Positions 1 to 64,000 of a stretch of DNA of 64,000 nt are shown here, piece after piece. The notes beneath the pieces were generated by a model. It was given only the letters and a program-made list of their open reading frames with translations, ran no database searches and was not told the DNA's origin. The stretch lies in the NCBI GenBank assembly GCA_043821645.1, contig JBDRCO010000081.1, positions 1-64,000 of the forward strand, read 5' to 3'. A program made the translations under genes and the position numbers. The stretch is from Pseudomonadota bacterium. Its GTDB lineage: Bacteria > Myxococcota > JACRCW01 > JAFGSX01. Positions within the stretch are counted from its first letter, which is position 1, and each line of letters opens with the position of its first letter.

Positions 1-1398
1 CGCGACGCCGACCAGCGCCGTCGTCCACTCCGGCGTGGCCAGCGCGTGCAGGTGCGTGTAGCTGGCCCAGACGTTGTTGTCGACAAGACCGTCACGCCGC
101 CCGGCGCAGCCGGTCCCCCTGCGAACGGCGCCCGCGGTCGGTGGGAGCGGACCCTCGGAGAGGATCCTCGAGTAGTGGAACTCGTGTCCCTTGAGGACCA
201 GCCCCGCGGGGAAGTAGGGGTTCGGGCGATCCACGGCGAGCTCGACATAGCCGTGACCTTGAGGGGCGGCCGACATCAGTACGTCGAAGGGGAAGACACC
301 GGCCAGGCCATGGCGTTGACCGTTCCAGATGACGGACCTCGACAGCAGAATCAGGCCACCGCACTCGGCGTAGATCGGCAACCCTCTGCCGGCCGCAGTT
401 CGAAGTGCCTGCAGGAAGCAGACATTTGCGGCGAGTGCCGCCGCATGGGTTTCCGGGAAGCCGCCGCCGATGTAGAGGGCGTCGAGACCGCCGGGTAGCC
501 CGGTCGCCGACAGGGCGGAGACCGGAACGAGCGAGGCACCGCTCGCCTCCAGTGCGTCGAGGTTGTCCGGGTAGTAGAAGGAGAACGCCGAGTCCTTCAC
601 GTACCCGAAGGTGAGGCCCCGTCCGTCGGGACATCGCCCGGCCGCCCCCAATCCGGGCCGTCGCACGTCGAGTTGGGGCGCTCCAGCCGCGATCGTCAAG
701 AGGCGCTCCCAGTCGAATGCCGCCCCCGCGACATCGAGCAGGCTGGCGAGGAGACCGCCCGTGGTCGGATGCTCGCCGGGCGGGACGAGGCCGAGATGCC
801 GTCCGGGCAACAGTGCGTCCCGGATCCTCGGCACCACGCCAAGCACCGGCACCTCGGAGGTCGAGGCGATCGCATCGCGCAGCAGGCGCTCGTGGCGCGA
901 CCCGCTCACCTGGTTGAGCACCACGCCCGCGATGGAGACCTGCGGATCGAGCTGCTGGCAGCCGACGAGCCAGGCCGCGGCGGTTCGCGTGACCTTCCGG
1001 ACGTTGAGCACGAGCAGCACCGGCGCCTGAAGCGCCTTGGCGAGCTCCGCCGTGCTGTGGGAGCCGGCGGCGTCGGACCCATCGTACAGGCCTCGATTAC
1101 CCTCGATCACGTTCAGTCTCTCGGCCACGGCATGCCGGCCGAACGAGGCGACGGCTCGCTCGAACCCCATCAGAAAGGTGTCGAGACTGCGGGTGGGGTG
1201 GCCCGAAACCCAGGACAGCCACGACGGATCGATGTAATCGGGTCCCTTCTTGAAGCCCCGGACGGCCAGGCCGCGCTGCCGCGCGGCGAGCAGCAGGAGC
1301 ATGGACACGAGCGTCTTTCCCGAGTCGCCGGCCAGCCCGGCCACGACAAGCCTCGGCGCCCGGCGCTTGGTGCTCTCCACCGGTCCAACATCCTCCAT
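1..1398 (-). CDS. dsrN: Cobyrinate a,c-diamide synthase-like siroheme amidase, second copy (3' end runs off the window)
   Basis: Not in the ORF track. Hand translation from ATG 1398 stays open to base 1: MEDVGPVESTKRRAPRLVVAGLAGDSGKT..FKKGPDYID..IEGNRGLYDG..RHLGL..DSAFSFYY..GGGFPE..YAECGG..GHEFHYS..ASYTHLHAL. Confidence 0.88.
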   Translation of the reverse strand, partial: MEDVGPVESTKRRAPRLVVAGLAGDSGKTLVSMLLLLAARQRGLAVRGFKKGPDYIDPSWLSWVSGHPTRSLDTFLMGFERAVASFGRHAVAERLNVIEGNRGLYDGSDAAGSHSTAELAKALQAPVLLVLNVRKVTRTAAAWLVGCQQLDPQVSIAGVVLNQVSGSRHERLLRDAIASTSEVPVLGVVPRIRDALLPGRHLGLVPPGEHPTTGGLLASLLDVAGAAFDWERLLTIAAGAPQLDVRRPGLGAAGRCPDGRGLTFGYVKDSAFSFYYPDNLDALEASGASLVPVSALSATGLPGGLDALYIGGGFPETHAAALAANVCFLQALRTAAGRGLPIYAECGGLILLSRSVIWNGQRHGLAGVFPFDVLMSAAPQGHGYVELAVDRPNPYFPAGLVLKGHEFHYSRILSEGPLPPTAGAVRRGTGCAGRRDGLVDNNVWASYTHLHALATPEWTTALVGVA

Positions 1399-1582
1399 CT
1401 CGCGACGGCCGGTCCAGCTCATCGTTCCTAGCGTGGGGCTCCGCCCCACACCCCAGCTCAGTCGCTTGCGGGGGCCCCGACGCCCCGCGCCGCTCCCTCG
1501 CAGGCGCGCTGTGCGCGCCTCGCCGTGCTCGCGCGGAAGTGTGACCGTTTCGTACACATTCGGACCATTCAAGCACGGCCAG

Positions 1583-2740
1583 TCAGGCCGCCAGGCTCTC
1601 GCGCACCGACAGGGTGATCTTGTAGAAGACGGTGACCATGGCCGACCCGACCGCCCAGATCGCCAGCACAATCAGCAACTCCGGCAGCGTCGGAGCGTAC
1701 TCGGTGACGGCGCCCACTGGCGACGGCACGAACCCGGAGATGACCAGGCAGATTCCCTTGTCGATCCAGAGCGACAGGAAGACCATCACGCAGCCGACCG
1801 CTAGCGTCCGCTCGTTTCGCCGGCTCGCGGGTACGACCAGCAGCAGCACGGAGGCGACCGCCAGGACGACCGAGGTCCACATCCAGGGGACGAGCGCCGA
1901 TGCGCCTTCGAGGCCGAAGAACATGTAGCGGAAGTGCTCGACGTGCTCGGGGATCTGGCTGTAGAAGGCGGTGAACAACTCCATCAGGATGAAGAAGACG
2001 TTGATGAGCATCGCATAGGTCACGATGAGCGACAGCTTCTCGGTGGCCTCGCGACCGGCGTCGAACCACGTCGTCCGTTTCAGGATCATGGCGAGCAGGA
2101 TGAGCAAGGCTGGACCGGCGGCGAAGGCCGAGGCGAGGAAGCGAGGCGCCAGGATCGCCGTGAGCCAGAGCGATCGACCGGGGAGGCCGCTGTAGAGAAA
2201 GGCGGTGACCGTATGGATGCTGACCGCCCAGGGAATCGAGAGGATGATCACCGGCCTGATCCATCGCGGTGGGGCCACGCCCTTGCGCTCGGCGCTGAGC
2301 GTGACCAGCGCGATGACCCCGTTCAGCACGAGATAGCCGCCGAGCGAGACCATGTCCCAGAACATCATCGAGTTGGGGGTAGGGTAGCGGATGAGGTTGA
2401 GGATCCGCATCGGCTGGCCCATGTCGACGAAGATGAAGAGCATGCACATGGTGACGGCGGAGATCGCCAGGAACTCGCCGAGAATCGTGATCTTCCCGAA
2501 CGCCTTGTAGTTGTGGAGGTAGTAGGGAAGGACCACCATCACGGCCGACGCGGCCACGCCGACCAGGAAGGTGAACTGGGCGATGTAAAAACCCCAGGTC
2601 ACGTCGCGCGACAGGCCGGTCACGCCCAGGCCGTTGACGTATTGATAAAGGTAGGCGATCACGCCCGCGCCGATGACGGCAAACAGGAACGCGACCCAGG
2701 CGTAGTAGCGGCGGCTTCCAAAAAAGACATGTTCGAACAT
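1583..2740 (-). CDS. dsrP: DsrP, NrfD/PsrC-family membrane subunit
   Basis: GLSRDVTWGFYIAQFTFLVGVAASAVMVVLPYY and APRFLASAFAAGP motifs; follows dsrO. Confidence 0.95.
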   Translation of the reverse strand: MFEHVFFGSRRYYAWVAFLFAVIGAGVIAYLYQYVNGLGVTGLSRDVTWGFYIAQFTFLVGVAASAVMVVLPYYLHNYKAFGKITILGEFLAISAVTMCMLFIFVDMGQPMRILNLIRYPTPNSMMFWDMVSLGGYLVLNGVIALVTLSAERKGVAPPRWIRPVIILSIPWAVSIHTVTAFLYSGLPGRSLWLTAILAPRFLASAFAAGPALLILLAMILKRTTWFDAGREATEKLSLIVTYAMLINVFFILMELFTAFYSQIPEHVEHFRYMFFGLEGASALVPWMWTSVVLAVASVLLLVVPASRRNERTLAVGCVMVFLSLWIDKGICLVISGFVPSPVGAVTEYAPTLPELLIVLAIWAVGSAMVTVFYKITLSVRESLAA

Positions 2741-2970
2741 GGTCGCCTCACTTTCACCAAGGGCGGATCAGGGCTTGCGCATCCCGAAAGGAGGGGTAGC
2801 GCCGAGCAGGGGGTTCTCCGCCGCGCGCAGGGACGAGCACGGGGCTGGCGAGAAGGGGACCCGGCCCGGTTTGCCGGGGTGGGGAGGACGGCCCGACCGT
2901 CCTCGGAAGCATGTGGCGAGGTGACGGGACCCCGACCTTGGACCTCATGCTTTGCACCGCTTGCATCTCC

Positions 2971-3744
2971 TCACACCAGGTAGAACACGTAGGGTTCGGT
3001 GCCCAGGAAGGGCTTGCGCCGGAGGTTCTGGCGCGTCCGCAGGACCTCGGCCAGACCCGAAGCGGGGTCGTGGATGTCGCCGAACATCATCGCGTTGTGG
3101 CCCGCAGCCTGGCATGCCTCGACGCAATGAGGCAGCTTGCCCACGGCCAGCCGCTCGGGGCAGAAGGTGCATTTCTCGACGACACCCTTCATGCGCGTCG
3201 GATAGTCCTGCCGGGGGTTGGCCATGTACTTGCGCGGGTCTGACCAGTTGAAGCTACGCGAGCCGTAGGGGCAGGCCGCCATGCAGTAGCGGCAGCCAAT
3301 GCAGCGATGCATGTCCATGGCGACCAGGCCGTCGGGTCGCTTGAAGGTGGCCTGCGTCGGGCAGACCTTGACGCAAGGCGCGTTGGTGCAGTGGTTGCAC
3401 AGCACCAGCGCGGGACGGTCGACCAGGGTCTGGGCGGAGTACTCGTGCACCTGGGTCGGGAAGGTGTGGCGAAAGCTCTCCTTCCAGATCCACTTCACCT
3501 CGTGGTTCTTCTCCGGGATGCTGGGCACGTTGTGCGCGCCGTGGCAGGCCTGGGTGCAGGCCGTGCAATCACCCGCAGCCAGGCACTTGTGCACATCGAT
3601 GATCAGGGCGTAGCGCGGCCCGGTGGGGGCGGGCTTGTCCTCGCCACCCGAGGCCCTGGCCAGGGAGGCCGCCGCGGGCACCAGCGCACCGGCGCCCAGC
3701 AGCGCACACGATCCCTTGAGAAAGTCGCGACGGGAATTGCTCAT
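2971..3744 (-). CDS. dsrO: DsrO, Tat-exported 4Fe-4S protein
   Basis: SRRDFLK Tat motif; CNHCTNAPCVKVCP, CIGCRYCMAACP, KCTFC. Confidence 0.95.
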   Translation of the reverse strand: MSNSRRDFLKGSCALLGAGALVPAAASLARASGGEDKPAPTGPRYALIIDVHKCLAAGDCTACTQACHGAHNVPSIPEKNHEVKWIWKESFRHTFPTQVHEYSAQTLVDRPALVLCNHCTNAPCVKVCPTQATFKRPDGLVAMDMHRCIGCRYCMAACPYGSRSFNWSDPRKYMANPRQDYPTRMKGVVEKCTFCPERLAVGKLPHCVEACQAAGHNAMMFGDIHDPASGLAEVLRTRQNLRRKPFLGTEPYVFYLV

Positions 3745-4157
3745 GGCAGCCTCCCTTCGACCTGGGCTGTCTTCATCTCCCCCCGGGGCGGCTCCACGTG
3801 ACAGCGGAAGCAGGTGACGTCGACGCTGGCGTAGGTATGGCAGCGATCGCAGAAGGCCTGCTTGTCGGCGTGGCAGTCCAGGCAGGTGCGGCTCAGGCTC
3901 TTGTCGTACAGGGTGCCGTCATCGCCCTTGAACGTGCGCTCGCCCTGGCGCACCACGTCGTCGCGCCAGGTGTTGAGCAGGTCCATGTGCCAGGCACGCA
4001 TGTAGGCCGTGTCCTTGACACAGGCGGTGCCCTTGACCGCCTTGGCGAGCTCTGGACGTGCGGTCGGGGCATTGGCCGCGGCCGTGTACCAGATCGGGCC
4101 GCTGATCACGGCGACGAAGGCGCCGAGTCCGATGATGACCTTTGGGGCGTCATACAT
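3741..4157 (-). CDS. dsrJ: DsrJ, triheme cytochrome c
   Basis: MRAWHMDLLNTWRDDVVR; CLDCH, CDRCH, CFRCH; ATG 4157 after a GAGGAG RBS. Confidence 0.95.
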   Translation of the reverse strand: MYDAPKVIIGLGAFVAVISGPIWYTAAANAPTARPELAKAVKGTACVKDTAYMRAWHMDLLNTWRDDVVRQGERTFKGDDGTLYDKSLSRTCLDCHADKQAFCDRCHTYASVDVTCFRCHVEPPRGEMKTAQVEGRLP

Positions 4158-4194
4158 GCTTGTTCTCCTCCTCGGTCCGGGCACCGGCAGTCGC

Positions 4195-5820
4195 TCAGGC
4201 CTCGTTCATGGGCTCCAGCCTCAGGTTGAGCTCACGCTTCTTCTCGCCCTTCATGACCAGGGCGTTGGCCACCAGCTCGTGAATGCCTGTGACCTTGACG
4301 CCGGGACACCAGTAGTCGCACACCGTCGTCAGGGTCGCGCGATCGATGGCGCACATGGCTGTCAAGCGGTTGACGCCGTGCTGCTCATGCACGTGGCGCA
4401 CGGCGTTGCCTCGAGGCAGACCGCCGCGCAGGCGCATCTCCATGTTCTCGTCGGTACCCAGGCCAGCGCCGCCACCGCAGCAGAAGGTCTGCTCGCGGAT
4501 GGTGTTGCGCGGCATCTCGTAGAAATTGTTGCAGACGGCGCGGATGACGGAGCGAGGCTCCTCGAAGATGCCCATGGCGCGCGCCGGGTTGCACGAGTCG
4601 TGGAAGGTGACCTTGAGCGCGTCGTTGCGGCTGGGATCGAGCTTGAGCTTGCCGTGCTTGATCAGGTCCGCGGTGAACTCGGTGATGTGCACCATCTTGG
4701 TCGAGCGTGCGTTCTCGAACACGGTGCCCGTGATGGGCGAGCTCGGCACCTCGGCCTGCTTCCAGTCGGCGGGGCCGTTCATGGTGTCCATGTACTGGTT
4801 GAGCACGCGCCACATGTGGCCGCACTCACCACCGAGGATCCACTTGACGCCCAGGCGCCGAGCCTCGGCGTAGATCTTGGCGTTGAGCTGCTTCATCACC
4901 GCGTTGTCGGTGAACAGCCCGAAGTTTCCGCCCTCGGAGGCGTAGGTGCTCCAGGTGTAGTTGAGCCCCAGCTCGTGAAACAGCGCCAGGTAGCCCATGC
5001 AGGTGTAGGTGCCCGGGTCGGCCAGGAAGTCGCCCGACGGCGTCACGAACAGGATGTCGGCGCCCTTCTTGTTCATGGGCACGTCGACGCGCACGCCGGT
5101 GGCTTCCTCGATGTCATCGGCGAAGAACTCGAGGGTGTCTTTGAGACCGTGAGGCTGGATGCCCAGGTGGTTGCCGGTGCGGAAGCAGTTGCTCACCGGC
5201 TCGATGACCCAGTTGACGTTGAGCCCGAGCAGCATGAGCAGCTCGCGCCCCATCATCGTGATCTCGGCGGTGTCGATGCCGTAGGGGCAAAAAACGCTGC
5301 AACGCCGGCACTCGGTGCACTGGAAGAAGTAGTAGAACCACTCCTTGACGACGTCGACGGTGAGGTCGCGGGCGCCCACCATCTGCCCCATCAGCTTGCC
5401 GGCCAGGGTGAACTCGCGGCGATAGATGGAGCGCAGCAGCTCGGCGCGAAGCACCGGCATGTTCTTGGGGTCGCCACCGCCGATGAAGAAGTGGCACTTG
5501 TCAGCGCAGGCGCCGCAGCGCACGCAGGTATCCATGAAGATCTTGAAGGTGCGGAACTTGTCCAGCCTCTGCCGCATGCCCTCGAGCAAAATCTGCTTCC
5601 AGTTGTCCGGAAGCTTCCAGTCCGCGTCCGAGGGTGACCACTCGCGCGGGTTGGCGAAGTGCATGTACTCGAGGTGCTTGGCCTTGCCCGGATAGATCCA
5701 GGTGCCCATGCGGAAGTCGGGCTTGGTGTCCATCCAGCCCGTCTTGGGCGGGTCGTAGCCAAAGCCCAGCAGCTCGTCGGGCTTGTAGAAGGCCATCTCG
5801 TCGAAGCGATGCTCCGTCAT
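4195..5820 (-). CDS. dsrK: DsrK, HdrD-like Fe-S subunit
   Basis: CVRCGACADKC, CTECRRCSVFCP, GECGH, HDSC, CCGGG; ATGA overlap with the dsrM stop. Confidence 0.96.
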   Translation of the reverse strand: MTEHRFDEMAFYKPDELLGFGYDPPKTGWMDTKPDFRMGTWIYPGKAKHLEYMHFANPREWSPSDADWKLPDNWKQILLEGMRQRLDKFRTFKIFMDTCVRCGACADKCHFFIGGGDPKNMPVLRAELLRSIYRREFTLAGKLMGQMVGARDLTVDVVKEWFYYFFQCTECRRCSVFCPYGIDTAEITMMGRELLMLLGLNVNWVIEPVSNCFRTGNHLGIQPHGLKDTLEFFADDIEEATGVRVDVPMNKKGADILFVTPSGDFLADPGTYTCMGYLALFHELGLNYTWSTYASEGGNFGLFTDNAVMKQLNAKIYAEARRLGVKWILGGECGHMWRVLNQYMDTMNGPADWKQAEVPSSPITGTVFENARSTKMVHITEFTADLIKHGKLKLDPSRNDALKVTFHDSCNPARAMGIFEEPRSVIRAVCNNFYEMPRNTIREQTFCCGGGAGLGTDENMEMRLRGGLPRGNAVRHVHEQHGVNRLTAMCAIDRATLTTVCDYWCPGVKVTGIHELVANALVMKGEKKRELNLRLEPMNEA

Positions 5821-6845
5821 GGTTGTGCTCCCTCCGCGCCCTTCTGCTCGAGCGGCTTGTCGACGGGAAGACCCGCGTCCACCATGCGCTGGCGGAAATC
5901 GTCCTCGTACTCCTCGTAGGTGTGCACCTTGACGGTCGGGTTCCACGGATTGATGTGACGCACCACGCGGTTGTTGTTGGCGAGGTTGCGCGTGGGGCTC
6001 ATCCACACACCGCCCGCATGCATGAGCTTGCTGAACGGGAAGTAGGCGAACAGTGTCAGCACCAGCATGAAGTGAACGTAGAACCACCAGTGCACGCCGG
6101 GCATGGCGACGGGCGAGAAGGTCACCACGCCCAGGATCAGCTCCTTGACGCCGACGATGTCGGTCTTGACGAAGTGCCTGAGGATGGCGCCGGTGGCACC
6201 GATGCCGAGCAACAGGAACAGCGGGAAGTAATCATTGGCGAGCGAGATGTAGCGCAGCTGCGGGATGAACACGCGGCGCAGGAACAGGTAGCTCACCGCG
6301 ACCAGGAAGGCGACCGTGGTGATGAACATGGCCGGCACGCCGACCTCGAAGAAACCATCGAGTTGCTGCAACCACAGGATCCAGACCGGCACCGGCTCGG
6401 TGAACAGGCGCAGGTGCCGGATGACGATCACCAGCATGGAGTAGTGAAACACCAGGCCACCCAGCCACAACCACTTGGTCGGCCCGTAGGAGACCGTGGG
6501 CCCATCGCGGTGCAGTTCGGTCTTGGTGTTCCGGAACAGGGACCGGAACAGGAAGACCTCGAGCGCCATGCGTCCGACGACACCGACGATGTTGTACGGG
6601 TTCTCGAGGTTGTTGCTCTTGATCCAGGGCAGCGACTTCTGCTGACCGCAGGTCGTGGGAATGCGGAATGGCACCGGCGAGCGCGCCCAGCCAGCGACCT
6701 TGACCAGCACCCCCCCGACGAACAGCGCCAGGACAGAGTAGGGCAGCACGGCCGTGAACAGGATCTGCAGACCCTGGGCCTGGCCCAGCAGCGCCGCCAG
6801 GCCTCCCAGTACGATCACGGCTCCCAGAGCAAACAGCATCGGCAT
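5817..6845 (-). CDS. dsrM: DsrM, membrane cytochrome b
   Basis: PVPFRIPTTCGQQKSL and YFPFSKLMHAGGVWMSPTRNLANN. Confidence 0.96.
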   Translation of the reverse strand: MPMLFALGAVIVLGGLAALLGQAQGLQILFTAVLPYSVLALFVGGVLVKVAGWARSPVPFRIPTTCGQQKSLPWIKSNNLENPYNIVGVVGRMALEVFLFRSLFRNTKTELHRDGPTVSYGPTKWLWLGGLVFHYSMLVIVIRHLRLFTEPVPVWILWLQQLDGFFEVGVPAMFITTVAFLVAVSYLFLRRVFIPQLRYISLANDYFPLFLLLGIGATGAILRHFVKTDIVGVKELILGVVTFSPVAMPGVHWWFYVHFMLVLTLFAYFPFSKLMHAGGVWMSPTRNLANNNRVVRHINPWNPTVKVHTYEEYEDDFRQRMVDAGLPVDKPLEQKGAEGAQP

Positions 6846-6865
6846 GCTTTTCTCCTGTGACAGCA

Positions 6866-7408
6866 CTACACCTCGGAGCCCTCGTTCTCGGGGGGCGGGG
6901 CATCCTCCTCGAAATAGCCTGTGCGCTTGATCAGGTTCGAGACGCGCCGCTTGACGTCGTCGATGCGCAGCTGCGCCACCTTGTCGCGATGGCGCGAGTA
7001 CAGGTCAAAGACCAAAAGCGCCATGCGGTCGACCTGGGCGTCGAGGTCTCGCAGTTCCTGCTGGAGCTCGGGCTGAACCAGCTCCACCTGCAGCACCTCG
7101 CGCAGCACATCCTTGAGCACGAAGACGAAGCCAACGGCCTGGGCGGGCGACGTGTCCTGCACCGCACGAATGCGCAGGATCTCGTCGAGACTGTGCGTGA
7201 GGTCTGTCCAGGGCTTGTTGTCCGCGAGGGCATCGACCAGGGCACGCAGCTCTCGCGCGAAGGTGTTGCCCACGGGGTTGGCGAAGGTGTTGCGCTCGCG
7301 CCGGAAGAAACCCTGGGCGTCGCCCCCGAAGCTCTGCAGCAGGCGATCCAGCCACAGCTCAGCGATGCGCTCGCGTTCCTGACCGATCAGCTTCACGACC
7401 TGCTGCAT
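6866..7408 (-). CDS. dsrT: DsrT (RsbRD N-terminal domain protein)
   Basis: FANPVG, IRAVQD, AVGFVFVLK, FDLY motifs; sits directly upstream of dsrM. Confidence 0.88.
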   Translation of the reverse strand: MQQVVKLIGQERERIAELWLDRLLQSFGGDAQGFFRRERNTFANPVGNTFARELRALVDALADNKPWTDLTHSLDEILRIRAVQDTSPAQAVGFVFVLKDVLREVLQVELVQPELQQELRDLDAQVDRMALLVFDLYSRHRDKVAQLRIDDVKRRVSNLIKRTGYFEEDAPPPENEGSEV

Positions 7409-7501
7409 GGCCACAGGCCCCTCGCGCACATCCAGCGTGGCACCGCACCATGCGGCGCCGTTGTTGACCACCTTGAGACACCGCTCAGCGCGGCGCGACG
7501 A

Positions 7502-7819
7502 TCAGACGCAGCCGGTTGGCTTGGGCAGACCTGCCACCTTGCAGGCACCCTTGGCCGGACCCGACGGGAACATCTCGTACACGTAGTTGAGCTTGAAGCC
7601 GGTTTCCTTGCACAGCTTGCGGATCATGGGCGCCACGCCGAACTTGAGATAGTAGTCCCGCAGGTACTCGACCAGCTTCCAGTGATCCTCACCCATGGCC
7701 TCGACGCCCTCGGTCTTGGCCAGGGCGACGGCGACGTCCTTGTCCCAGTTCTCGGGGTCCTGGATGAATCCGTCCTCGTCGATCTCGAGCGTGCGATCGC
7801 CAACCTTGAAATCTGGCAT
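7502..7819 (-). CDS. dsrC: DsrC sulfur carrier
   Basis: C-terminus GACKVAGLPKPTGCV keeps both conserved Cys (CX10C). Confidence 0.97.
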   Translation of the reverse strand: MPDFKVGDRTLEIDEDGFIQDPENWDKDVAVALAKTEGVEAMGEDHWKLVEYLRDYYLKFGVAPMIRKLCKETGFKLNYVYEMFPSGPAKGACKVAGLPKPTGCV

Positions 7820-7842
7820 TGGGCTCCTCCTTGCGTGTCCTG

Positions 7843-8409
7843 TCAGTTTGCCGGTCCCTGGTTCGGTCCCGGCTCGATTTCCAACGCGACGGCGCCCTGC
7901 TGGCCCGAGGCCTTGTCCAGGGCACGTAGAAACTCCGGTGGGGGCTTGTGGCCAAGGGCCATGGCGCTCGCCAGACTGGCCCGGGCGTCGTCGACGCGGC
8001 CTTGCGCGAGCTGGCCCACGGCCAGGTAGTAGTGACCCGGGGCGCTGTCGGGTTCGCGCGTCACCACCTGCTCGAAGCAGGCCACGACCTCGTCGGCCTG
8101 TCCCAGGTAGAGGTGACCGAGGCCGAGGTTGAAGCGCGCCTGTGTCAGCTCTGGCTGCACCGCCAGGGCGCGCTGGTTGGCCTCGACCGCACCCTTGAAG
8201 TCCATCCGCGCCATGCGCACACCACCCAGGTTGACCCAGGCCTCGACACAGTGCGGATCGAGCACGAGGGCGTGCTGGAGCTCTTTCTCGGCCTCGGTGG
8301 CCGACAGCTCGAGCAGGGCGGTGCCCAGGCGCAGGTGAGCGCGCGACGATTCGGGCTGGGCCTCGACCTCGAGGCGAAGCTGCTCCACGGTTGGGCGTGC
8401 CTTAGCCAT
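7843..8409 (-). CDS. TPR-repeat protein embedded in the dsr operon
   Basis: Tandem TPR-like helices (AHLRLGTAL, AWVNLGGV, ARFNLGLG, GHYYLAVG); start overlaps the dsrN stop. Confidence 0.85.
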   Translation of the reverse strand: MAKARPTVEQLRLEVEAQPESSRAHLRLGTALLELSATEAEKELQHALVLDPHCVEAWVNLGGVRMARMDFKGAVEANQRALAVQPELTQARFNLGLGHLYLGQADEVVACFEQVVTREPDSAPGHYYLAVGQLAQGRVDDARASLASAMALGHKPPPEFLRALDKASGQQGAVALEIEPGPNQGPAN

Positions 8410-9844
8410 CTGTCGCCTCCACACCGCGCCCGTCGAGGCACGAGGAATTCTTTCGGCTCTTCGCACGCCGCGCCTGGGCGTGCGACGCCGCGAGGCGAAC
8501 CAGGGCAGGCGCCCAACCCGGCGCCCCCAGGGCGTGCAGGTGGCTGTAAGTGGCGATCACGCTGCCGACCCGCAGACCATCCCGCCCCTCACCCACGCCG
8601 GCGCCTCGGTCCAGGGCCCAGGTGGTGGGCGGCAGGGGTCCGTCGTCGACGATGCGCGTGTAGTGGAACTCGTGGCCCACCACTGGCGTGCCCAGGGCGA
8701 AGGTGGGATTGAAGCCGTCGACCCGAGCTTGCACGTAGCCATGCCCCTGGGGCTTGCGGCACATCTCGATGTCCACGGGCAGCGCTCCGACCATCGAGTG
8801 CCGGGTGCCGTCGACGATCAGAGTGCGCGCCAGGTACACCAGGCCGCCGCATTCGGCGTACACCGGCAGTCCGCGCTCGATGGCGTGGTGCAGGGCGGCG
8901 CGCAGGGACGCGTTGGCGGCGAGCTCGGCGGCATACACTTCTGGAAAACCACCACCGGCGTAGATCGCGTCGACCTCGGGGAGCGTGGCATCGGCCAGGG
9001 GGGAGATCTCCACCAGCTCGGCGCCAGCTTGCTCGAGGGCCTCGAGGTTCTCGGGATAGTAGAAGCTGAAGGCGCGGTCGCGCAGCACGCCGATGCGCAG
9101 GTGTGCTGCGGGACGCTGGGCCTGGGCATCGTCGACCCTGGGCAGGGGACGCGCCCCCCGGGCCACGGCGAGCACGGCGTCAAGGTCGACATGCTGCTCG
9201 CAGATATCGGCCAGGCGCTCCAGCACCTGCTCGGCCCGGGCGTGCTCGGCCGCAGGCACCAGACCCAGGTGGCGATCGGGCAGGTCCACGTCGAGCTTCG
9301 GCAGGCATCCCAGTACGGGGAGCCCGACGCTGGCCGCGATGGCGTCGCGTATGACCTGCTGCTGGCGGCCTGTCCCCACGCGGTTCAGGATCACCCCGGC
9401 CAGGGGCAGGTCCGGGTCCAGAGCCTTGCAGCCGAGCACCAGGGCCGCGACAGTCCGCGTCACCTTGGTGGCGTCGACCACCAGGATCACCGGCGCTGCG
9501 ATCAGATGCGCCAGGGAAGCGGTGGAGTGCGTACCCTCGGCGTCGAACCCGTCGAACAGTCCGCGATTACCCTCGATGACGGCGATGTCCGCCTGATCCA
9601 GCCCCCGCTGCAGCGAGCAGCGGATGGCCAGCTCGGGTTGCATCAGGGTGTCGAGGTTGCGGCCGGGCTGACCTGCGGCGTGGCCAAGCCAGGCCGCGTC
9701 GATGAAGTCCGGACCCTTCTTGAACGGAGCCACGCAAAGACCACGACGGCGCAGCGCCCGCGCCAGGCCAAAGGACACCAGGCTCTTGCCGGTGTCGCCG
9801 CCCAGCCCGGCGATGATCATGCGCGCCTGTGGTCTCGCGGTCAC
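8402..9844 (-). CDS. dsrN: DsrN siroheme amidase (CbiA/CobB family)
   Basis: GDTGKS, FKKGPDFID, EGNRGLFDG, YAECGG, GHEFHY; GTG start after GAGGAGGAG. Confidence 0.92.
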   Translation of the reverse strand: MTARPQARMIIAGLGGDTGKSLVSFGLARALRRRGLCVAPFKKGPDFIDAAWLGHAAGQPGRNLDTLMQPELAIRCSLQRGLDQADIAVIEGNRGLFDGFDAEGTHSTASLAHLIAAPVILVVDATKVTRTVAALVLGCKALDPDLPLAGVILNRVGTGRQQQVIRDAIAASVGLPVLGCLPKLDVDLPDRHLGLVPAAEHARAEQVLERLADICEQHVDLDAVLAVARGARPLPRVDDAQAQRPAAHLRIGVLRDRAFSFYYPENLEALEQAGAELVEISPLADATLPEVDAIYAGGGFPEVYAAELAANASLRAALHHAIERGLPVYAECGGLVYLARTLIVDGTRHSMVGALPVDIEMCRKPQGHGYVQARVDGFNPTFALGTPVVGHEFHYTRIVDDGPLPPTTWALDRGAGVGEGRDGLRVGSVIATYSHLHALGAPGWAPALVRLAASHAQARRAKSRKNSSCLDGRGVEATDG

Positions 9845-9863
9845 GCTGCGCTCCTCCTCGTCG

Positions 9864-11552
9864 TCACGCCATGTCCAAAAAGCCGCAGGGGCATTCTTCT
9901 GCGCACTTCTTGCAGCCGTCGCAGGTGTCGAGGTTGACCTTGTAGTAGTGGCCGGGCTCGACCTCGGTGGCGTCGATCTTCTTGAAACACGAGGGCGTGC
10001 AGTACATCCAGCAGCGCTCGCAGTTGAAGCACTGGCCACAGCTGAAGCAGCGGTCCACCTCGGCCATGAACTGCTCGCTGGACAGCGTCATCATGATCTC
10101 GTCGTCGGGCTTGCTGAGCCATTCGTCGACGGGACGGTGGGTCTTCTCGACCGCGGCCTTGGGCTCGTAGAAATCCAGCTTGATGCGCTCGATGGGGATG
10201 GGCGGGCGCCGATCCACCGGCTTCTCGATGTGACGCAGCATGTGGTGCACGGCCAGGGCTGCCTGGCGCCCGTGGCCCACCGCCGTCGTCGCGATGCCGA
10301 GGTCCAGGGCGTCACCGCCGGTCCACAGCTTGTCCCGGCCCTCGACCTTCATGTCACCGTCGACCTTGAGCCAGCGCTCGGTGGGGCCCAGCTCGCTGAT
10401 GCCATCAAAGTCCGGCTCCTGCGAGATGGCGGCGATGAGGGTGTCGATGGGAATCTTGTAGTTGCTGCCCTCGATGGGCACGGGGCGGCGACGACCCGAG
10501 CTGTCGGGTTCGCCGAGCTCCATCTTCTGCACCTCGATGGCCTCGAGCTTGTCGCCGCTGCGGTGCACCGCGATGGGCGCGATGAGCAGCTCGAGCTTGA
10601 TGCCCTCTTTCAGGGCGTCCTCGACCTCGCTATCGATCGCGGGCATCTCGACGCGGGTGCGGCGGTACAGGATGGTGACGTCGGCGCCGGTGCGGCGTGC
10701 CATGCGCGCGGCGTCGATGGCGGTGTCACCGCCGCCGATGATCGCCACGCTCTTGCCCACGTCGACCTTCTCGCCGGCGTTGACGCGGTACAGGTAGCCG
10801 GTACCCGTCCACACCCCCGGGCCGTCCTCGCCGGGCACGCGCATGAGCTTGCCCTTGTCGGCGCCGATGCCGAGGAACAGGAACTGGTGCTTCTTCTTCA
10901 ATTCGTCGACGGAGATGTCGGTGCCGACGCGGCAGTTGAGCTTGAGCTCGACGCCCAGGTCGACGATGCGGTCGACTTCCTTTTGCAGCACGTCGGCGGG
11001 CAGGCGGTAGAAGGGGATGCCCCAGTAAAGCATGCCGCCAGCCTTGGGAGTCTTCTCGTACACGGTGACCGGGTAACCGCGGCGCGCCAGCTGATAGGCG
11101 AAGCTCAAACCGGCGGGGCCCGCGCCGATGACGCCGATGGACTCGGACTGCCGGGTCTCGTCGAGCTTCTTCAGCTTGAGACCCTGGTTCATGCCGAAAT
11201 CGCCGATGAAGCGCTCGATGGCATTGATGCCCACCGCGCTGTCCTTGTGCGTGCGGTTGCACTCCGACTCGCAGGGATGCGGACAGATGCGACCCATGGA
11301 CGACGGGAAGGGATTGGTCTCGACATACAGTTCCCAGGCCTTCTGCAGCGCCTGATCGTCGCTGAGTCCTGTCTTCTTGGCCTGGGACACGACCGTGATG
11401 AAGCCGCGCACGTCATTGCCGCTGGGGCACTTGCCCATGCAGGGTGCGAGCTTCTCGACCTGGTTGGGTCGCGCCGACGACACGCCGCCACCGGCGCCGC
11501 CACGACTCACGATCTTGAAAGGCTTCTTGTCGGTTTTTTTCAGCAGACCCAT
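9864..11552 (-). CDS. dsrL: DsrL Fe-S flavoprotein, probably the NADP(H)-type DsrL-2 class
   Basis: N-terminal CPHPCESECNR; GAGPAG; GGGDTAID..YRR; C-terminal CFSCGQCFNCERCWMYC and CDGCKKCAEECPCG; 562 aa; directly after dsrD. Confidence 0.92.
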   Translation of the reverse strand: MGLLKKTDKKPFKIVSRGGAGGGVSSARPNQVEKLAPCMGKCPSGNDVRGFITVVSQAKKTGLSDDQALQKAWELYVETNPFPSSMGRICPHPCESECNRTHKDSAVGINAIERFIGDFGMNQGLKLKKLDETRQSESIGVIGAGPAGLSFAYQLARRGYPVTVYEKTPKAGGMLYWGIPFYRLPADVLQKEVDRIVDLGVELKLNCRVGTDISVDELKKKHQFLFLGIGADKGKLMRVPGEDGPGVWTGTGYLYRVNAGEKVDVGKSVAIIGGGDTAIDAARMARRTGADVTILYRRTRVEMPAIDSEVEDALKEGIKLELLIAPIAVHRSGDKLEAIEVQKMELGEPDSSGRRRPVPIEGSNYKIPIDTLIAAISQEPDFDGISELGPTERWLKVDGDMKVEGRDKLWTGGDALDLGIATTAVGHGRQAALAVHHMLRHIEKPVDRRPPIPIERIKLDFYEPKAAVEKTHRPVDEWLSKPDDEIMMTLSSEQFMAEVDRCFSCGQCFNCERCWMYCTPSCFKKIDATEVEPGHYYKVNLDTCDGCKKCAEECPCGFLDMA

Positions 11553-11600
11553 GGTTGCCTCACCCTTTTTTCAGCCCCCCGTCGGGCGCACGGAGACAAT

Positions 11601-11669
11601 GCGGGGAGCCACGCCCCCGCGAAAGCGCGATCGTAAGGACCGTGATTTCGCGGGGCGTGGTCCGCCCGC
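11601..11669. repeat. Long imperfect inverted repeat between dsrD and dsrL
   Basis: ccacgcccccgcgaaa...tttcgcggggcgtgg, with outer gcggg/cccgc arms. Confidence 0.7.
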
Positions 11670-11674
11670 GACCC

Positions 11675-11914
11675 TCACGCCGGAGCGTCAGGGTTGAGCA
11701 CGATGAAGCTGCCACCCACGTACGAGTACGTGCACTTGCCGCTGTCGATGATCTCGCGAATGGCCAGCTTGCACAGGGGCTTGTCACAGCCCTCGCCAAA
11801 CTTCTCGATCATCGCCTTGGTCAGGTCGGTGGCCTTGAGGTTCTTCTTGCCGTGATTCTCCTTGACCAGAGCGTACATGGCGCTGGCCACGGTCTCGACA
11901 GAGACGTCTGACAT
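11675..11914 (-). CDS. dsrD: DsrD, divergent type
   Basis: 79 aa directly after dsrB; winged-helix-like pattern KLAIREIIDSGKCTYSYVGGSFI. Confidence 0.82.
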   Translation of the reverse strand: MSDVSVETVASAMYALVKENHGKKNLKATDLTKAMIEKFGEGCDKPLCKLAIREIIDSGKCTYSYVGGSFIVLNPDAPA

Positions 11915-11923
11915 GATCGCTCC

Positions 11924-13009
11924 TTAAGCGTGACGCAGCTGCGCCAAGCGCTTGAAGGTCTCACCCGCGTGGGTGAAGTCGTCGATGTGATACTTGGTGA
12001 ACTCGATGCCGGTCAGCTCGAAGAACTTGGGCCAGCCGATGCGCTCGATGAACTCGCCCATGCGCTCGAACTTGTGGGCATTGGCTGCATACACGTCGAC
12101 GATGTTGCGAACCGCCGCCACCACCTCGGGCCAGCGCGGTGGATTGTTGGGCAGGAAGGGGATGGCCAGCTTGGAGAACATGGGCTCCGAGCGGGCATTG
12201 CTCACCTTGCCGCCAACCCAGATCGACACGCCGTCGGTGACGGGGTCGTTGAGCGTCATCGCCGGGCACACGGTGTAGCAGTTCGCGCAGTACATGCACT
12301 GGTCCTCGACCACCTCGACCGACGGGTGTCCGTCGACGGTCTTGGTGCGGATCGCGCCTGTCGGGCAGGCCGCGATGGTGGTCGGGAGCTCGCACATCTT
12401 GCCGATGCCCTGGTGGTTGATCTTGGGCAGCTTGCGGTGCACGCCGAGCAGGGCGATGTCCGAGCAGTGCACGGCGCCGCACATGTTGAGGCAACACGCG
12501 AAGGCGATGCGCAGCTTGCCGGGCAGGCTCTTCTCGTTGAAGTACGGGAACAGATCGTCCATCACGGACTTGACCACGCCCGAGGCGTCCGACGCTGCGG
12601 AGTGGCAGTGCACCCAGCCCTGGGTGTGCACGATGTTGGTCAGGTGGGTGCCGGTGCCGCCCACCGGGTAGCCCTCCTTGGTCAGGGTATCGATCAACGG
12701 CTGGATGTTCTTCTCGTCGGTGACCAGGAACTCGACGTTGTTGCGGCTGGTCCAGCGCAGGTGACCTGCGCAGTACTTCTCGGCAATGTCCGCGAACAGG
12801 CGGATGGTCTTGGTGCTGGCCAGACGTGCCGTGGCCGCGCGAACGCTCCACAGCTTGTCGCCGCTCTCGCCCACGTGCAGCAGCACGCCGGCGCGCGGGT
12901 TCTCGTGGTACTTCCACTTGCCGTAGTTCTTCTTGATGATCTCGGGCAGAAATTGCTCGAAGTGCGGCGGGCCGATGTCGGTGACGCGCTTCGTGGGGGT
13001 CTCAACCAT
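11924..13009 (-). CDS. dsrB: Dissimilatory sulfite reductase beta subunit
   Basis: [45 protein letters not shown]. Confidence 0.98.
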
Positions 13010-13064
13010 GACGTTCTCCTTGTGCCTTCCGGGGTAAAACGGGGACTGGCGTCGAGCGCACGCT

Positions 13065-14258
13065 CTAGGCCTGGCCTTCCGCCTCCTCGCCCAGCTGGTA
13101 GAAGATGTAGGGGTTGGTTCGCGGATGGATGACCATCTCGGGCACCGGGCTGAGCCCGATCTGCTCGAGGAAGTTGCCCATGCCGATGCGCTGGATGAAC
13201 TCGCCCACGCGCTCGCGGCCCTTGCCGTGGTCGCTCCACAGATCCCAGATCGCCTCGGCCAGCTCCTTGATGGTGTCCGTGACCTCGGCCTCGGGGATGA
13301 AGGGCACCATCACCGACGACAGCAGCGCGCCGCCGATGATCGGAGCCTTGGCGCCGAGCAGCACGGTGGCGCCGCTCTCGGTGCCGGGGCGCAGCGCCTT
13401 GGGCATGCAGTTGATGCAGTGCATGCACTTGACGCAGTTCGAGTTGTCGATGGCGAGCTTCTTGCCGTCCCAGCTCATGCACTGGGTGGGGCAACGCTCG
13501 ACGACGTCGGTCTGGATGTCCAGGGTCTTGGCATAGTCGGTCACGGCCGCGTTGTCCTGGCGGATGGCGTCCTTCCAGGTGCCGATGATGGACATGTCCG
13601 CACGCGCCACCGAGGCCACGCAGTCGTTGGGGCAGCCGGCAAACTTGAACTTGAACTTGTACGGGAAGGCCGGCCTGTGCAGCTCGTCCTGATAGGCCTG
13701 CGTGATGTCGTAGCAGGCCTTCATGCTGTCGTAGCAGGCCCACTCGCAGCGCGACTTGCCCAGGCAGCACGACGGCGTGCGCATGTCCGAGCCCGAGCCG
13801 CCCAGGTCGAAGCCCATGGCGGTCAGCTTGGCGAAGATCGGCTCGAGGGCGTCGGTCTTGGCGCCGAGGAAGATCATGTCGCCGGTGGAGCCGTGCATGT
13901 TGGTGATACCGGAGCCGTGGGCCTCCCAGATGTCACACAGCTTGCGCAGCACATCGGCCGTGTAGTACCAGCCGGAGGGCTGGGCCACGCGGATGGTGTG
14001 GAAGTGCGCGACGTTGGGGAAATCCTCAGGCAGGTCGGTGTAGCGGCCGATCACGCCGCCGCCGTAGCCCATCACACCCACGATGCCACCGTGCTTCCAG
14101 TGGCCGATGCGCTCGTTGTACGAGCGCTCCAGCAGGCCCAGCAGGTCCTGCACCATGGGATTGTTGTCCATGGACTTTTTGAACTCGTTGACAAAGCTCG
14201 GCCAGGGGCCCTCCATGAGCTTGTCAAGCATCGGCGTTTTCCACTTCTGCTCTGCCAT
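13065..14258 (-). CDS. dsrA: Dissimilatory sulfite reductase alpha subunit
   Basis: [45 protein letters not shown] 14258 after AAGGAG. Confidence 0.98.
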
Positions 14259-14401
14259 TGCCGCTCCTTTCCGTGGGCTGGTGTGGTCGGCGTCGGCCGG
14301 CCCTGCGATCATTGTAATAACCTTTTAACTACGGGAAGTTAAAGGTTTTGACTCGCTTCTTTGAGTCGTCGGGCGGCCATATGCGCAAGGATGCTGCTAC
14401 G

Positions 14402-14446
14402 TGTCAACTGACAGAAATTTGCCTGATTCCGATAAAATTTGTTGAT
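14402..14446 (-). promoter_or_regulatory. Putative dsrA promoter: -35 TTGACA plus upstream LysR-type T-N11-A box
   Basis: Minus strand reads ATCAACAAATTTTAT (14446-14432), 24 nt, TTGACA (14407-14402); no consensus -10. Confidence 0.65.
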
Positions 14447-14524
14447 AGGTCACAGCCCCAGGAAAACGCTCGCTTCCCGCCCCTGGGCCCCCCCTGGGAG
14501 GTTCCAAAAAGAATTCCAGAGCAC

Positions 14525-14572
14525 ATCAAAAATTTTTAGAACTTGTAGACGGACCAGATTGAAGTTGATTAT
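14525..14572 (+). promoter_or_regulatory. Two further T-N11-A boxes upstream of lysR (possible autoregulation)
   Basis: ATCAAAAATTTTTAG at 14525-14539 and ATTGAAGTTGATTAT at 14558-14572. Confidence 0.5.
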
Positions 14573-14657
14573 CGTCGCGCGAACCCCAAGCGCACTCAGT
14601 GTGACCGCGCCAGGGCCATTGCATGGGCACGCGGCGGTCACGGGAACGGAGGCCAAG

Positions 14658-15590
14658 ATGGAGCTGTATCACCTACGATGCCTGCAGGCCGTGGTCGAGG
14701 AAGGCGGCTTCAAGCGCGCCACCACCCGCCTGCACGTCACCCAGCCCGCCCTGTCCTACCAGATCAAGCAGCTCGAGCAGGAACTCGGTACCTCTTTGTT
14801 TGATCGTCGCCCCGGTGGCGTCAACCCCACCGAGGCCGGCCGCGTGCTCTACATGCACGCCCGCACCATAGGCGAGGCGGTGGCCAGGGCCCAGCGCGCG
14901 GTCGAGGAGCTGGCCGAGGGCGTGGTGGGCGAGATCCGCATCGGCACCGTCAACTCCATCGGCATCTACTTCTTGCCCCAGGTGCTGTGGGACATGCAGC
15001 AGACCTATCCCTCGGCGCGGCCGCGGGTGCACTACCGCGACAGTGACGAGATCATCGACAACCTGCTGCAGAACCGCATCGACCTGGCCATGGTGGCCAA
15101 CCCGCGACCGGACCGGCGGCTGCGCCAGGAGACCATCCTGGTCGAGCGCGTGTCCCTGGTGTGCGGGCGGTCGCATCCCTTCTATCATCGCAAGTCGGTG
15201 CGCCCCAGCGAGCTCAAGGGCATCCAGTTCGTGGCCCTGAGCAAGGAGAACCCGACCGGCCAGCTGGTGGTCAAGCACCTGCACCGCCTGGGCGTGCACG
15301 TCGAGCCCGTGGTGACGACGGAGAACGTGGAGACGGTCAAGAAGATGGCCGAGGTCGGGCTGGGCGTGGCTTTCCTGCCTGACATGGTGACCCAGCAGGA
15401 GACGGGTTGCGACGGCAAGCCCGGCCGCCTGGCGCGGGTGCAGGTCGGCCCCCCCCTGACGCGGCGCATTGCCCTGATCACCTGGAAGCACTTCGAGGCG
15501 GGCCGGGCCGTGCAGGCCTTCATCGAGCTGCTCAAGTCTTTCGCCACCAACTGGCGCCCGTGCATCGAGACCAGCACCGAACTGGAATGA
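14658..15590 (+). CDS. LysR-family transcriptional regulator
   Basis: HTH FKRATTRLHVTQPALSYQIKQLEQELGTSLFDR; C-terminal VGLGVAFLP; ATG 14658 after GGAGG. Confidence 0.95.
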   Translation: MELYHLRCLQAVVEEGGFKRATTRLHVTQPALSYQIKQLEQELGTSLFDRRPGGVNPTEAGRVLYMHARTIGEAVARAQRAVEELAEGVVGEIRIGTVNSIGIYFLPQVLWDMQQTYPSARPRVHYRDSDEIIDNLLQNRIDLAMVANPRPDRRLRQETILVERVSLVCGRSHPFYHRKSVRPSELKGIQFVALSKENPTGQLVVKHLHRLGVHVEPVVTTENVETVKKMAEVGLGVAFLPDMVTQQETGCDGKPGRLARVQVGPPLTRRIALITWKHFEAGRAVQAFIELLKSFATNWRPCIETSTELE

Positions 15591-15804
15591 AGAAGGGCAA
15601 AAAGCAGCCCCGGGGCTTCGACCACTACATGTAGTGGCTGCCCTGCGACCGCAGCCCCCCCCTCGACCCCGTGCGTTAACTGAACAAGACGTGATCGCTA
15701 GAATTTCTGGTATGGAGCTGTTTTTTTAACCGACCAGCTCGCCAGATCCCCATGATTTCGGACCTGTGTGATCGTTTCTGGAAAACCTGTGGGCCTGTCT
15801 AGAC

Positions 15805-15848
15805 ATAAAGAATTTTAATCGAACACGTCCAATAAATTAAATTTGACA
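15805..15848 (+). promoter_or_regulatory. Putative aprB promoter: T-N11-A box plus -35 TTGACA
   Basis: ATAAAGAATTTTAAT (15805-15819), 23 nt, TTGACA (15843-15848); no consensus -10. Confidence 0.65.
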
Positions 15849-16024
15849 TCATGCCCCCCATCTGGGCTTCTGGCGCCCACAGAAAAGGGGTGTGATCCCT
15901 CGTGCACGGGCAGCGGGACCATCACCTGGAGCCACTCAGAGGAAGCCGCTGCAGGGAAAAACCTTGCAGGACGAGATGATAGGAACACCTGGGCAGAGGC
16001 CCCGCGGGGCCGAGGAGGTAGCTG

Positions 16025-16480
16025 ATGCCAAGTTTTGTGAACCCGGAGAAATGTGATGGGTGCAAGGCACTCGACAAGACCGCCTGCCAGTATATCTGTC
16101 CGAACAACCTGATGGTCCTCAACAAGGACCTGATGAAGGCCTACAACCAGGAGCCCGACCAGTGCTGGGAGTGCCAGTGCTGCGTCAAGATCTGCCCCCA
16201 GCAGGCCATGGACGTGCGCGGTTACGCCGACTTCATGCCCCTGGGCGCCTCGGTGGTTCCGCTCCGCTCGTCGGACAACATCATGTGGACGGTCAAGTTC
16301 CGCAATGGCCAGGTCAAGCGCTTCAAGTTCCCCATCCGCACCACTCCAGAGGGCAAGGCTGATCCGGCTGGCGGCTTCGGCACAGACGGCGACCTCAACA
16401 GCACCGCGCTGTTCAGTGAGCCCGCCTCCCTGGGTACCAAAGAAGTTGCCGCCCCCGGCACCGCCATCTGGAAGAAGTGA
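16025..16480 (+). CDS. aprB: Adenylylsulfate reductase beta subunit
   Basis: MPSFVNPEKCDGCK..CQYICP..CWECQCCVKICP..KRFKFPIRTTPEG. Confidence 0.98.
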   Translation: MPSFVNPEKCDGCKALDKTACQYICPNNLMVLNKDLMKAYNQEPDQCWECQCCVKICPQQAMDVRGYADFMPLGASVVPLRSSDNIMWTVKFRNGQVKRFKFPIRTTPEGKADPAGGFGTDGDLNSTALFSEPASLGTKEVAAPGTAIWKK

Positions 16481-16494
16481 GGAGAAACAACACC

Positions 16495-18375
16495 ATGCAG
16501 AACTTCGAAACCGTTAAAGTCGATACCGATCTCCTGATCCTCGGCGGTGGCATGGCCGCGTGCGGCGCCGCAGTCGAGGCCTCCTACTGGGCCAAGCAGA
16601 ATGGCCTCAAGGTCACCGTCGTCGACAAGGCCGCCATGGACCGCTCCGGCGCCGTGGCCATGGGCCTGTCCGCCATCAACCAGTACGTCGGTCTCAAGGA
16701 TGGCGCGAACACCATCCAGGACTACTGCAACTACGTGCGCAACGACCTCATGGGCGTGACCCGCGAGGATCAGGTCGCCAACATCGCCCGCCACGTCGAC
16801 AGCACCGTGCACCTGTTCGAGAAGTGGGGCCTGCCGATCTGGAAAGACGACAAGGGCGCCTACGTGCATGAAGGCCGCTGGCAGCTGATGATCAACGGCG
16901 AGTCCTACAAGGTGATCGTCGCCGAGGCCGCCAAGAACGCTCTGACCGCGAACGGCCACGAGTACTTCGAGCGCGTGTTCATCACCCATCCGCTGATGGA
17001 CGGTGACCGCTGCGTGGGCGCGGTGGGCTTCTCCACCCGCGAGAACAAGTTCTACGTGTTCCGCGCCAAGGCCGTGCTGGCTGCCATGGGCGGCGCCGTC
17101 GGCGTGTTCCGTCCCCGTTCCGTCGGTGAGGGCTCCGGCCGCGCCTGGTACCCGCCGTTCAACTCGGGTGCCTCGGCTTACTTCACCCTCAAGGCCGGCG
17201 CCGAGATGACCTGCCAGGAAGTGCGCTTCATCCCCGTGCGCTTCAAGGACGCTTACGGCCCGGTCGGCGCGTGGTTCCTGCTGTTCAAGTCCCGCGCCAC
17301 CAACGGCCTGGGCGAGAACTACATGGAGACCCGCAAGGACGAGCTCAACAACTGGGGCAGCTACGGCAAGGTGAAGCCGGTCCCGGCCAACCTGCGCAAC
17401 TACCTCATGCTCCTCGACGTGATGGAAGGCAAGGGCCCCATCTACATGCGCACCGAGGAAGCCATTGCCAAGAACGCCGACGAGTACAAGGACGACAAGA
17501 AGGCGTACGGCAAGAAGATGAAGGAGCTCGAGAGCGAGGCGTGGGAAGACTTCCTGGACATGACCATCTCCCAGGCCATGCTGTGGGCTGCCACCAACAC
17601 CCAGCCCGAGGAGAAGGCCTCCGAGATCGCCGCCGCCGAGCCTTACTTCATCGGCAGCCACTCGGGCGCGTCGGGCGCCTGGGTGTCCGGTCCCAAGGAC
17701 CTGGCTCCGCCAGAGTACTTCTGGGGCTATGACAACATGACGACGATCAAGGGCCTGTTCGCCGCCGGCGACGCCTCGGGCGCCAGCAGCCACAAGTTCT
17801 CCTCGGGCTCGCACGCCGAGGGCCGCATCGCTGCCAAGGCTGCGGTGCGTTACATCGTCAACGAGAAGCCCGCCCTGACCAACGTCGACAGCAATGCCAC
17901 GGCCCTCAAGGACCTCGTCCTCAAGCCGCTCAAGCTGTTCGAGGAGAGCCAGAAGAAGTCGACCCAGGCCGACGTCAACCCGGGCTACATCCGCTCGAAC
18001 CAGTTCCGCATGCGCCTGCAGAAGCTGATGGACGAGTACGCCGGTGGCGTCACCGCCCAGTTCACCACCTCGGGCAAGCAGCTCGAGAAGGCCCTGGAAC
18101 TGCTCAAGGTGCTCAACGAGGACTCCGCGTCCCTGGGCGCCAAGGACCTGCACGAGCTCATGCGCTGCTGGGAGAACTACCACCGCATGTACCAGGCCGA
18201 GGCTCACGTGCGCACCATGCTGTTCCGCGAAGAGACCCGTTGGCCGGGCTACTACTTCCGCAGCGACAAGCCCAAGATGAGCAACGACTGGAACGTGTTC
18301 GTGAACTGCGCCATGGATCCCAAGACCGAAGAGTGGAAGATGAAGAAGGTGCCGATCAAGTACCTCTTCGCGTAG
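16495..18375 (+). CDS. aprA: Adenylylsulfate reductase alpha subunit
   Basis: RSGAVAMGLSAIN, WQLMINGESYK, RFKDAYGPVGAWFL, HKFSSGSHAEGR, REETRWPGYY. Confidence 0.98.
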   Translation: MQNFETVKVDTDLLILGGGMAACGAAVEASYWAKQNGLKVTVVDKAAMDRSGAVAMGLSAINQYVGLKDGANTIQDYCNYVRNDLMGVTREDQVANIARHVDSTVHLFEKWGLPIWKDDKGAYVHEGRWQLMINGESYKVIVAEAAKNALTANGHEYFERVFITHPLMDGDRCVGAVGFSTRENKFYVFRAKAVLAAMGGAVGVFRPRSVGEGSGRAWYPPFNSGASAYFTLKAGAEMTCQEVRFIPVRFKDAYGPVGAWFLLFKSRATNGLGENYMETRKDELNNWGSYGKVKPVPANLRNYLMLLDVMEGKGPIYMRTEEAIAKNADEYKDDKKAYGKKMKELESEAWEDFLDMTISQAMLWAATNTQPEEKASEIAAAEPYFIGSHSGASGAWVSGPKDLAPPEYFWGYDNMTTIKGLFAAGDASGASSHKFSSGSHAEGRIAAKAAVRYIVNEKPALTNVDSNATALKDLVLKPLKLFEESQKKSTQADVNPGYIRSNQFRMRLQKLMDEYAGGVTAQFTTSGKQLEKALELLKVLNEDSASLGAKDLHELMRCWENYHRMYQAEAHVRTMLFREETRWPGYYFRSDKPKMSNDWNVFVNCAMDPKTEEWKMKKVPIKYLFA

Positions 18376-18394
18376 CCGCTCTCGTCCCGTATTC

Positions 18395-18439
18395 GCTGGC
18401 CCCGGGGCGCCCCCGTGGGCGCCCCGGGGCAGCTTTTTT
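18395..18439 (+). terminator. Intrinsic terminator-like hairpin after aprA
   Basis: Perfect 14-bp stem gccccggggcgccc-ccgt-gggcgccccggggc followed by agctttttt. Confidence 0.7.
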
Positions 18440-18450
18440 CCCGGTGGCCC

Positions 18451-18720
18451 ATGTCCCTCGAAGGTGAAAATCTCAGTTGCCCACATTGCGGGGCAACGTT
18501 GCGTCGTCTTGCCATTCCCGACGGGACAAGCTGGACCGAGCCCTACCATCTGGTGTGTTTCAATGACGACTGCGAGTACTTCGTCCGCGGCTGGACGTGG
18601 ATGGAAGAGCAGTACGCGCAGCACAAATCTTATCGCTATCGGGTCATTCCGGGCAGCGGAGAAGCCACGCCGCTGCCCGTGTGGTCCAAAGATGCCATGA
18701 AGAATTCGATCATGGATTGA
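18451..18720 (+). CDS. Small Zn-ribbon protein
   Basis: CPHCG...VCFNDDCEYFVRGW..M..SYRYR; 89 aa between aprA and qmoA. Confidence 0.8.
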   Translation: MSLEGENLSCPHCGATLRRLAIPDGTSWTEPYHLVCFNDDCEYFVRGWTWMEEQYAQHKSYRYRVIPGSGEATPLPVWSKDAMKNSIMD

Positions 18721-18761
18721 ACGGACAATCGATCGCCCAACGTTTGAACGAGAGGATCTTC

Positions 18762-19592
18762 ATGCCCGAATCGAAGCCCAGCGCCAGCCCGGTGACCCAG
18801 ATCCCCGACCTCATCAAGGACAGGCGGCAGCTTGCCGGTGACGACAGCTTCTGCTTTGGCTGCCACTCCAAGCTGCCCTGCTTCACCGACTGCTGCGCCG
18901 ACATCAACATTTTGCTGACCCCCCTCGACGTGCTGCAGCTGGCGCGCCGCGCCAACCTGACCACCGGCGCCTTCGTCCAGGCCCACACCCTGACCCCCAT
19001 CACCAAGGACATGCAGCTGCCCCTGAAGATGCTGCGCATGGGCGACGACGAGTACAAACGATGCCCCTTCGTCACCGCCGAGGGCTGTGGCGTTTACGAG
19101 GACAGGCCCTGGGCCTGCCGCATGTATCCCCTGGGCATGGGCCTGCCCCCGGCGCGCGCCGGCGAGGAGCCCGAGCCCGTGTTCTTCCTGTTCGAGGACA
19201 GCTTCTGCAAGGGCCATGGCGAGGCGAGCAGCTGGACCGTCACCAAATGGCGCGACGACCAGGGCGTGCCCGCGCGCGAGGAGATCGAGCAAGGCTTCCG
19301 CGACCTGGTGAGCCACCCCTGGTTCATCGGTGGCACCCGCCAGCTCGATCCCAAGCGCATCGAGATGTACGACATGGCCTGCTACGACCTCGATCGTTTT
19401 CGCGCCTTCATCTTCGAGTCGAGCTTCCTCAATCGCTTCGTGCTCGACGAGGCACTGGTGCAGAAGCTCGAGAGTGACGACGTGGAGCTTTTGAAGTTTG
19501 CCTTCGTGTGGCTGCGCTACGCCCTGTTCGGCGAGCCCACCATGCAGCCCCGCGCGGCCGCCATCGACGCCCGCGCCGAGGCCCGAGGCTGA
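18762..19592 (+). CDS. YkgJ-family (CxxCxxCC) cysteine-cluster protein
   Basis: FGCHSKLPCFTDCC..LTPLD..CPFV..GCGVYEDRPWACRMYPLG..CKGH. Confidence 0.88.
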   Translation: MPESKPSASPVTQIPDLIKDRRQLAGDDSFCFGCHSKLPCFTDCCADINILLTPLDVLQLARRANLTTGAFVQAHTLTPITKDMQLPLKMLRMGDDEYKRCPFVTAEGCGVYEDRPWACRMYPLGMGLPPARAGEEPEPVFFLFEDSFCKGHGEASSWTVTKWRDDQGVPAREEIEQGFRDLVSHPWFIGGTRQLDPKRIEMYDMACYDLDRFRAFIFESSFLNRFVLDEALVQKLESDDVELLKFAFVWLRYALFGEPTMQPRAAAIDARAEARG

Positions 19593-19638
19593 CCCGAGAG
19601 CACGAACGCAGCCCGTCCCCTGACGGAAGGAGTCCTAC

Positions 19639-20883
19639 ATGTCCACATCCAAGCCCATCCTGGTGGTCGGTGCCGGCATCGCCGGTCTCACCACCGCGCT
19701 CGAGGCCGCCGAGACCGGCCGCGAGGTGATCCTGCTCGAGAGGGACCCCGCGGTGGGAGGCCGCGTGGCGCGCCTGCACAACTACTTTCCCAAGATGTGC
19801 CCGCCCTCGTGTGGCCTCGAGATCAACGTGCGCCGCCTGGAGAAGAACCCGCGCATCACCTTCCTGGGTGGGGCGCAGGTCACCGCGGCCAGCCGCACGG
19901 GCAACTGCTGGAAGGTCACCGTCACCCAGGACCCGCAGTACATCACCGCGGCCTGCACCGAGTGCGGCGACTGTGAAAAGGTCTGCACCGACACGGTGAA
20001 GGATGCCTTCAACCTGGAGCTCACCGACGCCAAGGCGGCCCGCGCCTTCAAGCCCGATCCCTTTCCGCGGCGCTTCACGCTGGACAAGGCGGCGTGCAAG
20101 GACGGTGGCCAGGCGGTCAAGGCCGCGTGCAAGGTCGGCGCGGTCAACCTGGACGCCAAGCCCACCGAGCACAGCTTCGAGGTCGGCGCGGTGGTGATGG
20201 CCACGGGCTGGCACCCCTACCCCAAGGACAAGCTGCCCGAGCTGGGCGGTGGCGTGCTCAAGGACGTCGTCGCCAATGTCGAGCTCGAGCGCATGGCCGC
20301 GCCCGCGGGCCACACCGGCGGCAAGATCCTGCGCCCCAGCGACGGACAGGCCCCCAAGCGGGTCGCCTTCGTGCAGTGCGCGGGCTCGCGCGACGTCAAC
20401 CACCTGCCCTACTGCTCGGGCGTGTGCTGCCTGGCCTCGCTCAAGCAGGCCCAGTACGTCAAGGAGCAGCTGCCCGAGGCCGAGGTGACGATGTACTACA
20501 TCGATCGCCGCACCCCGGGCCGCAACGAGGAGGTGCTGACCAAGGTCCAGGCCCTGGATGGCGTGAAGCTGGTCAAGGGCAAGGTGGGCAAGGTCGAGCT
20601 CAAGGGCAGCGCCCTTCAGCTGCGCGTCGAGGACGTCGAGAGTGGCAAGCTGATCCAAGCCGAGGCCGACCTGGTGGTGCTGGCCACCGGCATGGAGTCC
20701 AACCTCAAGGGTCTGAAGCTGCCCTTCGAGCCCAAGCTCGATGACGACGGCTTCGGCATCGACGACCCGGCGCGGGGTCTGTTCGTGGCCGGCGTGGCGC
20801 GGCGTCCCGAGGACGTGGCGGCCTGCGTGCGCGATGCCACAGGCGTTGCGGCGCGCGCGGCCGTGGCGGCGACCAGCAACTAG
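19639..20883 (+). CDS. qmoA: QmoA (HdrA-like)
   Basis: GAGIAG, YFPKMCPPSCGLEIN, QCAGSRD..LPYCSGVCCLASLKQ. Confidence 0.95.
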   Translation: MSTSKPILVVGAGIAGLTTALEAAETGREVILLERDPAVGGRVARLHNYFPKMCPPSCGLEINVRRLEKNPRITFLGGAQVTAASRTGNCWKVTVTQDPQYITAACTECGDCEKVCTDTVKDAFNLELTDAKAARAFKPDPFPRRFTLDKAACKDGGQAVKAACKVGAVNLDAKPTEHSFEVGAVVMATGWHPYPKDKLPELGGGVLKDVVANVELERMAAPAGHTGGKILRPSDGQAPKRVAFVQCAGSRDVNHLPYCSGVCCLASLKQAQYVKEQLPEAEVTMYYIDRRTPGRNEEVLTKVQALDGVKLVKGKVGKVELKGSALQLRVEDVESGKLIQAEADLVVLATGMESNLKGLKLPFEPKLDDDGFGIDDPARGLFVAGVARRPEDVAACVRDATGVAARAAVAATSN

Positions 20884-20933
20884 GAGACTGCTTTCGCCGA
20901 CGGGAGGACGCCTCCCGGGCGATGGAGATCACG

Positions 20934-23195
20934 ATGGACAAGGTTGGAGTTTTTCTGTGCACCGGCTGCGAGATCGGGGACTGCCTGGACTGCGATGCCC
21001 TGGAAGGTGTCGCCACCGAGGCCGGCGCCAAGCACTTTGCCCAGCACGCCTGCCTGTGCTCGGACGAGGGCGTGGCCACCATCAAGAGCGCCATTGACGA
21101 CGGCACCGTGGACGGCGTGATCATCGCCGCCTGCTCGCAGCGCTTCAAGACCGAGGTGTTTCGCTTTGACCCGTACAAGGCCGTGACCCAGCGCTGTGGC
21201 CTGCGCGAGCAGGTGACCTGGTCGCACCCCGCCGCCAAGAAGGGCGACGAGGAGGACGACACCCAGCAGCTGGCCGCCGACCTGGTGCGCATGTGGACCG
21301 TGCGCGTGACCAAGGAACAGCTGCCCAAGAAGCTGGACCTGCAGCTCGAGCACACCGTGCTCGTCGTCGGCGGCGGCCTCACCGGCCTCACCGCGGCCAA
21401 GGCGGCCACGGGCCTGGGGCACAAGGTCATCCTGGTCGACAAGGCGGATCACCTGGGCGGCTACCTGACCGGGGTCAAGAACGTGATCCCCGAGGCTCCG
21501 CCCTACGACAGCCTGCACCACAATCCCATCGCCGACCTGGTCAAGCAGGTTCAGGCCGACGGCAACATCCAGGTCTTCACGTCGTCGACGATCAAGGCGA
21601 CCAACGGTCAGCCCGGGCAGTTCGAGGTCACCCTGGCCACCCCGGGCGGCGACAAGCAGCTCAAGGCCGGCTCCATCGTGCAGGCCACGGGTTCCTCGCC
21701 CTACGACGCCAGCAAGCTGGGTCACCTGGGCTACGGCGCCAGCAAAGACGTCATCACCCAGGCGCAGCTCGAGAAGATGCTGCTCGAGGGCAAGCTGTTC
21801 AAGCCCTCGGACGGCACCGCACCGGGCCGCGTGCTGTTCGTGCAGTGTGCGGGCTCCCGTGACGAGAAGCACCTGCCCTACTGCTCCGGCGAGTGCTGCG
21901 GCACCTCGCTCAAGCAGATGCTGGCCGTCCACGAGCACAGCAAGGACATCGAGTGCGCCATCGTCTACCGCGACATGCGCGCTCCGGGTCAGCTCGAGCA
22001 CTTCTACAAGGCCGTGCAGGAGAAGACCCGCGGCCTGTTCACCCGCGGCGTCGTCGACAAAGTCGAAGGCAGCGGCCCGCTGAAGGTGCACGTCACCGAT
22101 AGTTTGCTCGGTGACGACGTGACCGTGGACGCCGACCTGGTGGTGCTGGCCACCGGCATGGTGCCCAACGCCGCCGATGGCGAGGCCATCCGCAAGCTGG
22201 TCGATGCCCACGGCCGCATCGTCAAGAACGAGAGCGAGACCCAGGTGGCGGCGGCCAAGGAGGAGGTCGAGCGCCTCAAGGTGCACGAGGGCACCGAGAT
22301 CCTCAACCTGGGCTATCGCCAGGGCCCGGACCTGCCGCAGCTCAAGTACGGCTTCCCGGACTCGCACTACATCTGCTTCCCCTACGAGACCCGGCGCACT
22401 GGCGTGTTCGCCGCCGGCACCGTGCGCGCGCCCATGGACACAGCCCAGGCCATCGAGGACGGCTGGGGGGCGGCCCTCAAGGCGGTGCAGGTGGTCGAGG
22501 CCGCCGAGCGCAGCGAGGCCGTGCACCCGCGCTCCGGCGACATCGGTGTGGCCGACTTCTTCTTGCAGCGCTGCACCCAGTGCAAGCGCTGCACCGAGGA
22601 GTGCCCCTTTGGCACCATCAACGAGGACGCCAAGGGCACGCCGCAGTACAACGAGCTGCGCTGCCGTCGCTGCGGCATCTGCCTGGGCGCCTGCCCCGAG
22701 CGCATCATCTCGTTCCCGGACTACGCCATCGACGGCATCTCGAGCATGGTCAAGGAGATGAGCGTGCCCGAGGACTTCGAGGAGAAGCCGCGCATCCTGG
22801 CCCTGATGTGCGAGAACGACGCCCTGCCGGCCCTCGAGGACGCCGCGGCCAAGCGCATGCAGTGGCCGCCCTGGTTCCGCATCGTGCCGGTGCGCTGCCT
22901 GGGCTCGGTCAACAACATCTGGCTCGCCGACTCGCTGTCCCGGGGCATCGACGGCGTGCTGATGTGCGGTTGCAAGCACGGCGACGACTACCAGTGCCAC
23001 TACGTCAAGGGCTCGGAGCTGGCCGAGACGCGCATGGCCAACCTGCAGGAGACCCTGGGCCGCCTGAGCCTGGAGCCCGAGCGCATTCGCATCGCGACCA
23101 TCGCTCGCAACGAAAGCGCGCGCATCGTCGAGGTGCTCAACGAGTTCAGCGAGAGCATGGAGAGCATTGGCCCCAACCCGATGAAGGGGTTCTAG
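20934..23195 (+). CDS. qmoB: QmoB (HdrA-like with MvhD domain)
   Basis: CTGCEIG, DSHYICFPYETRRTG, CTQCKRCTEECPFG, CENDA, GCKHGDDYQCHY, GPNPMKGF. Confidence 0.96.
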   Translation: MDKVGVFLCTGCEIGDCLDCDALEGVATEAGAKHFAQHACLCSDEGVATIKSAIDDGTVDGVIIAACSQRFKTEVFRFDPYKAVTQRCGLREQVTWSHPAAKKGDEEDDTQQLAADLVRMWTVRVTKEQLPKKLDLQLEHTVLVVGGGLTGLTAAKAATGLGHKVILVDKADHLGGYLTGVKNVIPEAPPYDSLHHNPIADLVKQVQADGNIQVFTSSTIKATNGQPGQFEVTLATPGGDKQLKAGSIVQATGSSPYDASKLGHLGYGASKDVITQAQLEKMLLEGKLFKPSDGTAPGRVLFVQCAGSRDEKHLPYCSGECCGTSLKQMLAVHEHSKDIECAIVYRDMRAPGQLEHFYKAVQEKTRGLFTRGVVDKVEGSGPLKVHVTDSLLGDDVTVDADLVVLATGMVPNAADGEAIRKLVDAHGRIVKNESETQVAAAKEEVERLKVHEGTEILNLGYRQGPDLPQLKYGFPDSHYICFPYETRRTGVFAAGTVRAPMDTAQAIEDGWGAALKAVQVVEAAERSEAVHPRSGDIGVADFFLQRCTQCKRCTEECPFGTINEDAKGTPQYNELRCRRCGICLGACPERIISFPDYAIDGISSMVKEMSVPEDFEEKPRILALMCENDALPALEDAAAKRMQWPPWFRIVPVRCLGSVNNIWLADSLSRGIDGVLMCGCKHGDDYQCHYVKGSELAETRMANLQETLGRLSLEPERIRIATIARNESARIVEVLNEFSESMESIGPNPMKGF

Positions 23196-23268
23196 GGCTC
23201 TGGCCGCGGATGGCACGAGGCGGGCTCGAGCGGCAGCAGAACGCGTAGGCGGGGGGCGGAGAGAGGCC

Positions 23269-24432
23269 ATGAGCAAGCATCTGGTGACGTCCCGCGAGTT
23301 CCGGGACGAGTTGCAGAAGCGGGGCGGCGACACCGCCTCGCGCTGCTACCAGTGCGCCACCTGCTCCACCATCTGCGACCTGGCCGGTGACGGCGCAGCC
23401 TTTCCGCGCAAGCAGATGGCCAAGGCGCAGTGGGGGCTGTACGAGGAGCTGGCCGGCGACCCCGGCGTGTGGCTGTGCCACAACTGCAACGACTGCTCGG
23501 ATCGCTGTCCCCGCAACGCGCGCCCCGGCGACGTGCTGCAGGCCGTGCGCAGCATCATGACCGAGCGCCTGGCCTTCCCGCGCTTCATGGGGACCCTGGT
23601 CGGCAAGGCCGGCTCCACCTGGCCGCTGTTGATCGGCGTGCCCATGCTGTTCTGGCTGCTGTTCATCTACGGCGTCACCGGGTTCAACTTTCCGGCCAGC
23701 TTTGACGCCTACGATCAGCTGGTGCCGCACTGGATGATCTACACGGTGTACTTCACGGTCACCGGCTTCGCAGCCCTGGCCGCGCTGATCGGCGGCATGC
23801 GCTACTGGAGCTTTTTAGGGCAGCAGCAAAAACGCCAGGGCTCCTTCGTCAGCAACCTGATCCCGGCCCTGGTCGACATCGCCACCCACAAGCGCTTTGG
23901 CCAGTGCGTGCAAGAGAAGCCCCGCAAGCTGGGCCACCTGGCCCTGTTCTACGGCTTCGTGGGCGCCGCCGTGACCTCGGGCTTCATCATCGTCTACATG
24001 TACATCGAGGGGAAACCGCTGCCGGTGCCCATCCTGCATCCGTACAAGTTACTGGGCAACCTGTCGGCCATCGCCCTGGTGATCGGCGGCGTCTGGCTCA
24101 TGTACCGGCGCTGGTTCTTACCCAGCGAGCGCGGCAAGTCCACCGCCTTCGATAACTTCTTCATGGGCGTGGTGCTGCTGCTCATCGCCACCGGCATCCT
24201 GACCGAGGTGGCGCGCTTCAGCCTGCCGCCCATGGCCGCGATCGCGCTGTACATCCTGCACCTGGGGACCGTGGTCACGCTGTTCGCGACCTTCCCCTAC
24301 AGCAAGTTTGCTCACATGCTTTATCGCATCCTGGCCATGGTGCACGAGCGCATGGCCGTGACTACTCTCGTCAAGGTGTCCAGTGAATCCGGGGGTGGCC
24401 GCGCGCTTGCGGCATCCAACCAGGCAAGCTAG
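23269..24432 (+). CDS. qmoC: QmoC (Fe-S plus membrane heme b)
   Basis: CYQCATCSTIC, FPRKQM, WLCHNCNDCSDRCPR, PYSKFAHMLYR. Confidence 0.96.
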   Translation: MSKHLVTSREFRDELQKRGGDTASRCYQCATCSTICDLAGDGAAFPRKQMAKAQWGLYEELAGDPGVWLCHNCNDCSDRCPRNARPGDVLQAVRSIMTERLAFPRFMGTLVGKAGSTWPLLIGVPMLFWLLFIYGVTGFNFPASFDAYDQLVPHWMIYTVYFTVTGFAALAALIGGMRYWSFLGQQQKRQGSFVSNLIPALVDIATHKRFGQCVQEKPRKLGHLALFYGFVGAAVTSGFIIVYMYIEGKPLPVPILHPYKLLGNLSAIALVIGGVWLMYRRWFLPSERGKSTAFDNFFMGVVLLLIATGILTEVARFSLPPMAAIALYILHLGTVVTLFATFPYSKFAHMLYRILAMVHERMAVTTLVKVSSESGGGRALAASNQAS

Positions 24433-24477
24433 CTAACAAGGTGTGGCGCCAAGGCGCCAGCCGCAGGAGGACAGGTC

Positions 24478-25674
24478 ATGATCAAGCCGTACGGTTCCGA
24501 CAAGCTCAACCCGCTATACATCATGGACGACAAGGCGCGCGCCAAGGCTGCCGACGACGCCAAGAAGCTCAAGGCCATCCTGGTCAGCTCCGCGGCAGCC
24601 GGCAACGCCGTGATGCTGGCCGGCGGCTACTTCAATCCCCTCAAGGGCTTCATGAAGAAGGCCGACGTGCTCAGCGTGGCCAAGGACATGAAGATGGCCG
24701 ACGGCCTGATGTGGCCGACCCCCATCGTCAACATGGTCAAGGACGCCCAGGGCATCAAGGTCGGCGACAAGATCGCGCTCAAGGATCCCAACGTCGACGG
24801 CAACCCCATCATCGCGGTGCAGGAGGTGACCGAGGTCGCCACCTTCACCGAGGATGAGATGAAGATGGTCACCGAGAAGGTGTTCGGGACCCTGGACCAG
24901 AAGCACCCCGGCGTCAGTGCCTACAACACTGTGGGCAACATCAACATCGCCGGCCCCATCCAGGTCCTCAACTTCAGCTACTTCGACAAGGAGTTCGCTG
25001 ACACCTTCCGCACCGGCTACCAGATCCGCGCCGACATGGAGAAGCTGGGCTGGAAAAAGATCGTCGCCTTCCAGACCCGCAACCCCATGCACCTCGCCCA
25101 CGAGGAACTGTGCCGCATGGCCTACAACGACCTCAAGGCCGACGGCATCCTGATCCACATGTTGCTGGGCAAGCTCAAGGCCGGTGACATCCCCGCCGAC
25201 GTGCGCGACGACTGCATCCGCGTCATGGTCGACCACTACTTCCCGAAGAACACCGTGATGGTCACCGGCTACGGCTTCGACATGCTGTATGCCGGTCCCC
25301 GCGAGGCCGTGCTGCACGCCATCTTCCGCCAGAACTGCGGCTGCACCCACCTCATCGTGGGTCGCGACCACGCCGGCGTCGGCGACTACTACGGCCCCTT
25401 CGACGCCCAGACCATCTTTGACAACCCCACCGTCAAGAACGCCCTGCAGCTCGACATCTTCCGCGCCGACCACACCGCGTGGAGCAAGAAGCTGGGCAAG
25501 GTCGTCATGATGAAGGACGCCCCGGACCACACCAAGGAAGACTGGATCCTGCTGTCCGGCACCAAGGTGCGCGAGATGCTGGGCAACGGCCAGGCCCCGC
25601 CGCCGGAGTTCAGCCGCCCCGAGGTCGCCAAGATCCTGATCACCTATTACCAGAAGATCGACGGCAAGAAGTAA
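24478..25674 (+). CDS. sat: Sulfate adenylyltransferase
   Basis: AFQTRNPMHLAHE, YAGPREAVLHA, VGRDHAGVGDYYGPFDAQ, SGTKVREML. Confidence 0.98.
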   Translation: MIKPYGSDKLNPLYIMDDKARAKAADDAKKLKAILVSSAAAGNAVMLAGGYFNPLKGFMKKADVLSVAKDMKMADGLMWPTPIVNMVKDAQGIKVGDKIALKDPNVDGNPIIAVQEVTEVATFTEDEMKMVTEKVFGTLDQKHPGVSAYNTVGNINIAGPIQVLNFSYFDKEFADTFRTGYQIRADMEKLGWKKIVAFQTRNPMHLAHEELCRMAYNDLKADGILIHMLLGKLKAGDIPADVRDDCIRVMVDHYFPKNTVMVTGYGFDMLYAGPREAVLHAIFRQNCGCTHLIVGRDHAGVGDYYGPFDAQTIFDNPTVKNALQLDIFRADHTAWSKKLGKVVMMKDAPDHTKEDWILLSGTKVREMLGNGQAPPPEFSRPEVAKILITYYQKIDGKK

Positions 25675-25707
25675 GCCTGGGCTGAGCCAGACTTCTGTTC
25701 CCCCGAA

Positions 25708-25741
25708 GACACCCGGGCCGCAAGGTCCGGGTGTTTTTTTT
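25708..25741 (+). terminator. Intrinsic terminator after sat
   Basis: gacacccgggcc-gcaa-ggtccgggtgtt followed by a T run. Confidence 0.85.
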
Positions 25742-26168
25742 AGTGCGCCGACAGCACCGCCGCGATCTGGTCCGCGGTGAGCTCACCTTCGAGCTGCTCG
25801 AGCACCGCGCCCTGGGCGTCGACGAAGTACAGGCCTGGCGGCACCATCAGCGGCTTCGCCTTGAGGTAGACCTCGGCCTGGGCGGCCTGGCTGTCGAGGT
25901 GAATGCGCTCGACCGGATAACGCGCGGGAGTGCCCAGCGACGCTTGAAGCGCGGTCCAGCTCAGATCGATGCGCTCGCGGGTGCAGGCGCAGGCCTCCTC
26001 CTGGTCCACGAAGACGACGCGAGCAATGGGGGTGACCGCCGCCGCCGCAGTGGGTGCGCTCGCTGTCGACGACGGAGAGGCGCTGGCATCCGCCTGTCGA
26101 TCACAGGCGGCAGCGACCAGAAGCAAACCGGATAGGCCGACGATGGTGAGACGATGCACGATGCGCAT
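25740..26168 (-). CDS. Lipoprotein with thioredoxin-like fold (CxC)
   Basis: Lipobox VAAAC; VVFVDQEEACAC; VPPGLYFVD..LEGELT; last gene of the ars operon. Confidence 0.7.
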   Translation of the reverse strand: MRIVHRLTIVGLSGLLLVAAACDRQADASASPSSTASAPTAAAAVTPIARVVFVDQEEACACTRERIDLSWTALQASLGTPARYPVERIHLDSQAAQAEVYLKAKPLMVPPGLYFVDAQGAVLEQLEGELTADQIAAVLSAH

Positions 26169-26179
26169 GTGCGTTCCTT

Positions 26180-26887
26180 TCACAAAAAACCTCGATAGCC
26201 AAAGTAGACACCGACCAGCACCACCACGGCTCCTGCGCCTCGACGCAGCAGCTCGAGGCTGCGAGTCATCTTCTTGTTCTCGATGAGCAGGCGCGCCGCC
26301 CCCATGGAGGTGCCCGCCACCAGGATGAGCACGCTGTGCCCGAGTGCGTACACCAGCAGCAGCGTACCGCCCCAGGCCACCGACGCACCCGAGCCCGCAA
26401 GGTAGGTGAGCAGGACGACCAGGATGGGGGCCGCGCAGGGGGCGCTCACCACGCCGAACAGCAAACCCAGCACCAGCGCACCGAGCGCGCCACGGGCTCT
26501 CGGCTGCAGATGGCCGCCCAGCGAGGGGATGGGAATGGTGATCAGGCCCATGAGGTGCAAGCCCATGACCAGGCACACCACAGCCACGAGGCCGTTCCAG
26601 ATGCCTGACACATCCCCGTACAGCGTCCCTGCCATCGCCGCGATCATGCCCAGGGCCGTGAAGGTGAGGCCCAGGCCCAGCACGAAGATCAGCGAGAAGA
26701 CAAAGGCACGCCTGACGCTGCTGCGCGCCTCGGGGCCACCCGCGACAAAGCTCATGGTCAGCGGGATCATGGCCAGCACGCAGGGGTTGCTCGCCGTGAG
26801 CAGGCCCCCGGCAAACACCGCGATCAGCGCCAGCCAGGGGCTGGTGTGGATGTACTGGCCGGCGTTGTCGACGAGCTGTGCGAGCAC
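26180..26887 (-). CDS. CcdA/DsbD-type transmembrane thiol-disulfide transporter
   Basis: About six hydrophobic segments with paired NPCVL and APCAAP motifs. Confidence 0.85.
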   Translation of the reverse strand: MLAQLVDNAGQYIHTSPWLALIAVFAGGLLTASNPCVLAMIPLTMSFVAGGPEARSSVRRAFVFSLIFVLGLGLTFTALGMIAAMAGTLYGDVSGIWNGLVAVVCLVMGLHLMGLITIPIPSLGGHLQPRARGALGALVLGLLFGVVSAPCAAPILVVLLTYLAGSGASVAWGGTLLLVYALGHSVLILVAGTSMGAARLLIENKKMTRSLELLRRGAGAVVVLVGVYFGYRGFL

Positions 26888-26890
26888 GCG

Positions 26891-27142
26891 TCACCCGTTG
26901 TTGGCAGCCGCAGTGGTCAACCATGCTGCGATCTCATGCACGGGTGGGATGCGCCCCGCGCACTTCACCACGCCGTCGATCACCAGGGCCGGCGTCATCA
27001 TCACTCCGAATTTCATGATCTCGTCTATCTTCTCGACTTTGGTCAGCGAGACCTGCAGCCCCGACCCGGCCACCGCCTTCTCGGTCTCGGCGTACAGCTT
27101 CTTGCACTTGGCGCAGCCCGTTCCCAGGATCTTCACGTCCAT
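26891..27142 (-). CDS. Small thioredoxin-family redox-active disulfide protein (MTH895-like)
   Basis: KILGTGCAKC..GVMMTPALVIDG. Confidence 0.9.
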   Translation of the reverse strand: MDVKILGTGCAKCKKLYAETEKAVAGSGLQVSLTKVEKIDEIMKFGVMMTPALVIDGVVKCAGRIPPVHEIAAWLTTAAANNG

Positions 27143-27151
27143 GTCTTCACC

Positions 27152-28216
27152 TCACAGCACGGCGTTGAACAGGTAACCCACGACCAGGATGCCCAGGGCG
27201 ACCACGCCGGCAAAGGTCGCGATGAGGCGCAGGGTGAGCACCTTGCGCAGGATGATCATCTCGGGCAGCGACAGCGCGATGACACTCATCATGAAGGCGA
27301 GCACGGTGCCCAGGGCCGCGCCCTTGCCCAGCAGGGCCTGCACGATGGGGATGATGCCGGCGGCATTCGAGTACATGGGCACGCCGAGCAGCACCGCCAG
27401 TGGCACCGCCCACCAGGCGTCCTTGCCCATGATGGAGGCCAGGAAGTCCTGCGGCACGTAGCCGTGTATACCCGCGCCCACCGCGATGCCGCCGAGGACA
27501 TAGGGCCACACCTTGCCGACGATGTCCTTGACCGCCTCGCCGCCTGCGCGCGCGCGATCGGTCCAGGTCAGGGGCGCGTCGCCCTCCGCCTGCGCCGCAC
27601 CGACGGGGGTCTGGTAGACCCAGGGCTCGACCCAGCGCTCGAGCTTGAGGCGGCCGATGACCCAGCCCGCAACCATGGCGATGGCGAGGCCCGTGCCCGC
27701 GTAGAGGAGGGCGACCTTGTAGCCGAACAGCCCGAACAGCAGCACCAGGGCGACCTCGTTGACCATGGGCGCCGCGATCAAGAACGAGAAGGTCACGCCG
27801 AGGGGAACGCCCGTGGTCACGAAACCGATGAACAGCGGTACCGCGGAGCAGGAGCAGAAGGGCGTTGCCACGCCGAGCAGTGCGGCCAGCACATTGCCCA
27901 CGGTCTCGCGCCGGCCGGCGAGGATGCGACGCGTGCGCTCCGGGGTAAAGAACGAGCGCAGGATGCCCACGCCGAACACCACGACCGTGAGCAGCATCAG
28001 CACCTTGGGCGTCTCGTACACGAAGAACTCGATCGCCGAGCCCAGGTGGCTGTCGCCAGCCATCGCGAGCAAGTCGCGGGTCAGCCAGTGGGCCATGGGT
28101 TCGAGGACACGGTAAAGCAACCACCAGGCAGCCCCCGCGATCAGCACGAGCAGTGCGCGCACCCAGACCGCAGGGCGAGCCCCCAAGCTTGCGAACGGAT
28201 GCGCCAGGAAGATCAT
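27152..28216 (-). CDS. arsP: ArsP-family (DUF318) permease
   Basis: TPFCSCSAVP, APMVNE, GVPMYSN, ALSLPE. Confidence 0.88.
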   Translation of the reverse strand: MIFLAHPFASLGARPAVWVRALLVLIAGAAWWLLYRVLEPMAHWLTRDLLAMAGDSHLGSAIEFFVYETPKVLMLLTVVVFGVGILRSFFTPERTRRILAGRRETVGNVLAALLGVATPFCSCSAVPLFIGFVTTGVPLGVTFSFLIAAPMVNEVALVLLFGLFGYKVALLYAGTGLAIAMVAGWVIGRLKLERWVEPWVYQTPVGAAQAEGDAPLTWTDRARAGGEAVKDIVGKVWPYVLGGIAVGAGIHGYVPQDFLASIMGKDAWWAVPLAVLLGVPMYSNAAGIIPIVQALLGKGAALGTVLAFMMSVIALSLPEMIILRKVLTLRLIATFAGVVALGILVVGYLFNAVL

Positions 28217-28620
28217 GGCTGACCCGGCTGCAGCGTTGCGATGCGTCGACGCAGCTCGTCGCGCACGGCCCTGAAGGCCTCGAGCCTGGCCGCGTCCGAG
28301 CCACCGGCGGCGGCGGGATCGTCGAGGCCCCAGTGCAATCGCGTGGCCTGGCCCAGGAAGATCGGGCACTCCTGTTCGCCACACAAGGTGATCACGGTAT
28401 CGATCTCGCTGGCCGGGATCTCGCTCACGTGCCTGGCGCGATGGCGCGAGATGTCGATGTCCTGTTCGCGCAGCACGGCAATGGCCTCGGGCTGCACCTG
28501 GGTCGGCTTGGAGCCCGCAGACCACACCGCGATCTCGGGTGGCAGCAGCACCCGCGCGAGACCTTCGGCCATCTGGCTGCGCGCCGAGTTGGCGACGCAC
28601 AGGAAGAGCACACCCTTCAT
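28213..28620 (-). CDS. arsC: Thioredoxin-coupled arsenate reductase (LMW-PTP fold)
   Basis: [36 protein letters not shown] overlaps on both sides. Confidence 0.93.
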
Positions 28621-29741
28621 GCGCGAGCCTCGGTCGAGCAGTTCTGCACCATCTGCAGCCGCGCCGGGTCGTCGGGGAAGTAGCGGCGGCCCAGCCACAG
28701 TGCGACCTTGACCAGGCCTATCATCACCGGCACCTCGACCAGGGGCCCGATGACCGCGGCCAGGGCTCCTCCGTGGTGCAGGCCAAAGGTGGCGATGGCC
28801 ACCGCGATGGCCAGCTCGAAGTTGTTGGAGGCCGCGGTGAAGGACAGGGTGGTGGCCTGGCCGTAGCTGGCGCCGACCTTCTTCGACATGAAAAACGAGG
28901 CGAAGAACATCAGCACGAAGTAGACCAGCAAGGGAATGGCGATGCGCACCACGTCCAGCGGCAGCTCGACGATCTTCTCGCCCTTGAGCGAGAACATGAC
29001 GACGATGGTGAACAGCAGGGCGATCAGGGTCAGCGGGCTGATGCGTGGGATGAAGCTGTGCTGGTACCAGTGCTTGCCCTTGAGCTTGAGCAGTGTGAAG
29101 CGCGTGACGATGCCAGCGACAAAGGGGATGCCGAGGTAGACAAACACGCTGCGGGCGATCTCGCCCATGGTGATGTGCACCACCACACCCTCGAGGCCGA
29201 GCCAGGGCGGCAGCACCGTGATGAAGACGTAGGCGTAGACCGAGAACAGCAGCACCTGAAAGATCGCGTTGAAGGCAACCAGGCCGGCGCAGTACTCGGC
29301 GTCGCCACTGGCCAGGTCGTTCCACACGATGACCATGGCGATGCAGCGCGCCAGACCGATCAGGATCAGGCCCACCATGTACTCGGGCTTGTCGTGCAAG
29401 AACAACACGGCCAGGCCGAACATCAGGATGGGGCCGATGATCCAGTTCTGCACCAGGGACAGCCCGAGTACCTTGAAATTCTTGAAGACGGGGCCCATCT
29501 CCTCGTAGCGCACCTTGGCCAGGGGCGGGAACATCATCAAGATCAGCCCGATGGCGATGGGCACGTTGGTGGTACCGACGTTGAACTGGTTGATGAAGGG
29601 CACCACTGCCGGCACCAGGAAGCCTCCGCCCACGCCCAGCGCCATGGCTGCGAAGATCCACAGCGTCAGGTAGCGGTCGAGAAAGGACAGCCGGCGCACC
29701 GGGCTGGGCTGTGCCTGTGCGGCCTGCGGGGGAGTCTTCAC
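28617..29741 (-). CDS. acr3: Acr3 arsenite efflux pump
   Basis: [39 protein letters not shown]. Confidence 0.95.
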
Positions 29742-30175
29742 CGTCGACCTCGTCGTGGCGCGCTGCGAGCTCGCGGGGCTCGTGTGCGCGTGGTGGCGCT
29801 GCTGCTGGCGCAGGCTCCGTTCTCGGTGCAGCTCGCATTTCGGTTCTTGGCAGCGAGCCAGCTGTGCAGACGGTCAAGCAGGGCCGCGGCATCCGCCCGG
29901 CGGGCCAGGCTGGCGCGCAGGGCCTCGAGCTGCGCTGCCACCAGCGCATCGTCGACGGGCCGCAGCGCGTAGTAGGACCACAGGCCGTCCTTGCGATCGC
30001 TGACCAGGCCGGCGTGGCGCAGGGTGGCCAGGTGGCGCGACACCTTGCTCTGGGTGACGTCGAGGGCGGCCAGGATGTCGCAGACGCACAGTTCACGGTG
30101 GTTGAACAGCAGCCACAGCACCCTGAGCCGGGTCTCGTCGGCCAGCACCTTGAAGAAACTCGCCGTGTCCTGCAT
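29738..30175 (-). CDS. arsR: ArsR/SmtB repressor
   Basis: [28 protein letters not shown]. Confidence 0.92.
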
Positions 30176-30194
30176 GGGCAGCTCCGCGAAAAAG

Positions 30195-30231
30195 TACTAT
30201 ATTCGTTTATCCGGTTATACGGCACTAGACA
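30195..30231 (-). promoter_or_regulatory. Putative ars promoter/operator
   Basis: AT-rich patch with minus-strand TTGTCT and imperfect palindrome tattcg-tttatc-cggtta just upstream of arsR. Confidence 0.4.
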
Positions 30232-30372
30232 AGCTCGATCTGCCGCGGTGCCCGTTCGCAGCCTCGTCCCGGGCTGCCTCCTCACCTGTCCGGGCTTGGA
30301 ATCCGCGCCGGCTCGACACCATCATGGGCGCGCGCGGCCAAGCGCCCGAGCGCCGCTGTATGGGGTCTGTCC

Positions 30373-30993
30373 ATGAATCGTCACGGTCTGGTTGCCTTGG
30401 CCGCCCTCGTGCTGCCCGCCCTGCTCGCCTGCCCGCACCGCGTCGAACCCGCCCGCGACGCGCGCTACACGACGAATCCGGTGTGCCCCGGTGCGGTCCG
30501 GAAATCGGACTTCGACATTCTTCGCGCCGGCTTTTCTGGCGCCCTCGAGCACAACGAGATCGAGGCCCTGCAGGAGATGGAACAGGCCTACCTCGAGTAT
30601 GCGGACATGGCCGTGGCCTACCCCACCGCAGACTCGGCAACCGAGGCGGCGCGCTATCGAAAATCCCTCGGCCTCAAGCGGCGGAAACTCGACGAGGTGG
30701 TGGCCCAGTACCAGCCCTTTGTCGACTCACCGCGCCCCGAACTGGCGGTGATGAGCCTGTACCGCATCGGCGAGGCGCACGAGCTGCTGGCCGTGGACAT
30801 CGAGAACACGCGCGTGCCCGCAGGCTCCAGCGAGGCGCAGCTGGCCAGCTTCTGCAGCGATCTGTTCGACACCACCCGCGGCCTGCGCGCCACCGCACAG
30901 CGTCACTTTGCGCGATGTACCGAGCTCGCCCGAAAGAGTGGATTGCAGGGAAGCTGGGCCCAGGCCTGCCAGCGCAAGCTCGGCAAGGGCTGA
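30373..30993 (+). CDS. Hypothetical helical lipoprotein
   Basis: Lipobox LLAC; TPR-like helices. Confidence 0.65.
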   Translation: MNRHGLVALAALVLPALLACPHRVEPARDARYTTNPVCPGAVRKSDFDILRAGFSGALEHNEIEALQEMEQAYLEYADMAVAYPTADSATEAARYRKSLGLKRRKLDEVVAQYQPFVDSPRPELAVMSLYRIGEAHELLAVDIENTRVPAGSSEAQLASFCSDLFDTTRGLRATAQRHFARCTELARKSGLQGSWAQACQRKLGKG

Positions 30994-31236
30994 CCACCTG
31001 AGCTGTGCACGACGGCTGATCTGCTCAAAGGGTCGTCGGTGTGAGCAGCCACGTTTTCACAAAGTGCGACCGGCCCTCCCAGGATCGTGGTGTGCTGGCG
31101 GGGTGAATGACGTCGGGACCTGCGCCCGACCGGTGGGTGCTGCCGGGGTGAAGTCGACGGGATTCACTCCCGTCGACGAGGGACGTGCCGAACGCCCCTC
31201 AGACGACCCAGGGCGCCCGACGCCCCCTGGGAGAAG

Positions 31237-32175
31237 TCAGCTCGGTGCCACGTCGGACTGGTCCACCTTGACCGTGACCAGGCCCACCAGCACCTTGAGC
31301 GCGCCCTTCTTGTCGATGTCCTCGACGGTGCCGCGCTTGCCCGACCACAGGCCGGCCAGGATGCGCACCGCATCGCCCTTCTTGAAGCCACCGCGCTTCT
31401 GCTCGGCCTTGGCTTCCTTGATCGCCTTCTTGGCGGCGACATGATCGTTGTCCGGCGCCCAGGCCACGAAGCGGTACACGTCGGCCAGGGGTGCCAGGCG
31501 CTCGGCGCTGGCCTCGGCAATATTCGGCCCCAGAGCCGCGGCGTCCTCGACGGAGCAGGTGGCGCTGACCACCAGCCACTCGGCCTGGGCACCGGCCTCC
31601 AGCCAGGCCGCCACGTCGTCACCGCGCAGCGCGGTCACGTCCTGCTCAGGCAGCTCGCGGCCGTTGACCGCACCCAGGCAGAAACCCTCGCCGCACTTCT
31701 TGAGCAGCTCGACCAGGGCGTCGCGAGCCCAGCCTTCCTTGAGCTTGACCGCGAGGTTGTCGCGATCGACCCGCGCCCGGCGATGAATGCGCAGCGAGGT
31801 CTCGAGCCAGCGGTCGTCGACCACCACGGCCAGCTGCGCGTGCTTGTGGTGTACCGCGATGTCCAGCGCGTCGGGTGAGCTCAGCTTGATCTCGTCTTGC
31901 AGGGCCTTGAGCTGCACCTGCTGCTCGGGCCCGCGCAGCCAGCTCAGCCACTGGCTGTCCACCTTGCGGTTGTTGACCAGGCTGGGTGCGTCGTCGCTGA
32001 GCTCGCGCTTGAGCCCGCCCAGGCCAAGGCCTATGCCCAGCAGCTGGTCCAGGCGATCCGCCAGCGCGGACAGCTTGTCCTTCACCACCCGGCGCTTGAG
32101 CGTGTACATGGCGCTCGAGCGCTTGGGCGCCTGGTAGGTCTCGAAGTCCTCGCTGCTGAAACCCGCAAAGGCCAT
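31237..32175 (-). CDS. Protein with C-terminal KOW motif and DUF1054/YktB-like N-terminus
   Basis: MAFAGFSSEDFETY..; C-terminal FKKGDAVRILAGLWSGKRGTVEDID..LKVLVG. Confidence 0.75.
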   Translation of the reverse strand: MAFAGFSSEDFETYQAPKRSSAMYTLKRRVVKDKLSALADRLDQLLGIGLGLGGLKRELSDDAPSLVNNRKVDSQWLSWLRGPEQQVQLKALQDEIKLSSPDALDIAVHHKHAQLAVVVDDRWLETSLRIHRRARVDRDNLAVKLKEGWARDALVELLKKCGEGFCLGAVNGRELPEQDVTALRGDDVAAWLEAGAQAEWLVVSATCSVEDAAALGPNIAEASAERLAPLADVYRFVAWAPDNDHVAAKKAIKEAKAEQKRGGFKKGDAVRILAGLWSGKRGTVEDIDKKGALKVLVGLVTVKVDQSDVAPS

Positions 32176-32301
32176 GGCACATCCCGATCTCGGCCCGATC
32201 GCTCGGACCCTTTTGCGCTGCCAAAAATGGCCCTGTTTTAATATGGTGCCAAGACATTTCGGCGATGGGCAGCCCCTGCGCGGCGAGCCCATGGTGAGAC
32301 C

Positions 32302-33045
32302 ATGACCGTGCGAGCGCGTGTGCTGGATGTGTTGCTGGTGGCCCTGCTGGTGGCCTACGTGATGGTCGCCATCGCCTGGCTGTGGACCTCGCCCTGGCTG
32401 CTGACCCTGTTGCTGATCCCACCGCCGCTGATCCTGGCCACCCGCGCCGCGTCGACGAGAGAAGCCGCGATCCTGGCCTTCGCGGGTATCCTGCTCGGTC
32501 CCTTCACCGAGGCCTGCAGCGTGGCCGGTGGCCTGTGGACCTACCAGGCGACGGGCGGTCTGCCCCTGGTGCCGCCCTGGATCTTCCCGCTGTGGGGCTG
32601 CTTCACGCCAGCGCTGTGGATCGTGGTGCGCAGCATCAGCCTGCGTCTGCCGCGACCCCAGGTCCCGGCCTTTCACCTGGTCTGGCTGGGCCTGGCCCTG
32701 GCCATCGAGATCATCGCCTACATCGAGCTGGGCCACTCGACGCCCCTGGCCCTGGCGGCGACCGTGCCCCTGGCCGCGCTGCTGCTCGGCTTCAGCCGTC
32801 GCCTCGAGGTGGTGATCATCCTGCTCTTCGGCAGCGTGCTCGGACCCCTGTGCGAGTCCCTGCCCATCGCCTTCGGCGCCTGGACCTACCCCAACCCCGA
32901 GCTGCTCGGCATGCCCGCCTGGCTGCCCCTGGGCTACGGCATCTTTGGCGTGATCGTGGCCCTGTCCGCCGAGGCTGCGCTGGCGTTGTTGCCAGCACCT
33001 CAGACCCTGTCCGCGACGACCTCGTCGCAAGGTTCGCCGGCCTAG
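32302..33045 (+). CDS. Membrane protein with a duplicated DUF2878-like unit
   Basis: Internal repeat LGPFTE..GLWTY..VPPWIFPLWG / LGPLCE..GAWTY..MPAWLPLGYG. Confidence 0.75.
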   Translation: MTVRARVLDVLLVALLVAYVMVAIAWLWTSPWLLTLLLIPPPLILATRAASTREAAILAFAGILLGPFTEACSVAGGLWTYQATGGLPLVPPWIFPLWGCFTPALWIVVRSISLRLPRPQVPAFHLVWLGLALAIEIIAYIELGHSTPLALAATVPLAALLLGFSRRLEVVIILLFGSVLGPLCESLPIAFGAWTYPNPELLGMPAWLPLGYGIFGVIVALSAEAALALLPAPQTLSATTSSQGSPA

Positions 33046-33072
33046 CCCGATTCCAGGTGGAATCGATCGAAC

Positions 33073-33152
33073 GGTGTGGGGCGCAGGGGCAAGACGTTTT
33101 TTCGCAGCTTGCGAGAACAAAACGACTTGCCCCGTCGCGGGGGCCCCACACC
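33073..33152. repeat. 80-bp REP-like nested palindrome
   Basis: ggtgtggggc/gccccacacc outer stem; ggggcaag-a-cgtttt/aaaacg-a-cttgcccc; tcgca/tgcga inner stem. Confidence 0.75.
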
Positions 33153-33286
33153 ACGAACTCCATGGCAGGCGAAATCGGCCTAGCCTTCTCCAGCATCGCC
33201 CTGTCCTCAAGAATCGCTATAATGCGGCCGCGCAGGGCATCCCACGGCGACGCCCGTCCCCACTGTCGTGGTTCCGAGGAGGGTTC

Positions 33287-34132
33287 ATGCGAACCGGTAG
33301 CATCATCCTGTGTTGCCTCGTGCTGAACCTGAGCAGCAACCTGGCGCTGGCGCAAGCTGAGCCTGGTTCCACGGCACCCACTGGCAGCGGTACGCCTGCG
33401 GCCCCTGTGCCACACGGTGGTTCACCTGCCGAAGCCTCTGCCAAGAAACGCCTGCTGCTCATCGATCTCGAGGCCCTGGCCGTCGACCCCGCCACCGCGC
33501 GCATCATCGACGGCCTGGTCACCGATGCCGTACACCGACACAACGACCACATCGAGCTGCTCACCACCGCCGATATGCGGCAGATCGTCGCCCTCGAGTC
33601 CAGCAAGCAGAACATGGGGTGCTCGACCGAAACCTGCCTCGCCGAGCTCGCCGGGGCCATGGGGGCGCGCTACGTGGTGTTCGGCCAGGTCGGTCGGCTC
33701 GAGGAGCTGACCCTGGTGCAGCTCAACCTCTTTGATTCGCTCGATGCGCGCAGCGTGGGCCGCAAGGAGATCCGCACCCGCAGCCTGTCGTCGCTGCCCG
33801 ACGCCCTGCAACCCGCTATTGACGAGCTGCTGGCTCCCCTGTTGCCCGCAGCGGTGCCGACGCCAGCGGTGGCGGCTGCCGAGAGTTCCTCGGTCTCGAC
33901 CTTCACCTGGGTCGGGGGCGGCCTGACCGCCGCCGGCGCCCTGCTCGCCTTCGGGCTGGGTGGTGTGGCGCTGTGGATGGACGGTGAGCTGGCCAGGCCG
34001 GCCAGCGAGGTCGCCCCCGCGACCAAGGATGGCTACCTGCAAGGCGGCCCCTGGCTGCTCGCCGGCACGGGTGTTGGCGGCGCGCTGGCCGTGGCGGGTC
34101 TCGGTCTCGCGCTGTTCGGGCTGATGGAATAG
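33287..34132 (+). CDS. Secreted myxobacterial-type protein with C-terminal hydrophobic hairpin
   Basis: Signal peptide; GCSTETCLAELAGAMGARYVVFGQVG motif; two C-terminal hydrophobic segments. Confidence 0.75.
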   Translation: MRTGSIILCCLVLNLSSNLALAQAEPGSTAPTGSGTPAAPVPHGGSPAEASAKKRLLLIDLEALAVDPATARIIDGLVTDAVHRHNDHIELLTTADMRQIVALESSKQNMGCSTETCLAELAGAMGARYVVFGQVGRLEELTLVQLNLFDSLDARSVGRKEIRTRSLSSLPDALQPAIDELLAPLLPAAVPTPAVAAAESSSVSTFTWVGGGLTAAGALLAFGLGGVALWMDGELARPASEVAPATKDGYLQGGPWLLAGTGVGGALAVAGLGLALFGLME

Positions 34133-34141
34133 GGAGCCGCC

Positions 34142-37015
34142 ATGCGCCACTTTTGCCCTGTCATCGTCATCGCCCTCGGGCTGAGCCAGGGCGCCTGTCA
34201 CCTGCTGGGCCAGGACATCCCCTGCCAGATCCACGCGGACTGCCCGGCCAGCCTGCCGCTGTGCGAGCAGGGTCTGTGCATCGCGGGTACGGTGCCCGCG
34301 GATGCCGGCCTGCAGGACGCTCCGGCCGTGGACAGCGCGATACCTCAGGACGCAGCGCACGACGCAGGCGCCGATGCCAGCGCGCCAGGTGATGCGACCT
34401 CGCTCGACCTGGCCACAATGCCCGACGTCGCCAGCCAGCCCGATGGCACGCCCCCGGTCGATGCGGCGGGGCTGGACCTGGTGCCGCTGCCGGATGGCGC
34501 AACCCCACCGGATAGCACGAGCGCCGGCGACACCAGCTCTGGCATGGACACCAGCCCGGGGATGGACACCAGCGGAGTGCTGGATGCTGGCCCGGACTCG
34601 GGCGTGGATTCGGGCGTGGATTCGGGCAGCGTCGACGCCGGCACCGGCAGCATTCCCGTCGTCACCTGCAGCACCATGCCCGCAGGCAGTCCTGGCGCAG
34701 ACACCTGCTTTGTCGTCAACGGCAGTGGCACAGACCTCATCGTTTACGGCGACGTGTTGCTTCCCGACAAGATCTTCGCCGGCGGAGGCGTGCTCATCAG
34801 CGCCGAGGGTTACATTCAGTGCGTGGGCTGCGACTGCCAGACACAGTCGCCGAACGCCAAAGGCATCGTGTGCCCGGGCGCCGCCGTGTCCCCTGGCCTC
34901 ATCGACGGTCGCGTACACATCAGCTACTCCAATGGCAACCCGGTGAACCCTGTGGACGGCGGCTATGACGGCCCCATAGATCCTGACCTGCGCTACGAGC
35001 ACCGCCACGACTGGCGCCAGGGAACGGGCGACGATCCCAAGCTCAACACCACAGCGCCAATGGCGACAGCCAATGGCAAGATCTGGGCCGAGGCGCGCTG
35101 GCTGCTCGCCGGCACCACCAGCGCGAATGGCTCGGGCAACGGCACCGGCCTGGTGCGCGGCCTCACCCATGAGAGCCCGCGACCTCTTTCAGGTGGCGCT
35201 GCGACCCAGTTCGACACCTTTCCTCTCGGCGACGTTTCGGGAGAAATGCACGTTGGCAATTGCTCATACGGCAGCTTCCCGACGCAGACTGCGGGGCGCA
35301 CCTACACCCCGGTGGTGGCCGAAGGCATAGGCAAGGAGGCGAACAACGAGTTCCAGTGCCTGTGCTACGACATCACTGGCCACGACAGCCTGGCGCCGCC
35401 CGCTGCTCTGATGAGCGCCATCGCCCTCGATGCCTATGATGTCGATCGCATGGCCACGCTTGGCCTGTCCCTGATCTGGACCCCGCGCTCCGACCTGTCG
35501 CTGTACGGTGACACCTCACCGGTGCCCTTGCTGCGAACCATGGGCGTGGAGATAGGCCTTGGCTCGCTGTGGCCCACCACGGGCTCGCGCCACCTGCTGC
35601 AGGAACTCAGGTGCGCACAGCAGGCCGGCCACGACCTGTTCGCGGACCAGCTCGACGCCCACGAGTTGTGGCGCATGGTGACCTACGGTGCGGCCGCAGC
35701 CCTCGACATCGACGACGCCATCGGTGTGCTGCGCCCGGGTCTTCGCGCCGACATCGCCGTGTTTGCACCCGCGGGCCGGCGCTACTACCAGGCCGTGGTC
35801 GACGCCACCCAGGCCGAGGTGGCGCTGGTCCTGGTCGACGGCAAGATCAAGGCCGGGCGCTCCTCCGTGGTGGGGACCCTGGGCCAAAACTGCACCACCG
35901 TCAGCGCGTGCGCCCTGGAGTACACGATCTGCCTCGACGGTACCGGGGTGGACTGGAACACACTTGGCGACGACGCGACCACCTCCGGCTGGCCTCCGCT
36001 GTTCGATTGCCTGCAGCCCGTCTACGAGCGCCCCTGCCTGGCCGCGCGCATCCTGACCGTCGACGCCGTGTCGGGCTCCAACACCCACAGCGGCGTCTGG
36101 GCTGCGGATGACCCGGATGGCGACGGGCTCAAGAGCCCGAACGACAACTGCCCGGACCTGTTCAACCCCATTCGCCCCATGGACGACCATGTGCAGGCTG
36201 ACATCGACGGTGACCTGGTGGGCGACGTCTGCGATCCCTGCCCGCTGATCTCAGGCTCGGTGTGCCAGAATCGAAACCGCGACGACCGCGACAACGATGG
36301 CATTTTCAACTGGCAAGACAACTGCCCCTCGCAGGCCAACCCGAACCAGGCGGATGAGGACGGCGATTTCATCGGCGACGCGTGCGACCGCTGTCAGGCG
36401 CATTCGGATCTCGACGGCTCGCCCTGCCCGGTGACGCTGTACGAGGTGCACACCAACACCGCTCTGCTCGGACGGCTCGTCGCGGTATCGAACGTGGTGG
36501 TCACCACCGTGGGACCGCGGGGCTTCTTCGTGCAGATGGATCCCGCGGACCTGGCCCGGTACAGCGGTCCCGGCCACAGCGGCATCTACGTGTACACGTC
36601 GTCAACCCCCAGCGTGGCCGAGCGGGACATCGTCGATATCACGGGCGCGGTGCCGACGCCGTACTACGACATGCTGGAGCTGGCCGGAAGCCCGACCTAC
36701 ACCGTCGTCGGGCAGGTGACCCTGGCGCTGGCGCCTGTCGTGCTCACCAGCACCGAACTGGCCACCGAGGCGAGCCTCGGCATGGAGAGCCCGCTGATCG
36801 GAGTCGTGGTGCAGGTCGACAGTGCCACCGTCACCGCTGTCGACAGCGGCACCAACAACTTCACGGTCGGCAGCGTGCTGGTGGTGGCCGACGAGCTCTA
36901 CCCATTCACCTTGCCGGCGGTGAGCGACACCTTGCCACTGGTGCGTGGCCCCCTGACCTGGTCCTTCAATGCGCTCACCCTGTGGCCGCGCAACGCTGCG
37001 GATCTGGGCGGCTGA
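34142..37015 (+). CDS. Large lipoprotein: degenerate amidohydrolase domain, thrombospondin type-3 repeats, OB-fold-like tail
   Basis: Lipobox QGAC; SPGLID..H; IWTPRSD..LYG; IGVLRPGLRADIAVF; DxDxDGxxxxxDNCP repeats; VVTTVGPRGFFVQ. Confidence 0.8.
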   Translation: MRHFCPVIVIALGLSQGACHLLGQDIPCQIHADCPASLPLCEQGLCIAGTVPADAGLQDAPAVDSAIPQDAAHDAGADASAPGDATSLDLATMPDVASQPDGTPPVDAAGLDLVPLPDGATPPDSTSAGDTSSGMDTSPGMDTSGVLDAGPDSGVDSGVDSGSVDAGTGSIPVVTCSTMPAGSPGADTCFVVNGSGTDLIVYGDVLLPDKIFAGGGVLISAEGYIQCVGCDCQTQSPNAKGIVCPGAAVSPGLIDGRVHISYSNGNPVNPVDGGYDGPIDPDLRYEHRHDWRQGTGDDPKLNTTAPMATANGKIWAEARWLLAGTTSANGSGNGTGLVRGLTHESPRPLSGGAATQFDTFPLGDVSGEMHVGNCSYGSFPTQTAGRTYTPVVAEGIGKEANNEFQCLCYDITGHDSLAPPAALMSAIALDAYDVDRMATLGLSLIWTPRSDLSLYGDTSPVPLLRTMGVEIGLGSLWPTTGSRHLLQELRCAQQAGHDLFADQLDAHELWRMVTYGAAAALDIDDAIGVLRPGLRADIAVFAPAGRRYYQAVVDATQAEVALVLVDGKIKAGRSSVVGTLGQNCTTVSACALEYTICLDGTGVDWNTLGDDATTSGWPPLFDCLQPVYERPCLAARILTVDAVSGSNTHSGVWAADDPDGDGLKSPNDNCPDLFNPIRPMDDHVQADIDGDLVGDVCDPCPLISGSVCQNRNRDDRDNDGIFNWQDNCPSQANPNQADEDGDFIGDACDRCQAHSDLDGSPCPVTLYEVHTNTALLGRLVAVSNVVVTTVGPRGFFVQMDPADLARYSGPGHSGIYVYTSSTPSVAERDIVDITGAVPTPYYDMLELAGSPTYTVVGQVTLALAPVVLTSTELATEASLGMESPLIGVVVQVDSATVTAVDSGTNNFTVGSVLVVADELYPFTLPAVSDTLPLVRGPLTWSFNALTLWPRNAADLGG

Positions 37016-37079
37016 ACCCCGTCCTTCGACCGCGTGTCCCTTTGATGCTTCGAGCAGAGGCGGCCTCGATGCATCTGGT

Positions 37080-38738
37080 TCAGCGCCTGATGTGTTCGTT
37101 GACCTTGGTGTTCTTGCCCTCGTGGATCACGAACGAGCGCGTGAACACCGTCCTGTTGCCGCCGGGCTCGGTGAGCACGAGCTGGTGCTCGCCGGTGGGC
37201 AGCCGGACGTTCTCCAGAGGTGTCGGCCCCAGCGCCTTGCCGTCGACGTAGACCAAGAAGTACGGCGTGCTGCCGGGCAAGGTGAGCGTACCGTAGGTGG
37301 TGACCGGCGCGATCTCGGGCGGACGCACCTCGGCCGGCGGCCTGGGCTTGAGCGAGGGGTATCGCGGCGGCTTCTTGCCTGGCCGGGATCGGGGATCTGG
37401 CCGCGCCAGGACCGCACGGTCCGCTGCCGAGGCGTCGGGTGCGCCGTCCACCACCGCCGTCGCCACGCCGACATCCGGCGCGACGGCCAGGGCCGCATCG
37501 CGCGCCACGGCGTTCGCCGCATCGGTCGGATCCGCCGTCACCCCCGGACGCAAGCCCCACACGCCCCCCACACCCAGCGCCAGCAGCAAGGCCGCCCCCA
37601 CCAGCAAGCGTCCAGCGCCGGCGCCCCGCGACGACGCGATGGCGGTCGCGGTCGCGGTCGAATCCTCGTCTTCGCGCGCCAGGGGGCCGCGCGCGGGCCT
37701 GACATCGGCATCTGAGGCCAGGGTGGGTTGCTGCTCGTCGTAGGCGCCCGCGGCGAGCGTCGACTGGTCCGGCGCCCGGCCCGCAACAGTAGCGATCTGT
37801 TCGGGCGAGCGCCGCGGTCCCGGAAAGAGCAGCTGCAGGTGCGCGGCCAGGTCGACCGCCCCGGCGGGGTGGCCCAGGTGCGCGATGAGCTGCTCGAGGG
37901 CGCGCGCCAGCACATCGGCACTGGCAAAACGCTCCTCGCGATCCGGCGATAGCGCGCAGTTGATGATGCGCGCGGCTGCCTCGGGCAGCTCAGGGCGCAG
38001 GCTGCGCGGGTCGCGGGCCCGCTCGCCGGCGATGGCCTGTATGGTGGCGTAGACCCCGTCGCGCACAAAGGGATTGTGGTGCGTGCACAGCTCGAACAGC
38101 ACCGTGCCCAGCGAGAAGATGTCACTGCGCGCATCCAGCGGCTCGCCCCTGGCCTGCTCGGGCGACATGTAGGCGGGCTTGCCGCGCAGGATGCCCTGCT
38201 GCGTGGCGGTGGCGCGATCGCGGCTCTTGGCGATGCCAAAGTCCAGCACCTTGACCGCGCCGTCGACGGTGATCATCAGGTTCTGCGGTGACACGTCGCG
38301 ATGCACCACGTGCAGAGGCTGGCCCTGCTCGTCGCACAGGGTGTGCGCGTGGTGCAGACCGCGCGCGGCCTCGGTCAGGATGCGAGCAGCCAGCGACAGC
38401 GGCATGTGCTCGCCGCGGCGCATCTGCTCGACGACGAGGTGGGTCAGGCTATCGCCGACCAGGTACTCCATGACCAGGTAGTACAGGCCCTGGTCCTCGC
38501 CAAAGTCGAACACCTGGCACACGTTGGGGTGGGTCAGGCGTGCCGCCAGCCGCGCCTCGCTGAAGAACAGCTCCTGCACCTCGGGCGAGTCGAGAAACTG
38601 CGGCAGCAGCACCTTGATCGCGGCCTGCTTCTCGAAGCCCCGGGCGCCCTCCTTGCGCCCGAGCACCACCGCGCCCATGCCGCCCTCGCTGAGGCGACCC
38701 ACGATGCGGTAGCCACCCAGGGTGGGCGGGAGCTGCAT
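37080..38738 (-). CDS. Membrane Ser/Thr protein kinase with C-terminal PEGA-like domain
   Basis: GGMGAV, AAIK, HRDVSPQN, DFG, YMSPE; TM segment; VYVDGKALGPTPL. Confidence 0.92.
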   Translation of the reverse strand: MQLPPTLGGYRIVGRLSEGGMGAVVLGRKEGARGFEKQAAIKVLLPQFLDSPEVQELFFSEARLAARLTHPNVCQVFDFGEDQGLYYLVMEYLVGDSLTHLVVEQMRRGEHMPLSLAARILTEAARGLHHAHTLCDEQGQPLHVVHRDVSPQNLMITVDGAVKVLDFGIAKSRDRATATQQGILRGKPAYMSPEQARGEPLDARSDIFSLGTVLFELCTHHNPFVRDGVYATIQAIAGERARDPRSLRPELPEAAARIINCALSPDREERFASADVLARALEQLIAHLGHPAGAVDLAAHLQLLFPGPRRSPEQIATVAGRAPDQSTLAAGAYDEQQPTLASDADVRPARGPLAREDEDSTATATAIASSRGAGAGRLLVGAALLLALGVGGVWGLRPGVTADPTDAANAVARDAALAVAPDVGVATAVVDGAPDASAADRAVLARPDPRSRPGKKPPRYPSLKPRPPAEVRPPEIAPVTTYGTLTLPGSTPYFLVYVDGKALGPTPLENVRLPTGEHQLVLTEPGGNRTVFTRSFVIHEGKNTKVNEHIRR

Positions 38739-38746
38739 GCCGGGGC

Positions 38747-40159
<1,413 letters not shown>

Positions 40160-40185
40160 CGGGATGCCCTCACAGGCAAAGGCGT

Positions 40186-40287
40186 GCTACCTCCAGGTAC
40201 CAGTCGACCGTCCCAGGTCCTGCAGGTGGAACCTCAAGGTACCACAGCCTCTTCACCCGCGCCCAAACTTGGAACCTGCAGGTACCA
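40186..40287. promoter_or_regulatory. Three phased palindromes, candidate enhancer (UAS) sites
   Basis: GCTACCTCCAGGTACC at 40186, GGAACCTCAAGGTACC at 40228, GGAACCTGCAGGTACC at 40271; spacing 42 and 43 bp. Confidence 0.7.
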
Positions 40288-40357
40288 GTTTGCCGTGTGA
40301 TCTCCGTCACGAGCTGTAATCGCTTTAGAATACAGGCATTTAGAGCCTGCTCTGGAC

Positions 40358-40373
40358 TGGCACGGCGCTTGGA
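40358..40373 (+). promoter_or_regulatory. sigma54 -24/-12 promoter (variant -12)
   Basis: TGGCACG-GCGC-TTGGA versus consensus TGGCACG-N4-TTGCW, about 46 nt before ATG 40420. Confidence 0.65.
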
Positions 40374-40419
40374 TTAGCAAGCAGGAGAAACACGGATCAC
40401 AGCCCCCGAGGAGGATGAC

Positions 40420-41526
40420 ATGAGGACCCAGCGAATCAGCACTCTCACCATCGCAGCTCTTGCCGCAGCGCTCGTGGCCTGTGGTCAGATCAACCCCACC
40501 GACGCAGTCGACCTGGCCCTGCACGAGGACTACGCCGCCCTCGACGAGGGTGCCGAGGCCGAGGACTTTGGCGATCAGGATCTCGCCGAGGCCGAGGACC
40601 TGACTGGCGCGACCGACGTGGCGGTGGTCGACGATACCGCCGACGCCGACGCCGACCTGGCCGACGCGATCAACGACGGTCCCCAGGTGCGCCGCCTGCA
40701 CATCGCCGTGATGTGGGGCCACCTGCGCCCGCAGCCGCGCAACACCGAGGTCACCAACTGGAGCGGCGCGCTGGTCGCCGAGAACGCGGCCCTGCGCGTG
40801 CTGCGCACCATCGCCTTCGAGGAGAACGACCGCCTGCTGCGCCGCCCCGACATCCGCAGCGTGCCCTTCACCTCGTTCACCGCGCCCCACGCCGATGGCC
40901 TGCTGCTCGAAGTCGTCATGCACCCGCGCCTGATCAACGCCCCGGGCAACCCGGTGAGCGTGACCCTGCGCAGCGCCGCCTTCACCGACACCCTGGTGAT
41001 CGCTCCCGACATGCGCCTGAGCAAGGTGGTGCGCGTCGACGACAGCGGCAACGCGATCGCCTACCACGTGTTCCGCCGCGACGCCGACGGCTGCCAGGAA
41101 GGCATGCTGGCCGGTCGCTACACCGCCCTGCGCCAGACCGACGACGGACGCCAGCTGGGCGAGCTCAAGGGCCGCTACATCAGCACCGACGGCAGCGTGG
41201 GCGGCAAGGTCAAGGGTCTGTGGGGCGAGCGCGCGAACGGAGCGCAGGTGCTGTTCGCCAAGGTCATAGCCCGCGACGGCGGCTTCAAGGGCACCCTGGC
41301 CGGCCGCTACGGCGAGGGTCACTTCAAGGGTCGCTACCTGGCCGGTGGCCGGGTGGTGGCGGGTGGTTTCCAGGGCCTGTACCGCGAGGCGCCCGAGGCC
41401 GAAGGCAGTGGCTTCTTCATGGGTCGCTGGAGCCTGAACTGCCGCGAGCTGAGCAGCGAAGGCACGGCGGAGCAGAGCGACGAGGACAACAGCACGGCCG
41501 ACGCCGAGATCGCTGACGCGCAGTAG
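40420..41526 (+). CDS. Acidic lipoprotein of unknown function
   Basis: RBS GAGGAGG; lipobox LVAC; acidic N-terminal region; Gly/aromatic beta-repeats (FKGRY-like). Confidence 0.8.
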   Translation: MRTQRISTLTIAALAAALVACGQINPTDAVDLALHEDYAALDEGAEAEDFGDQDLAEAEDLTGATDVAVVDDTADADADLADAINDGPQVRRLHIAVMWGHLRPQPRNTEVTNWSGALVAENAALRVLRTIAFEENDRLLRRPDIRSVPFTSFTAPHADGLLLEVVMHPRLINAPGNPVSVTLRSAAFTDTLVIAPDMRLSKVVRVDDSGNAIAYHVFRRDADGCQEGMLAGRYTALRQTDDGRQLGELKGRYISTDGSVGGKVKGLWGERANGAQVLFAKVIARDGGFKGTLAGRYGEGHFKGRYLAGGRVVAGGFQGLYREAPEAEGSGFFMGRWSLNCRELSSEGTAEQSDEDNSTADAEIADAQ

Positions 41527-41640
41527 CCTCTCAGCCCTGGCCCAGAACTCCCCGCCTCAGACTCGACGACCCACTCAACACCTTCGATACGCGACATCTC
41601 CCTGAGAATTCGCTCACCCGCGTGCATCAGCCCGCCCAGA

Positions 41641-41731
41641 CAAAGCGCGGGACGTAGCGCGTCGCATACTCTTTCGGGCGAGCCTGCGCAGCCCGCACAA
41701 AGTGTGCGACCGCGATCACTGGGGCCCGCGC
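41641..41731 (+). repeat. 91-bp structured repeat, copy 1
   Basis: 81 of 91 positions identical to 46354-46444 by hand alignment; long hairpin. Confidence 0.85.
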
Positions 41732-41792
41732 GAAGGTCGAGCTGGGCGGGCGGCGTAGCGAGGAGTTCACTTCGCATGCCCCGACCGACCGC

Positions 41793-42641
41793 TCAGGCGT
41801 GATCCGGCGTTGCCTTGGGCTGCCACTGCGCACGAATCTGCCCCGCCGCGCTGGAGCCGAGCAGGGGCTCGCCGCCGTCGACGCGCAGGGTCGTGCCGGT
41901 GACAAAGCCCGCGGCCGGCGACAGCAAGAACAGCACCGCCGCCGCCACTTCGCGCGGCGTGCCCAGGCGCCCGGCCGGGATGTAGTCGACGCTGTTCAAG
42001 AAGGTCTGTTGAAACTCGGGCGCGTAGTTGTCGACGCCGCTGGACAGGATCACCCCCGGCGCCACCGCGTTGACCCGCACGCCCGCGCTGGCCCACTCGA
42101 AGGCCAGGGTCTTGGTCAGGTTGTCGACGCCGGCGCGCGAGGCCCCGGTGTGCGCCATCATGGGGAAGCCGTTCCACATCTGGGCGATGATGTTGACGAT
42201 GCTGCCCGACTGCCGCGGCAGCATGCTGCGCGTCGCCACCGCCTGGCTCATGAAGAAGGTGCCGCTGAGGTTGGTCTCGATGACCGCGTTCCAGCCCTTG
42301 ACGCTCATGGCCGCGGCCGGCGCCGGAAACTGCCCTCCGGCGTTGTTGACGAGGAGATCGATGTGACCGAAGCGGGCCATGGCGGCGTCCACCGCGGCCT
42401 CGATGGATTCGGGCTCGCGGATGTTGCACACGTGGCTGGCCACCTCGCCACTGCCAGCGATCTCGAGCAGACTCCTCGTCCCGGCATCGAGATTGGCGTG
42501 CTTTCGACTGGCCAAAAACACGCTGGCGCCGAGCAGGCGCAGCTCGGCGGCGATGCTGAGGCCTATGCCCGTGGCGCCGGTGACGAGGGCGGTCTGTCCG
42601 TCGAACAGACCGGGGCGAAAGATCGAAGGGTCTCTCAGCAT
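41793..42641 (-). CDS. SDR oxidoreductase (trans-2-enoyl-CoA / 2,4-dienoyl-CoA reductase-like)
   Basis: TGATGIG, LVNNAGGQF, AHTGASRAGV, RVNAVAPG. Confidence 0.88.
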   Translation of the reverse strand: MLRDPSIFRPGLFDGQTALVTGATGIGLSIAAELRLLGASVFLASRKHANLDAGTRSLLEIAGSGEVASHVCNIREPESIEAAVDAAMARFGHIDLLVNNAGGQFPAPAAAMSVKGWNAVIETNLSGTFFMSQAVATRSMLPRQSGSIVNIIAQMWNGFPMMAHTGASRAGVDNLTKTLAFEWASAGVRVNAVAPGVILSSGVDNYAPEFQQTFLNSVDYIPAGRLGTPREVAAAVLFLLSPAAGFVTGTTLRVDGGEPLLGSSAAGQIRAQWQPKATPDHA

Positions 42642-42761
42642 GGGGGCCTCGCGCCGCGAAAGGGGCGACCACGGCGAGGGTAGAGCAGATCGCGGCCGGA
42701 CGAAACGGCGCAAGGTGTCGAGGGCGCGATGGCAACGCGGAGACGCTGGATGGCCAGAGCC

Positions 42762-46187
<3,426 letters not shown>

Positions 46188-46353
46188 GGCGGGGCGCTCC
46201 ATCCGGGCCCATTTCTGACAATAGCAGACAAATGTCTTATTTCAAGGATGGCGAGGTGGATCCGGAGTTGATCGGGGGTTCCCTTGCAGGTCGACCTGCG
46301 CCGTGGAGTACCCAACACTCCGTGTTTCCAATCGAGAAGCCGTTCGGCCTGAC

Positions 46354-46444
46354 CAAGGCGCGGGACGTAGCGCGTCGCATCTTTTTTCGGGCAAGCCTGC
46401 GCAGCCCGAATAAAAGGTGCGACCGCAATCACTGGGGCCCGCGC
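46354..46444 (+). repeat. 91-bp structured repeat, copy 2
   Basis: Direct repeat of 41641-41731. Confidence 0.85.
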
Positions 46445-46594
46445 CGACAAGTCGCCAGGCCTAACGGCGTCACGTGTGTATTGGCTGGAACTCCCCCAAA
46501 AAAAATTCGACAGTCGCCCTGCCTTGCTGCCTCCACGGACAGCGGGCCGCAGCGCAACCATCACCGCGGCCTGCCTCAACCCGAGGATCTCGCC

Positions 46595-47623
46595 ATGAAC
46601 ATCACCCGACCTGTGCTGCTCGCCGCCCTTTGCCTGACCCTGGCCCTGCCCGCGCACGCGGCCGACGACTGGGCCACCAGCTTCGCCGACAGTTCGCGCC
46701 TGGCGCTCAAGGGCCAGCGCGCCCTGGTGCTGGGGGGCGATAGCAGCGCCGAATGTCAGCAGGCGACCACGGCCCTGGCCCAGGCCCTGCGGCAGGGCGG
46801 CGGCGCGGCCCTGGTGCTCGACGACAAGACCGTGGGCAGCCAGGCCGGCAAGCCCGACCCCGAGATCCTGAGCGCCACCCGCGGCTCGCCGGTGGACCGC
46901 TGGGTCATCGTGCGCGTGTTCGACGGCCAGCCGCCCACCGCCATCGTCACGCTCTACGACGGCGAGGGCAAGGCCGCCAACGCCCTGAGCGTGCGCCGCG
47001 GCGAGGTTCTGGCCGGCACCGCGACCACAGCCCTGTCCAGCGCCGGCGCCACCGGCACCGCCATCGACAGCGTGCTGCAGGTCGGCGGCGCCATGCAGGA
47101 GAAGGTGGACCAGTACTACGAGCGCTTCTTGCACATGGGCAAGGACATCTACGTCACCCAGTACAGCGCCGGCACCTACGACGTGGTGTTTCAGGGCAAG
47201 TACTCCAAGCGCCTGACCAACAAGGAGCTGTACGAGCTGTTCGCCGATGCCGAAGTCGACAAGAAGGTCGACGACGCGCGGGTGGGCAACCTGATCAGCT
47301 CCGCGGCCTTCACCGGCGTCGGCACCGTGGTCGCCGTGGCGGGCGCGGGTCTGGGCTGGGCAGCCTTTGCCAACCCCATGAACCTGAGCCTGTTCAATGA
47401 CAGCATGGTGTCGGTGCTGGCGGGAACCACGGCCATCACCGTGGCCGTGCTCGGCGCCATCGCAGCGGTGGGCGGCGGCATGGGCCTGCTGATGGCTCCC
47501 TTTGGCGACGATCCGGCGGTGTTCACCCCCGACGAGCTGCGCGCCCAGGTCGAGAAGCACAACATCAGGCTGAAGAAGACCCTCGGCCTCGAGGGCGTGG
47601 ACCAGCTGCCGCTGGGAATCTGA
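46595..47623 (+). CDS. Secreted protein with C-terminal hydrophobic hairpin
   Basis: Signal peptide ending in AHA; two C-terminal Gly/Ala-rich hydrophobic segments. Confidence 0.75.
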   Translation: MNITRPVLLAALCLTLALPAHAADDWATSFADSSRLALKGQRALVLGGDSSAECQQATTALAQALRQGGGAALVLDDKTVGSQAGKPDPEILSATRGSPVDRWVIVRVFDGQPPTAIVTLYDGEGKAANALSVRRGEVLAGTATTALSSAGATGTAIDSVLQVGGAMQEKVDQYYERFLHMGKDIYVTQYSAGTYDVVFQGKYSKRLTNKELYELFADAEVDKKVDDARVGNLISSAAFTGVGTVVAVAGAGLGWAAFANPMNLSLFNDSMVSVLAGTTAITVAVLGAIAAVGGGMGLLMAPFGDDPAVFTPDELRAQVEKHNIRLKKTLGLEGVDQLPLGI

Positions 47624-47680
47624 GCCAGCCCTCGTGCGCACATCGCGACGGGGGTGTTTCGACGGACGACGGAGAAGACG

Positions 47681-48511
47681 ATGCTGCGCACCCTGCTCCC
47701 GAGCCTGCTGCTGGCCTCCCTGGCCCACGCCCTGCCGGTGCCCGGCGCGCTCAAGGAGATGGAGACCCACCAGCGCACGCTGTACCAGCAGACAGCCCCG
47801 GCAGTGGTGTTCATCGCCGCCGGCGGCGCCACCGGTTCGGGCTTCTTGATCAGCAGCGACGGCTTCATCCTCACCAATGCCCACGTGGTGGGAAAAAACG
47901 CGCGCGTCGACGTGGTGATGTTCGACGGCAGCAAGAAGGTCGGCACCGTGGTGGAGCGCGCCCGCGGCGACATCGACCTGGCGCTGGTGCGCATCGAGGG
48001 CAGCAACCTGCCCCACCTGAGGCTGATGGGCGGAGCGGTGCCACGGCCTGGCGACTTCGTGGCTGCGCTGGGCCACGGCGAGGGCGCGGTGTGGAGCTTC
48101 AACCTGGGCAGCGTGTCCAACAGCTACCACCTCAAGAATGGCGAGCGCCTGATCCAGACCCAGATCCCGCTCAACCCGGGCAACTCGGGCGGCCCCGTGC
48201 TCAACCTCGAGGGCCGCGTGGTGGGGGTGGTGACCGCGGGCGTGACCGGCGCCAACAGCATCAACTTCGCGGTGCCCATTGGCCTGGCGCCACGATCCTT
48301 CGAGCACTTCGACGCCCTGTGCGACTGCGTCGAGGTGCGCGCTCCGGCCCAGGTGCCGGTGCTGCTCGATGGCAGCATGATCGGACATGGGCCCCGGCTG
48401 TGGCTGCTGCCTGACGGCGAAGCCCACGAGGTCATGGCCGTGGTGCAGGGCGTGATGAAGAAGAAGCAGTACAAGGGCAGTGGCGCTGCCGTCCTCGATC
48501 TGAACCGCTGA
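47681..48511 (+). CDS. Trypsin-like (HtrA-type) serine protease without an obvious PDZ domain
   Basis: GSGF..LTNAHVV, DLAL, NPGNSGGP triad motifs; signal peptide. Confidence 0.9.
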   Translation: MLRTLLPSLLLASLAHALPVPGALKEMETHQRTLYQQTAPAVVFIAAGGATGSGFLISSDGFILTNAHVVGKNARVDVVMFDGSKKVGTVVERARGDIDLALVRIEGSNLPHLRLMGGAVPRPGDFVAALGHGEGAVWSFNLGSVSNSYHLKNGERLIQTQIPLNPGNSGGPVLNLEGRVVGVVTAGVTGANSINFAVPIGLAPRSFEHFDALCDCVEVRAPAQVPVLLDGSMIGHGPRLWLLPDGEAHEVMAVVQGVMKKKQYKGSGAAVLDLNR

Positions 48512-48605
48512 CCCGCCCCACCCCGGCCTCCTCGCTGCGTGCTATCCTGCGCGCATCGGCACGCGCTGCCTCGCCACGGCTGGCGCGCCTCGCGACGGAG
48601 GCACC

Positions 48606-49769
48606 ATGCCTGCTCGACCTCTCCCGATGTGCGCGCTGGCGCTGCTCCTCGCCCCGGCGATGACAGCCTGCGGTGGCTGCGATCCCTGCGTTCCCCCCGA
48701 GGACACGGCACTGGACTATGCCGAGCAGGACGCCTGGGTGTGCCAGGGGCCGGGCTCGCCCACCTGCCGCGACGGTCTCGAAGCCACCGCCGTGCTCGCC
48801 GATGGCTCGTTTCGGGCCGTTCCCTTTGTGCCCGCCGACGATCCACCGATCGATTGCTTCTACGTGTATCCGACGGTGGACCTGGCACTGGGGCGCGGCG
48901 TGCACGACGACTTTCGCAATACCGCCTCGCAGCGGCGCACCGTGCAAGCCCAGGCGGCGCGGCTGGGAACCGAGTGCGCGGTGTACGCGCCGCTGTATCG
49001 CCAGGCGACCCTGGGCACCTACCTGACCGGCGCCAAGGAACCTGAGGTGTGCTGGGACCTGGCCTTCTCCGACGTCACGCGCGCCTTCGAACACTACCTC
49101 GAGCACCTCAACCTGGGCCGCGGCGTGGTGCTGGTGGGACATTCGCAAGGTGGGCAGAACACCTCGCGCCTTCTCAGGGAGTTCTTCGACGGCGGCAAGG
49201 TCCTGGCGGACAGGCTGGTCGCGGCCATGCCCCTGGGCTGGGCCGTGGCGACGGCGGCGGGCGAGCGGGCGGGCGGTAGTTTCGAGAAGCTGCCGCTGTG
49301 CCACAGTGACGACGAGCTGGGCTGCGTGGTGGCCTATCGTTCCTACGCCAAGGGCAACGAGCTGCCGCTCCTGCGCGACAACGCTGCCCCCGGCGAGCAG
49401 GTGGCCTGCACCAACCCGGTTCATCTCGGCAGCGACACTACCGAGCGCCTGCGCGGTGCCTACCTGGCGACGGATCTGACCTTTGTCCAGAAACCGCAGG
49501 GCCTGCCCGCCAACGCCGCCGACACCCTGCTGTATCAGGATCTGTTCACCGCGCGCTGCGTGACCGCCGAGGGGCAGGACCTGCTCGAGGTCGCTTTCGC
49601 GCCCAGGGCCGGCGACCTGCGCGTGAACCCCGTGAACTTTGACGCGCCCCTGCTGTCAGGCGTCACCGGCACCCACATGCTCGACGTGCAGTTGCTGCTG
49701 GGCGACCTCATCGAGCTGGTGCGCATCAAGGGTGAAGCCTACCTCGTCGAGCACCCGCGCCTGCCCTGA
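48606..49769 (+). CDS. DUF3089-type alpha/beta-hydrolase lipoprotein
   Basis: DCFYVYPTV, YAPLYRQ, GHSQG, terminal H..D. Confidence 0.85.
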   Translation: MPARPLPMCALALLLAPAMTACGGCDPCVPPEDTALDYAEQDAWVCQGPGSPTCRDGLEATAVLADGSFRAVPFVPADDPPIDCFYVYPTVDLALGRGVHDDFRNTASQRRTVQAQAARLGTECAVYAPLYRQATLGTYLTGAKEPEVCWDLAFSDVTRAFEHYLEHLNLGRGVVLVGHSQGGQNTSRLLREFFDGGKVLADRLVAAMPLGWAVATAAGERAGGSFEKLPLCHSDDELGCVVAYRSYAKGNELPLLRDNAAPGEQVACTNPVHLGSDTTERLRGAYLATDLTFVQKPQGLPANAADTLLYQDLFTARCVTAEGQDLLEVAFAPRAGDLRVNPVNFDAPLLSGVTGTHMLDVQLLLGDLIELVRIKGEAYLVEHPRLP

Positions 49770-49855
49770 CCCGCTTCGAAAACCTGACCCTCTTCGCCGC
49801 ACGACGTACAATGAAGCGGGAACATCGCTGGCTGCTCCCGGTGGGGTGATTTTTT

Positions 49856-51958
<2,103 letters not shown>

Positions 51959-51984
51959 ATCCGGGAACCCGCGACCCCTGGACG

Positions 51985-53753
51985 GTGTCCATCCTTCACC
52001 ACAGCTGTGCGCTGCAGGCCGTTCCACGGTGGCGCGGTGCGTTGTGGCGTAGGTGCGAGGGCCTGGTGACGATTCGATCGGCGCAGCCCGCGATCATACC
52101 GGCGGACGGCATGGTGCCGGGACGTCTCTGCGCCGCCCCGCCTCGCGCAGACCGCGGAGGTCCTGCGCTGCGCTGTGTGCACTGTGGTGCGAAGCTGCTC
52201 GGTGCGGACCAGGCCTGCCCGGTGTGCCGCGATCCCTCACCACGCCGGTTCCAGGCCGGCCCCAGCCACGTCGAGATCCTCGAGCTGCGCGCGCCGCGCC
52301 GCGTGCTGCGCTGGCTGCAGGGGCGATACCTGCCCACGGCCGACGCCGCCACGTCCAGGGTGCTGGCGCGCCAGCTTGCGGCGGTGTGCCTGGGCCCGGT
52401 GCGGGTGCTGTCCTTCGTCGACAGGCGGCAGGCCGAGCAGCTGCAGCGCGACCTGCGGCGTGCCGGCGCGCAGGCCAGGGTCATCGACGAGCCGGTGTGG
52501 CCCTGGGGGGTGATCGCGGTCTTTCTGCTGGCCTTGCTGGGCGTCACGCTGGTGCTGGATCGCGCGGGCGCCTACGTGCTTGCCTACACGCTGTACTTCG
52601 TGAGCGAGCCGCTGCTGTCAGTGCTGCGCGCGCGCCAGAGCCTGCTGTCTCCATCGCGCTGGCCCCGCTCGGCCTGGCCCGGCCTGCAGCTGCGCTGCGC
52701 CCTGCTCAGCCTGATCCTGCTGTGTATCGCCGACAGTCTGGTGGCACGCGGCATCGATCGCCTGGCCTTCGACGGAGCCTTTCACGCGCTCACCGCCGGC
52801 CTCGCCGGGGTCGCTCTGCTCGCCACCGCCTTCGGTGTGGGTCGCATCCGTGCTCTGCGCAGCCCCGAACCCGCGCTTGTCGAGCAACTGCAGGCAGCCT
52901 GGCTGTGGGGACGGCAGTGGCAGCGCGGGCAGCCCCTGCACCAGGCCAGGCGTCTGGCACCCACACGACCGCTGGTGCGCGTGCTGGCCATCGCCCTGGC
53001 GGTGTGCCTGATCCCCGTCGAGACCGCGCTGCTGCTGCGAGGCAGCGCACAGCTTCGCGACCTCGGCGCTCACGTCGAGCGCCCCGCGGCGCACGATCCG
53101 GGCACCGTGGTGTCGGCAGTCTCCCTCGAGGACGCCCCCGCAGCACCCGCCCTGGTCTCGCGCACCCTGGCCGGCCCCTTTTTCGCCGCCCTTCCGCTGC
53201 TGGTGCTGGCCGGGCTTGGCCTGGTCGCGATCGCTCGCTCGCGCCGGCTGGGCCACCAGGGCTCGCTCCTGGGTTCGGACAGACCCCGAAGCACGCGCGC
53301 GGCGCCCCGGGCCCCTCCCTGGAGCGTGGTGCTGGAGCACGTCGACGACCAGGATCTCATCCAGGCCTGGCTGCTGTCCGAGCATGCCCCGCGCCTGCGC
53401 GTCTCCCGCGCGTCTCTTCCGGCGCGCCTTCGGCAATGGCCGGTCACTCTCGTCTGCGGCATCTCGCAGGCGCACGCGCTCGCGCTCGCCGGCGACGCGC
53501 GCAGTCACGGCGCCTCGGCCCGGGCCTTGTATGGCTGGCATTCGACCGCGCAGCGGCGCCTGCGCGATGCCAGTCCCGTCGAGCTTGGCCTCGCGGCTGG
53601 TCTGCACACGGCCGCGGCACTTGGCCTCGGTGGCCTGCTCCTCGCCGCCGGCACCCGCCTGCAGCACCTGCTGCTGATCCCGCCGCTGCTGGTCCTGATC
53701 GGCCTGGTCGCGGTCCGCCAGCTGCCGAGACGAAGCCTGCTCAGGCCGGGTCC

Positions 53754-53757
<4 letters not shown>
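51985..53757 (+). CDS. Hypothetical multi-TM protein with Zn ribbon and a duplicated small soluble domain (start uncertain)
   Basis: CVHC..CPVC; repeated P-V..A..L...GA.AR segment; several hydrophobic stretches. Confidence 0.55.
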
Positions 53758-55589
<1,832 letters not shown>

Positions 55590-55629
55590 CGGATCCCTTG
55601 GGCGCACGAGCTGGGGCCTCTCGCAGACC

Positions 55630-56178
55630 TCAGCCCCAGCGTACGTTCCACATCCACGAGCGCGGATCGTCGAACTTCTCCTGCACCTCGATGCTACGGG
55701 CGGAGGTCAGCTCGAGGGTGCCCACGATGTAGCCCGTCGTGTTGTGGCGAATGATCTCGGGCAGTGTCGGATAGCCCTCGACGATGAGTTGACCCCGATT
55801 GCTGTCGCCCTCGCGCAGCGCCCGGGCCTGGCCGCGGTTGTGGTAGGTGCTCCACAGGCGCGCGGTCTGCTGGATCACCATGGGCACGCTGACCACGCGC
55901 AGCAGGATGCGGTAGATGCCCGAGAGCTGGTCCCGGGCCTGTCGCCGCCCGAACTCCTGCTGCGGATCGGCCACCTGGGACAGCAGGAGCGGTACCGCAC
56001 GCTCGAACAGGCGCGCGGTGAGCCCGACGTCGATCCAGCTCATGGAGATGGTCTCGAGGTAGAGGGCGCGCAGCTCGGCATCCAGCCCCTCGAGCAGGGA
56101 TTTCTCGAGGACCTCGCCCTGGATGCGCACCTGCTCGCGCAGGTACACGATGGTGCTTCCCTTGTATCCGTCCGACAT
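55630..56178 (-). CDS. Hypothetical protein resembling myxobacterial DUF2378-like proteins
   Basis: KG..SWID..FGR..IYRILLR..LWSTYH pattern; co-oriented between two regulators. Confidence 0.65.
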   Translation of the reverse strand: MSDGYKGSTIVYLREQVRIQGEVLEKSLLEGLDAELRALYLETISMSWIDVGLTARLFERAVPLLLSQVADPQQEFGRRQARDQLSGIYRILLRVVSVPMVIQQTARLWSTYHNRGQARALREGDSNRGQLIVEGYPTLPEIIRHNTTGYIVGTLELTSARSIEVQEKFDDPRSWMWNVRWG

Positions 56179-56205
56179 GGCGTTCGAGGCTGGCCGGGGG
56201 GGGCG

Positions 56206-57849
56206 CTACATGCGCGCGGCCAGAACCTCGTCGCCTCCCTCGTCGACGCCGATGGCGCCGGACAGCAGCGCCTGGGCGATCTCGACGGCCTTGCGGGCAC
56301 GTTCGCGGATCTCGCCGTCGTTCTTGGTCTTGCTGTACAGCTCCCCGATCTGCTCCTCCTTGGAGGCCAGCTCGGAGGTCAGCGTGTCGATGCGATCGGC
56401 GCGCTCACCCGCGACCTTCTCGACGGCCTCGAGCCGGCTGCGCGCGGTATCGCGCTCCTTCTCGATGGCGGAGATCCGGGTATCGCGATCGTTCTCGAGC
56501 TCCATCACCTGCTGATCGCGCTCGGCGGCCAGGGCCGCCAGTTGCCCCTCGAGCTGGCCGATCTTGCCCTGAAGCTCGCCCTCCAGCGTGTTGCGCTCGT
56601 CGGTCAGCGTGGCCACCTTGGAGTTCAGGGAGGTGATGGTGGCATCGCGGTCCGACAGCTTGGAGCTGACGTCGTCGAAGGTGCGCTGCATCTCGGCCAG
56701 CTTGTCCTCGGCCTCGAAGGCGGCCTTCTCCTTGGTGAAGGCTTCCTCCTTGAGCCGGAACAGCTCCTTTTCCTTCTCATGCATCTGCTGCTTGAGGTTG
56801 AGCAGCTCGCGCGCACTGCTCGAGGTCGAGGTCTGCACGTTCGACAGGTCGCTGGCTTTCTTGCGCGCCTCGTCCTCGGCGGCCTTGAGGCGGGTCTCCA
56901 GCTCGGCCACCCGAGCTTGGAAGTCGCCGTTCTCGCGCCGCAGCTCGCGCACCTGCTTCTCGAGCTCGGTGTTGGCGGCCGCGGACTGGGCTGCAGCGGC
57001 GGCGGTGGCCGCGCTGGCAACGGCACTCGGTGCGGGCTTGGTCTTGCTGGCGATCGGTGCAGGCGCGACCGCCTCGACAGGCTCGTTCAGCTCCTCGAGG
57101 GCCAAGGGCTCCTCGAGGGCCTCCATCTCGGGCTCCTCCTCGAGCAGGCTCTCGAGATCCACGTCCCCGAGCTTGGCGGCGTCATCGCTGCCACCCTCGT
57201 CAGGCTCCTCGGTGAGCGCATCGAAGGTGTCGTCGAAACTCTCCAGGGCATCGCTGCCGGCCTCTTCCAGGTTCAGCGGCTCTTCCTCGAGGCCCAGCTC
57301 GTCGTCCAGGCTCAGATCGTCATCCTCGGTCTCCAGCGAGGCCAGCTCGTCATCGCCGACCACCTCGCCCGCCAGGTTGCTCAGATCGAAGCCGTCGTCG
57401 GCCAGCACGTCCGACACCACCTCGGCCTCCAGCTCCTCGCCGGTGAGGTCGATGACTTCCTCGGCCGAGGCGTCCATCGGCACCAGGGCCTTCATCTGCT
57501 CGAACAGAGCCTCGGCGTCGAAGGGCTTGATCAGGTAGCCGTCGGCCCGGGTCTTGAGCTTCTTGTGCTGCTCGAAGGTCTCGGGTGTGGCCTCGCTCGA
57601 GGTGATGATCAGGGGGATGTCCTTGAGGGCATCGTCCTTCTTGAGCTTGTTGCAGATGCTGTAGCCGCTCATCTTGGGCAGCTCGACACACAGCACGATG
57701 ACGGCGGGGCTGTGCCCGCCCCTCGCTGCGTCCAGCCCCTCCTTGCCGTCTCCGACCACGGTGACGTCGAGGCCCCGGCCCCGGAGCGCACCAGCGATGT
57801 TGTCGGCAAAGGGTTGCTCGGCGTCGATCATCAGCACGGACTGCGACAT
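56206..57849 (-). CDS. FrzS/AglZ-like pseudo-receiver, acidic linker and coiled coil
   Basis: GYSICNKLKKDDALKDIP..FEQHKKLKTRADGYLIKP; Cys at the phospho-acceptor Asp position; long heptad region. Confidence 0.8.
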   Translation of the reverse strand: MSQSVLMIDAEQPFADNIAGALRGRGLDVTVVGDGKEGLDAARGGHSPAVIVLCVELPKMSGYSICNKLKKDDALKDIPLIITSSEATPETFEQHKKLKTRADGYLIKPFDAEALFEQMKALVPMDASAEEVIDLTGEELEAEVVSDVLADDGFDLSNLAGEVVGDDELASLETEDDDLSLDDELGLEEEPLNLEEAGSDALESFDDTFDALTEEPDEGGSDDAAKLGDVDLESLLEEEPEMEALEEPLALEELNEPVEAVAPAPIASKTKPAPSAVASAATAAAAAQSAAANTELEKQVRELRRENGDFQARVAELETRLKAAEDEARKKASDLSNVQTSTSSSARELLNLKQQMHEKEKELFRLKEEAFTKEKAAFEAEDKLAEMQRTFDDVSSKLSDRDATITSLNSKVATLTDERNTLEGELQGKIGQLEGQLAALAAERDQQVMELENDRDTRISAIEKERDTARSRLEAVEKVAGERADRIDTLTSELASKEEQIGELYSKTKNDGEIRERARKAVEIAQALLSGAIGVDEGGDEVLAARM

Positions 57850-58073
57850 GGTGCGAGCTCTCCACGCGTCACGCGATGAACTGTACAAGCCGTCCAGGTG
57901 TGGGACCCACCTTCTTGCGCAGTGCGGCAAGCCCCGATCCAGGCCTGATGACGGCAGCCCGGCACATGCTAGCTGCCTTGTGATGGCGAGTCAAAATCAG
58001 ATGATGGCCAATCGGGATGAATCACACCGGGGTCTCCGCGCGCAGGATTTTGGCCTCGGCGGACCCTGGCGGC

Positions 58074-60930
58074 CTAGCGCGGCCGTGTCCCGCGGGGTCT
58101 CCTGCGATAGCCCAGCACCCCGAGCGCCAGCGCCAGGACCACGAGCGCGTCGGTCGAGCCCGCGCCCTGGGCGCAGGCGCAACCCTGGCTGAGCACGATC
58201 GTGTTCTTGGGCGCGCTGACCCCGGCCTGGACCTCGACCTGGAAGCGCCGGGTCACCTCGAGCGGTGGGCTGCCATCGTCGGTGAGGGTCAGGGTGATCT
58301 CGTAGCTGCCTGGCTGGTCAAAGGTGTAGGCCGCGCTGGCAGTATCGAAGGTCTCCGAGGTCACGATGTCCAGGGCGATGTCCCAGAAGTAGGTCAGGTT
58401 GTCGCCGTCGGGGTCGCCGCAGCCGGTGGCGTCCAGCGCCACGCGCAAGGGAGCCGGGCCGCTTTGCGGGCCCACCAGCGCAGCCGAGGCATCCGGCGGA
58501 TTGTTGTCGGTGACCGAGATGGTGAAGCTTCGGCTCTGCGGCCCCAGGGCCGGGGTGCCGTCGTCCTCCACCGTGAGCACGGCCTGGTACTGCCCATTGC
58601 CAGTGTAGACGTGGTCGAGCTGAAGCTGGCTCGAGGGCGCGCTGCTGTCGCCGAAGTCCCAGCTCAGGGTCAGGTTGTCGCTGTCCGGGTCGTACACTCC
58701 ACTGGCATCGAAGCGGACCGTCAAGGGCGAGGGGCCGTACAGGGGGGAGACCGAGGCGGAGTCCAGCACCGGGGCCTGGTTGGTGTCCGTGGTCGCGGTG
58801 ATGCGAGCCGTGCTGGTGCCACTGAGCGGGGGCGTGCCGTCATCGGTCACGGTCAGGGTCACGGTAAAACCACCGGCCGAGGAGTAGGTGTGGCTGGTGG
58901 TGGCGCCGCTGCCGTCGGCGCTGCTGTCGCCGAAGCTCCAGCTGTAGCTCAGGTTGTCACCGTCCGGGTCGGTGGACGAGCTGGCGTCGAGGCTCACCTG
59001 CAGGGGAGTCAGACCCGAGGTCGGGGTGGCGGTGAAGCTCGCGGTGGGCGCATGGTTCTGGCTGCCGGGATCGGTGACCGTGATCTGCTGCGTCGCCGTG
59101 TCGTCGAGACCGCCCTGATCCACCACCCGCACCTGGATGTTGTGGTTCCCTGCGGCCAGGGCCGTGAAGCTGCGGATGCCGTCGGCCTCTTCGGCCTCGG
59201 CGGCACCGTCCAGGCTGTAGAAGTAGGTCGCGATATCGCCGGCGCCGTTGGGATCGGTGGAGCCCGTGGCATCGCAGCTCACGTCGAGAGGCGCGTCGCC
59301 CGAGGTGGGCGTGCAGGTCAGGTCCGCCACCGGCGCGTGCGGCGTCACGGGGATCGCGCAGGATACCTCGGCGGAGTAGATGCTGGCGTTCTGTGCGGCA
59401 TCGACGGCGATGACCGCGACGTAGTAGGTCGCGCCCTCGTTCAGGCTGCTCAGGTTGAGGTAGATGCTCGAGGTGGACTGGGTGTGGTCGTAGTCGAAGC
59501 CCGCTTCACCCGGCCGGGTGGCCGAGCCGGGCCTGGCCGTGGTGCCCCAGTACACGCGATACTGGGTGACGGTCTCGTTGCCGCCGCCCACGTCCTGGGT
59601 CACCTGGCTCCAGTCGACGCGCGCAGCGCCACCGCTGCCTGGTGTACAGCTCACGCCAGTCGGCGCCCGGGGCGCCACGCTGTCGCTCGGCCCCTCGTAG
59701 AAGCTCACGGCGCCGACGTCGGCTGCCAGCGGCGCATAGCCGCGACGACTCCAGGCCACCAGGTCGAGCAGGTGGGCCGCGTAGAACGCCAGCCCGTTGC
59801 CGCCCTCATCGGGCTGGTCCCAGCGTGCGCGCGGCAGCAACTCGGCCTCGACCGCGGCGTCGTTGCCGTCGAGGATGGCCAGGGTGGTCGCGCAGGCCTC
59901 CTCGACCAGAGGATCGCCGTTGCTCAGCCCCCGCGGTGACGGCGGCGTGGTAGCTGGTGCGGTCCGCGGCGCTGCCGAACAGCAGCAGGGCTGCCTTGGC
60001 CACCAGCTGCTCGCTGGCCGAGCCGCTGCTGATGCGTCCTTCAAGAAAGCTGCGGGCCGTGGCGTCCTCACCCAGGTAGCCCAGCATCATCAGCGTGAAA
60101 AAGCGAAACGTGGTGTGGCTGTCGTCGACACCGCAGGCCAGACGCGTGCGAAATTCGGCGATCTGGGCCGGGCTCATCGAGCCCTTGCGCGCGGCCAGAA
60201 ATTCGGCGCCCCACAGGTGCTGGTAGTCGTACTTGTTGTCGCCGCGCGTGCAGCTCGCCGGGCAGGTGGTGGTGGTCGTGTCAGGGCAGCGGGTGGTGAT
60301 GGTGTCGCCCCCCGTGGCCCAGGAGCCACGACCCGCACAGTACCACTGCAGCAGATCGTTGAGGCCCGTGCTCGAGGTGCCGTAGTCCGCCTCCTGCGCC
60401 TGCCCCAGGTGGCGCGCCTGAAAGTGCGCTGCGCCCAGGCTGGGCGCCCTTTGCGGCGGAGCCAGGCCACCGCCCGCCAGCTTGACCATGACCGCCTGTC
60501 CGCTCTGGTAGGGATAGAGCCGGTCCTGGCTGCCCTCGCCAAAGCTCACGAAGAACTCGATGTCGGTGGCGGCCAGGGTACCGCTGCCACCCGAGCGCTC
60601 GACGGTCAGGGTGTGGCGCAGGCGCTCGCCGGGCATCAGGTAGTTGGCGACCTTGGGGGCCGAGCGCGAGATGTTGATGGTGAAGCCTGTGGCCTGGGCG
60701 CTGAGGTTGAAGTTGATCAGCGGATAGCCCATGTTGTTCTCGGCGCGCACCACCAAGGTGGTGGTGCCTGACGCCGGCACCTGCACCGAGTCGGCCTCGG
60801 GTCTGACCACGATGTTGTACGACGAGCCCCACAGATCATCGCACCAGTGCGCGGCGGCGCGCGGCGACCAGCACAGCGCACACAGCACGGCGAGTGCGGG
60901 CACTGCCTGGCGGAACAACAGGCGAACCAT
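58074..60930 (-). pseudogene. Secreted Ig-like/helical/FN3-like/4xPKD protein with MYXO-CTERM-like tail, split by a 1-base frameshift (real or sequencing error)
   Basis: ORFs 59806-60930 and 58074-60071 join as ..YHAAVTAG-LSNGDPLVEE.. if one C of the C5 run at 59928-59932 is removed; DASSSTDPDGDNLSYSWSFGD repeats; tail GCACAQG..LALALGVLGYRRR. Confidence 0.75.
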
Positions 60931-61003
60931 CTCGACCTCCCGTCGCGAACAAGTGTCGACAGTTTACCCTGTTCCAGGGGGCTTGCGAAGGCAGGGCGGG
61001 CTG

Positions 61004-62074
61004 ATGCGCAGAGCCGCCGGGATCGCGATGCAGGTCTTTGCGTGTGTGGCCTTTCACGCCGCGTGCGCGGATCCCGGCGCCATCGACGCCCTGCCCCCAG
61101 CCCTCGAGGCTGCGCGGCAGGGCGATCTGTCCACCCTCGACGCCCTGCGCACGCGGGGCGACGGCGTGCGCGCGCGCGATGGCGTCGAACGCTCGGCCCT
61201 GCACTGGGCTGCGTGGAGCGGTCAGACAGAGGTCCTGCGCTGGCTGCTGGCGCAGGGACTCGACGTCGAGGCGCGGGCGCGCCTGGACCAGCGCCCCCTG
61301 CACCTGGCCGCCCTGGCTGGTCAGCTCGAGGCCGCGCGGGCCCTGCTCGACGCCGGGGCCGAGGTCGACGCTCGCAACCTGTACCAGATGACGCCGCTGC
61401 ACCTGACCGCCAGCGTCGAGGTGGCGCGCCTGCTGCTGGATCGCGGCGCGGACCTGCACGCCCTCGACCAGCGGCGCATGACCCCGCTGCACTACACGGT
61501 GAAGAAGGACCTGGCCAAGCTGCTCATCGATCGCGGCGCCAGCGTCATCGCCGTGGACGAGGCCGATACCACGCCAGAGCAGATGACGGGCGTGGCGAGC
61601 TGCCAGCCGGGAGCGCTGCGCGTGTTTCCTCGACGTGACCGGGTGCGCCTGCGGGGCGACCAGGCCACGCTGCAGATCGTGGTGCTGAGCGTGGTGGCCG
61701 GCCCGCTTCGCGCGCTGCGTTTGGAGGCGCGTGCCGACGGCGTCGATGTCGACGTGCGTCCAGCGCAGATCGCTACCTTCGCGCCCACCCAGAGCACGCT
61801 GTTCGAGCTGCGCGTGCAGCGCCGCCCGGAGCTGCTGGTGGGTGAGATCCCGCTGCACCTGCGCTGGCTGGCCGAAGGCCGCGAGGTCGCCTCCTGCCTG
61901 CTCGAAGTGGACAGCCGGCCTGGCCCCACCCCCGAGGACCAGGGCCTGATCCGCGCCGGCACGCTTCCCATCCGCCAGCGCCCGGCCTGGCTGGCCTACG
62001 CCGTGCTCGGCCTGGCACCCCTGCTGCTGCTCGGCCTGTGGTGGGTCTTTGTGCGACGACGACGCCACAGCTGA
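61004..62074 (+). CDS. Ankyrin-repeat protein with Ig-like domain and C-terminal TM anchor
   Basis: SALHWAA, RPLHLAA, TPLHLT, TPLHY; C-terminal hydrophobic helix followed by RRRR. Confidence 0.85.
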   Translation: MRRAAGIAMQVFACVAFHAACADPGAIDALPPALEAARQGDLSTLDALRTRGDGVRARDGVERSALHWAAWSGQTEVLRWLLAQGLDVEARARLDQRPLHLAALAGQLEAARALLDAGAEVDARNLYQMTPLHLTASVEVARLLLDRGADLHALDQRRMTPLHYTVKKDLAKLLIDRGASVIAVDEADTTPEQMTGVASCQPGALRVFPRRDRVRLRGDQATLQIVVLSVVAGPLRALRLEARADGVDVDVRPAQIATFAPTQSTLFELRVQRRPELLVGEIPLHLRWLAEGREVASCLLEVDSRPGPTPEDQGLIRAGTLPIRQRPAWLAYAVLGLAPLLLLGLWWVFVRRRRHS

Positions 62075-62120
62075 ACGGCCAGCGATCGCGTTTATAGGCC
62101 GGACTCCGGTGCCAGGCCTT

Positions 62121-63575
62121 TTAGCCGAGACCCGCGCGCCGGACCCTGCCGCGCCTGGTGAGCCACAGGGCCAGGCCCGCCACGAAGCCCAGGCTCAGCG
62201 GCAGGGAGAGCCAGAAGTGGGTGTTGGCCAGGCCTGGTGCGCCCTTGAGATCGACCAAACTGTCGACCGGAAGACCATAAAACACGCCACTGTAGGATCC
62301 GACAAAGGCGACATCGTGGGTGCCAAGGCGCCCGAGCACGGGGGCGGAACCGGCGCTGTCGTCGAGGCTCAGCACATCCCACAGCGGCCGGCCGGTGTAG
62401 GCCAGAAAGCGCAGCACACCGTCGCGGGCGGTGACGCCGTGCAGGTGGTGATCCCAGGCAGCGGTCACCAGCAAGCCCCCCGAGGCGTCGTCGAGAAAGG
62501 CCGCGCTTTCGAACAGGCCGGCGCGGGCACCGTAGCGCCACACGCGGCGGCCGTCTCGAGCATCCACCGCGTGCAAGGTGCGATCGAGGGCACCGATGAC
62601 GACGAGGGGACGGCCCTCCACCAGCGCCACCAGGGGTGCGCCCGCCACCCGCTCGGCAATCTTGTACTGCCAGCGCTCGGCCCCGTCGTCGAGTCGCACC
62701 CTTCGCAGCAGGCCGTAGGCCGAGGCGTAGAACAGCGCTGGCTCGCCCTCGATCAGCGCAAAAGCCGCACTGCCGCGAATGGCATCGAGCTCGGTGTGCT
62801 GCCAGCGAATCTGGCCGCTCACCGCGTCGAGCAGCGAGAATTTTCCGTCGACACCGCCCACCGCCACCCGGCGCCCGTTGTTCGACGGGATGCACTGGGG
62901 CGCGCTCATGGCGCCGTCTCCCAGGGGTGTGCGCCAGCGCAGCGCGCCGCTGCGCGCGTCCAGGGCGAGCAGCCCGCTCTCCTGCTGACCCTGACCCAGG
63001 GAGCGGTCCCAGACCCAGTAGCTGACGACGAGAGTCGCCTCGCCGTCGGGCCCAGGACTGACACAGGGTGAGCCCAGGCGTGCGCCGCCAAAGGTGGGGC
63101 GCCAGGCCTCGACCGAGTGAATCCACTGGCGCTGGCCCAGGTTCGCGTCGAGGCCGTAGATCAGTCCATCGCTGCTGGCGACGTAGAGCCAGGTGCGCGC
63201 GCCGTCGCGCCACAGCACCGGCGTCGCGGTCACCCCACCGCCGGTGGTGAAGCGCCACTGCTCGACCCCGCTACGAGCGTCGAGCAGGTACAGGTTGTGA
63301 TCGTAGCTACCCACGGCGAGCACGGCGCGACCGTCGACCACACCCAGGGCCGGCGATGACCACACGGTCATGCCTGGCTGGTAGCCCCACACCCGGCCGC
63401 TGGCCTCGAAGGTCCAGGCCAGGGGTACACCGGCGGCCGCCACCTCGAGCACGGCCGCCCCTGGGTTGTCGACGCCACCGCGGCTGCTGAGCCAGTCACC
63501 CCGCGCGGGCTCCGTGCGCGCGATCGGGCTGGTGAACAGCAGCCACATCAGCATCGGCGCGCGTGCGCCACACAT
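62121..63575 (-). CDS. PQQ-like beta-propeller repeat protein with C-terminal TM anchor (start uncertain)
   Basis: Repeated SSP..GSYD..LDARSG..W blades; C-terminal TM plus basic tail. Confidence 0.85.
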   Translation of the reverse strand: MCGARAPMLMWLLFTSPIARTEPARGDWLSSRGGVDNPGAAVLEVAAAGVPLAWTFEASGRVWGYQPGMTVWSSPALGVVDGRAVLAVGSYDHNLYLLDARSGVEQWRFTTGGGVTATPVLWRDGARTWLYVASSDGLIYGLDANLGQRQWIHSVEAWRPTFGGARLGSPCVSPGPDGEATLVVSYWVWDRSLGQGQQESGLLALDARSGALRWRTPLGDGAMSAPQCIPSNNGRRVAVGGVDGKFSLLDAVSGQIRWQHTELDAIRGSAAFALIEGEPALFYASAYGLLRRVRLDDGAERWQYKIAERVAGAPLVALVEGRPLVVIGALDRTLHAVDARDGRRVWRYGARAGLFESAAFLDDASGGLLVTAAWDHHLHGVTARDGVLRFLAYTGRPLWDVLSLDDSAGSAPVLGRLGTHDVAFVGSYSGVFYGLPVDSLVDLKGAPGLANTHFWLSLPLSLGFVAGLALWLTRRGRVRRAGLG

Positions 63576-64000
63576 CCTGCACCTCGAGCGCACTGCGCGG
63601 GCAATGGTCCACGCAGGCGTAACACATCTGGCAGAGTTCCGTCGTCACCACGCCTTTTTCGATGGCGGCCACGTCGCACACGCGGTCGCAGGTGGCGCAG
63701 CCGTCGCAGGCTGCGACCTGGTGCACCACGCGCAGGCGCGAGAAGCGATGCAGCACACCGCTGAGGTAACCCCAGGGACAGAGATAGCGACAGAAGGAGC
63801 GGCTGACGAAGAGCGAGGCCACGGCGATGACCACCGTGCTGACCATGGACGCGGGGTCGCCGCGGGCGGTGAAGGCAAAGTGCACCGGCGAGGTGATGCT
63901 CAGGTGCGAGGCCGCGGTGACGAAGATGGCGAGCAGGCTGAGCAGGCGCAGGGCGCGGGTGGGTCTGTCCTCGATGACCCCGAGCAGCACCAGCAAGCAC
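63496..64000 (-). CDS. Membrane 4Fe-4S binding protein (NapH/MauN-like), 5' end outside the window
   Basis: RSFCRYLCPWG; CDGCATCDRVC; CQMCYACVDHCP. Confidence 0.85.
   Translation of the reverse strand, partial: CLLVLLGVIEDRPTRALRLLSLLAIFVTAASHLSITSPVHFAFTARGDPASMVSTVVIAVASLFVSRSFCRYLCPWGYLSGVLHRFSRLRVVHQVAACDGCATCDRVCDVAAIEKGVVTTELCQMCYACVDHCPRSALEVQDVWRTRADADVAAVHQPDRAHGARAG

Follow-up and report, generated by a model that had tools for sequence, protein, structure and literature searches.

The window, a stretch of 64,000 nucleotides, carries a sulfate-respiration island in which a lysR gene sits between the divergent dsr and apr-qmo-sat arms. This arrangement, which was part of the original prediction, was borne out by the gene order obtained with NCBIfam and Pfam. 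The genes and features of the island are listed below; where no other basis is given, the names come from NCBIfam/Pfam matches.

1583–2740, minus strand: dsrP, the far end of the dsr arm
2971–3744, minus strand: dsrO
3741–4184, minus strand: dsrJ
within 4195–6087, minus strand: dsrK
about 6100–6800, minus strand: dsrM
6866–7471, minus strand: dsrT-like gene (RsbRD_N)
7502–7819, minus strand: dsrC
7843–8466, minus strand: TPR gene
within 8402–10039, minus strand: dsrN
9864–11552, minus strand: dsrL-like gene
11675–11914, minus strand: ORF of 79 aa, occupying the DsrD position after dsrB
11924–13009, minus strand: dsrB
13065–14258, minus strand: dsrA, which leads the dsr arm (TIGR02064, 562 bits; cut-off 393)
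14658–15590, plus strand: lysR, 310 aa, with Pfam HTH_1 and LysR_substrate domains
16025–16480, plus strand: aprB (TIGR02060, 210 bits)
within 16477–18375, plus strand: aprA (TIGR02061, 871 bits)
18399–18430, plus strand: strong terminator-like hairpin with a T-run, 3' of aprA (14 G-C pairs)
18597–19592, plus strand: CxxCxxCC ORF (NCBIfam/Pfam search)
19639–20883, plus strand: qmoA
20922–23195, plus strand: qmoB
23269–24432, plus strand: qmoC
24478–25674, plus strand: sat, the end of the plus arm

Every gene of the distal dsr arm (1583..13009) lies on the minus strand with small gaps to its neighbors, and an AAGGAG sequence is located 6 nt 5' of the dsrA ATG. The 79-aa ORF gave no Pfam match at E values up to 10 and no meaningful match in a PDB sequence search; thus, we withheld the name DsrD from it. 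On the plus arm, the next ATG is found 20 nt downstream of the hairpin that follows aprA. The whole pathway had been predicted to be under the control of LysR. An operator-like module is indeed present before both arms; however, given the terminator-like hairpin after aprA, the control of qmo–sat is putative. A search of positions 14100–16200 against Rfam (E up to 1) returned zero matches, and RNAalifold gave no consensus structure for the aprB leader hairpin.

The lysR product comprises an N-terminal winged helix-turn-helix domain (PF00126, 79 bits, residues 4–62) and a substrate-binding domain (PF03466, 144 bits, residues 87–294). Its structure model (mean pLDDT 87) matched full-length LysR-type structures. 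The best fold matches were CcmR (5y2v), OxyR (4x6g), and CbnR (1ixc), with Foldseek E-values between 1e-23 and 1e-26, while the identity to solved structures was 20–24%. These closest solved relatives, whether by sequence or by fold, are generic LysR-type proteins and provided no hint of the ligand. The protein scored under every NCBIfam cut-off, including those of the models for CbbR (NF045990, 131 bits against 450), CatM (80 bits against 580), OxyR (NF008361, 107 bits against 329), and the CysB family (NF009327, 75 bits against 402). Because of the last score, we do not regard it as a member of the CysB/Cbl group. The best curated match, over the full length, was NF040786, the selenium metabolism-associated LysR family regulator; however, the score of 162 bits does not reach the cut-off of 250 bits, and that family has another gene neighborhood.

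The operator-like module has the consensus ATCAA-N5-TTTATC (box 1), followed after 6 nt by AT-CAAA-TTT (box 2) and then by TTGAC, with 21–23 nt between box 1 and TTGAC. In the window, its elements are the following.

14431–14446, minus strand: dsrA-side box 1, nearly palindromic around its T-N11-A core, a candidate LysR recognition site
14413–14424, minus strand: box 2 on the dsrA side (matrix positions 25–36), a candidate activation site or UP-like element
14402–14407, minus strand: putative −35 TTGACA of the dsrA promoter, read from the sequence
14525–14540, plus strand: third box-1-like site, 118 nt 5' of the lysR start, a candidate autoregulatory site
15805–15820, plus strand: aprB-side box 1, a degenerate copy with 2 mismatches from the 11-base core
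15827–15838, plus strand: box 2 on the aprB side (matrix positions 25–36), a weak match
15843–15848, plus strand: putative −35 TTGACA of the aprB promoter, read from the sequence, with TG at spacer position 15

The 15-mers predicted for the two promoters were recovered with the claimed spacing. On the dsrA side, the 15-mer lies at 14432–14446 on the minus strand and is followed after 24 nt by TTGACA at 14407–14402; on the aprB side, it lies at 15805–15819 on the plus strand and is followed after 23 nt by TTGACA at 15843–15848. If TTGACA is taken as the −35 element, box 1 falls at about −72 to −57, which agrees with the predicted placement of these candidates as LysR recognition sites. Box 2 then covers about −51 to −40, adjoining the −35 TTGACA, and is A/T-rich and within the range of UP elements. 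The left half of box 1 on the aprB side is an ATAAA variant, which also occurs at two other loci (L004 and L019). The prediction of two additional T-N11-A boxes ahead of lysR was borne out in part: a single one stands out, the site at 14525–14540, which scored 15.4 bits with the box-1 matrix; fewer than 55 positions in the genome exceed 14 bits. The plain T-N11-A pattern occurred at chance frequency (24 observed versus 19.9 expected and 18 observed versus 20.4 expected), and generic counting of it is powerless here.

We evaluated the specificity of the module with a 36-nt matrix trained on 32 sites from other genomes, excluding the window's own sites, and scanned both strands of the 7.07-Mb genome that contains the window (14.1 million positions). 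The matrix does not represent an unbiased discovery of the motif because the training sites were gathered with a pattern anchored on the originally predicted box; the genome-wide ranks and the results in control phyla are independent of this anchoring. Information in the matrix is concentrated in the core columns (1.1–2.2 bits per column), against 0.1–0.6 bits in the columns of N5 and the spacer. Only six positions in the genome scored more than 20 bits for the full module. The dsrA site ranked first (33.6 bits) and the aprB site sixth (21.3 bits), beyond what chance would give. The hits at ranks 2 to 5 (C131, C20, C37, and C106) were considered as a further regulon and rejected, being A/T-rich and without the box-1 core or a correctly spaced TTGAC. 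Scored alone, box 1 of dsrA reached 26.6 bits, with just 11 genome positions above 20, while box 1 of aprB was weak (16.0 bits, with 33 positions scoring higher). When five other genomes were searched with a 17-base pattern, matches with no or one mismatch were found exclusively at the two lysR-flanking sites and made up 10 of the 21 matches. The other 11 had two mismatches each, and the reversed-pattern control gave five matches. Across these six genomes, the lysR-flanking sites are the only good matches to the module.

Conservation of the boxes at orthologous loci had been set beforehand as a test of the original prediction, and the prediction withstood it. Among 45 loci with a LysR of at least 50% identity, aprB lies downstream of lysR in 34 and dsrA is divergent in 27. 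A site above 25 bits precedes aprB at all 34 of the former loci and dsrA at 26 of the 27 latter; L085 is the exception, with no dsrA-side site above this score. The conserved sites include 29 distinct 36-mers that were absent from the training set. Of 73 distinct sites, 56 have a TTGAC-type hexamer 21–23 nt after box 1. The order dsrA(−)-lysR(+)-aprBA(+) is repeated in the Myxococcota families f1, f4, f15, and f26, and the order lysR-aprBA in f17 and f21. At five dsrA promoters (loci L037–L041), the module is situated about 26–30 nt farther upstream, and one genome (G162) has degenerate sites only (14.2 and 16.7 bits). The sites that accompany the orthologs of G005 and G056, by comparison, are close to the consensus.

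We propose, with a probability of about 0.75, that the supercluster for dissimilatory sulfate reduction has its own dedicated local regulator in the 310-aa LysR. A local LysR with matching candidate operators before both arms is supported by the conservation of the module, its position, its restriction within the genome, and the failure to detect it at dsrA loci of two other phyla that do not carry this LysR. A LysR tetramer would bind box 1 through the T-N11-A core, centered near −65, and would also contact box 2 at about −51 to −40, where it abuts the −35 element. Because the same binding is proposed at both promoters, occupation of the dsrA and aprB promoters would co-regulate the two divergent arms. 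The first would extend over dsrAB...C...MKJOP and the second over aprBA, with qmoABC-sat included probably by read-through.

The position of the sites favors effector-dependent activation, which is the most likely sign of this regulation, at slightly better than even odds. The original prediction had also drawn on weak core promoters. Its statement that neither promoter has a consensus −10 holds, as neither was called by the consensus scan; the conserved consensus −35 and the extended −10 TG weaken the argument. TTGACA or TTGACN is kept at nearly all sites. TG is present at spacer position 15, which is the extended −10 position, in 14 of 60 promoters, among them both window promoters, each of which combines it with a consensus −35. 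The dsrA and aprB core promoters, as read from their sequence, may be active without an activator. These same features speak for a rather unlikely alternative, in which LysR binds the boxes but mainly represses, acting as a brake on intrinsically strong promoters until an effector lifts the repression; this fits the fact that many LysR-type proteins repress without inducer. However, the sites are located 5' of the −35 element, with no overlap with the −35, the −10, or the start, which is the usual position for activation, and the poor −10 hexamers likewise argue against intrinsically strong promoters.

The phyletic sampling covered Myxococcota and two control phyla. LysR orthologs were found in 22 of 401 Myxococcota genomes and dsrA in 21; LysR accompanies dsrA in 21 of 21 genomes, as compared to its presence in 1 of 380 genomes lacking dsrA. 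In the phylum of genome G401, dsrA is present in 42 of 401 genomes and LysR in G401 only; none of the other 29 dsrA loci retrieved had a site above 20 bits. In the phylum of genome G402, where 76 of 151 genomes have dsrA, LysR was found at 0 of 30 retrieved dsrA loci, and these loci had no site before dsrA on the dsrA strand. The genomes with the module are related to one another, and the module is transmitted as a whole; linkage could thus account for part of the association between gene and motif. Carriers of the LysR bear the phylum labels Myxococcota, Acidobacteriota, and Deferrimicrobiota, and there are also Chloroflexota/Ignavibacteriota-labeled records.

Such linkage alone would yield the co-occurrence if the module were promoter architecture (a UP element) or were bound by a factor other than LysR, and had been inherited or transferred with the island as a block, while LysR regulated only itself or something else. 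We regard this as improbable. The A/T-rich box 2 does occupy the zone of UP elements, and box 1 is a candidate LysR site by its sequence. However, box 1 extends past the usual UP range, and it follows the LysR-type pattern in being nearly palindromic, with its T-N11-A core placed at about −65 and its N5 center free. Furthermore, dsrA loci that lack this LysR in two phyla did not yield the module, and the module stays with dsrA when the latter is unlinked from lysR: in three genomes with dsrA on a separate contig, the site is kept (50.9, 38.1, and 37.9 bits). Conversely, LysR orthologs located outside the island (L069 and L080) still have a box beside them.

All dsr/apr-linked LysR copies form a single clade (support 96/90). 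Residual identity of the boxes after a recent horizontal spread of the island, without selection on the motif, is already most improbable: it would be in line with the records of different phylum labels nested inside the LysR tree and with the identical sites at L075, L076, and L077, but LysR proteins differ by 31–53% and DsrA by 25–35%, the intergenic DNA surrounding the boxes could not be aligned by eye, the spacer columns are nearly free of information, and every genome has the same module at two different promoters.

The proposed regulator probably also controls its own gene, as suggested by sequence features on the lysR side. At four loci with short intergenic regions (L004, L013, L016, and L019), inspection by eye showed the TTGATA half of box 1, followed after 16–18 nt by a TAnnnn hexamer directed towards lysR. 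Such a layout is the classical one for autorepression. Four public RNA runs yielded only contigs shorter than 100 nt with 90–99% likeness, which correspond to conserved dsrA and aprBA parts of other organisms; none of them covered the intergenic DNA or lysR.

To our knowledge, it is poorly understood how transcription of the core genes of sulfate respiration (dsr, apr, qmo, and sat) is controlled, the inputs known from model organisms are global, for example Rex, and the newly found sulfate/sulfite reducers outside the classical groups are uncultured. The candidate system shares the winged-helix N-terminal domain and the two-lobed effector domain with CbbR/CcmR, CbnR, and BenM/CatM. In common with classical local LysR regulators, it has a T-N11-A site near −65 (here a candidate), a second element adjoining the −35 (here a candidate activation site or UP-like), a divergent putative target gene, and a layout suggestive of autoregulation. 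It differs from them in its putative targets, which belong to dissimilatory sulfate reduction, and in that the promoters on both sides of the gene carry the module. In enterobacteria, the assimilatory use of sulfate is regulated by the LysR-type proteins CysB and Cbl, with N-acetylserine and thiosulfate/sulfide among their effectors and APS acting on Cbl. They resemble the proposed system as LysR-type proteins that control genes of sulfate activation and reduction and read sulfur metabolites, whereas their pathway is assimilatory and that of the window is respiratory. They offer a precedent for the originally suggested effector, a sulfur oxyanion or APS, which is a guess.

According to a passage in PMC7531388, which cites Christensen et al. 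2015, Rex controls sat in Desulfovibrio vulgaris Hildenborough. Rex is similar in exerting transcriptional control over a sulfate-respiration gene; in contrast to the LysR proposed here, it belongs to another family, represses globally in response to NADH/NAD+, acts on sat, and is not a pathway-specific regulator within the cluster. The view that the regulon had so far gone undescribed agreed with our full-text literature searches, where the text returned made no link between a LysR and dsr or apr.

In an uncultured myxobacterium, as in dozens of related genomes, sulfate respiration is probably governed by a dedicated and hitherto undescribed switch, the LysR with its candidate operators. The findings also suggest that the control circuit is passed on together with the island. 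With one regulator gene and a defined candidate operator before both arms in dozens of genomes, a cheap and concrete experiment is at hand, and the promoter-regulator pairs are a possible handle for expressing or reporting the pathway in heterologous hosts. The regulator also offers a marker by which regulated, probably facultative, sulfate respiration can be recognized in the genomes of versatile bacteria with large genomes, for example Anaeromyxobacteraceae. Far more tentatively, the LysR clade might be a horizontally portable on/off switch that makes sulfate reduction facultative, its operators traveling along with the dsr-apr island under four or more phylum labels, and might sense sulfite, APS, thiosulfate, or sulfide/redox via three effector-domain cysteines, which are kept in all 14 single-copy LysR members. 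If this is true, the presence of the LysR would indicate organisms that turn to sulfate respiration only when it is needed.

The dissimilatory sulfate-reduction pathway was found complete within about 24 kb of the source draft genome (7.07 Mb, 140 contigs, 94.7% complete), of which the window is contig C81. The original prediction had placed a LysR gene between a dsr and a divergent apr-qmo-sat operon. Our map, based on NCBIfam and Pfam models, agrees with this arrangement and shows two divergent arms with one LysR gene at the centre:

13065-14258, minus strand: dsrA
downstream of dsrA, minus strand: dsrB, a 79-aa ORF, a GltD/DsrL-like flavoprotein gene, dsrN, a TPR gene and dsrC
after dsrC, to 1583, minus strand: an RsbRD_N (DsrT-like) gene, dsrM, dsrK, dsrJ, dsrO and dsrP
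11675-11914, minus strand: the 79-aa ORF, in the DsrD position (by position only)
14658-15590, plus strand: lysR, 310 aa, with HTH_1 and LysR_substrate domains
16025-16480, plus strand: aprB
after aprB, to 25674, plus strand: aprA, a CxxCxxCC ORF, qmoA, qmoB, qmoC and sat

For the 79-aa ORF, neither Pfam (E up to 10) nor the PDB sequences gave a match. According to PMC10591310, Myxococcota genomes possess the complete Dsr pathway, including dsrD and dsrL-2. Just past sat, we observed an arsR-acr3 pair together with a SaoE/SO_0444-like efflux gene (27152-30175).

The original observation on the two promoters is real, as the sequence contains the two 15-mers and the two TTGACA hexamers at spacings of 24 and 23 nt. 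Read in the direction of transcription, both promoters carry nnATCAA-N5-TTTATC (box 1), 6 nt, AT-CAAA-TTT (box 2) and a TTGAC-type hexamer in the orthologous loci, where the rest of the intergenic DNA could not be aligned by eye. If TTGACA represents -35 to -30, box 1 covers about -72 to -57 with its centre near -65, and box 2 about -51 to -40; these are the positions at which LysR recognition and activation sites are classically found. The proposed T-N11-A boxes ahead of lysR fared less well. Plain T-N11-A occurs at chance rate in the two intergenic regions (24 vs 19.9 expected and 18 vs 20.4 expected), and thus that criterion alone is uninformative here; what stands is one box-1-like site at 14525-14540, which scores 15.4 bits against a background of about 55 genome positions above 14 bits.

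To score the module, we used a 36-nt matrix built from 32 sites (17 aprB-side and 15 dsrA-side), excluding the two sites of the window, those of the sister genome L012 and the same-place repeats L027, L029, L031 and L032. Because the training sites were collected by a pattern anchored on the predicted box, the matrix is not an unbiased discovery, and the weight of evidence lies with the tests made with it. Its core columns hold 1.1-2.2 bits each, and the N5 and spacer columns 0.1-0.6 bits each. Among 14.1 million positions of the window's genome, only six exceeded 20 bits, with the dsrA site ranking first (33.6 bits) and the aprB site sixth (21.3 bits). Box 1 alone scored 26.6 bits at the dsrA site, with only 11 genome positions above 20, and 16.0 bits at the aprB site. 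The only other matrix hit above 12 bits in the window was the aprB box read in reverse. A 17-base pattern allowing up to two mismatches gave 21 matches in five other genomes (4.8-6.9 Mb), as compared to five for the reversed-pattern control; all 10 matches with zero or one mismatch were the two sites flanking lysR, and the other 11 had two mismatches. In one genome (G024), two sites were found outside the island: one of 32.1 bits (L148, contig C137), which is correctly spaced from a TTGACA and precedes a gene for CdhD (acetyl-CoA synthase delta) by about 440 nt, and one of 39.6 bits (L144, contig C276) without a clear target. They may indicate an extension of the regulon to Wood-Ljungdahl genes, a lead from a single genome.

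A species-level scan covering 185,579 species, each represented by a single genome, returned 53 loci, 45 with a LysR of at least 50% identity and eight with distant LysR-family genes at 24-32%. Among the 45, aprB lies downstream in 34, dsrA is divergent in 27, both hold in 26, and 10 have two lysR copies. Sites above 25 bits were present in 34/34 lysR-aprB and 26/27 dsrA-lysR intervals, many of which are training places, the sole exception being the dsrA-lysR interval of locus L085. The boxes are thus conserved in orthologous loci, one of the points on which the prediction had staked its refutation. Beyond the training set, 29 new distinct 36-mers exceeded 25 bits, some of them from records labelled Deferrimicrobium, Thermoanaerobaculaceae and Sandaracinaceae. 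In 56 of the 73 distinct sites above 26 bits, the -35-type hexamer begins 21-23 nt downstream of box 1; five further sites, assigned 18 by the script, have the sequence TGGATTGAC and a distance of 22 by eye. At five dsrA promoters (L037-L041, the same places first seen as L004, L013, L016, L018 and L019), the module lies about 26-30 nt further upstream. By eye, in the short intergenic regions of L004, L013, L016 and L019, a TAnnnn hexamer oriented toward lysR lies 16-18 nt beyond the TTGATA half of box 1, which is a classical autorepression layout.

Ten of the 45 loci have neither aprB nor dsrA within 2.5 kb of lysR, and four of these adjoin further genes of sulfur-based energy metabolism: L069 has sat, L094 has qmoA/B-like flavoprotein genes, and L080 and L083 have hdrC/hdrB-like and flavoprotein genes. 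In L079, lysR adjoins a CobB/CobQ-type (dsrN-like) amidase gene; in L081 it follows hypDE at a contig end; the neighbours in L082 are unrelated, and those in L073, L092 and L068 (the locus of genome G162) were unnamed or outside the look-up. The orthologs of L080, L081 and L083 (56-59% identity) come from records labelled Anaerolineales, Ignavibacteriales or "uncultured bacterium". Their lysR genes follow hypD-hypE, in L080 and L083 preceding the hdrC/hdrB-like and flavoprotein genes. Immediately behind lysR, L080 and L081 each carry a box (30.9 and 24.1 bits), L083 has no matrix site above 18 bits, and a search of two of the three genomes did not find dsrA.

We then compared the distribution of the regulator and of dsrA, counting genomes as samples, among which kin are not independent. 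LysR orthologs were detected in 22/401 Myxococcota genomes (E up to 1e-70, 47-69% identity; best five candidates at most per genome) and dsrA (TIGR02064) in 21/401, all 21 among those 22. The remaining LysR genome, G031, has lysR followed by sat and yielded neither dsrA nor aprA at 95% completeness. As shown by tblastn on the fetched loci, the order dsrA(-), lysR(+), aprBA(+) occurs in 11 single-copy loci, and one more ends with its contig just after lysR. Five genomes carry two tandem lysR genes between dsrA and aprB, and three have lysR-aprBA with dsrA on a separate contig, where the site is kept (50.9, 38.1 and 37.9 bits). A lysR-lysR-dsrA order was found only in G162, with aprB about 32 kb away; its copies are degenerate (14.2 bits before dsrA, 16.7 before aprB), although in both of them the spacing to TTGAC and the right-hand half of box 1 persist. 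The phylum of G401 (a record labelled Thermoanaerobaculaceae) has dsrA in 42/401 genomes and the LysR, among the best five candidates at most per genome, in G401 alone. Of 30 dsrA loci fetched there, only that of G401 had the LysR and the sites, and the other 29 had no site above 20 bits. In the phylum of genome G402, dsrA occurs in 76/151 genomes, and none of the best-scoring 30 dsrA loci fetched contained the LysR; five sites scored 21.0-27.5 bits, all at 42-51% G+C, where this matrix over-scores, and none lay on the dsrA strand before dsrA. These controls show the module upstream of the core promoters to be specific.

The LysR of the window falls under the cut-off of every curated NCBIfam model: NF040786 (best, 162 bits vs 250), CynR (160 vs 277), CbbR (131 vs 450), OxyR (107 vs 329) and the CysB family (75 vs 402). 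The solved chains closest to it belong to generic members of the LysR type (CcpC, a cyanobacterial RuBisCO-operon regulator, OxyR and BenM), and its AlphaFold model (mean pLDDT 87, pTM 0.66) resembles full-length CcmR, OxyR and CbnR at 20-24% identity. In a maximum-likelihood tree of 49 rows, every dsr/apr-linked copy falls into a single clade (96/90), separate from three ordinary LysR genes of the phylum. The window protein lies within a mainly single-copy clade (96/98), while apr-side tandem copies form a clade of their own (100/98) that leaves out the dsr-side copies. Records with other phylum labels nest inside the tree, which fits a joint transfer of regulator and island. C8, C169, C251 and C302 are conserved in 14/14 aligned single-copy proteins, and the apr-side copies lack C169, C251 and C302. 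Tandem pairs between dsrA and aprB (L021-L026, L055, L072, L074, L084, L087-L089, L095 and L097) occur mostly in Anaeromyxobacteraceae-labelled records, where box 2 differs between the two promoters.

Together, these comparative data support the interpretation of a local LysR with matching operators at both arms, and we put the probability that it binds and controls both promoters at about three in four. Given such control, activation seems somewhat the better guess. The prediction of an activator-dependent weak core stands in part: there is no consensus -10, because the consensus promoter scan calls neither promoter, but the -35 of both promoter types is consensus and conserved, and TG is found at the extended -10 position (spacer position 15) in 14/60 promoters including both in the window. 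We rate activation lower for these reasons, and the dsrA and aprB promoters may be active without need of an activator. The sole consensus promoter call in the region was TTAACT-17-TAGAAT at 15676-15704 on the plus strand (9 of 12), downstream of the lysR stop and ahead of the aprB box. Other features of the leaders are an inverted repeat of 11-12 bp in the presumed dsrA 5' leader (14319-14347) and a small G+C hairpin immediately 5' of the aprB Shine-Dalgarno sequence (15998-16011). Stems of at least 5 bp occur in 19/35 distinct aprB leaders vs 484/1750 shuffles, and RNAalifold gave no consensus structure for these leaders.

Consensus scans found no promoter-like site inside either arm. After aprA, a terminator-like hairpin (18399-18430; 14 pairs, all G-C, with a T-run) is followed at 20 nt by the next ATG (18451), leaving no room for a promoter there, so qmo-sat is probably expressed by read-through from aprBA, and the hairpin may set the ratio of aprBA to qmo-sat transcripts. 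This ATG opens an 89-aa Cys-rich ORF overlapping the annotated start of the 331-aa CxxCxxCC ORF (18597-19592).

A search of openly accessible full texts found no paper that connects dsr or apr genes with a regulator of the LysR type. Within the portions available, PMC10591310 contains neither "LysR" nor "transcriptional regulator", PMC6018796 does not contain "LysR", and bioRxiv 10.1101/2021.07.06.451402 has it only in a family count. PMC7531388 (citing Christensen et al. 2015) gives sat of D. vulgaris as repressed by Rex.

In kind, the protein is predicted to be a local regulator of the classical LysR type. Its novelty lies in the predicted target, an island for respiratory sulfate reduction in uncultured lineages, and in a defined putative operator at both arms.
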